Assembly (NCBI GenBank): GCA_051294375.1 | Contig: CM119263.1 | Coordinates: forward strand, 5,998,495 to 6,046,450 | Direction: 5' to 3' | Origin: Paraspadella gotoi | Taxonomy: Eukaryota; Animalia; Chaetognatha | DNA: 47,956 bases | Shown here: one piece after another, positions 1-47,956 of the stretch | Position numbering within the stretch: the stretch's first letter is position 1 | How the letters are laid out: each line of letters opens with the position of its first letter | The notes under the pieces: generated by a model | What the model was told of the DNA's origin: nothing | Database searches by the model: none | What the model saw: the letters and a program-made list of their open reading frames with translations, nothing else | Translations under genes and position numbers: made by a program

Positions 1-21
1 ATGGCAATGACCCTTCTATTG
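1..21 (+). CDS. 3' end of a receptor-type PTP D2-domain exon (..NGNDPSI-G), followed by a GT donor
   Basis: Same exon end as seen inverted at ~2987-3115. It ends tct att g|gtgaga (phase 1) and joins gc atc tat tgg at 3917 to give G-I-Y-W-P, the PTP YWP motif. Confidence 0.7.
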
Positions 22-304
22 GTGAGAGTTGAAGACCGACCGGCCGACAAAATGGCCGACCGATAGACTTGTAAGAATCCGTTTATTTTTTTTATGGCAA
101 TAATAAATAATAAATATCAAAACATATAAACGTGAAAGTTGAATAAATTTTTGGTTTTTGTCGCCATATTTCTAACATGAGTTAAATTTTATATTTACAA
201 GGATTTTTTAGTTAATTTGAGAAAAATATCAATACAAAACTGTAACCGTCTAGATTTAAGTTTGAAATTTTATTTCTCATATTTTTGTGAGAATTAAAAT
301 ATTT

Positions 305-420
<116 letters not shown>

Positions 421-427
421 TCAGCCT

Positions 428-1416
428 TCAGTCAGACCGCCCTCCCATTAATCTGGCCACCATAATAACCAAGAGAGCAAAGGCCATCAAACTCCCAATT
501 ACAATCGCGATGATTTCTCCGGTAATTAAATCGATGGGAGTCGACGGTGACCGGAAATTCGCCGGAAGAGACACCGGACGAGTTGTAGTGATGCATTTCA
601 TTGGCCAGGCTTCATTGATGGCAACAAAGCAGACGCCGCCGCCGCCACACTTTTCTCCAATTGCACAACAGAAATCCCAATGCGTCTTCGTGACCCAACA
701 CCAACCGTATGAGTTTCTTGTTCCCCATGGACGCGATTTGCTTTTACCTCCTTGTCCACACTCGCTCAAGCAGTCGTAATTGTTGACGCTCCGTGTTTTG
801 GGCGTGGCTTCACACGGGCGCCATTTTTCGACGCATTTAGTTCCGCTTCGCCCGCGTTTCTGTAAGACGCAATACCGGCAAGCGTTGGCAAAGCGAGTGC
901 CAGTTCGCCGAAGTTCGCAATTCGATCCGGCAAAGCAGCAATAATCCCAGGAGCCGTGATCCTCCGAAGTGTAGCACCACTCATAGTCATAACCGTAGAG
1001 GCCGCAAAATTCACCCAGGGCGCAAGCCCGACCGGTTACTGTGAAGGCCAAAGGTTTGGAGCGACATCGGACGGTGGCTTCGGACTTCGGCGTTACTGCG
1101 CTGTTGCACCAAGTCTCATTCGTTGCTGAGTAAAAGATGCAGCCTGCATCAGAATTGCAGCATTTCTCCCACCTGATGATTAAAATGTATTCATATTTTT
1201 TATCATTTTTTCCTTCATTTTTCAAATGACCCTTTACCTCTTTTCGTCTACGTAACACCAGAAATAATCGTAGCCTTGTGTCTGACACGTTTCGCCCTTC
1301 CGACACGGGACGCCCGAGACAGTCACGGCCGTGACAAAGGACGACGACGATGACGACGACGAACAACATGAGATTAAAAAAGAAACGTAAAAAAACAGAA
1401 CCACAGATTTGATCAT
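428..1416 (-). CDS. Cys-rich single-pass membrane protein with three C..C..G.Y.WC....W..CC repeats; 2 exons (1416-1238, 1172-428)
   Basis: Signal-peptide-like MIKSVVLFFYVSFLISCC. A 65-nt GT-AG intron (1237-1173) joins KR|WEKCC in frame. Repeats: CQTQGYDYFWCYVDEKRWEKCC, CGLYGYDYEWCYTSEDHGSWDYCC, CGQGG..YGWCWVTKTHWDFCC. C-terminal TM IIAIVIGSLMAFALLVIMVA. Confidence 0.8.
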
Positions 1417-1439
1417 TTTAGATTTGTTTCGAGGCTGCG

Positions 1440-1530
<91 letters not shown>

Positions 1531-1563
1531 TATCTGAATCGCCCTGTCGAAACAAATCTAAAA

Positions 1564-2557
1564 ATGATAAAATCTGTGGTTCTGTTTTTTTACGTTTCTT
1601 TTTTAATCTCATGTTGTTCGTCGTCGTCATCGTCGTCGTCCTTTGTCACGGCCGTGACTGTCTCGGGCGTCCCGTGTCGGAAGGGGCGAAACGTGTCAGG
1701 CACAAGGCTACGATTATTTCTGGTGTTACGTAGACGAAAAGAGGTAAAGGGTCATTTGAAAAATGAAGAAAAAAATGATAAAAAATATGAATAAATTTTT
1801 AATCATCAGGTGGGAGAAATGCTGCAATCCTGCTGGCAGGCTGCATCTTTTACTCAGCAACGATGAGACTTGGTGCAACAGCGCAGTAACGCCGAAGTCC
1901 GAAGCCACCGTTCGATGTCGCCCAAACCTTTGGCCTTCACAGTAGCCGGTCGGGCTTGCGCCTGGGTGAATTTTGCGGCCTCTACGGTTATGACTATGAG
2001 TGGTGCTACACTTCGGAGGATCGGCGGCTCCTGGGATTATTGCTGCTTTGCCGGATCGAATTGCGAAACTTCGGCGAACTGGCACTCGCTTTGCCAACGC
2101 GTGCCGGTATTGCGTCTTACAGAAACGCGGCGAAGCGGAACTAAATGCGTCGAAAAATGGCGTCCGTGTGAAGCCACGCCCAAAAACACGGAGCGTCAAC
2201 AATACGACTGGCTTGAGCGAGTGTGGACAAGGAGGGTAAAAGCAAATCGCGTCCATGGGGAACAAGAAACTCATACGGTTGGTGTTAGGTCACGAAGACG
2301 CATTGGGATTTCTGTTGTGCAATTGGAGAAAAGTGTGGCGGCGTGGTGCGTCTGCTTTGTTGCCATCAATGAAGCCTGGCCAATGAAATGCATCACTACA
2401 CTCGTCCGGTGTCTCTTCCGGGCGAATTATCCGGTCACCGTCGGACTCCCTTCGATTTAATTACCGGAGAAATCATCGCGATTGTAATTGGGAGTTGATG
2501 GGCCTTTGCTCTCATTGGTTATTATGGTGGCCAGATAATGCGAGGGCGGTCTGACTG
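1564..2557 (+). pseudogene. Frameshifted inverted copy of the Cys-rich membrane protein gene (likely artefactual)
   Basis: Same peptide segments as 428-1416, spread over several frames in the ORF track. Confidence 0.7.
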
Positions 2558-2604
2558 AAGGCTGAAGTCAGTTTTTTCCTCTCTCTCTCTCTCTTCTCTC
2601 TCTC

Positions 2605-2653
<49 letters not shown>

Positions 2654-2986
2654 TTGAAATTTAAATAATTTAATTCCAACAAAAAATTTGAGAAATAAAA
2701 TTTCAAACTTTAAATCTAGACGGTTTGCAGTTTTGTTATTGATATTTTTTCTCAATAATAACTATAAATCCTTGTTAAATATAAAATTTAACTCATGTTA
2801 GAACATGGCGACAAAAACCAAAAATTTATTCAATTTTCACGTTATATGTTTTGAATTTGTTTCGTAGAATTTCCATATTACATTTATTTTGCCATAAAAA
2901 AAATAAACGGATTCTTACAAGTTTGTTGTGTCAGTTCGGTCTATCGGTCGGCCATTTTTGTCGGCCGGTCGGTCTTAAACTCTCAC

Positions 2987-3653
2987 CAATAGAAGGGTCA
3001 TTGCCATTGCTCCATCTTCGTTCAACTGATCACCGACGCGACATTGTGATCCAAATCAGACACCAAAAGTCTTCGATTGTGTTGGGAAGAGGCATCTGGG
3101 TTACTATGTAGGCATCCTGGGAGGAGAGCGAGCGAGTGTTTGAGAGAGAGGGAGAGGAGGGGGAAAAGAGAGAATATCGGGATGAGAGAGAGCGAGTCTG
3201 TGAGAGAGAGGGAGAGGAGAGGGATAAAGGAAGAATATCGGAGGAGAAAGAGTGAGTGGGAGAGGGAGAGGGAGAAGAAGGGGAGAAAAACATCAGTAAA
3301 CTTACTTTTTATGATAACCGTTGACAAAGACGCGTTGATGTAGTTTCCTTTCCCTTCCTCGACAGAAAGTGAGAAGGTAGGGTCTGAACGGTCAGAAGGC
3401 AAAATGCCCTCAAATCGGTCTTTCCTGTTGAAGGCGAAAGATGACATCAAAAAAGACAAAAGATAAACAACAACAACGACAACAACAACCTCTATTTGAT
3501 CGTCTCCGTTCCGTCGTGGAATTCAATATCACTGTGCACAGGTGAGACTTTGATTGAGAATCTCAAACCTCTCATCATCACTGTGGGGCGCCCGTTCCGT
3601 TCGTTCCTTTCTTTCACCCAACGGCTTCATGATGTTGAAGTGGGCCGGCGCCA
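2987..3653 (-). CDS. Upstream exons of the receptor PTP D2 domain (inverted relative to downstream exons, indel-rich)
   Basis: Minus-strand peptides FNRKDRFEGILPSDRS..GKGNYINAS (KNRY-like and YINAS motifs) and DAYIVTQMPLPNTIEDFWCLIW/DHNVASVIS (YIxTQxPL..T..DFW motif). Confidence 0.8.
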
Positions 3654-3678
3654 NNNNNNNNNNNNNNNNNNNNNNNNN
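3654..3678. other. Assembly gap (N run)
   Basis: 25 consecutive N. Confidence 1.
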
Positions 3679-3916
3679 GCATTCCTTCTTTTAAAAACCC
3701 TTATTTATACGGATATTAAGCCGATGTGATACGATATATTTCATGTCCCATATTAGCTTCTTGTATTTTATATCAGAAAAACGATTTGGCCTCATCAGGT
3801 TTCGATTGTTATTCCAAGAGAAAATTTTCTTTTTTATCGTCTGAAATCAAATAAGACGCAGAAACTTAAATTTTTATTTATTAGTTGATATTTAAACATC
3901 CCCACCCCCTCCCCAG

Positions 3917-5141
3917 GCATCTATTGGCCTCGAGAAGGAAACCGTCAGGCCATTGGTGGATTTTTGATCGAGAAACAAAGAGAAGAAAAAGAAGACGAAG
4001 GAGAAATCATCGTGAGGACATTCGCCCTCTCGCGGTTGAATGACAAACAAGGAAATCAACCCAAAAATCAAAAGAGGTTCGGTTAATGTCATTTGACATG
4101 ATATGACATGAAGACGATTGTTTGATCCGCAAGCGATTTAATTGTGCATTTCCCTAAAACTGGAAACTTTCAAAACTAAAAATGGCATCGTATGATAAAA
4201 TGTACAATTATACATATATTCCATAAAAAAAAACTCAAAACTTTCAAAACCTTTCCAGCTCTTTTTTCTCCGTTTCCCCACAGACTTATTCGCCAATTCC
4301 AACTGAGTTCTTCCGTTTGGCTTCCAACTGCTTCATTGCCCTCAAGTCCACACCCATCACGCGTTTGCTGTTGGGCGTCAACAGATGGCAGGCGGGCACG
4401 CCAACAAATGGTAAGAAGGGCAGGCGGGCAAGCCACAAATGGTGATCCATTTTTGTACCTCAACTCCTGATCTGTAAACCAGGTCACCCTTCTGAAGGCC
4501 CTGCCTCTGGCCCAGTCGTCGTCCATTGCATGAATGGTCAAACCCGGTCGGGCCTCTTCTGCGCAGCTGCCTTCATCCATGACAAACTCAAGGCTGAAAG
4601 AGGAGTTGATGTCTTTCAGGCGACTAGAAGCATCCGCCTGGCAAGGGAGGGCTTCATTGAAGATATTGAACAGGTGATAGCATTGCTAATTTGCTAGGGT
4701 CCCGACTTTACTGAAGACATTGAACAGATGGAGTATTTGTCTGGCAAGGGAGAGGTTCATTGAAGACAGGTGATAGGAGTATAATCCTGGCAGGAAGAGA
4801 AGGATATAAAGATATAAAGAACATCATGGCAGTAGTTTAGCTTTATACGAAAGTTAAAATAAATTATGTCTTGTTAATAACTGCAACGAGAATAAAATAA
4901 ATCAATTTTTTCATTTAATTTTTAACAGTATAAATTCCTGTACACCATCGCCCAAAACTTGACTGAGATTTTGCCTGAAACGCCTGAAGAATCCGGCGGA
5001 AAATCCCAGCGGAAACAAGAAACAAATGACAACTCGACTCCGCGGCAGAGAACGTTTCTCCCAAATTCCGCAAGAGTCTCTCAGATTCAACAAAAGGACA
5101 TTCGAGGAGCGGTCCGTCAAGAACTAGAAACTCTGATATGA
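3917..5141 (+). CDS. Receptor-type protein tyrosine phosphatase, last 4 exons of D2 (3917-4076, 4284-4410, 4483-4673, 4929-5141)
   Basis: GT-AG exons translate IYWPREG..IIVRTFAL; RLIRQFQL..W; GPVVVHCMNGQTRSGLFCAA..VDVFQATRSIRLAREGFIEDIEQ|YKFLY. One apparent 1-bp frameshift near 4345. Stop at 5139-5141. Confidence 0.9.
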
Positions 5142-6002
5142 AAAAGACAATGAGTCTCCACCTTAAAACGTGACTTTATTATTTAAACAAAATTCTTTTT
5201 TTGATTTTACGAATTTATTTTTATTCGATGTTTTTTTTTCCGCTGTTTGAATTTTTATTTTGAGTAATTGATTCGACGTCTGATATGAATTGTGATATCT
5301 TAATCCTTTACCAAAACACGTGTCAATACTCTTCCTTTTTCAAAACTTCATAATTCTCATTTTCCTTGTAATTTTTTGTGGAAAAAAATGGAATTAATTT
5401 TGGTTCTATTTTTTTTTTTTTTTTTAACATTTATTTTTCTCAAGCAAATATTGCTTTGGTGATACTAGTCTTTTATAAATTTGAAATCGCATGACTTTTA
5501 GATTTGCTGTGTAAATATCGAATTCTTTACATTGCCGTTGAGAATAATGGCCTGAGTTTCGTTTTTGTTTTTTTTTTGTTTTTTGTAATAACTTGTCGAA
5601 CTTTAAAATGGTGATAAAATTTTCAATAAAAAGTTACACAAAATAATTTGAAATATTTCCCAGTGCGCGTGTTTTGCTCAGCACATTTTCCTTGTTTTAA
5701 ATTCTCAAATTATGAAACACAAAAAGTGTCCGAAAATCGTGTATTGTACATTCGTTATCATCTACATTCATTTAGTACTTGTGTTCAATACTCATTTTCA
5801 TAAACGTCTATCGCTCTTTTCTTTGTAATTCATATTTACTGTCTAAAAGAAATAAACTATAATATATTAATTAAATGATTTTTGTAAATATTTAAATCCG
5901 TACGTCAGGTAAAGATTGGGAATTTTAGGCCTGTGAAGATTTTCCTACTTTTCTAATTTCACTCATAGACAAAGACTCATTTAAAGGCGACGAGACGACG
6001 AC

Positions 6003-6034
<32 letters not shown>

Positions 6035-6242
6035 CGATTGCATCTGATGCGAACAAAACGAAACCAGAAAAGTCATTCATAGGAGATGCAGCTGGAGGAA
6101 GGAGGAGGAAGAGGAGGAGGAGAAAGACTTTGCAGGCCTTCAATCGACAAACAGCTGAGGGGAGAGAAAGAGAGAGAAACAGGAGGCGAACTTAAGGGTC
6201 ACCTCTCTCTTTCTCATCTGACAAGAATTTCCCTTTTCGGTT

Positions 6243-6311
<69 letters not shown>

Positions 6312-6606
6312 TTCATACTTCACAAACAAAGAAGTATGAAAGAGAGAGAAAGAGACCCTGACCGACCATCCGTAGACTCAATACAACCGGCGATTTCAGT
6401 TCAGGACGAATCCTTCGTCGTCGTCGTCGTCGTCGTCCCCGTCTTCTTCTTCCTTAAATATCGTGACGTAACAACGACGACGACGACGACGACGACGAAG
6501 AAGAAACTTATGGTTCTAAGGAATCGCATTCCAATACGAGCTTCAATGTTTTGTCCTAACAAAATATACAACACTTCTGCGTGTCGTCCTTTCTTTCTCT
6601 CTCTCT

Positions 6607-6673
<67 letters not shown>

Positions 6674-7040
6674 TTAATGCGAGATGCCGGAGCAACCCGC
6701 AATTCCATTTTCCCCCTGCTGCAGCTCTCCTCTCTTCTCTCTCTCTCTCCTCTCTTCTCTCTCTCTCTTCTTGCTCTCTCTCTCTCTCTCTCTCTCGTTC
6801 GCCGTGTGCGTCTTCTCTCACTCGTCTCTGAAGGCATCCATCAAACTCCGTCTTACTGACACAGCCTTTGCCTTCCATGACACGCCAACTTAAACTTCGT
6901 CTATAAAAAAAAAAAATTCTTTGTTTTAAATATTTTTCATACGTAAACTTTTTCCTGAAGTCAATTAGGCGTTAACAAGTGTCTCTCTCTCTCTATTTCA
7001 CTCCTCTCGCTCTCCATCTTTCCCCATTCTCACGACCCCG

Positions 7041-7481
7041 ATGTCCCTTTGGTGTTCCAGTCCCGTCTGCGGATTTCTCGGCATCTTCTTTCCCATCGTC
7101 GGGGTCATCGTCATCGTCGTCGTCCTCTACTACGTCGTCCGTCTGTCCGTCCATTTCCGCCACGCCCTCAGACGGATCCGCATCGCGATGAGCGCCGCCG
7201 CAAGATCGCGTGACGCCGAGAAAGGCGACGGCGTCAAAGACACGACCACGACTTTTGAGCCAAACTTTTTCTTTCTGCGTCAAAACTCGATCAACGAAGA
7301 GAGAAGCGTCACGGCGAACGGAGTGGGCGTGGCAAATGGCGTCAATGGTGACGCCAAAGGAGACACGAAGCGCCCTCTGTCCAAGTCACACCCCGCGTGC
7401 TCACCGACGTTTCAGACTGACCCCATCGACTGGGCGGATTTGGGAATCACGTTGTCGAAGAAGCGGGAGGGAGATCAGTGA
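7041..7481 (+). CDS. Hypothetical 146-aa single-pass membrane protein
   Basis: ATG-initiated GC-rich ORF in an AT-rich background. N-terminal hydrophobic helix (GFLGIFFPIVGVIVIVVVLYYVV) followed by a basic segment. No family recognised. Confidence 0.55.
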   Translation: MSLWCSSPVCGFLGIFFPIVGVIVIVVVLYYVVRLSVHFRHALRRIRIAMSAAARSRDAEKGDGVKDTTTTFEPNFFFLRQNSINEERSVTANGVGVANGVNGDAKGDTKRPLSKSHPACSPTFQTDPIDWADLGITLSKKREGDQ

Positions 7482-10400
7482 GCCCGGCCACAACAACAAC
7501 AACGAAAACAACAACTAATGGTGATTGCTGCTTGGCAATCAATTGTAGTCAAACCAATTGTAGTCAAACCTGAAAAAAAACATTTCAACGAAGGTACAAA
7601 AAAAAAACTCAAAAACTCAAAAATAAAACAGAAAAACCAAATTTCCTCTGTAACTCAGAAAATCTCAAATTTCTTTTTTCTGCCCCCTGTAATTTCATTG
7701 CTTGCCGATTTTTGTCACTACTTACAAGTAAAGATTTAGGTAGCAATTTTTGCTTGATGTACTTTGGTCACGTGTTAAGATTTAGGGAACAATTGATTCT
7801 TTCCTGCTCTTTATTTCATTTTTTCTCCAAACGGAAAACAGACTTTTTGTGATACAAAACGATTTTTTTTTCAAACTTAAATCATTCCTTTCACAAAAAG
7901 ATGATGATGATGATGATTATTATTCTTTCCAAAGGTCGCGGCTCTGGAAACTCTGTAAAGCAGAATAGATAATTTTTTTTAAATCTCTTTTTTTGAGATA
8001 CTATTTTTGTATGCATTTACATTGAAAAGCGAATTTTCATACGAACTTTTAATAGTTAACTGATTGATGTTGTTTTGTTTAATTTTTGATTCTTGGTCGA
8101 TTAATACAATAGAATTGTAACGATGTTAACTCTTGTTTTTATTTATTAAACAATGATATTTATAAAAAAAAACCGAACGTTATTAAATCTATGAGAATGG
8201 TTTTAAGTACATTCAGGTTTCCTTAAAACCTATTTAAAATAGTAAAATACAATTTTCCGATATAATGGACAGCGGCTGACTTCTAGACATACTCAACGAA
8301 AGTGTTGTCAAAAAATATATATATTAAAAATGTAGGTTTACCGTTACGCAGTCCTAATGAATAAAGATATATAAATAATGATATTGATAATGATATATAA
8401 TATAATATTATATAGGATAATGATATATGAATTATGATATAATAACGCAGTCCTAAATTGAATAATAATAGTTACGACAGCGACGTCAGTGTTTAAAACA
8501 AATATGTTGGTTGTACCAATTTCATAAAATTCAGCTCCTTGTATCTTGATGCTCTTACGGAGTACAATATAGTATTCCCCGATCTAATACATACAATTGA
8601 TTAATTGAAATAATATACCACTTCATTGAAGGGGAAGCCAGGTACTCTGGGAGTGAATAAACAAGACTGTGAGAGAGTTTTGATTGAAAGTTTGCAGGGA
8701 CCTGCCATGTCATTATCTTGTAAGAGTGATGGAGGCCTTAAACCACCAGAGCCTGTCCAAAGTCAGGGCAAGATAGCTTATTTATTAAAGAATGGATAAT
8801 TTTTAAATTGGTTGTACCAATTTCATGTAAAATAGAATTTAAAAATTGAAAAACCAAATATCAAAAGACAGTTTAACTGAAAAAAAAACATAAGCAGTTT
8901 TTGTTATTAATAAAAAAAAAATATTAATCAGTTAAGTTCTAATTAAAAAAAAATATTATTATCATCATTATTTTTTGTTTTAAACGATTTGTGCCCTTTG
9001 TTTAAATTAGTTGTCATGTTTCCGCCCGCCATCGACAGATGAACGATCAAAGGAACAACGACTTCGCGCCGGATCCATTCATCCAAATTATCCAGATGAT
9101 TTTTTTTCTGTCTCTCTCTATTTCCTTCCGTCACGATTTTGTTTTTAACAATAAAAATTGATTTGACTTCGATTGTTTACTCTATTTACGAAGATGGACC
9201 CCAAAATATTCGACTTAAAAAGTCCCAGCTTCTGTATTGGAACTTGTAAACTTGAGTCAAAGATCGAAATTCAAATTAAAACATTCGACAGAAAAACAAT
9301 TTGAAGTGACCGAGAAGACAGGGAGTCGCCATGCCTCTTTAAGTGTGTGCATTTTCCCACACTTAGTGTACCCAGTGGGTCTGGGAAATTATTATGTCAG
9401 TTGTCTTGATTCCATAACTTCTGATCCAGCGGTTGACTTAACCGGGTTAATTTACCGGCTATGGACTGGGTTAGAACGCGGAACATTGGGGTTGGTGCAT
9501 TAGCCCAGAGCACTGTGATGGAAGGAATAACCATATCCAACGGCAATGACGTTAACCATGAAACCATGAACCATGAAACCTTCGATGACTCAGACCGAGA
9601 TCCCGACGAAAACCCTTACCCAGACGCAGAGCTCTACTCAGACCTTAACCCTTAACCCTGATCTCTTCATTTATTTGTCGCTATAAGATTGCTTCTACTG
9701 CTAAAATATTTTTGGATCTCCAAACTTTGTATTCGATAATCTTAGTTAATTAATTTTAGTTGACATATTCTTTGTTTTAATTATGAAATTAATTATAAAA
9801 GATAATAAGATTAAAGATTTTTGTAAAGAAGTTTTGAGATGAAATCTTCCTTTTCTTTCTTTTCTTTTTGACTAAAAAAGAAAATAAAAAAAGAGGCTTA
9901 ATTCCGCCAAGAATAAAAAAGAAATTTCTGGAATAAAGTTTGAGTTGATTTCGGTTGCACGAAAAACTCTCATTGAATTAGAACAAAAGTTTTCCCGCTT
10001 TTGTCCTCTAACTCTTGAGTTTTGAGACGTAATAATCTGAAATTTATTACTTCCAACTTTGAAAGTCAGCTTTTCGAATAAATAAAAATAAAACATTTAA
10101 AGAACCAATTATTTTAGCTTTTCTTTGAATTTATTATTTTCAAGTTAAATATAACAATGAATAATGAAAACTAATGGTTTAATTATTTAAATCATTATTT
10201 AAACAAACGTACGTAGTTTTTGAAGAATGTCCTGCAAGATAATGAGAGAAGTAGAAGAGAGAAATTTTTTTCTTTTCTATTCTCAGTGGATTTTATCGAT
10301 TTTTCGGCCACGAAGATTGTTAAACGTTTTCAAAGCCCTTATTAGCTCAATAGGAGTTTGTTCCCAAGGAAAAAATTATAATATTTTGTAAATATAACCA

Positions 10401-10980
10401 GTCTTCTGTATTTGTGCTTTAAGATTTAACGACATTTGTATGTTTTTTATTCTGGGAGGTAAAGTGAAAAATCCTGTTATAATTTGAGAAATCTGAATCA
10501 AGTTTTAGTTGATTAACTCGAAATTCTTTTCTCGAGAATATTGTTTTTATCATTTAAAATAAGAAAGTTTTATTTTCTCGAAAATTCAACGAGGAAGAAT
10601 ACGACGCCCTTAAAACGAAATGAAAGCATTGGGATTTACGAAATAAGGTAAGAAATTGAAAAGACTCACAATTAGGTGATACCCTGTCAAATTAAGTTCT
10701 ATAGTATGAAAGAAATATTCTTTTTCGTTTAATATTAATGTCTGGTTATTTCTTCCCTTTTGTGTCCAACCCCTAATCTAAACAAAATCGACGACGACGA
10801 CAACTAATACTTTGTTATTTTATCAAATGTCGTTTATCTAATTTTGAAACCCAATTTCCCAACAAAATTGCTGACGAAGGCACAAATAGGATCACATTCT
10901 CAATAAAATCGCCCCTATTTTCCTTTTCTTTTTTCTTTTCTAAAATTTTCCTGTTTTTTTCTTTAGATTTTCTACTCGAC

Positions 10981-11046
10981 GGGGTTTTCCTCGTTTACCC
11001 CCAGGGATTGAACCCGGGACTTCGAATCGTGAATGATCCCTCGCCA
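10981..11046 (-). repeat. tRNA-derived (SINE-like) fragment
   Basis: Minus strand reads gaagtcccgGGTTCAATCCCtgg (B box/T arm); no complete cloverleaf. Confidence 0.35.
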
Positions 11047-11939
11047 TTTTCTTACTTCTCCCTTCATCTTTTTTTTTTTTTGCTTTTTTCTTTTTTTTTT
11101 CTTAGTGATTTTTGTCACTTTTTTGGCTGAAAAGTCACGCCAATCTAGTGATAGATCTACTGTTCAATTTTCTGTGATGCTATGATTGTAGTTTCGAAGA
11201 AAAAAAATAAAATTCGTTGTTTGTAAACAAAAATAAACTTTGTTATCTTTCTAAAATATAATAAAACTTTTTCATTTTTTTAACCCACTGCAATAAAAAA
11301 ATCTCCAAAACGAGAAAATAATTTTAATTTCAGTCTTTGAATCGATTTTCTCAGAAATAATGCAATGAAAAAAAATTTTATATTCATCCTTCACTTGGAA
11401 ATTTAAAAGAGAAAAAAGGTTAAGAAGCTTTTCGTTGGCAAAAAAATGCTTTCTCTTCTCGGGACTCAAATTGAAGCCTTTGGCAGAAAATCTGACCCAA
11501 TTTGGCAAAAACTCAGGTTTTTTTGGGGAATCGTAGATGCCAAAGGGGAGAGAAAAGAGAGAAATGAAAAAAGAGCAGAAATAATAGTGGGTACCCTAAC
11601 TTAATTTGTTATTTAAACTGAAATATAACGCGTTTGGAAAATATGGACGAAAAAAGATTAACGAAAATAAAAAGTAGCGTTAGGTTTTGCTCGAAAATAG
11701 TATGATTTAAAAAAACTAGGAGGGTAAACTGAAAAAAAAAATAATAAATTTGAAAAACGCAAAAATATTTTAAAAAACATTACACACACAGTCACAAAAA
11801 AAAAAATAAATGGGAAAAACTTTTTCCTCAAAGGGGATTTTTTTCTTAATTTTTTACGTTTTTCTGTTCTGTCAGCATTTACTTTTTTTCTTTTCTACTT
11901 TCAAGATTTTCTTAGTCTTTTTTCTTCAATTTTTCCGTA

Positions 11940-12098
11940 CAAGGTGACACACAACAACCCGCTGCTAGAAAAACATCGTCATTTGCAAACCTGTAAAGAT
12001 TTTTTTAATCTGAAAAAAAAAATTTTATAGCAAAAACCAAAGTATATCTTTCAAATAACGATTTTTTTCTAGCGGCGGGTGTTCGCTGTGTCACCTTG
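11940..12098. mobile_element. MITE, Tc1/mariner-like
   Basis: Imperfect TIRs CAAGGTGACACA..CCCGCTGCTAGAAAAA / TTTTTCTAGCGGCGGG..TGTGTCACCTTG, flanked by TA on both sides. Partial relative at ~39616-39720. Confidence 0.7.
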
Positions 12099-12545
12099 TA
12101 TTCTCTTCTCTCTCTCTCTCTCTCTTCTTCTTTCCTCTCTCTCTCTCTCTCTCTCTTTCTCTCCTCTTCCTCTCTACCAATCAGTAATCAAAGTAATCTA
12201 TTGTTTTCAGATTTCGAACCACAACAACACACAACAACAAATCTCTCGCTTCTTCGTCTCAACATTTTTCGTCAGAAAAAAAATGCTTTGACGAACAAAA
12301 CAAGTTGAGAAAAACTTTAATTAATTTAAAATTATTTATTATTTTTTTAAAAAAACAAAACGAACAAACCAATATAAGAAAAAAATCTCACGATACTTGC
12401 CGTCAGAAAAAAAAAACAAAAAAAAAATTTAATCTCTAACAAAACAAAAAGAAAAACAAACAAATATTTCTTTTGTTTTCGCTGGAATCTCTTCGTAAGT
12501 CGTTATCGTCGTCCTCATTGTCGTTGTCACCAGGACTCCAGAAGG

Positions 12546-15500
12546 ATGACGACTCTGGTCAACGGAAATGGTCACGATGTGGGCGTGTCCTTGACGGACG
12601 GAGCCTCATCGGGTTCTACCCCGACTTCGCCCGCAGCCACGCCCCTTTCCCCGCCCCCCTCCGGCACACCGCCAATGGCCACGCCCCTTTCCCCACCCTT
12701 ACCCAATATGCACCGCAGCTTTTTGGACAAGAGTCACGATCAACTTGCGCCCAGTGCCGCCTCCATGTCTTTCTCAGCGGGTAAGGTCTTAGCCATGTCT
12801 TTTTTTCAGCGGGTAGGGTCTCTGCCATGCCAAGATCTTTTTTTCCAAGTCTTTTTCATAAAATTGGATGAGAGAGACATCCGATGATAATTAAGCAGAA
12901 CTCTCTTTCAGTATCTTTTGTTTTTCTCTTGACGCCCGAAAATCTCAATGTCTGAACCCAAAAAAGTTGTTTTATTTGCGGATCGAAATTGAGAAAGGAA
13001 ACGATCGGTTGACGCCCTTTAATTGGCTGAGGAAATCATAATTCGCGACCTCTGATTGGATCAATATCGAACTTGTGACATTGAGTAAAATTAAAAAGTA
13101 AATATAAACAAAATCTGATAAGACCCGGTGGTGAAAGGTTTTTCCGTTATATTTTAATAATTCAGAAATTTTAATTACATCAGAATTATTTAAAAAAAAA
13201 ACAAAAACAAACGCAATTGATCTCGGGCTAAGAGTTTTTGTCGGCTAATTTTTTGCGGGCAACACCCACTCGACTCTGCCCATCGTTAAAAAGGTTTTGA
13301 CGATTTCTGGCTTCGTCGGTCGGTCGCGGTCGGTCGGTCGGTCGGTCGTCGGTCGGTCGTCGTCGTTTCTCACCCGACGTCTTAACTTTTTATCGATCGG
13401 CCTTCGTCGCCTTTCTTAGCTATGAATTTAATCAAACTTTAAAATACGTAAATAATTATAAATCGATAAATATTAACCTAAAAAAAAATTGGAATATCTC
13501 GATCGTTGCCATGGCGACCGCAAAGCCAGCGACCAACGGACCAAAGACTCCAGAAATCGTCACCCATCAGAACCGTAGACGAAAAAGTTCTTCGGCTAAA
13601 ACCGACCCGACCCCAATTCGCCCGCGCGGGCCATCGAAGCCAATGGAGGCCTCCTCGCCCCCGAGCGGGTCTTCAAGGGCTATGGAAGCCCGTTCTCCTT
13701 CCAGCGGGGCCTCGGGAGGCAGCGAAGTTCCATCTGACGACGCGACATCGATTTTTGTTGCAGACGGAATCGACGATGGCGAATTGGAGGATCGGGTCAT
13801 TGGTCTCGAAAAAAAAGTATCGCAACAGGAAGACGAAATCCTTTGCTTGAAGAGCGCTTTGGCCGACGCCTTGAGAAGACTGTCGGCAATAGAGACGCAA
13901 AATCACAGGTTGGGAATTGGAGATGGGATACAGGAGATGGGATACAGGAGATTGGTTACAGGAGATAGGATTCAAGAGATGGGTTACAGAAGATGGGTTA
14001 CAGGAGATGGGATACAGGAAAAGGGAAACGAAAGATGGGAAACGGGAAACGGGATACGGGTGATGGAAGATTGGTGATGGGAAACCACTGATGGGAGACC
14101 ACCGATGGGAAACGAAAGACCGAGAGATAGGGGAAATTAAGGGAAAAAGACGAACTAGGAAAAAGGGAAGAATTTATTTTATCTCAAATTATTTTAATTT
14201 GTCTGATATTTTTCCAGAATTCTACCTAATACTCCCGGCCAGAGTGGTAAGGGCAAAATCATGAGCAGCGGAATTCAGCCAATGAGAACAAACTTCGCTG
14301 CTGCGACACCCACCCCGGTCGGGAAGGCTAACAGGGGTAAGTAGGTGGGGAAGTAAATTAAAAGTGTAAAGCGTTATATAAATTATTTCGCGTCTCGATT
14401 TTAGCCTCAACTCCTGGCGCCGTAGATAACCGCGCAGCGTCTAGAAACGGGAGGCGTACCCCAGATGTTTCGGCCAAAGGAGCTCGTCCACCATCGCCCG
14501 CCACTTCGATGAAAGGGTCCACTAGAATGGTGAGTGTAATTTGGGGGAAGGGTAAGGGGTTGGGGAGGCTGCTCCTCCGACGATTGAATTATTGTTACCC
14601 TCTCTCTTTTTTTTATTTCTGTCCGCCTATATATCCCTTAAGAAACCTTTATCATTACCCTTTATATTTATCTCTTCAGGGGGCCTTTTCTGACCTTTTC
14701 TGGCCTTAATATTTGACCTATATTTTCTGATTTTGTGGTTGGACTTAACAGTTGGCCTCTATGATTGGCCTCAACGGTTGGGCTTCCTCTATAACCCAAT
14801 TAGCCTTGTTAGTTTCATAAAATCAAAACTTAATCTTGTTTGATAATCAAATTGCGATGATTATATCTGATCTAGATTCGGTCAATACTGAATTCTTTTA
14901 GTGGCATTTGTAGCAGAATAATTTGTGGTTCATTTCAAATGCCTCACATTAAATATATAAAATCATGTAAATTGTTTTTACAAATTAATGTTTTTCGAAC
15001 AACTTAACCGCATTTAAAAGATCTGTTATAAGATAATATTTTTTTAATATTCTGATCTCGAAAGAGCAATAAAACTTTGCGTGATTTATTGTTCGGATCT
15101 TTTTTGTTTGTCGCCGGCCTTCGTTGTTGAGACATGACTCAACTATTAAGGGGAGGCGGGCGAGACAGAGATAGTGCAGCGATTGGGTTGTGGTAGTTTT
15201 AGGCGGTGGTTTTAGAGTAGAGCGAATGCAAGTCTCAAGTGAAATATTGAAACCCTAACCTGTCCACCGCAATGAACAAACAAGGAACCTTATCGATTTT
15301 TTTTTGCCTAAAAAAAAGGAAAAACCGCTAATATTTTTTCTTTTTTTTTTAAATTTCAAAAGTTGTATTTTTTTTTTTCGTTAAGTTTTATCCATTCCAA
15401 TTTTTCTGATTTCGTCGAATTAAAAATAACAATATTTTTCTTTTAATTTTTAGCTTCACGGAGCTACGAGTTCTCTTGAAATCGACACTTCACCTCAAAA

Positions 15501-18500
15501 ACCCGTAAACTCTCACGGATCACTTAAAGCGTGAGTACATCAGGGAGGAGATTTTTAAATCTAAAACTTTTTAGAAAGTCATATTGATTGAAAAATGGTT
15601 TATTTATATTACAGTCACGAATCGGCGATGGCAAGACGAGAGCGACCTCTCAGTACCAGTAGTACTTTGGATACAGCAGAAGGTAATAAATGTTAATTAT
15701 TTATCATTTAGTTTATTAGTTTATAGCGCTGCTTGATTTCGACTAATTAGTAGTTTAATTTCTAACTTTTCCTTTTTTTTTTACTAATTTAGCTTCAGGT
15801 TATGTATTACTATGTTTCCTAATAAATGTTTCAATTCTAATTATTTAAATACTGTAAGCGACCGTCCTGGGACTAAAAAGACTATATAACCTCGTTTGTT
15901 TTGGGTAAAACTAGATGCAATCATAAAAATTGTATCCTGACTGTTGAATATACAATCAAAAGGTGTTAGCACCCCTGGGTTCACCCGCAATTCACTCCGC
16001 GTGACAGGAGTGATCCGCCTTACGATTCGTGGACGAAACATCCCTCTCTACATCCCGACTGAGCACATCCCCGATTACGCCAATTGCGACATCAATCCAG
16101 CGCCGAAGGAACAACTCAAACTTGATTGGGTCTATGGTGAGTCTAGCTTTCTAGTCTTAATTAAATATTCTACCCATTTTCGAAATTACCGAAAAAAAAG
16201 TATTTATCAATTTCACATCATTTATTGCATCATGATTTATCATCGTGCAACACAAAACGCTACCATCTAAAATCCATAAAATGGCAAAGAAAAACTCATT
16301 TTCTCTATTCGTTCATTAAACAAAACAAAAAAAAAATTGATCTTTCCTGTCAAAATTTGAGATTTGAATCTCAAACTTTTTTGACTTTTTCTTTTTCTTC
16401 TTTTTCGCTCGATTTTCGCGATCGGAATTTTCGGTTCCCGCGTTTTTCTCGTTGCGATGAATAAAAAAATTATTCTGTATTACTGACCCGATTGTGTGGT
16501 TAAGTACAGTAAGAACCGCGAATTGCGTTCAGAGTCGACCTCGAGATAGAATACCGGCGGAACCTTTATGTAATTTCAGGCAAAGTCTATGATTCCGCCT
16601 GATGTCGACGAGGAAAGCAATTCGAGGCGGACAGGAAACCCGCGTGACAAGCATTGACGTTTATGACAAGCATTGACGTTTGAGACAAGCATTGATGTCC
16701 CTGACGTCGATGACAAGTCTTGACATTTATGACATAAAAATAACATTTATGACACGACGAGAACGTAGGGGGGCACAATTGTAAAAAAAAAAACAAAAAA
16801 AAACACAAAACAGGTTATCACCTCTTTTGGACTAAAAAGAGGGGAATGCAATTTAGAGCTTGTAATTTCTTTTAAATAAATATTCTTTCATATAAATAAT
16901 CTATTAAAATTGGAAAACTAAAAAAGGAAGACGAATGGAATCGAAGAGTTATTCGGTGGCAGATTTAGAATCCAAATCTACGAAAGAAGTCGGTGTCAAT
17001 TGTTGCCTGAAAGAATTAAGGAATTTTATAGCTTAAGGTTTAATCTGGCGACTTCATTGACATGACATGACATCGCCGACTGGTTTTTAATCCATTTACC
17101 TCGAGCAGATTTAACCCAACATTAAAGTTTTGAACTCTTCATAGTCAACCCACCCTGAACCATCTTCATCGATTTCCTGTAAAAAGATTCATTTTATTAA
17201 CGGTTAATACGGGTATACCGACTGACCGACCAACTCACTGACCCGGATCATTTCATCCACGTCACGTTCCGTCATTTCTTCGTCCAGTTTCATCAGGATT
17301 TCTTTGATAACTGAAGTGTTGATTTCCCCTAAAATCATCATATATTGGTTTAGTTTTACAACAGTTGGCACTCAACACGCCTCAGCCTTTCTTTCCCTTC
17401 ATCAGAAACTTCTAAAGCCCAGATACTTTCTCTTGGGGAGCTCGCTCAGACTAACTCAATCCAGGACTTAATCTAATTAAACTAGGCTAAGATCCTTTCT
17501 CTACCCCTACGTTAGTTCAACCAGACCATGGTCTCTTCCTTACCCCACTTACTCAATCGAAATCCCTTACCTACCCTACCTCACTTACCTTTATTCTCTC
17601 TGTCCAAAATCCTGAAGGCTTCCCTCACTTCCGATTCCTCGGCCGCTTCCTTCGTCTTCGTCTTCATCAACTCGAGAAATTCTTCCAAGTCGACAGATCC
17701 ACTTCCATCGGCGTCCACGATGTCGATGCAGTCTTGGAGTTGATAGGCCTGTTGCGAGATATGGATGATCAGACCCTGCATTTTTTATCACTGGGGAGGC
17801 AAGGACCAAGCACCAGTGCATTCTCTATACCTTGAGGTCGTGACCAAGCATTCTCATGACCGTTCCCAATTCATCGGTGGAGATTTCTCCCGATCCGTCT
17901 TCGTCAAACTTCTTAAAAGCTTCTTTGAAGTCGGCCACCTGCGAAGATCGAAGGCGGGAGGATAGAGAATGAGACAAAGAAAAAGAGCGAGAGACAGTCG
18001 GAAAGAGAGAGAGACAGAGTCGAACATCCCGCGAAAATTCGCGGCCGAAAAAAATAATCTGCGAGAGCGAAATTTATCGGATGAAAAGATAAATTAAAAA
18101 AGCGCGGGGGATGAACGACTTTTGTTGCTCATTTGTTCTCGAGTTATTTGGCAAAAAAAGTGTCAAAACAAGTTTGATGCTACTAAATGTTTCTAAAAAG
18201 TAAAAAAATGTTGAAAGATTTCAACCTTTTTCGTTCTGAAACAAAAAAAAAAAAAAGATTTAATGTTACTTTTTTTGTATTAATGCTTTTGAAATATTAT
18301 TAATCTTGCACTTAAGATTTTCTTTAATTGAAATTGAGTTTGAAATCGAAAATTTTAATTTTATTTGTCAAGAACACTTAACACTAAACTTTTAACATCG
18401 ATTGCCGACCGGACATCAGATCCCGCCGCAACCGTTAGATGTATTTTCTTGTCTTCGACGAAAAAATTAGTGACAAAAAAAAAATCGATCGGTGATTGAA

Positions 18501-21500
18501 AAAGTGAAGTCATATTTCGTTATTAGCATCGAATGAAGAAAGAATATTGTTTTATAATATAATTTTAGTTAGTTTTTTTTTAATTGGTTTCGTTCAGACT
18601 ATAACTCTAATTAAGCTACGAATTTAATTAATTAAATGAGTAAATCGGATAAACGTGTTAACTATTTTCATAACGTAATAAAGTTCATAAAATTATGAAT
18701 ATATATTTTTTTCTCTCACCTGTTCGTCGGTCAACTCATAATCTACTTCCTCCTCTTCGTAATCTTCATATTCCACTGACATTATTCCTTTTTTTTAATA
18801 TTTAAAATTTTTGTCAAATTTTTTTTTTTCGTTTAATTTTCTCAGCCTCGATTTTTCGGTTATGAGCGAAAGTCACCGGTTGAGGTTTTGGCGATCGGTT
18901 TCAGGGTTGACCGCTTCGACGGCGACGACGATTGGCCGACTGCTTGAGCCTTTGCCCGACACACCCCGACCAGTCCGACCGCCCTCGAAAGGGGTCGGCC
19001 CGAATGGGGGACCGACCGACGGACGGACAGACCGGCCGAGTGACGCTCGACCCGAAGTCGTCTCTCCGAACATCTTTCGCGTCGACTTCGTCGTCGTTTT
19101 AGTCGTCGCGGTTGTCGTCGTCGTGGTTATCGTCGTCGTCGCTCGCTGCCGACGGGTCCGCTAAAAAAATGACCCCAATGAAGATATTTTTCTGCAATTG
19201 AAAGTTGTGGGCATGAGCGATATCTAACGCGTTTTGTGGGCCACATCTGGTATTTGTGGTCCTTTTTTTTTTGTGATTTTTCGTTCGGTCCGGAATTAAT
19301 GGATGGAGTCCATATGAACTTTTATCGCTCACAGTTTTTAGCTCAAAAAGAATCGCTTTTCTTATTTCTTTTTTTCTTTTTCTTTTTTCTCCTTTACCTT
19401 TGTTCCAATTTACCTTTGTTCCCCTTTATCTTTTTCATAATAATATATACAATTAATATAATATATATATAATATATACATATATACGTATATATATACA
19501 TATTTCTTTTTCCCGCTTTTTTTTCTCTTTTCTCCCTTCGCCCTTCCCAACGTTTCTCTCCCCCTCTCCACCCACCTCTAAAAACCCCCTACCATCCTCG
19601 CGGCCCTCCTACAAAGAAAAGTGGGTCATGGGTTCGAATCCGACTCCCGACGCTAAAATCGGCAAACGATCGACAGCGAAAACTAATCGATTTCATTTCC
19701 TTTATCGAATTAGTTCTTGTAATTGTATCTCTTAACTATTTTATTTTTTATACATTTATGACTTTTTTCTTTTCAATTCTTTGTTCTTTCGTTTTTCAAG
19801 TTGCGCTCAGCTGCCGCCAGAGCGAAGTTTAAAGTCAAAATTCTTTATTTTGAAAGACGAAACGATTGATGGGAAAAACTATGATGGAGTAGATGGGAAA
19901 GCGCGATGATTATGATGGATCAGATGATGCTGATGATTATGATGGGGATGATTGTCGATCTCAGGCTTCGAGGGATTGCGATAAGATATTTTACGATTAA
20001 AAATTGCATTTATTTTTTGTTCTTTTTCCCTGCGACGTATTTTTCTGTCAGAAAAATCGATAAAATTAAATAGCGTTACGTACGAAAAAGGTTGCGTAAC
20101 TTGGAAAAGCTTACATTGTGATTAACCCAGGATTTATTCTGTTTATTTACAAACGGGAACACCTCACTCTCAGTTTAATAGTATTACTCATATAGTATTT
20201 CATTATCAAGATTAAAATACAGTTTCAGTATAAAAGTATGTAAAAAAATCTTTAAAATCAGTTGAACAGTTTTTGAGAAAAAAATAAACATTTACTTAAA
20301 TTTAGGTTACCGTGGGCGCGACAGCCGTTCTAATCTTTTTCTTCTTCCAACTGGAGAATTAATTTATCCAATTGCTGGAGTCGTCGTCCTATATAATGTT
20401 GAGGAGCAAATGCAGGTCTTTACTGTACATTATTTTGCTTCACTGTATAGTGTATACCTATCATTTGTACAATGCAAGGGAGACTTTTTTCCCCAGTCAT
20501 GTAATGCTTTTTATCAATTTGATTCTTACGTCACAGAGACATTATCTCGCTCACACCGACGATGTGAAATCCTTAGCAGTTCACCCGGATAAAATCACTA
20601 TCGCCTCAGGCCAAGTTGCTGGTGAGTCTCAACTTATGTCACATTTGCAAAAGCTTTTGTTATTTAATAGAGATTTGATTTATGCAATGGCACTGTGCCT
20701 AATAATTATTTATTTTTTTTTAAATATTTTAACCTTTTTGGAATTTATATAACAGGGATAGGATACAAACATAAAACGAGCGGGAACGAGACTGATCACA
20801 ACTTTAAACTTTTGACTTTCTCAGGACACGACCGAAAAACTGCCCGTCCTCACATTCGCGTCTGGGACTCGGTATCGCTCAACACTCTCAAAGTAGGTCT
20901 AACGGGATTCGGGTTAAGACAGTCGATTATAATGAATTTAATTTCAGTCCTTTTAAATTGTATAGGACCAAGAATACAGACCAAAAAGCTAATACAGGTT
21001 GCAGCAAATTTCTGTCATTAACAATTACGAAAAAGTAACAATCTCAGTAAAAATATTAAAACTCGTCTCGTTAGTGATTCGTCCAAGTTAAAATTTTGTT
21101 AGAAATTTCTTTGCTCATTTGTTTTGTAATCTCGTTTCTCCACCAGGTGGTCGGCATCTCGGGCGAATTCACGAACGCCGTCTCTTGTTTGTCATTCAGC
21201 GTCGCTGACGGAGGAAAGCATCTGGCGGCCATCGATGAAAGCAATGATCACGTTCTCAGCCTGTGGGAATGGGAGAAGGGAGAACACGGAAAGAAGATTC
21301 ATGGTGAGAGAGTCCGTTGTGACTTGTGACTTCAAGGAAGAAGGACCTAAACTATGAAATAATGTTTAATGAAATTTCTTATATTTAGGTTAAATGATAA
21401 ATACCCACTTTTCGATATCAACTTAATTCGGCCTTTCTCTTTCTTGTTTAGAGACTAAAAGCTCCGCCGACCCAGTTCTCGCCGTCGAATTTCATCCCAC

Positions 21501-24500
21501 GGAGCGAAACATTCTTGTCTCATGCGGAAAATACCATCTCAGCTTTTGGACGCTCGAGGGTGGGCTGCTCACTAAGAAACAAGGTCTTTTCGAACGGTTT
21601 GACAAACCCAAATACGTCTTGTGTCTCAGGTAAGATTTTATAGGTTAACGGTTAATAATTAGCGATATTAATTGATATTGCTATCGATGCTATTTTGCGG
21701 TTTTGTTCAGTTTTACTCCAGAGGGGGACGTCGTGACAGGAGACTCGAACGGCAACGTCCTCTTCTGGTCGCGAAGCAAACAAAAGGTCACCAGTGCGAT
21801 CACCGCTGCTCACGACGGTGGAATCTTTTCCTTGGGTGAGTTTTGATGGAAAGTCGTTTTAATCAAATTAACTAAGTTTAGTTTTGCATTAGCTTTTAAT
21901 AAGAACCGAATTTATATCTAATATTCTGTAAAGCAAACGTTTTATAATTTAAAGTTCTGTTAAGCATATACATATCATATGTTTTATTCGTATAAATTCA
22001 TGGTATTATCATTTTGATAAAATTTAAAATCTTGATTTGTTGAGTTATACCATAGCCATTTAAAAACTAATATATCATATTTTAAGTTCTCGAATTTGGT
22101 TCTTATATGGGATTAGTCTAGTCCATTTCTAAAACTATCTATTTTAATAATACCTTTAAACTCTTTGTTGCAGTGTACATAAGTAAAGGTATTTTTGATC
22201 CAGGCCATACTGAAACGTTTAACATTTTTATAAAACATTAACACGAAAACTTAGAATATAGTTCATCTGGGACAAAACGAATAATATTTTTATAAACTAA
22301 ATTTTGACTACAAATGAGCTGCTTAATCAAAATACTTATAAAGGTTAAAGTATTTGATTTTTGTCCAAGATGTTATTTTGGGGGTTTTCGTTTTTATATT
22401 TTATATTTTATATAACGAAGCTTTCAGGGATCGCGCAAACTGGGTCAATGAGAAATTGTATATTTTTTATCGGTCTAATTTGGTATGGAGGAAAAACTAT
22501 TATATTCAAAATTATTAAATTTTATATTTCTATTTAATACTATTTTGATGTTAAGATTTCGATAATAAATACTTGAGGTACTATTATAATTATTAGTTTT
22601 TGATTTCGTTTTTAATACCTTTATCCGATTTTTGTAATTTCCCTTGAACCTCTGTGCTATTCTTTTTCTCTTTCTTTTCCCCCACAACTCTCCTATTGTC
22701 TTCTCTCGTTCCTTCCCCCCCCCCCCGATTCTTCTCTTTCACTACCTCTTTCCCCTAAAACCCCCTTCCCTTTCCCTCCCTACCCCTCTCTCCCTTTCCT
22801 ACCTCCTACCGAAAGTCCAAAAGACGGACGGGACCGTCATCACGGGCGGAGGCAAAGATCGTCGCCTGGTCCAATGGCATTTTGAGACGTCCTCGGGCCT
22901 TTACGAGAAGATTGCCGAGGCTGAACTGGATGAAGCCTTTGGTCCGGCGAGGTGCTTGGCGATGGGGAAAGGCAACACCGTCGTCGTTGGAACGACCAAG
23001 AACTGCGTCCTTCAAGGAGGACTGGATATTGGATTCTCTCCGATCGTCAGAGGTCACGTGGATGAACTATGGGGTCTCGCTGTGTCTCCAAAGCAGCACC
23101 AGTTCGTCTCCGCCGCACATGACAAGCAGGTCAGTCGCTTGGTGATATGTGATGTGAATTGTTTAATCGCCTGGTGATATTTGATGTGAATTGGTGATTT
23201 GCGTTGAGAGTTGCTGAATAGCTTATACAATCTGAATTGGTGAGTTGTCTTGTGATATTAAATGTGAATTCGTCAGTCAGCTGGTAACATGCAATGTAAA
23301 TGAACGAATCACTTACTGATATGCAATGTGATTAGGTTTGTCGCCTGGTGAAATGTAACGTGAATTTGTGAACCCTTTATCATTCCTCCCCCTTCCCGGT
23401 CCAGGTTAACATGTGGGACACGATGAGTCATTCCGTCATTTGGAGCGCTGAAGTACCTGACCCAGCGCAGTCGGCCGCCTTTCATCCATCGGGCGACAAA
23501 ATCGCTGTCGGCCTTACCAGGTTTGTTGTCGTTGTTGTTATTCATTCGCCAAGTTCAATTAGCTTTCTCCTTTTTAATTATATCATTGTTACTGTTAGTT
23601 ATATTTCCCCTCACCCTTTATTGCCCCCCACCCTTGATTGCCCACCACCTTTGATTGCCCCTAACCTTGGTTGCTCCTCACCCTGCAGCGGGAAATGGGT
23701 GGTAATCGATGCGAACACGAGGGAAATCGTTTTCCGTCAAATGGACGGAAATGAACAACACGACGCGATTGCCTTTTCACCCGACGGGAAATTCATCGCT
23801 GTTGGGAGTCATGATAATTACATTTACGTTCACGAGGTGAATACTGATAGTTACATTTGCATTCATTTGGTGAATATTTATAATTAAATTGAAATTTATG
23901 GGATGAACATTGATAGTTACTTTCACGAGGTTAAACTCGATTTTTGGTTTTACATTCATGAGGTGAAACTTAAGTTACATTTACGTTTATAAGATGAATA
24001 TGAATATGAATCTCGATTGAAATTAGACAACTATGTCCTACAATAATGTACTTTTAAGTTTTATAGGATTTGTTTCTAATTGGCCGTTTTTACACGTAAT
24101 ATACATTTTGATTTTACTTTTTCAAATATTTATATCTCGTCCCTTACAGATGATATTTCTGCTCCTTTACAGATGAATGATGATGGAACGACTTTCTCCC
24201 GAGTGGGGCGATGCTCGGGTCACTCCTCCTTTGTCACTCATCTTGACTGGAGCGAAAACAGCGAATACATACGCTCCAACTCGGGAGATCTTGAGGTAGG
24301 TCTGTCGGTCATTTTATTTCATTGATCTTTCTGTTGTTATGTAATGACGAATTTAACGAGTTTCTGCCCTCCCTGTGGATAGGCGTTGTTCTGGAATCCC
24401 GCCACCTGTAAGCAAGTGACTCACGCTGCCTCCTTGCGCGATGTCCCTTGGGCGACGGACACCTGCACCCTCAGCTATGGCACCTGTGGCATCTGGCAGG

Positions 24501-25077
24501 AAGGTGCCGATGGCACTGACGTCAATGGATGCTGTAGAAGTTCAGGAAAAAAACTGTTGGCCGGTGAGTGGCGTGGTTGATTGGTTCAGTAAGTGGCGGA
24601 GTAGGGGCGGGAAATAAATGAAAATACTGTTACAACCGTGATTAAAATTGGTTAATCTAAAATAAAGACGTATGGTGGACTAAAACCCACCAACCGTTCA
24701 TCAGCGGCCATTGGTGCCGGAGGCAAGTCATTCGCCTCCCAACCCAAAGGTCCGGGGTTCTAGCCCGGTGGTCGTCTGGCAGTTTAGAGGGACGGGGCGC
24801 TTAACCCGCCTGTAACATGGTGTTACAGCCTGATCCGAAGCTCAGGGACTGCTTATATTGAACGGTTCTATCACTAACTCATAACAATAATTACTGTCTC
24901 TTCAGACGTTAGGAGTAGTTCAAATTAAAACTCAGTTTAATTTTATTTCAGCGGGTGACGATTTTGGCAAAGTTTCTCTCTTCTCTTTTCCCTGCAACCG
25001 ACTTCGATCTGAGTCTAGATTATACGGAGGTCATAGTTCTCATGTCACAAACCTGCGCTTCCTCTTTGATGATTCGC

Positions 25078-25132
<55 letters not shown>

Positions 25133-25218
25133 TCCTCAGGCTTAAAATCCATTTCATTTACAGACTTCTCAGCGCGGGCGGAAAGGACACAGCGATTCTT
25201 CAATGGGCGATCGTTTGA
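12546..25218 (+). CDS. EML: Echinoderm microtubule-associated protein-like (EML/EMAP) gene, ~20 exons
   Basis: Coiled coil [32 protein letters not shown] (13764-13908). HELP motif [10 protein letters not shown]|[10 protein letters not shown] (16018-16136, 20306-). WD40 exons: [69 protein letters not shown]. Ends [17 protein letters not shown] at 25218. Junctions checked are GT-AG and in phase. Confidence 0.95.
13915..14075. repeat. Intronic minisatellite (GGAGATGGGATACA-like units)
   Basis: Degenerate tandem copies just after the 13908 donor. Confidence 0.7.
16640..16755. repeat. Tandem ~19-20-bp repeat (TGACAAGCATTGACGTTTA)
   Basis: About 5 degenerate copies visible. Confidence 0.7.
17111..18782 (-). 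CDS. Troponin C/calmodulin-like four-EF-hand protein (~160 aa) nested antisense in an EML intron; exons 18782-18720, 17938-17831, 17748-17589, 17328-17243, 17176-17111
   Basis: Spliced translation [21 protein letters not shown]|[36 protein letters not shown]|[42 protein letters not shown]|[28 protein letters not shown]|[21 protein letters not shown]. All introns are GT-AG and in phase. Confidence 0.92.
24704..24775 (+). ncRNA. tRNA(Gly-CCC)-like domain / Pol III internal promoter inside the LTR
   Basis: 72 nt. Acceptor GCGGCCA/TGGTCGT, A-box-like TGGTGCCGGAGG, loop CT-CCC-AA, B-box-like GGTTCTAGCC. The anticodon stem is degenerate, so this is not a functional tRNA. Confidence 0.7.
24778..24853 (+). 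ncRNA. Candidate type-P5 twister ribozyme, predicted cleavage 24802/24803
   Basis: P5' GGCAGTT; GA-CGG; GGCGCT; U^AA; CCC; GC; P3 CTGTAAC/GTTACAG; P4 CCTGA/TCAGG with loop T-CCG-AA-GC; P5 GACTGCT. Confidence 0.75.
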
Positions 25219-26163
25219 GTCCCTACAGTGTCGGCTACACTGTCTGCTTCGATCTTCCCATTAGTATCCAGGGCGTCTTCACTACTCGCGGTGCTGATGT
25301 CGGCAAATGTAGATTGGCCATGTCGGCAAAAGTCAAATGATCATTTCTCCAGCTTTTTGTAGTCGTTACTGTTTTTCGTAGTGAATCTGATCTTCGTAGT
25401 TGTCGTTTTCGTAGTGATAACTGTTCTTGCTCACCAGTTTTTATTCACTTCTGTCACGAGCGACTTCGCCAGTTGGTATCACTTCTATCCTTAGTACACA
25501 TTTTACGTAAACGTCAAACGTAGTTAATATATTTGTTATATTTCAAAAACGCTATGATTTTTGAGATCTCTGTGATAATGTAACATTATCCATAGTATTT
25601 TTATCAAAACAAAATGGTATGCTGGGTTTTCGAAGCGACGAAATGCCATAACTTAGATAGATATAAATTTTTGTTTCCATGACTTGGAATTTTTGTCACG
25701 TGCATCGATCATTTTACACTCACATTTTATTAATTAATTAATAAATCCTTTTTTTCGTTTTGCCTCCTCGAGTATTAAAACGAAAGCATCATTACCTTTT
25801 CTCTTGCTCCTCCGTGCTTTTTTTTTCTGATGGAAATAGAAACACTTATTTCTTTTCATTTTTAGCTTTTTAAATAAGTATTTCGATACGAATCTTGACA
25901 ATAGCTAATTTCATTAGTCACTTTAAATTTGTCTAGTCAGCCCTGGGGAGCTCTTGTCCCGTTGGTCAAGCTAGGTTTTGAAAATTATATCTATGTTTAG
26001 GGTAATTGTGAAGATCTTTCTTTGATAGCGGAGGATCTTTTTACGGTTTTTACGGTTCTAGATTGATTAAAGATTTTACAAATCAGAAATTCTTTACGGT
26101 TTAAACTCGAAATAGTATGAAATTAGTTGTACCAATTTCATAAAATAAATTTTAAGAGGACAT

Positions 26164-26404
26164 TGTGATGGACTAAAATCCACCAACCGTTCATCAGCGG
26201 CCATTGGTGCCGGAGGCAAGTCATTCGCCTCCCAACCCAAAGGTCCGATGTTCTAGCCCGGTGGTCGCCTAGCAGTTAAGAGGAACGGTGCGCTTAACTC
26301 GCCACACTCGTAACACACGGTGTTACAACCTGATCCGAAACTAATAGACTGTTTATATTGAACGGTTCTGTCACTAACACAACAATAATTATACTGTCTC
26401 TTCA
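26164..26404 (+). mobile_element. Solo LTR (copy 2)
   Basis: TGTGATGG...TCTCTTCA (canonical TG..CA), TSD ACAT (26160-26163, 26405-26408). The twister part is more degenerate. Confidence 0.88.
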
Positions 26405-26678
26405 ACATTATATTTTTTTATTTGTCCCCATCACAATACTAAATGACTGGAGGGAGGTCTATTGGTTGAATCAACCTCAACAATGTTTACTTCATCCATC
26501 TCCGTCCTCCGTTTAAGATCTTTTACTTTCCTCTTCCCAACTCTCTTCATCTTTCTTCATTGTTTATCTTGAATGAGGCCCCTGTCGAGGATAGGGCTAA
26601 AGATGGTTATTTGGCCACGAACGAGCATTGCTTCTTGTCTGAGCGCTGAACGAGTCTTTGGGTGAAATCTTTCGCCGG

Positions 26679-26785
<107 letters not shown>

Positions 26786-28285
26786 GATCGAATGATGATC
26801 AGGGAAGGGGGTGTCTGCAACCCTGCCTCTTTCGCCCGGGCTGCAGCCACTCCGGCCCCATGAGTTACAGGAGCCCTCCCGGCCCGTTGTTGTTGTTGTC
26901 GCCGTTTTAACTCCCGCCCAACACTTGGTTGATCTCGAGAGAAATTCCGCTAACAGAAACTTTTTAACTTCATTGAAGTCGGCTCACGACGACGACGAAG
27001 ACGACGACATATGTTTGTTTACATCACGTGATTTTTCATGGCATCCGATTAAGATTTTATTTATTTTCTTAAACGACGTCATATGATTTTCTTCCAAAAT
27101 TTGTTCGAAATATAAATTTGTCCGTAAATTTATAACATAAGATCTTAAGTAACTGATGCGTCTTAATTCTTGTTCGAATACGTTGGAATTTTTTAAGTTT
27201 AACAATTTAATATTTAAAAAATTTAATAAAGTTTACTTTTAATCTTCGACATTTTTCGCGTTAAACGACGTTCGACGCGATGTATGAAGTGACGCGACAA
27301 AACACATTTTCTCTCTCTCCCTCTCTTTCTCTCTCTCTCAGGGATATTTAAAGTAGGAGAACCAAAGATTTTTCCTATTCGTCATCGTAATTTTCAATTA
27401 TCCGCTTTACTTATTTAGTCTACAATGTCCAACGTCACGCGCTCATTTCTTCTCAATCGATTCATTGTTTTATTACGTTTTATTTCTTAACCGAAAATGC
27501 TTTTTCTTCTCCTAGAGTCTGTAGTAATAATCTTTATATTAACCCGGGAATAATAAAAAAGAGTAAAGATTGTGGCGATGTAAATAATACCCGCCTTACC
27601 ACTGTCCTCTCGCAGCTTTGTCGTAATAGCTGATCGACCTCAATTATTTCGTTTTAACCGTGCGTCCCGGGTACAATTCCTGGTTATTCCAGTTCTCGCT
27701 AAAATGTGACTCGACTGGTTTAAACATACTAGTGACATGATGAGGTCACTGAAGGTCCCCCACTCTTAAGCCAGTTAGGAAGATATCCTGCCCCCCGGGT
27801 ATTACAAGCATTCGTACCGTTGCCATAACATAAGTGATGAGCCTTTCACCCGAAGAGACAACTACTGCGAAGTGTGCGTCCTGGCTTAATTGCTTATACT
27901 TAGGGTATATGCAATACTTCTCTGGTGATACACCAGACGCACTTTATTGCTTGCCCGCTTTCACTATGACAATGATACACCTGGTCTCAAACATCTCAGG
28001 ACTCAGACCCTGACGCGAAGTTTTGTCTAATTGGCTGAAAGGGTTAAATCACTTTTTATTAATCTCTCGTCAACGGTTTGAACCTGATTCTTTTTAAAAT
28101 GCGAAAGGAACGGTTTAAATTTGCAAGTGATTGATAGTCCGCATGGCTACTAGAGGGGGACAAAGTACCTACTGAAGTTATCCTAACCAACAAGTTAACC
28201 AAAATTTGATTTTCTTACCTTTCGATCAGAGATGGTTCCTCTTTCCTCCTTCGCCTCCCGATCACGTGACTCCAATGTTTCTTCA

Positions 28286-32842
<4,557 letters not shown>

Positions 32843-33549
32843 CAGGAGGCCTTGACCGCGGCGGCGGCCGTGGCAGCTGCGGCGGAGGCGAAGGCAGCAA
32901 TGGAGGTGGCGTCAACGGTGGCGGCAAAAACAACAACGACCTGCAACTGAGCTTTATTTTGAAAGAATTAATCTTTCAACCAACATTTTTTTTGGCAATC
33001 ACTCTCCCTCTCCCTTACTCTTTCAATTGTCAACATACCCCGACTAAATGTCTCCGAGAGCATTGCAAACTAAGTGATAATCAATTTTCTGGCAACAAAA
33101 ACAACAACAATATCGTACATGAAGTTAACTGTCTCTCCACTTATGGTGGCAGTATTAAAAACAATGACAATGAAAATGACGAGGAAATTGAAAATGATTA
33201 TGACAGCGATTGTTACGACTGCATGGATAATGACAGAGGACATTAGAAATAATGATTATGACGGTCATGAAGAGGATGACTATGTTGATGACTACGACAA
33301 TGACAAATGCAAGAGTGACAAGTCATTGTCAGTGTTGGAAATCATTATGAAAAAAATGGTTGAGGATAAGAGAGTTCGACAGATTTTTCGCCGTCGCGCG
33401 GTTCCATGCGTCTCATGGACTTTTACAGGTCTGAGCATCGACGAGGCTGTCATCTGGAATCAACTTCGCTGAAAACAAAAGAAATTCTATTGCTTACTTA
33501 TATAATATTTGCGTATTTATTGTATTCTTGCCATAATTAAAATCAAGAC

Positions 33550-33823
33550 TGAAGAGACAGTAATTATTGATTTTATTATAAATATTATTATTAATTATTA
33601 TTGATTATATATATTATATAGACAGTAATTATTGATTTTGATTATTGATTATGATATTGATCAGGCTGTAACACCGTGTTACAGGCGGGTTAAGCGCCCC
33701 GTCCCTCTTAACTGCCAGACGACCACCGGCTAGAACCCGCGGACCTTTGGGTGGGGAGGCGAATGACTTGCCTCCGGCACCAGTGGTCGCTGATGAACGG
33801 TTGGTGGATTTTAGTCCACCATA
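33550..33823 (-). mobile_element. Solo LTR (copy 3) with AT-rich expansion in its 3' part
   Basis: Reverse complement of the consensus. TSD AGAC (33546-33549, 33824-33827). The twister is intact only up to the P4 5' strand. Confidence 0.88.
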
Positions 33824-36800
33824 AGACCAAATTAAAAGTTTCAATTTAAAAATGTTTAAAAAATAAAAATTAACTCTTGTCACTGTACTGTACATGTACG
33901 GTAATTAATTGCTTACAGAACACTCGACTTTATAATTCTTTGTCGGTCTGTAGGTCATTGATTAAAAACATTATGCACATGTCCGCCCGTCTCTCCTTGG
34001 CTATTACTGTCTATTGGATGGATTTATTGTTTAAATTTCGTACTTGTGAGAAAAGTTGGTTATTGAACTGAAAAAAAATGTTCTGATTGAATCGTGCTTT
34101 GTGAAATAAGTTAAATATTAAAAATTGACTTAACTTTTTATCATGACGGAGAAAGAATCCGGAAAGAGATTCTGGAAAAAGACGGCCGATGAATCTTATG
34201 ATTTGCCCACAAGACTGAACCGTGTCCTGTAGTGTCTAAATAACCTCCGTTTCTTCTCGTGATTCATTCTGTCCGGAAATTCTCTATTTTCTTGAGAGAT
34301 AAAATTTCACATTAATTTCATCCTCAAATCCCTGTATACTTAATTACTTATTAACTATTACTATTAACTATTACTTATGTAGTACTTCAATGTGGAGGCA
34401 GCAGTACGATACGAAAATCAAGCCTATTAAAGAGACTTAAATTTTTCTTCTTTTTCTCACAAAATGTACAAATTGTCTCTTTATTCAAAAATTGGGCAAA
34501 CTGGCGACTTATTCATTTCCAAAATAAAAAAAAATAGTTTTCATAGACGATCATTACCTATTGAAAACGCCTAAAAGCCTCAAAATTCTTATCCGGATCA
34601 GCTCATCGCAGATTATGGCTCTAAAATTCACTATGTCGGTCCGTCAGACCCACCCCATGATATGTCGGTAAATCACCATTTCAGAACATCAAATTATGAA
34701 TAATTATGCCAGAACAGACTACCGCCCGCCTCACCTCAGGGCTCTCAGCAGGCTTATCAGGTCAGAGAGATATTCGAGTGGCGCTTGGCATATTTCTAGC
34801 AGGATCCTTGCCAGATCCCAACCTCTCCCACTCCACCACAATATCCTCTCAACCCATTACAAGCCAATAACCCGAGCTCATTGTTAACGCCCTTCATTTT
34901 GAGCTCTTTCTCACCTTATCTTCCCTTACCTTTATCTTATCTATCCCTCATAACTTATTCATAACTTATAACCTGTCCTCACATCTGACCACTGTCTTTA
35001 CTCAATTCTTTGTTGGAAGCTCGCTCTCTCTCTCCTTTCTTTCTCTCCAAAGTCAATTAAAACAACTGAAAAGTTTGTGAATTTCAAAAGTGAATTTCAA
35101 AAGTTTGTGAATTTCAAACCCAAAGAGTCGAAACATGTCCGCTATTAAAATAAATCATTATCAACAATTCAAAAATACTTTGTTTTCTCTGAATAATTAT
35201 GCAAAATTATCGATGTCCCTCCGTCTGTGCCTCCCCACTTAGGGTCAATGATCGATTGAAGATTTTGTGTGAGAGATAAAAAGGGTATGATTGGGCCGGA
35301 AATCAAGTTTCGATGGAATCGTCGAGTGGAAATGAGTTTATAGTGTAATCGGCTAATCATTCCTCTCCCAACCGCTCTGTCCTGGGTTTCTGCCTACCGC
35401 TGTATCCGTTCTGAAAAGCAAGGAAAAATCTCTCAGACCTTACTGGGGAAGTGGGCGCTCTAAGTCTGGAGATTATCAACACTGCAACAACCGGTTGCCA
35501 GTGATGCCCATCTGGGTGGGTGTTTCACCTGTTGTTGGCGTTAGTAGCTTCCGACCTTCAGCTTTTAGGCAGATCCGATTACAACAAGAAGACACGACCA
35601 GGGAGTAGAAGTTTCTAGCTAACTTGAGTAGCATCCTTGACTTTGTTAAATGTGGACGAAAACTCTATCTTTTATGCTTTTTTACTATAGAATAAATTTT
35701 TTTCAGACAATTACCAAATTTTTATTTATACGAAATATTGCTGATTTAGAGGAAAGCGAAAGGTATTAATCTTTTTAACAGTATATTAATCATTGTATCG
35801 ACTTGATTATAAATTCTAACATTTGAATTTCCGGAGAAACCCGGATCGCCGATTAATAAGGAAAAGGTAAAATATTGTGACAAAATAATGATCAAAGTAT
35901 TAAAATTGATAATAATAGTAAAAATAATCAAAAAGAAAAGGTGAAATGGGCAGCGACTCAGAAGATAGGCCTCGTTTCCCTCGAGCTATCCCGCTTGGAG
36001 TCGCTCTTTTACACTGAAATCCACAGACCGACGTTTCCACGTGTTGAGAGTTTTTATCTGAAAGTTATTAGTTATTATATACGTCGCTCATAAGCGAAAA
36101 AAAAAAACCGACCGCAAAATTCCGGTCAGTGAATGTAAAAATAAGTGAATATAGATATTCAAACAATACAATCAATAATACTAACTACTAAATAATAAAA
36201 GAAATCAGTATGAACCACGAACAATTACAATTAATCACGATATCGATAAGGAAGTAATACGTGAGATGATGTAGACATATAAACGAATATGAGTCAAAAG
36301 AGTCCTGTTCAAACGCCAAATCCCAAATGATGCGCATAGCATATTTTTATACGACGAGCCGAAAGTCATTATCTCCCTTGTCCTAGACCAGGAGGCAAAA
36401 GAGCTTCTGAGTTATAAATAGGGTATCTGGACTCTACAGTAAAATTCGAAATTTAATAATATTATAATTTATGCAGAGACTTCGCTGTATGTTTTTATAT
36501 CATTTTATTTTACCTTATTATTGTTTTAAACTTTCTAAAAAAATTGAAAAATATTACCAATATTCAGCACTAATATTATACAAAAGTTTTATTGTAAAAT
36601 TATTTTTAAAAAGGATAAAGATTAGCGCTCCAAACAACAAAACATTACATATCATATTCAGACGAGGTAAACATTATAAGGTTTCACGGTAGTCGCAGGA
36701 TTGGGCCCACGTATTATTGGGCCCATAAAATTGCGCCCCAAGGATTGCACCCACGAAGCATTGCGCCCACATTGGGTACAATCCTAATGGAACCGGTTTC

Positions 36801-38015
36801 ACTTGTCTAGATATTATTTCCGAACTAATGGAATACGTTTTTTATGCTTTGGCTTCTGTGTAAAGTTTAGTATTCAATCGTTATCAGTAGCGCTGGCAAG
36901 AAAATTAATATCAAAAAAAGAAAAGTTGGGCGCTTGTAAGACAACGATATCGAGATTGGCGTCAAATTTTTAAAGAGATTTTCGAGGTTTACCAATCATA
37001 AAAAAAGTCTTTCTGGTGTTCAGGATTGTTTCTTATGTATTTGCAAAACGCCTAAGGCTACCAATCAAAGAATTTGCCAGGTGTAGATAGGCTGAGATAT
37101 TTTTAAATATTCCTCCTTTGGAATTTTTTCCCTGTAATGTTTTAAACAAATGTTTGCCAAAAATATTTTCATTATAGTAAATCATCTTCTTTGAAAGTAG
37201 CTGTGTGAATATGATAATATGTAAAGCAAGTTACCTAACCACAATGAATATTTTCCCCAAAAAACTATGTTTCATGCATCTAATTTCTTTTAAAATATTA
37301 AACAAAAACCGAGAAAAGGAATTAATATCAAACTGTAAATAAGAAGGCAATTTCCGTAATGAAAATATATGTTAAAATATAGATATAATTTTTTGAGTAT
37401 TTCGGTTTCTTGGATTCTGGTATGGAGAAGTTGCAAAATTTTAAAAAGTGCAAACTCTCCTTCATTTAAAAGGTTTTCTGTCAATTCTTTGAAAAAGATA
37501 ATATAAAAAATTCCTAAAAGATTTGCTATTTCTCATAAATAAGATAATAAAAAAATTTTTTACAAACTTTAAATCTTTTAATGAAGTAAACAGTTAAATA
37601 AACCTAAGCTAAATACTAAAGAATGAATAAGACACCAGTTTACTAATAAACTTTGGAACCAACTCGCCCAAAAATTGGCGTATTTAAGAGCTTGTTTTCA
37701 TAACTTTGGGTACAAATAGAGATACATTAAAGTCTCGCTTTCCTCTGAATATAAAAAAATTATCCTTGCAAAAGTTTTTTTCTCTAAATAGACATTCAAA
37801 AGATTAAGATTCTTTATTGAATAATACAGGTTACAATAAATAATAATTGCTACTACAAATAATGTGCTTAAAAGCTATAAGTGATTTAAAAAATATTTTT
37901 CAAAATAAAAAAGATTAACCCAATAACCAAGAGACAGTAAAATTTCACAAAAGAAGTAAACTTAGCTGCATTCTAAATCCCAGACTTAACCTATAGTTAC
38001 CTAGCTTCATATTGC

Positions 38016-39015
38016 TTACTCTGACGTTTGAAACAGTTTTTTTGGTATGGTATATTTGTATTGAAAAAATGAAACCCTTTTCCATTTTTCATTTATCATG
38101 CCTTTTACTTTGAAACACGAGGATTCTTCAAACGATGGTATATTATTTATAATATGAATGGGCTTTAAAAAAAGTAACAACCGGGCGGATATATCATTTT
38201 GTAAATATTTCAGTCCCATTTGTTGTACCATCTTTTGTAAAGATAAAGTTCCAAGTGTTGTTCTAACCATTTTAGAAAATGAGTACAGAATCAGAGTTAA
38301 ACTGTGCGAGATAATCATTTCTTTGTTTTTTTAGAATTTTGCTCGCACGTAAGATTTATAGAAAGAATCACTTATATAAATTAAGAAAAAATATTCTCTT
38401 TAATTCGCACAAAGAAAATATTCTAAATAGTATTGTGGGAAATAAAAAGAAACAGACGTAGGAAAAATTTATTGTCATATCAAAAACAAGAAATAAAAGT
38501 AGGGAAATTCCTAAGACTCCCTGAAGTACTCCAAGAACTTGGGTCATTTTATTTGCAAAACTGAAGAAATACAATCTGTTATTGGGAAACGGCGGCATCT
38601 CTCGGATATCTATCGCGCATTTTGCCAAACTGACTGTCGATAAAACTATTGAAAAAAGTAGAAAATATTCCCGGAATTCTCCAGCTGCAGATTTCAATGC
38701 GTTTACGATTTGTTCCAAGATTTTTGGCAGGAACAGGTGATTTGAGTTTTTAAAGAGCTCCATTCCGGCCTAGCTCGTACACCCTACCTGGAATCCAAAA
38801 AAAGTTGTTCAACGGATCTAAATTAACTCGGAATGCTGAAAAATTATGAAACAAATAATTCCCCAAGCATATCTCGTTGGTTTCACCAGTCCAACCCAAG
38901 AACAGCGACCATTGTCTTGTATCACCATCCTGCGGAAAAGACTCAAGTAAAACGTGGATGAGATTCATCTTCTTTATAAATGTAGTTTTCATTTCAATCA
39001 CCCGTTGATCAACCT
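38016..39015 (-). pseudogene. XK-related (Xkr) multi-pass membrane protein fragment, frameshifted
   Basis: Peptides MNLIHVLLESFPQ (XK-family LES.PQ motif), LLFSIVLSTVSLAKCAI and FRIFSL, with multiple hydrophobic helices split over three ORFs. Confidence 0.5.
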
Positions 39016-39615
39016 TTAAAGTAAATAAATATATCTATTGTATTGTATTATTTAGGCAAAAAATGCGTAAAAGTATTTATTTATTTTTTCTCTCTTTTTT
39101 TTCTCTGTAACTTTAATTTTTCTTGGTACATTATTATTTTTTTTAATTGACAATCGCAAAATAGAATTTTTCTTTCTGTTTATAAATTAATTTTCTTTTT
39201 TCAAATTTTTTTTTCTCAGGGGCTGCGTCTGCTGATCAGTTTATTTGACAATGACAATTGACAATGACAAAAGAAGAAAAAAAAACTTTTTCATTGTCAA
39301 TGAAAAAGGTTTTTTTGTATTTCAGAAACTGTAACTTTAATTTTCCTCGGTACTTTATTTTTTTTTTTAATTGATATTCGCAAAATAGAAATTTTTTTTC
39401 TGTTTATAAATTAATTTTCTTTTCTCAAATTTTATTTTTTTTGTTATCAAAATTTTTTGTCAATCCAGATTTTTCTTATGCGATTGCGACAAACCTTATG
39501 CTTTTAAGATTTTTTTCTATGTAAAATTTCCTTCCGATGTCTGTTTCCCAAGGTCAAACCGTTTAAAAATTATAAGGAATATATATTATAAGATATATAT
39601 TATAAGATGTCTATA

Positions 39616-39720
39616 CTAGGTGACACACGACAGCCCTCCGCTAAAAAAAATCATCATTTGCAAACGTGCGAAGATTTTTTTAATCTGAAAGATTTTTTCT
39701 GTAGTAAAGACCTAAATCAT
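39616..39720 (+). mobile_element. Partial copy of the 11940-12098 MITE
   Basis: GGTGACACAC..CATTTGCAAAC..AAGATTTTTTTAATCTGAAA shared with the 11940 element; the second TIR is not seen. Confidence 0.6.
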
Positions 39721-41742
39721 TTATAATTATATATCAAAATTTCGGCACTTTTTTTCAAAGAAGCCCCCTTGCTGCGGCTCCTGAAGCAGCGGACTCAAAC
39801 ACCCGGCAAGGGGGCTTCGATGATTGAAAAGGCCCAAATTTCATATTGGGTTCCGCATACAATCCGTGTCTTTTAGACAACGAAATCTGAACTTCAATAA
39901 TTACCATCTTTCTTCATCTCATTGGTTAGAATGAAGCTTTCTTCATTTAAAAAAACGGTAGGCTATAGTTATCTTCTTATGACGTAGTACTTTCCAGGTA
40001 AATTTCTATGAGTTAAAACAAGGTATAAGACATGTTTTCTTCAATGATTGTCAATCAAATCTTAATTTTAGAAATAAGTATGATTGAATTTTTATGGTAA
40101 AGATAACTTTTAAAGATTGAATTCCTCATAAGAATCTTCACATCTTTTACTTACACAAAACTATTCATCAGGACGCCACATTATCTCATACAATGTTTTT
40201 CCCCTCATACCCTTTCCCTGATTCTTTTTCTTCATCTCTTTTCTACTCTTTATTTGTATTTTCTTTCCCTCTTTCCTCCCCTACTTCTCACACCGTCAAT
40301 TACATTTTTTGGCCCTACCTTTTTTGCCACTCTTCCACTTTCCTCACCTTTTTTCTCTTCTTCATTCTTTCCCTTTCTTTTCCCTCTTTTTCTGTCTATT
40401 TTCCTTCTTCCTACCTTTTATTTGTCTTCACTATTTTTTTCGCCATTTACCTTCTTTTTTGCCATTTGCCCCCTCTTTCATTCTCTCCGACCTCCTTTTC
40501 TTGTTCTCCCTTTCGTTTTCCTATCACTACATTTACATTGAGCAATAAAAAATCTTTCTTATGCGGTATAAAAAAAGAAATTAACGGTAATAGAGGATTT
40601 TATTTCAATTTTGGTTGGCCGAGCAGATTTAATAAATCGACAGATTTTGCGGAAAATTTTTTCCGCAAAATCTGTCGATTCTGAGAAAAAAACAAGTCCT
40701 GACGCTTTCCATTAGGGTTAAAAGGATGCCGGTTTTTTTTGTTTTATATAAGTCAGTATGTACCTCATCCTTAAAACTAATAAAATGAGTTAAAAAATAC
40801 TCTCTTTATCTAAAATAAATGCAAGTACACAAAAAGTCACAAAATTAAAAGTGTCTTTAAAAAAATTTGTGGCATAAACGAAAAAAGTTTTTTTTTGATA
40901 ATTTTGTAGGGTGTTAAAAGCTTATTTAATAGGCTATTTTTCTGTTAATTTCAACCAATTTTTTTTATTTTTTGTTTAAACAAAATTTATGATAAAGACT
41001 GAAAACTGCAACTTTTTGACTTATTACTTTAAAAAATAATTCATAGGCAAACTATAAATGATTTAAGCAAATTAAATTTACACAGGGGTAAAGAAGTAAG
41101 GAAGAACGGATTTCCAAAGTAAAAAATTTTTCTCAACTTTCCTTGGCATTCAAATCATAGATAAGTCGTAAGTAAAATGGACAAATGGACATAATTTTTT
41201 TTCCTAAAAGTTGCCAAAATGGTACTCTTTTATCATTAGAAACGGGTGGAGATGTTTTCTAACCAATCCTTCGTTCGGCCCAATTTGTGTTGTGGCACAA
41301 AGTTAAATCAACATTGTTAATAGTAACAAAAAAAAAAGAAAAACTGAACCAATAGGTGGAGAACGAGTCCGTATTTTTTTTTCCTAAAATGCAACGTTAG
41401 AATTTTGATATGCGAGAACCAATTGATTGATTATGATTTGACTTGGCAAATGAGCGGAAGAGAAGTTAGCCTTAAAAATCGTCTTTCATTTTAAAACTTT
41501 TAAAACTTTTTTTTCAATCTTTTTGTCTCACTTTTTAAATATTTTTTAAAGAACTTATAGATAAAAAAGTATCAATGTTAATATATTATGAAAGCTCTTG
41601 AAGATTTGAAGAGAATGATATATTTAAGAATATTGTAACATAAAAATAAGCCTAACCAGCTTTAATGTAATCAAGGTAATCAAAATTAAAATATTGAAAT
41701 CCTAAAATATATTTTTTTAAATAAATAACCTATTTAAGCTAT

Positions 41743-41976
41743 TATGGTGGACTAAAATCCACCAACCGTTCATCAGCGGCCATTGGTGCCGGAGGCAAGT
41801 CATTCGCCTCCCAACCCAAAGGTCCGGGGTTCTAGCCCGGTGGTCGCCTAGCAGTTTAGAGGGACGGGGCGCTTAACCCGCCTGTAACTCTGTGTTACAG
41901 CCTGATCCGAAGCTCAGGGACTGCTTATATTGAATGGTTCTGTCATTAACATATATCAATAATCATTGTCTCTTCA
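41743..41976 (+). mobile_element. Solo LTR (copy 4), best preserved: tRNA-like 41776-41847, twister 41850-41925
   Basis: TATGGTGG...TCTCTTCA with TSD CTAT (41739-41742, 41977-41980). Acceptor GCGGCCA/TGGTCGC; P5 AGCAGTT/GACTGCT. Confidence 0.9.
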
Positions 41977-42170
41977 CTATAATGATTGAACCAATTATTA
42001 TTTATATAAGTATCATAATAAATAATGAAAAAAACTAAATTAAAATAGCTAATAATAATTTAATAATTATTCCAAACATGCTTTTTTGCAATCTTTAATT
42101 TAATGGTTATCTTAATTTTGTTTACCTTTATTGATTTAAAGCTGGATTGACTAATTTTAATTTTAACATG

Positions 42171-42864
42171 GTAATTATCCTTTCTTTTTCGTTGTTTGAG
42201 GAGAGATTTACAAAGTTTGATTTTTATTTGCAACGAATTTTATTTTAAAAGAGCAGACATGTTTCGGCTCACAATACGAGCCTTCATCAGCGCATATGAG
42301 TTATGAACTTGATACAAGTTTTTAGTTAAAGTAAAAGAGAGAGAGAGAGAGAGAGAGGGTTAAAGGTTTCCAACAAAGAATTGAGTAAGGACAGTGATCA
42401 GTGGTGAGGACAGATTTTTGGAAGTGGCTAGTTTTGATAAGTTTTTGAAAAGAAGTGAAAATTGGTGAGAGAGACAGAGAGAGAGAGAGAGAGACAAAAT
42501 AAATAAATAATTACATTTGAGCAATGTACAACATAGATAAAGATAATGGAAACTGTTTAATAACAAATTGAATAAATTAATTTTTGAAATTGAAATTGAA
42601 AGTTGAAAATTGAAATTGAGAAGTTGAAAATTAGAGAGATAGATAAGTAAAGATTGTAGTGAAATATAAGAATTAAGAAAGAGCTCAAAATGAGCTGGGC
42701 CCCCCCCCGGTCTCTCTCTCTCTCTCTCTCTTTTACTTTAACTAAAAACTTGTATCAAGTTCATAACTCATATGCGCTGATGAAGGCTCGTATTGTGACC
42801 GAAACATACATTGTCTGCTTCTTTTAATAATGAAAATGGCGTTGCAAAATAAAATCAAACTTTG
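42171..42864 (-). mobile_element. Penelope-like retroelement remnant with inverted pseudo-LTRs
   Basis: ~150-bp inverted arms (42211-42358 and 42711-42864), each with a hammerhead core. Flanking 14-bp direct repeat TTAATTTTAACATG (42157-42170, 42865-42878). Confidence 0.65.
42253..42293 (-). ncRNA. Minimal type I hammerhead ribozyme motif
   Basis: Minus strand GCG-CTGATGA-A-GGCTC gtattgt GAGCC-GAAA-CATG-TC^TGC, with palindromic ACATGT at stem III. A degenerate copy lies on + at 42774-42818. Confidence 0.7.
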
Positions 42865-44417
42865 TTAATTTTAACATGATATTTTAATATTTAGATCGCA
42901 AAATATGACAAACGTTTTAAAAAAGTCATAAATTTTTTGTAACCAACTCGTTAGGTTTCAGTATGTAAAAGTAAAATAAGAGTTATTATTTCAATAATAT
43001 ACAAATATAGTTGTTTTTTCTAGTTTTTACACTGATACTGTTTTTGATTTTGTCCATACTGTTTTTGGTATTAATAAATTAAATAAAATAAAAAAATATA
43101 TATATATATATAAATATACAATATACAAAGCTGAATGTTATGAAATGGGTAGGATCAATTAGCCATTGAAGATGATAATATCGTGGGCAGATCCGACATT
43201 GTTTGCTCAAACTTGTTATTTTTGTATCTAACTAATCTGCTTCATGTATCCCTGCCTAACGCCTATACTATATGTAATTATATATTCTATGCATTTCAAT
43301 CTTTACTATCATTCCTGAGTTTTCAATAACTTTTACCTTATCTATTTTCATTTATTCAGTTTTAAATCTTATCTTAAATCTTGTCTGGAAGCTCATCCCA
43401 TGTTAAATCTTAAATATTATCTCATCCTTTAAATCTTACCGGACCCAGAGTATCCCGCTTCAGTTCTTCAAGGTGAAGGTCAAAAGCGAAGGGAGCGGAG
43501 CCCAGACCAACGAGGAAGAAAAACGCAACAATCGCACGACGTCGACGATCAGAGAAGAGCAGTTGAAAATCAGCCTGTCGGCGAATATAATATAAAGTAT
43601 AAAAAAATTCAAAGTATAATAATTTCCCCAGTAAAAGTATTATTATATGAAATTGGTACAACCAATATAAAAATATATATATATTTATATATGATAATAA
43701 TCATTTACCAACAAGATTTTGGGGTGGGACCGACGAACCGACAAAGTGAATTATAAAGTTGGAATCTGCTGATAAGCAGATCCATTTACAAAGTTTATAA
43801 TCGTTTGATTTCAAAAATGCACACATCATATAAAACTAAGGAGTTCTGGATCCAACTTTTATAGTAAATGCAGTTTTTATAACTGTAAGAATTTATTGTA
43901 TTCATTTGTAAAGTGACAGTACGTTTGAGACACGTTTTTGCCTAGATTGTATCGTTCAGATTTGGGCGGTTAAATATTTATCACAACAGCACAACGCCTT
44001 GAACTTGCCTTGAATTTTTTAGTTTAATCTCACCCGTTGAGAGTGTAGAAAGGCGAAGCCGTGAAGGGAGGAGACCAAAGAGTGAAAGATAATTACAAAT
44101 AAGAGACTCCAACCAACAAGGCGAAAGTAGAAAGCCTCTGACAATAGGTGCGTCACGGTTATCTGTCAAGAGATGATAAGCAGGCTTGGGTCCTTTGCTT
44201 CGAAAGGTTTTTCATGCTTGTGAATTAATCATACGTAGAGCGAGGATTACCGACAGGGAAAAATAGACTAGAATATAGAGAAATTAAGAAAAAAGAATTT
44301 TTTTTAGCTCTCTAACAACACTAATAATACTAATTACATTTTTACCTTTTACAATTCAATAAATATTACATTACGTATACTACACGTATACTATGTATAA
44401 TACGCAGTACAATATGT

Positions 44418-44542
44418 CATTATGGACTAAAATCAACCGACTGTTCATTCGCGGCCAGTCAAGAGGGAGGGGGCGCTTAATCTGCCTGTAATATGGTGTT
44501 ACGGCCTGATCCGAAGTTCAGGGACTGCTTATATTAAACGGT
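44418..44542 (+). mobile_element. Degenerate LTR copy 5 (tRNA-like domain deleted, twister region retained)
   Basis: ATGGACTAAAATC..GCGGCCA jumps to GTCAAGAGGGAGGGGGCGCTTAATCTGCCTGTAA..GTTACGGCCTGATCCGAAGTTCAGGGACTGCT. Confidence 0.75.
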
Positions 44543-46996
44543 GAGGAACAACAACAACAACACACAACCTCAGTTAAAAGTGACTTTACTAACCTTACCC
44601 TCGATCGCTTGCCCTCTCTCTCTTTATGGTCAACTTTGACCTTGTAAATACTCATTTGTTAGCCTTTTAAACTTTTTGACTGTTATTGTTATTAACCTGT
44701 TAACCTTAATCTGAAAATTGTTGCATCCACAACGGTATTATTATTTACTCCTAACAATTAATCTCTCTTCAATATATTAAATAGTATGATTGATTAAAGA
44801 AGAAAGGTTTAAAAATATATCTAGTAGTAGTGCCTGAATCTAGATTCAGATTTTCAAAAAACTTTCTAAATATGATCAGAACCATATTTAATAGAAATTA
44901 GTTACACAGCAGGTGGATTAAATATGCTCAAAAGGTTAGTAATAAAAATCGAGTGACTCGAATATGCAAATGAGATTAATGCGTCATCGTAAGATTAAAT
45001 ATAAGGCAAAAGAGAGCATAAACAATTTATTAATAATTATTTTTTAAAAAACAATTAATAAATATGTTTTAATTTGTTTTGATAATTTTTTATGAGAATT
45101 CTGTATAATAAAAAATATTTTAAAAAGCTAATTTATCTAACAATATTAACATAATTATTGGCTATAAATATATTTGTATTACTTCTTTTTTTATTCTTTT
45201 TTAATTTTGAAAAAATATTTAGTAAAAATATAGCTTTTTTAATTGGTTCAGGCACTAGAATACAACAATACTTCTGATTCTGAAAATGAATTGGGAAAAA
45301 ATGATTTTTGATACTTCTTTTACTTACTTATTTTAATTAGTTTAGGTTAAAAATGGTTGACACCTATCCTTACAGATATTCTATGCTGACTTTATTCAGC
45401 CAATTTAATATTATAAACATTTTTAATATGGAAAAAGTCATTGACTCTTTTTGACGAAACCTAATTCCTTCTTTTTCTATTTTTGTACCAATCGACTTTG
45501 GCGTCCCATAACTTTCGAACGCTATGTTCGATTTTATCGGGACTTGGACCAATCGATTCATCCTTCAATAAGCTTTATTTTATATCTCTAAGTCTTTGTA
45601 AAATTCATCCATCCAATACGTTTTTTTTTATGTGAAAATGTGGCTACTTTTTTTTGCGCCTTAGTGTACAAAATAATAACAGAGTAGTTCCTTGCAAGCT
45701 TTCAATCAAGACTCATTCACAGTCTCGTTTATTCATTCCTAGAGTATAATTTTGACATAATTATATTTGAAAGTACAAAAAAAATATTTTTTGCCAAATA
45801 TTTTTACTTTTTTTTAAACAGATTTAACAGGAATATGAAATTTTTTTGTAAGCAAATAAGAAGTATAGAGAGAGATTAAGAGAGAGAGAGAGAAACAGAT
45901 TGAGCCAAAATTATAATTTCTGGATATAGGCTTTATAATAGTATAAAAAATAAAAGTTTTAATTTTATAAAACTGACCCTCACCTATAACAAATGAAAGA
46001 TTTACCCTCACTTTTTTATTAACCTCTAAGTGGATCTAAAATTAAAATTTTTAAATAATACTAATTTTTTACTTTCATATCTTATTAGCTCAAATAAAAT
46101 GATAATGCTAACTCTTTTCCTAATGATATAAAAAAACAGCACCAATAAGAAGAAAAAGTTTTTTCACCTTCTTGTTTGCTGACACGCTATATAAAAGTAT
46201 ATTTTTATCCCAGAAGGTATCAACATTTTTATTTTTTTTGCGGGTAAGACAAAGGCCACAGGTTTTTTTTTCCTTTTTTCAACCTTGTTATCTTAATTAA
46301 AGCTAACAGACAAAGATAATTACTACAAAGACGGAGAGAATGATAAAACAACCATAAATTATTCTTACTCTTTAAAATCATTACTTAAGAGTTAATTGAA
46401 GAGAGCGCTGGAAAAGAAAGCATATGAAGAATACTTGCTATTAAAGTATTTTGATATGATTCAAGTAAACAGTACCAAAATGGTTGTGAGCAAAACAAAA
46501 AACTGATTGAACTGGATCTCTCTCTGCCTCAATGGCTTTTTGTCATTGGTTTACTGTCTCACTATTTTTCAAGATTGAGTTACAAGAAACCTTTATTACA
46601 ATAGTATTTTCATATGCTTTTTATTATTAAATATTGTTTTTTTTATCCTATATGCTGATAAAACTATACATACTAGCTTTTTAATTTGATTTTATTATAT
46701 TTATTTAAATTTTTATATAAGATTAATAAGTTTTTAATAAATTAAAGTATTACTGTGAGACGTTAATCTCATTTGCATATTAGAGTAACCCGATTTTTAT
46801 TACGAACCTTTTGGCCTTGTGGAAAAAAATCGTTCTATCTCATATCTCTTATTTTGGTACCAAGGTAATATTCCCAAGGTTTTGAAAAGATATTCCAACC
46901 CTTCCTATAGGAAGCTTGCCAGACTACTAGTAGCTAATCCCTAAACCTATCAGCGCATTTAATAAGTTTAATCTTTTTAATTTTTTTATGGTTATC

Positions 46997-47367
46997 AGTC
47001 TGTTGCGTCTCTTCAGTGAATTGTTGTTGTTGGTGGAAAGTGCGTCACCAAGTTGAGGCATGTCGCCTGATGTGTTTGATGGCGGAAAGTGCATCGCCAG
47101 GTTGAGGCATGTCGCCTGAAAGTGTTGTTGTCGCTGTTGTGTTTGGAAGTCGGGCTCACCAATGAAGAGACAGTGATTATTATTATGTGTTAGTGACAGA
47201 ATCGTTCAATATAAGCAGTTCCTGAGCTTCGATCAGCGCAATAAGCGCCCCGTTCCTCTTAACTGCCAGGCGACCACCGGGCTAGAACCTTTGGGTTGGG
47301 AGGCGAATTACTTGCCTCCGGCACCAACGGCCGCTGATGAATGGTTGGTGGATTTTAGTCCATCATA
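46997..47367 (-). mobile_element. LTR copy 6 (47367-47163) plus PBS (47161-47149) and ~150 bp internal region
   Basis: Reverse complement of 47555-47944, with internal deletions (twister P3 missing). Confidence 0.85.
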
Positions 47368-47554
47368 ATATTAATTTTTCTTCTATGGAGGACAGCTAAT
47401 AGTTGATATGACCGATGACTCTTTATCTCCATTTCTCTCTTTCTCTCTTAACAATTACTATTTGTTAGTTTACTAACTCGTTTTCACATTATAACAAATT
47501 TTTATTATCATAAACCTTATCTCCGTATCCAAGGTCGTCGTAAAAAGCAAAAGG

Positions 47555-47956
47555 TATGGTGGACTAAAATCCACCAACCATTCATCAGCGGCTATTGGTG
47601 CCGGAGGCAAGTCATTCGCCTCCCAACCCAAAGGTCCGGGGTTTTAGCCTGGTGGCCGTCTAGAGGGACGGAGCGCTTAACCCGCCTGTAACATGGTGTT
47701 ACAGACTGATCCGAAGCTCAGGGACTGCTTATATTGAACGGTTCTGTCACTAACACATAATAATAATCACTGTCTCTTCATTGGTGAGCCCGACTTCCGA
47801 ACACAACAGCGACAACAACACTTTCAGGCGACATGCCTCAACCTGGTGATGCACTTTCCGCCAACAACACATCAGGCGACATGCCTCAACTTAGTGACGC
47901 ACTTTCCACCAACAACAAAATTCACTGAAGAGACGCAACAGACTTCTCCCTACGGG
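47555..47956 (+). mobile_element. LTR copy 7 (47555-47780) plus PBS and internal region running to about the window end
   Basis: LTR ends TCTCTTCA, then T-TGGTGAGCCCGAC. The internal region has two ~48-bp tandem repeats (TCAGGCGACATGCCTCAAC..GCACTTTCC). Confidence 0.85.
47782..47794 (+). promoter_or_regulatory. Primer-binding site, tRNA-Trp-like
   Basis: TGGTGAGCCCGAC lies one base after the LTR CA end. It matches 12/13 of TGGTGACCCCGAC, the complement of the metazoan tRNA-Trp 3' end (recalled, not searched). Confidence 0.7.

Follow-up and report, generated by a model that had tools for sequence, protein, structure and literature searches.

A short non-coding LTR element of Paraspadella gotoi with a tRNA-like block and a predicted twister ribozyme in its LTR

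A unit of about 235 bp recurs along a 47,956-bp stretch of Paraspadella gotoi DNA (the window), and it raises two questions: whether it is the LTR of a retrotransposon or a SINE, and what a tRNA-like block followed by a twister-like motif might do within it. The original prediction placed the unit at seven positions, and a BLAST search with 41743-41976 as query recovered all seven at 80-94% identity, but not all of them are whole (Table 1). Near-complete LTRs start at 24671, 26164, 41743 and 47555. The solo copies with foreign DNA on both sides are all bounded by exact target-site duplications (TSDs) of 4 bp (4 out of 4), each with a different sequence, as had been claimed; the chance of this, calculated from the composition of the flanks, is 0.0062 for each copy and 1.4e-9 for all four. 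Note that the whole twister fold is kept in only two of the seven copies in the window (24671 and 41743). The twister core of the 26164 copy is mutated (general-base G and T2 are altered), the 33550 copy on the minus strand has AT-rich sequence in place of L4 onward, i.e. in its 3' middle, so that the fold is broken, and in the 47555 copy an 8-bp deletion takes out the 5' strand of P5. The stretches 46997-47367 and 47555-47944 are two 5' halves in inverted, divergent orientation, 187 bp apart, and the first of them, on the minus strand, breaks off just before the polypurine tract (PPT).

Table 1. Copies and features of the LTR family and of a second repeat family; positions are those of the window.
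Feature	Position	Strand	Remarks
Solo LTR	41743..41976	+	234 bp, TA...CA ends; intact twister fold (one of two such copies)
Left TSD of the 41743 LTR	41739..41742	+	CTAT, same 4 bases as 41977-41980
Right TSD of the 41743 LTR	41977..41980	+	matches left TSD
Solo LTR	24671..24904	+	94% identical; intact twister fold; TSD GACG
Solo LTR	26164..26404	+	87% identical; TG...CA ends; TSD ACAT
Solo LTR	33550..33823	-	both ends present; TSD GTCT
Decayed partial LTR	44418..44545	+	most of the tRNA-like part and 3' end gone; without TSD
5' LTR, PBS and interior	46997..47367	-	LTR 47163-47367, two internal deletions; interior truncated before PPT
5' LTR of element running off the window	47555..47780	+	one T4 run
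PBS	47782..47794	+	13 nt, one T after the LTR
Non-coding interior	47781..47956	+	no frame open over full length
5' terminal hairpin	41746..41763	+	6-bp stem
Long-range helix, 5' arm	41764..41772	+	encloses tRNA-like block and twister; paired in the MFE fold of the 24671 copy
Long-range helix, 3' arm	41931..41939	+	one C>T change in the 41743 copy
Degenerate tRNA-derived block	41776..41847	+	likely Pol III internal promoter (predicted)
A-box-like motif	41784-95	+	imperfect
Anticodon loop	41808-14	+	CCC
B box	41828-37	+
Type-P5 twister fold (predicted)	41850..41925	+
Twister P5	41850-55/41920-25	+
Twister P2	41859,41861-62/41877-79	+	A41860 bulged
Twister general-base G	G41863	+
Twister pseudoknot T1	41865-67/41907-09	+	3 bp
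Twister P1 hexamer	41868-73	+
Predicted twister cut	between U41874 and A41875	+	between LTR positions 132 and 133
Twister pseudoknot T2	41880-81/41912-13	+	2 bp
Twister P3	41882-900	+
Twister P4	41901-05/41914-18	+	5 bp
Second repeat family	8507-8833	+	unit of 301 bp with a ~24-bp direct repeat at its borders; no tRNA block noticed
Second-family fragments	29317-29465, 45667-45746, 43638-43674, 26120-26155, 43119-43151
Same P5-type twister in second family	8714..8775	+	not part of the LTR element; otherwise dissimilar repeat

The window contains no two-LTR copy in full, and contigs of public runs were compared with the stretches 47500-47956 and 41700-42020. Two copies (47163 on the minus strand and 47555) do continue into a PBS, as originally predicted: the LTR is followed by one T, the 13-nt PBS and 164 nt of common interior at 96% identity. 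The PBS is complementary at 12 of 13 bases to the 3' end of honeybee tRNA-Trp as printed in Kojima's Fig. S2, and two internal repeats of ~45 nt can be seen by eye in the interior (47781..47956). Among the 12 joint rows shown (77 more exist), eight, from runs X1 and X2, pass from 47951-47956 through a purine run of 10-13 letters to the LTR start, i.e. a PPT stands next to the 3' LTR; in these other copies the interior reaches the PPT and the LTR start within about 11 bases. One single X1 contig of 264 nt covers the twister 3' half, the LTR end, the PBS, the interior, the PPT and the LTR start. The joints between interior, PPT and LTR give an interior of ~187 bp and an element of ~655 bp with the layout LTR-PBS-interior-PPT-LTR. 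The original prediction had proposed looking for a short, non-coding interior in two-LTR copies, and this is what the contig joints reveal; an autonomous gag-pol element is rejected, as ~187 bp is too short for it.

The ends of the LTR are sharp and the family is large, since many contigs leave into unlike flanks. In comparison with 47500-47956, 125 X1 contigs do so before the LTR start and 188 behind the LTR end, the figures for X2 being 104 and 187, and in comparison with the 41743 copy 127 X1 contigs depart before 41743 and 62 behind 41976. In summed depth the LTR bins exceed the interior bins several-fold; this is no measure of copy number. Taken together, the architecture, the TSDs, the Trp-type PBS, the PPT and the non-coding interior make us practically certain that this is a short non-coding LTR retrotransposon; the original reading as an LTR rather than a SINE is borne out by the PBS, the PPT, the two-LTR joints and the 4-bp TSDs. 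On 41700-42020, the X1 contigs have C>T or G>A at 30 of the 49 variable places, many of them at CpG, a pattern that suggests that the copies decay through methylation. Two contigs of run X10 (organism B) and one of run X11 (a biofilm) also match and are too thin to show spread among species, and in run X9 (presumably an RNA run, contigs only) there was no pile-up of ends, which is uninformative on expression or cleavage.

The terminal hairpin, the two arms of the long-range helix and the tRNA-like domain lie where they had been described. In the tRNA-like block, a 7-bp acceptor stem, a canonical anticodon loop, a variable loop and a B box are spaced as in a tRNA, and the B-box sequence GGTTC is present in the tRNA-derived sequence of the LTR as it is in Helenus. 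The A box has an A-box-like spacing, while the TRGCY and YGG motifs, which in the passages of Kojima's paper are given for most families, are not exactly matched. A tRNA descriptor, written after seeing the sequence, matched one of 10,000 shuffles. However, the block was called neither by ARAGORN nor by Rfam, and its predicted fold is a long extended stem with two hairpins instead of a cloverleaf; a functional tRNA gene is rejected. The block fits a promoter remnant that is likely to be used by Pol III. In the 3' arm of the long-range helix, the letter that differs in the 41743 copy (T41935) is C in 87% of the summed X1 depth. A T4 run on the sense strand is absent from four of the five stretches tested, and the one in the 47555 copy stems from a change that is the minority letter in the runs. 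T4 is also absent from 1,687 out of 3,000 LTR shuffles and 1,072 out of 3,000 interior shuffles, but from only 40 out of 952 background windows, and its absence is weak evidence for read-through.

Behind the tRNA-like block, the original prediction had noted a twister-like motif, and this part of it can be extended to a full P5-type fold with both pseudoknots. We used as consensus the Rfam consensus line together with the helix table in PMC8501958 and the passages available from PMC5408937. The layout is that of type P5 (termini in P5, order P2-L1-P1-UAA-P2-P3-P4), and the conserved residues G41863, A41864, A41875, A41876, U41906, A41910 and A41911 are present, i.e. the catalytic G and A, the UAA and the L4 pattern. 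On the other hand, the comparison with the Rfam twister-P5 model that had been proposed as a check left the LTR copies unmatched: no copy has a twister match in Rfam even at E<=10, and the gathering score of RF02684 is not reached. A P5-type descriptor matches three of the seven LTR copies and the second family, none of 5,000 LTR shuffles and nothing in 30 block-shuffled windows, chance figures that are optimistic because this descriptor and that of the tRNA were both written after seeing the sequence. Most of the family's X1 contigs keep the twister fold intact: the core changes listed for 15,606 contigs (9 further rows are not shown) are four CpG-type transitions at <=14%, and larger ones are located in the P3 loop, at the junction and at P5's outer end.

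The fold departs from the consensus in three respects. The loop-proximal P4 pair that closes L4 is A41905-U41914 in the LTR family and not G-C, a pair that is described as essentially invariant in twister (PMC5408937, in part); P2 has 3 bp with a bulged A; and P1 consists of 2 bp and a 2-nt loop. In addition, a competing hairpin that occupies T1a and T2a has an energy of -29.3 kcal/mol, versus -20.2 for the nested twister core, in which the pseudoknots and P1 are not counted. According to the passages at hand, about 94% of ~2,000 natural type-P1 twisters tested were active, with P1/P2 defects being tolerated, and those of the pseudoknots and of the fourth pair in P4 less so (PMC11662667; these CHiTA data concern type-P1 permutes, not P5), and P1 is dispensable for twister, P1/P2 imperfections being tolerated (PMC11662667; PMC5408937). 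The predicted twister fold is well supported but non-canonical. From sequence, we consider it very probable that the fold originates from a twister, and we would expect that it probably cleaved in the active progenitor. A hammerhead core was searched for and found in none of the LTR copies. A degenerate pattern of the twister subtype picked out one viral and 11 metagenome loci, none of which (0 out of 12) has full P4/T1/P5 pairing by eye, and we regard these as chance matches; in the window the same pattern matched only the second family, so it is too strict for the two intact LTR copies.

The strongest evidence for the predicted twister is the comparison of the LTR with the second repeat family. 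In one hand-aligned sequence pair, 7 of the 21 base pairs are changed on both sides, one is changed on one side and none is broken. Four of the double changes are in P5 and one each in P2, T1 and T2, so that both T1 and T2, which are all Watson-Crick in both families, carry one double change each. Seven double changes without a broken pair, both pseudoknots included, require that the fold was under selection once the families had split. The bulged A in P2 is common to the two families, the pair closing L4 is G-C in the second one, and Rfam Twister-P5 gives a sub-threshold match there at 8725-8767 (25.6 bits vs a gathering score of 37.6). The P1 hexamers of the two families (41868-41873 and 8733-8738) are both self-complementary with the centre swapped from CG to GC, and their duplex energies are -8.3 and -9.1 kcal/mol. 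In dimeric hammerheads, pairing takes place between two copies of the ribozyme. A self-complementary P1 could likewise mean pairing between two copies, or merely a ribozyme that does without P1. In its boldest form, this could be a dimer ribozyme in which the two LTR copies of one transcript pair and are cut together; if true, full-length RNA would be processed and solo-LTR RNA would not. The copy of the second family is slightly longer than one unit, an expected trace of circle copying, and it is possibly a non-LTR retrozyme with a twister in place of a hammerhead.

It is worthwhile to compare the element with Helenus, i.e. with TRIMs whose LTRs are tRNA-like and that have a PBS, a PPT and, in their animal members, 4-bp TSDs (Kojima 2024, PMC10886601). 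In the passages of this source, Helenus is probably mobilised by Gypsy elements and has several origins, and Pol III transcription is not validated for it either. The common features are many: both are short non-coding LTR elements with a PBS and a PPT, the tRNA-like block of the LTR is a non-functional tRNA, the TSD has 4 bp in animals, there are solo LTRs, the PBS is of the Gypsy type and the size is within 311-1263 bp. The TA...CA ends occur in several wasp Helenus families too. By this architectural definition, as far as the source passages give it, the element is Helenus-type, the testable features being present except for the exact A-box motifs. Since Helenus already comprises animal TRIMs with tRNA-derived LTRs and 4-bp TSDs, the combination of an LTR with a tRNA promoter, originally thought to be new in animals with Cassandra as the only TRIM precedent named, is the Helenus/TRIMp3 design (PMC10886601, in part) and its novelty falls. 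The difference lies in the arrangement: the tRNA block is here near the 5' end of the LTR and followed by the twister fold, whereas in Helenus it is usually near the 3' end and followed by a T-run (most animal LTRs, by eye). Neither twister nor self-cleavage is mentioned in the main text of Kojima 2024 (PMC10886601), where 'hammerhead' occurs only in the title of a reference, and no twister was seen by eye in the animal consensus LTRs of its Data S1, the fungal ones being covered by a motif search only.

The same Data S1 contains two gall-wasp elements, Helenus-2_SyJa and Helenus-2_SyUm, whose LTRs have by eye an apparently complete type III hammerhead behind the tRNA block, with a GUC site, a 7-bp stem I, a CUGAUGA core, GAAA and complementary loops 1 and 2; no T-run was seen between the tRNA block and the hammerhead. 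Like these two, our element has the tRNA block in the 5' half of the LTR with a ribozyme-like fold directly behind it and a Trp-type PBS one base from the LTR, and it has the 4-bp TSD in common with Helenus-2_SyJa (Table S1). Unlike them, it has a twister and not a type III hammerhead, and the wasp interior is longer (485 bp). The Trp-type PBS of the wasp pair is common to Gypsy-32_NVi, and the hammerhead is not remarked on in the passages of Kojima's paper (PMC10886601). A 2020 review refers, in the part consulted, to work in preparation on insect elements that carry type III hammerheads (PMC7761336), so the wasp case may be known to the group of that review.

How such an element might be copied can be outlined as follows. 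Pol III would start near position 34 of the 5' LTR and, as no T4 stop is present in the intact copies, would carry on through the 3' LTR. The twister would cut between positions 132 and 133 in each LTR, releasing an RNA of about 421 nt that lacks a repeated R region. Both P5 and the helix 41764-72/41931-39 have one strand at either end of this monomer and could hold the ends together, and a host RtcB-type ligase or the ribozyme would then join them to an RNA circle. With tRNA-Trp as primer, a Gypsy RT could run round the circle, so that two LTRs would be rebuilt without a first strand jump, and the integrase would make the 4-bp TSD. The same circle model has been shown or argued for plant retrozymes in the passages of PMC4918200 and PMC7761336. 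We lean slightly towards the element being an animal LTR retrozyme in this sense, i.e. one with a predicted Pol III transcript, cut in both LTRs, and a Gypsy-mobilised circle of ~421 nt; for the circle route itself our expectation is likewise a little better than even. It is a more doubtful, tentative speculation that there is a whole class of animal LTR retrozymes, in which Pol III-driven TRIMs have more than once swapped the terminator for a ribozyme, a twister here and a type III hammerhead in gall wasps, and make circles of ~420 nt.

The twister might instead serve as a terminator. In such a linear TRIM, it would cut mainly in the 3' LTR, replacing the T-run of Helenus, and there would be no circle: the RNA would extend from about position 34 of the LTR to position 132 of the 3' LTR, with an R region of ~99 nt and ordinary strand transfer. 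This reading is favoured by the place of the fold, as a T-run stands just behind the tRNA in most animal Helenus LTRs (Data S1, by eye) where the twister stands here, by the existence of the competing hairpin, and by the 5' arm of the long-range helix (41764-72), which lies upstream of tRNA +1, so that the ribozyme copies of the 5' and the 3' LTR would fold in different contexts. However, it would need the 5' copy to be off; stems that join the ends are a better explanation of P5 and the long-range helix, and plant LTR retrozymes are described as cutting both LTRs and accumulating circles (PMC4918200; PMC7761336, both in part). We consider a linear route rather unlikely.

Seven double changes without a broken pair between the two families, both pseudoknots included, and a fold that most of the family's contigs keep intact are hard to reconcile with a passenger relic, i.e. 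with an ordinary Helenus-type TRIM that acquired a piece of twister, for example from the second repeat family or from a tRNA-twister SINE, and in which this piece is now non-catalytic or without role. The different ribozyme at the same place in wasp Helenus (by eye) speaks against a relic as well. A relic would agree with the negative Rfam result, the A-U at the conserved P4 pair, the strong alternative hairpin and the donor-like family of the same twister subtype in the same window, yet we find it quite improbable. A tRNA-derived SINE with an internal twister, moved by a LINE or a Penelope-like element, would be in line with the tRNA-like block, the AT-rich 3' part and the high local density (7 copies in 48 kb), and twisters are known in a non-LTR element (PMC8501958, in part). 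The fixed 4-bp TSDs, the sharp 5' and 3' ends, the 33 bp upstream of the tRNA block and the PBS and PPT at the LTR borders all conflict with it, and the PPT-to-LTR joints in the run contigs essentially refute it, so its chance appears negligible.

Returning to the circle route, the element has many features of the plant LTR retrozymes as these appear in the passages of PMC4918200 and PMC7761336: it is non-coding, has a ribozyme (here a predicted one) in each LTR, a PBS and a PPT, a 4-bp TSD, solo LTRs and a presumed Gypsy partner. In the plant elements, and in ours as predicted, cutting of both LTRs leaves no R region. The differences are nevertheless clear in the same passages. The plant elements have a type III hammerhead, and ours has none and a twister fold instead; their PBS is that of tRNA-Met and not Trp-type; their LTRs are ~350 bp and their circles 600-1000 nt, with no tRNA-derived promoter described; and their circles are demonstrated, whereas ours are predicted only. 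Having neither a hammerhead nor a Met PBS, the element does not belong to the plant LTR retrozymes, though it is predicted to function in the same way. With the animal non-LTR retrozymes, in the parts consulted of PMC7761336 and bioRxiv 10.64898/2026.07.22.740005, it has in common an animal host, a small ribozyme and a unit-length RNA (predicted here), but those are tandem repeats with type I hammerheads and no LTR, PBS or PPT, and they are tied to Penelope-like elements. The twister T-variants of Schistosoma Perere-3 (PMC8501958, in part) are likewise twisters of an animal retroelement, and their P3 stem and L4 loop are similar; unlike ours, they have the type-P1 layout, and they stand at the 5' end of a non-LTR element that is autonomous, trimming one end only.

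A July 2026 preprint states, in the passages available, that LTR retrozymes occur mainly in plants and have the type III hammerhead, and that animal retrozymes are non-LTR (bioRxiv 10.64898/2026.07.22.740005). We found no title or abstract on a ribozyme-bearing animal LTR element in the literature searched (subscription journals, Repbase, Dfam and preprint supplements were outside the search), and none in the passages of bioRxiv 10.1101/2022.07.19.500677 and PMC13570524. As far as the literature found goes, no report covers the ribozyme in an animal LTR with a tRNA promoter, and this is the unreported part of the element. The engineered Tornado cassette is a Pol III transcript in which twister-type ribozymes cut both ends and a stem joins the ends for ligation by RtcB. 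If our element cleaves and circularises, it would be a natural counterpart of that synthetic system, with the difference that a single ribozyme, duplicated by the LTRs, would make both cuts. The LTR-retrozyme strategy would then also be known from animals, with a second class of ribozyme and with a defined Pol III promoter, which bears on the question of who transcribes retrozymes. Twister would gain a new role, that of defining both ends of a retroelement RNA, it would become clear how the transcript of a Pol III TRIM is ended when no terminator is present, and there would be an animal source of viroid-like circles. Rfam-based scans miss this twister subtype, and published TRIM libraries may hold further unnoticed ribozymes.

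The window as a whole is animal DNA, and its genes contain introns. At about 12400-23900 (+) there are exons of an EML-type WD-repeat gene; one of these exons is 45-56% identical to six of its seven matches, among which the five with a name are from a sea spider, a brachiopod, a priapulid and two hemichordates; to the remaining match it is 74% identical. The kinase exons at 29200-31400 (+) belong to a gene that we take, from the translation, to be MELK-like. Two minimal hammerhead cores, at 42261-42290 (-) and 42777-42805 (+), lie within an inverted repeat (42206-42356 / 42711-42869), an arrangement known from Penelope-like pseudo-LTRs. Counting this repeat together with the LTR twister and the twister of the second family, both predicted, the 48-kb window would hold three ribozyme-bearing repeat families. 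At its start there is an inverted duplication (1-1432 / 1547-3007, 91%) of a gene with cysteine-rich repeats, which is either a fold-back duplication or an assembly artefact.

Follow-up and report, generated by a model that had tools for sequence, protein, structure and literature searches.

The stretch of Paraspadella gotoi DNA analysed here (47,956 nucleotides; hereafter "the window") raises the question of what a motif resembling a self-cleaving twister ribozyme is doing in a short dispersed repeat, and how it might work there. A preliminary description had read the motif as a type-P5 permuted twister with both pseudoknots present, and all the segments that it named are indeed present within 41850-41925 of the + strand, the predicted cut falling at 41874/41875. 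The twister architecture is supported; what had been missed is the context, a tRNA-bearing, LTR-like repeat of high copy number, which suggests a likely job for the motif. On balance we favor, with roughly even confidence, a type-P5 twister with a palindromic P1, lying in an LTR of the Helenus type and cutting mainly when two LTRs pair, in the manner of a retrozyme.

The twister-like motif and its homologue

The motif consists of the following parts:

41850..41925, + strand: type-P5 twister-like ribozyme that has a P3 insert but lacks a P1 hairpin; cut predicted at 41874/41875
41850-55/41920-25, +: arms of P5 (6-7 bp)
41856-59, +: 4-nt linker
41860-62, +: P2' strand
41863-64, +: G-A, the predicted general-base G and the conserved A, aligned to the Rfam Twister-P5 consensus via family 2
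41865-67, +: T1' strand, aligned to the same consensus via family 2
41868-73, +: self-complementary hexamer replacing P1 (6-nt spacer), end pairs G.U
41874-76, +: U^AA, predicted cut site
41877-79, +: P2 strand
41880-81, +: T2 strand
41882-41900, +: P3 insert, 19 nt
41901-05/41914-18, +: P4 stem, 5 bp
41906-13, +: L4 loop, 8 nt, bearing the partners of T1 and T2

As judged from the sequence, the folding of 41850-41925 as a twister appears well supported and its twister ancestry very probable, and it is likely that some copies are catalytically active. T1 (3 bp) and T2 (2 bp) together have five pairs, all of them Watson-Crick both here and in a homologue carried by a second repeat (family 2; the 234-bp repeat around the present motif is family 1), and two of the five have changed on both sides. 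P2 is as weak as the preliminary description had judged, with two base pairs and a C.A mismatch where type P5 has 3-4 bp; the same C.A is kept in family 2, the first P2 pair covaries, and a shifted register competes. The three P3 loop variants listed earlier (ATGGT, TCTGT, ACGGT) do occur, in the copies at 24671, 41743 and 33823. A type-P1 reading that uses downstream sequence was tried and rejected: no P2' or G-A-T1' lies in register beyond P4'.

The simplest alternative is that a GC-rich repeat happens to contain the pattern by chance. The motif has no Rfam match, and its single-strand folding z is only -1.4, both of which would be expected of such an accident. A loose type-P5 descriptor, written after the motif had been seen, finds a match in 24 of 20,000 dinucleotide-shuffled versions of the 234-nt element, and this falls to 2 of 20,000 when a P5 of at least 5 bp is also demanded. 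In the real window the loose descriptor gives six matches (three copies of the 234-bp repeat, one in family 2 and two without other support), and in 40 shuffled whole windows a mean of 1.6 per window, none of them with T2 = GC. The low shuffle rate, together with a homologue that shows covariation and matches Rfam, largely refutes a chance origin, which we regard as extremely improbable.

The homologue lies in a repeat that was found in these places:

8507-8825, +: family 2 repeat, resembling family 1 only over the ribozyme
8714..8775, +: homologous P1-less type-P5 twister, predicted cut 8739/8740
29427..29463, -: 5'-truncated family 2 copy holding the 3' part of the twister
29317-29465 (-) and 45667-45746 (-): partial copies of family 2
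26123 (+) and 43665 (-): family 2 ends

Its layout is that of family 1 minus P3: the linker has 4 nt and the spacer 6, P2 has 2 bp and the C.A mismatch, a single G leads into P5, and P5 itself (7 bp) is of other sequence. Of the 43 core columns, 10 differ between the families, nine of them paired columns, and still all 14 core pairs are kept, with two-sided changes at four: the first P2 pair, the third T1 pair, the first T2 pair and the center of the spacer palindrome. A two-sided change is also reported for P5, where a different 7-bp sequence is still paired. Random placement of the differences reproduces this pattern of pair keeping in 8 of 1.5 million trials. The tenth core difference is private to the copy at 41743 (98% of the depth in sequencing run X1 has the family 2 letter at 41857), and several of the changes between the families are transitions (C>T or G>A), some at CpG. 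Pairing of T1, T2 and P2 was built into the descriptor by which family 2 was detected, so that P5, the linker and the palindrome form the independent part of this evidence.

Covariance models respond to the two families differently. At gathering score, Rfam gives no match at all in the whole window, neither twister nor tRNA, and around the family 1 motif there is no twister match even at E ≤ 10. The top match for family 2 is Twister-P5, at 25.6 bits (E 6.2e-4 in a 111-nt search), below the RF02684 gathering threshold of 37.6 bits; control phage type-P5 twisters score 44.5-54.7 bits (8 matches in 7 of 8 loci). With a model built from six phage twisters and family 2, leaving family 1 out, four family 1 copies rank third to sixth of seven, a weak result, the E values being only 0.85-3.9 and the register wrong.

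Mutant data from the rice twister agree with the proposed pairs. The CCG/CGG form of T1 had been called a compensatory variant, and its equivalent, C27G/G47C, scores 0.86 in rice, against about 0.13 for C27G alone, while the equivalents of the family 2 pairs, C27A/G47U and G13A/C31U, score 0.83 and 0.89 (PMC5113685; columns counted by hand in the machine-read supplement table). Imperfections of P1 and P2 are also reported as tolerated in natural type-P1 twisters (PMC11662667). The assignment to the type-P5 architecture with both pseudoknots is supported by the 14 kept pairs and four two-sided changes, the Rfam match of family 2 and the double mutants.

Within that architecture the family 1 motif is a variant rather than a canonical member, because it has no P1 hairpin within one copy and P1 is unneeded for catalysis. 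It shares with the type-P5 twisters of RF02684 (clan CL00120), as these are described in PMC5408937, the order of segments, the U^AA site and the G-A before T1', and also the 8-nt L4 with T1 and T2, the P4, the terminal P5 and the optional place of P3. It differs in having a 6-nt palindrome for P1, a reversed third T1 pair, a P2 of 2 bp plus C.A, a 19-nt P3, no Rfam score and a eukaryotic LTR context. Rfam probably misses a class of twisters with no P1, a reversed T1 pair and a P3 insert, and because it does so, genome counts of twisters are probably low.

The ends of family 2 are direct repeats based on a palindromic 19-mer, some of its copies are truncated at the 5' end, and its neighbors are TA-rich. 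These traits fit Naiad Penelope-like elements, which are reported to favor (TA)n and to be without hammerheads (PMC8557442), and family 2 is possibly a Naiad/Penelope terminal repeat or a retrozyme. No coding part of family 2 was found in the window, and no reverse transcriptase or integrase among the 95 of 193 open frames (≥65 aa) that were scanned, for which reason both the identity of family 2 and the helper discussed below are inferred.

The 234-bp repeat as a putative LTR

The unit that carries the motif, and its other copies in the window, are as follows:

41743..41976, +: 234-bp repeat unit (family 1), putative solo LTR (TRIM of Helenus type)
41739..41742: left 4-bp target-site duplication, exact match to 41977-41980
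41977..41980: right 4-bp target-site duplication, partner of 41739..41742
41745..41764, +: 5'-terminal hairpin of the unit (7 bp), from folding
41764..41772, +: stem arm enclosing the tRNA-like part and the twister, partner 41931-41939
41776..41848, +: tRNA-Gly(CCC)-like segment, A box 41784-95, B box 41828-37, putative Pol III promoter
24671..24904, +: solo copy with the twister core intact, 94% identical to the copy at 41743, sense in an EML intron
26164..26404, +: solo copy starting TG that has lost T2 and the catalytic G
33550..33823, -: solo copy with an AT-rich duplication in place of the twister's 3' half
44420..44542, +: older copy with an internal deletion (tRNA part gone, T1 broken)
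47555..47780, +: copy followed by a primer site and internal region (putative 5' LTR)
47781..47794, +: tRNA-Trp-type primer-binding site directly after the terminal CA
47781..47956, +: non-coding interior containing a tandem duplication of 48 bp, running to the window end
46997..47367, -: second copy with a primer site (47149-47162) and truncated interior, twister partly deleted

Seven copies thus lie in the window, five of them 86-94% identical to the copy at 41743. The enclosing stem is perfect with the letter that most public contigs have at 41935, a C. Exact 4-bp duplications flank all four solo copies that have both ends (chance 0.0075 per copy), a count that covers these four and leaves aside the two copies with internal sequence and the deleted copy. 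A duplication of 5 or 6 bp was considered and ruled out, because every copy has the same first T and the loose contig ends peak at 41743. All complete copies end in CA, and the start is TG in one of seven and TA in six; TA..CA is a recognized rare LTR terminal motif.

Two copies (47555 and 46997-47367) continue into the same non-coding sequence, which opens with the 14-nt primer site, and in both this site is identical in 13 of 14 letters to the starts of Gypsy-32-I_NVi and Helenus-2_SyJa-I as given in the supplement of PMC10886601; the assignment is made against published tRNA-Trp sites rather than the host's own tRNA-Trp. The window holds no complete LTR-internal-LTR element and no purine tract, the interior behind 47555 reaching the window end, and the public contigs that cover the interior do not reveal the junction where it stops. 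A 9-nt stretch at 47926-47934 is the reverse complement of the LTR 3' end at 47772-47780, so that the interior can fold back onto the LTR end and primer site. At 26123-26164 one family 1 copy is inserted about 20 bases past a family 2 end.

Assembled contigs of public sequencing runs, whose depth measures neither copy number nor expression, give the same unit. Run X1 has 12,005 contig records on the 234-bp unit, unrelated flanks start at 41743 and 41976, and loose ends number 119 before 41743 and 49 behind 41976. The repeat is present in ten runs of four studies, one of which is possibly the source of the window itself, and the interior is covered by many contigs in all four runs searched for it, with a summed depth in X1 of a quarter to a third of that of the repeat. 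A diverged subfamily (45 of 233 letters different) occurs in three runs, in contigs over 41742-41974, and in run X10, from organism B, one 151-nt contig matches the last 61 bases (41916-41976) with 7 differences and the same boundary.

The tRNA-like segment is called by ARAGORN at threshold 80 in three copies and at 70 in a fourth, and no family 1 segment is called at 90 or at the default. Because threshold 80 gives 20 calls across the window, most of them probably noise, the tRNA claim is carried by the box motifs and the 7-bp acceptor stem; the fold z of the segment is -2.66. Runs of four T are absent in three of the four family 1 stretches checked and in 12% of random 234-nt windows. We infer that Pol III could transcribe the element from this segment, a step that is unproven for the published Helenus elements too (PMC10886601). 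On the minus strand, 41772-41778 reads as the first half-core of a hammerhead (CUGAUGA) beside the 5' hairpin, with no second half, and is probably chance or a relic.

Taken together, these features make it quite likely that the 234-bp repeat is an LTR, most likely that of a Helenus-type miniature retrotransposon, an assignment that is provisional. Alternatively, it could be a tRNA-derived SINE, or a non-LTR retrozyme mobilized by Penelope-like elements, with the "primer site" incidental. A tRNA joined to a ribozyme is the layout described for schistosome tRNA-plus-hammerhead elements (PMC6765202); moreover, the termini are TA..CA in most copies, and one X1 contig contains a head-to-tail joint. 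The repeat, however, has fixed 5' and 3' ends, constant 4-bp duplications and no A-rich tail, its tRNA part begins 33 nt inside the unit, where a tRNA-derived SINE would have it at the start, and a Gypsy-type primer site stands right after the terminal CA. We consider this alternative very unlikely.

The palindromic spacer and a predicted two-copy ribozyme

P1 had been described as vestigial. This is correct in that there is no P1 hairpin, but the spacer between T1' and the cut is a palindrome in both families, with a central CG/GC swap between them, which suggests that the active form contains two copies. The spacer pairs with itself perfectly in the copy at 47555 and in family 2, and with G.U in the copies at 41743 and 24671; of all hexamers, 5.3% would do so with G.U allowed and 1.6% without. 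In either family, then, two copies can supply the P1 helix by pairing their 6-nt palindromes. Among the matches listed, all six phage type-P5 twisters that were confirmed by Rfam and passed a pairing filter have a P1 hairpin of 5-8 bp. In dimeric Penelope hammerheads, a short palindrome likewise stands where the helix next to the cut would be and is described as their signature (PMC6765202), and the hammerheads of amphibian retrozymes are reported to cut much better as dimers (PMC7229834).

Folding predictions bear on this in several ways, all from models that leave pseudoknots out. With P3 and P4 fixed, the minimum-energy fold of two copies pairs all six palindrome bases between the copies in each of the three motifs tried, compared with 8 of 60 and 22 of 180 permuted spacers; a single copy folds so as to bury T1', P2 and T2. 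The energy gained by dimerization does not discriminate for family 1, because most permuted spacers do at least as well (47 of 60 in one comparison and 51 of 60 in another). When unconstrained, three of four family 1 pairs prefer to swap P3 strands, and in both families the two-copy folds shift the register of P2 and bury the catalytic G.

A single copy may nevertheless cut, because P1 is dispensable in other twisters: those without it are reported to cut at near wild-type rate (PMC5408937), and in about 1,950 natural type-P1 twisters P1 defects do not lower cleavage (PMC11662667). On such a reading each copy, with no P1 or one base pair closing a 4-nt loop, would be active alone and would set the ends of the RNA in place of a Pol III terminator; the nearest-neighbor models, furthermore, ignore the very pseudoknots that would stabilize the monomer. 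It would leave unexplained why the spacer is self-complementary in both families and has swapped on two sides, and if the first LTR were cut quickly, strand transfer would be deprived of its 5' repeat, unless circles formed anyway. The toleration of an intact solo copy, sense in an intron, is a further, weak point against it. We think a monomer of this kind unlikely.

If, as we favor, two copies are needed, the element may proceed as follows. Pol III transcription would begin at the tRNA-like segment in the 5' LTR and run on through the element, as the A and B boxes and the few T4 runs suggest. The two LTR copies in the transcript would swap strands, their palindromes forming one 6-bp P1 common to two active sites, each of which would join the 5' half of either copy to the 3' half of its partner, fully nested. 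Cutting of both U^A bonds would, by twister chemistry, release a unit-length RNA with a 5'-OH and a cyclic phosphate. By analogy with retrozymes, a host tRNA ligase might close it to a circle, and ligase closure has been demonstrated in vitro for animal retrozymes (PMC7229834). The circle would carry a single P1-less copy and resist recutting. A putative Gypsy-type helper would then prime at the tRNA-Trp site, copy round the circle so as to rebuild both LTRs, and integrate the product with a 4-bp duplication; a Gypsy helper for these last steps has been proposed for plant retrozymes (PMC4918200).

Under this two-copy reading a solo LTR would have next to no activity and could therefore sit in a host intron. 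The intact solo copy at 24671..24904, sense in the EML intron, fits, though cutting within an intron would be tolerable as well. Against any retrozyme-like reading, the ordinary TRIM cycle needs no ribozyme.

A bolder version can be put forward tentatively, as a possibility that we rate below even: the element would be an animal LTR retrozyme driven by Pol III, its twister an obligate two-copy ribozyme captured from a Penelope/Naiad-like repeat, with the circle as template and the two-copy rule as a safety switch. If this were true, one ribozyme module would have moved between two orders of retroelements, and the switch would leave thousands of solo LTRs harmless in host transcripts.

How well the motif has been kept bears directly on whether it is used. 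The whole core is intact in three of the seven window copies (24671, 41743 and 47555, the last with a weakened P5 and one P4 mismatch) and damaged in the other four. Over thousands of contigs the majority letters keep every catalytic and pseudoknot position, and the variants above 20%, among those listed, fall in the P3 loop, the linker or the end of P5, which are harmless places. A G41909A change that breaks T1 makes up 12% of the depth in run X1, 4% in X9 and 2% in X5. Because the minor variants in 41776-41925 are mostly C>T and G>A, many of them at CpG, the sequence also suggests that the host methylates the repeat.

The damaged copies and the T1-breaking variant would be expected if the twister were a passenger from a Penelope/Naiad-like repeat of the family 2 type, with no useful cutting, inside an ordinary Helenus TRIM that moves through linear RNA. 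Published families of Helenus get by with no ribozyme reported in them; in addition, folding predicts a misfolded monomer, P2 is able to slip, and the compensatory changes could be older than the capture. A mere passenger sits less well with contig majorities that preserve all catalytic and pseudoknot positions and confine the common variants to harmless places, or with a P3 insert that stands at the natural P3 position and resembles the P3 of Schistosoma twisters (PMC8501958, Table 1). This reading seems to us fairly improbable.

Relation to known elements and other features of the window

Each part of the proposed element has a precedent, in type-P5 twisters, Helenus, plant LTR retrozymes, dimeric hammerheads and RTE twisters, and the combination appears to be new. 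The Helenus TRIMs and TRIMp3 elements (Kojima 2024, PMC10886601) are described with the same tRNA-like A/B-box segment within a short LTR, 4-bp duplications, a tRNA-Trp primer site (Helenus-2_SyJa, Gypsy-32_NVi), many solo LTRs and a non-coding interior; the family 1 LTR differs in carrying a ribozyme and in starting with TA in six of seven copies rather than TG. A tRNA-Trp site with a 4-bp duplication is also given as typical of CsRn1 Gypsy elements (PMC3630058). In the text of the Helenus paper the word "twister" is absent and "ribozyme" appears once, in the title of a reference, and exact string searches of its consensus file gave no twister L4 with a P4 stem, line breaks in the file being able to hide matches. 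In the open-access literature, subscription papers and Repbase lying outside this scope, the combination of a twister with a Helenus-type LTR was not found.

Plant LTR retrozymes (Cervera et al., 2016, PMC4918200; PMC7761336) are alike, as described there, in being non-coding LTR elements whose two LTRs both contain a self-cleaving motif, and in having 4-bp duplications, a primer site, solo LTRs and a Gypsy-type helper (putative in our case). Differences are the animal host, a twister instead of a type-III hammerhead, a tRNA-Trp instead of a tRNA-Met primer, the internal tRNA-type promoter and the predicted dependence on two copies; the circles are, here, predicted only. Retrozymes with LTRs are described from plants, with hammerheads, and the animal kind as having neither LTRs nor primer sites (PMC7761336). 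The family 1 element is thus probably retrozyme-like in its working and not a member of the plant group.

With the dimeric minimal hammerheads of Penelope-like elements and amphibian retrozymes (PMC6765202, PMC7229834) it would share a cut-site helix reduced to a short palindrome, through which two copies complete each other, and differ in belonging to the twister class, whose reduced helix is known to be dispensable, and in its true LTR context. The twister T-variants of the Perere-3 RTE element of Schistosoma mansoni (Liu et al., 2021, PMC8501958) are likewise used by an animal retroelement and resemble family 1 in the sequence of the P3 stem and in tolerating a weak P1; they are reported to be of type P1, in a non-LTR element whose 5' end is set by the cut, whereas the family 1 motif is of type P5 and lies in mid-LTR.

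Searches beyond the window returned little of the same kind. A metagenome scan for the motif gave a single locus, which lies in a bacterial pyrimidine gene and matches by chance, and the family-specific architecture had no matches in viral contigs or prokaryotic genomes. Looser twister patterns found at least 438 loci in viral and prokaryotic sequences, with no palindromic P1-less twister among the matches listed; ten of these passed the pairing filter, namely six canonical phage type-P5 twisters, three unconfirmed CCG/CGG candidates and one with a 6-nt non-palindromic spacer, and Rfam gave no score to the last four. Two related phage stretches (L013 101-140 and L019 101-140) fit type P5 with a reversed T1 pair like that of family 1, a 6-bp P4 and a 3-bp P2, and have no Rfam score.

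Helenus has had no reported ribozyme and no known way to end a Pol III transcript. If the motif cuts, it would join the Helenus and retrozyme groups and give the twister a role in an LTR element; it would also be a natural twister that needs two copies, and possibly a tool that cuts only when repeated.

The remainder of the window holds intron-split genes for EML (echinoderm microtubule-associated protein-like), a kinase and a phosphatase, and the best named matches of the kinase are to crustaceans, at about 70%. At 42256-42290 on the minus strand there is a minimal Penelope-type hammerhead core, with a stem II of 5-6 bp and a palindromic 4-nt stem III, to which Rfam gives no score; it lies in an inverted pair of 150-bp repeats, with a degenerate inverted copy within 42711-42869 (+). 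Positions 1-1432 and 1547-3007 form a 1.4-kb inverted duplication, 91% identical, with a cysteine-rich reading frame that has no Pfam match. Two more small families of dispersed repeats are present, at 11938-12015/39614-39690 and at 44929-44992/46750-46813.
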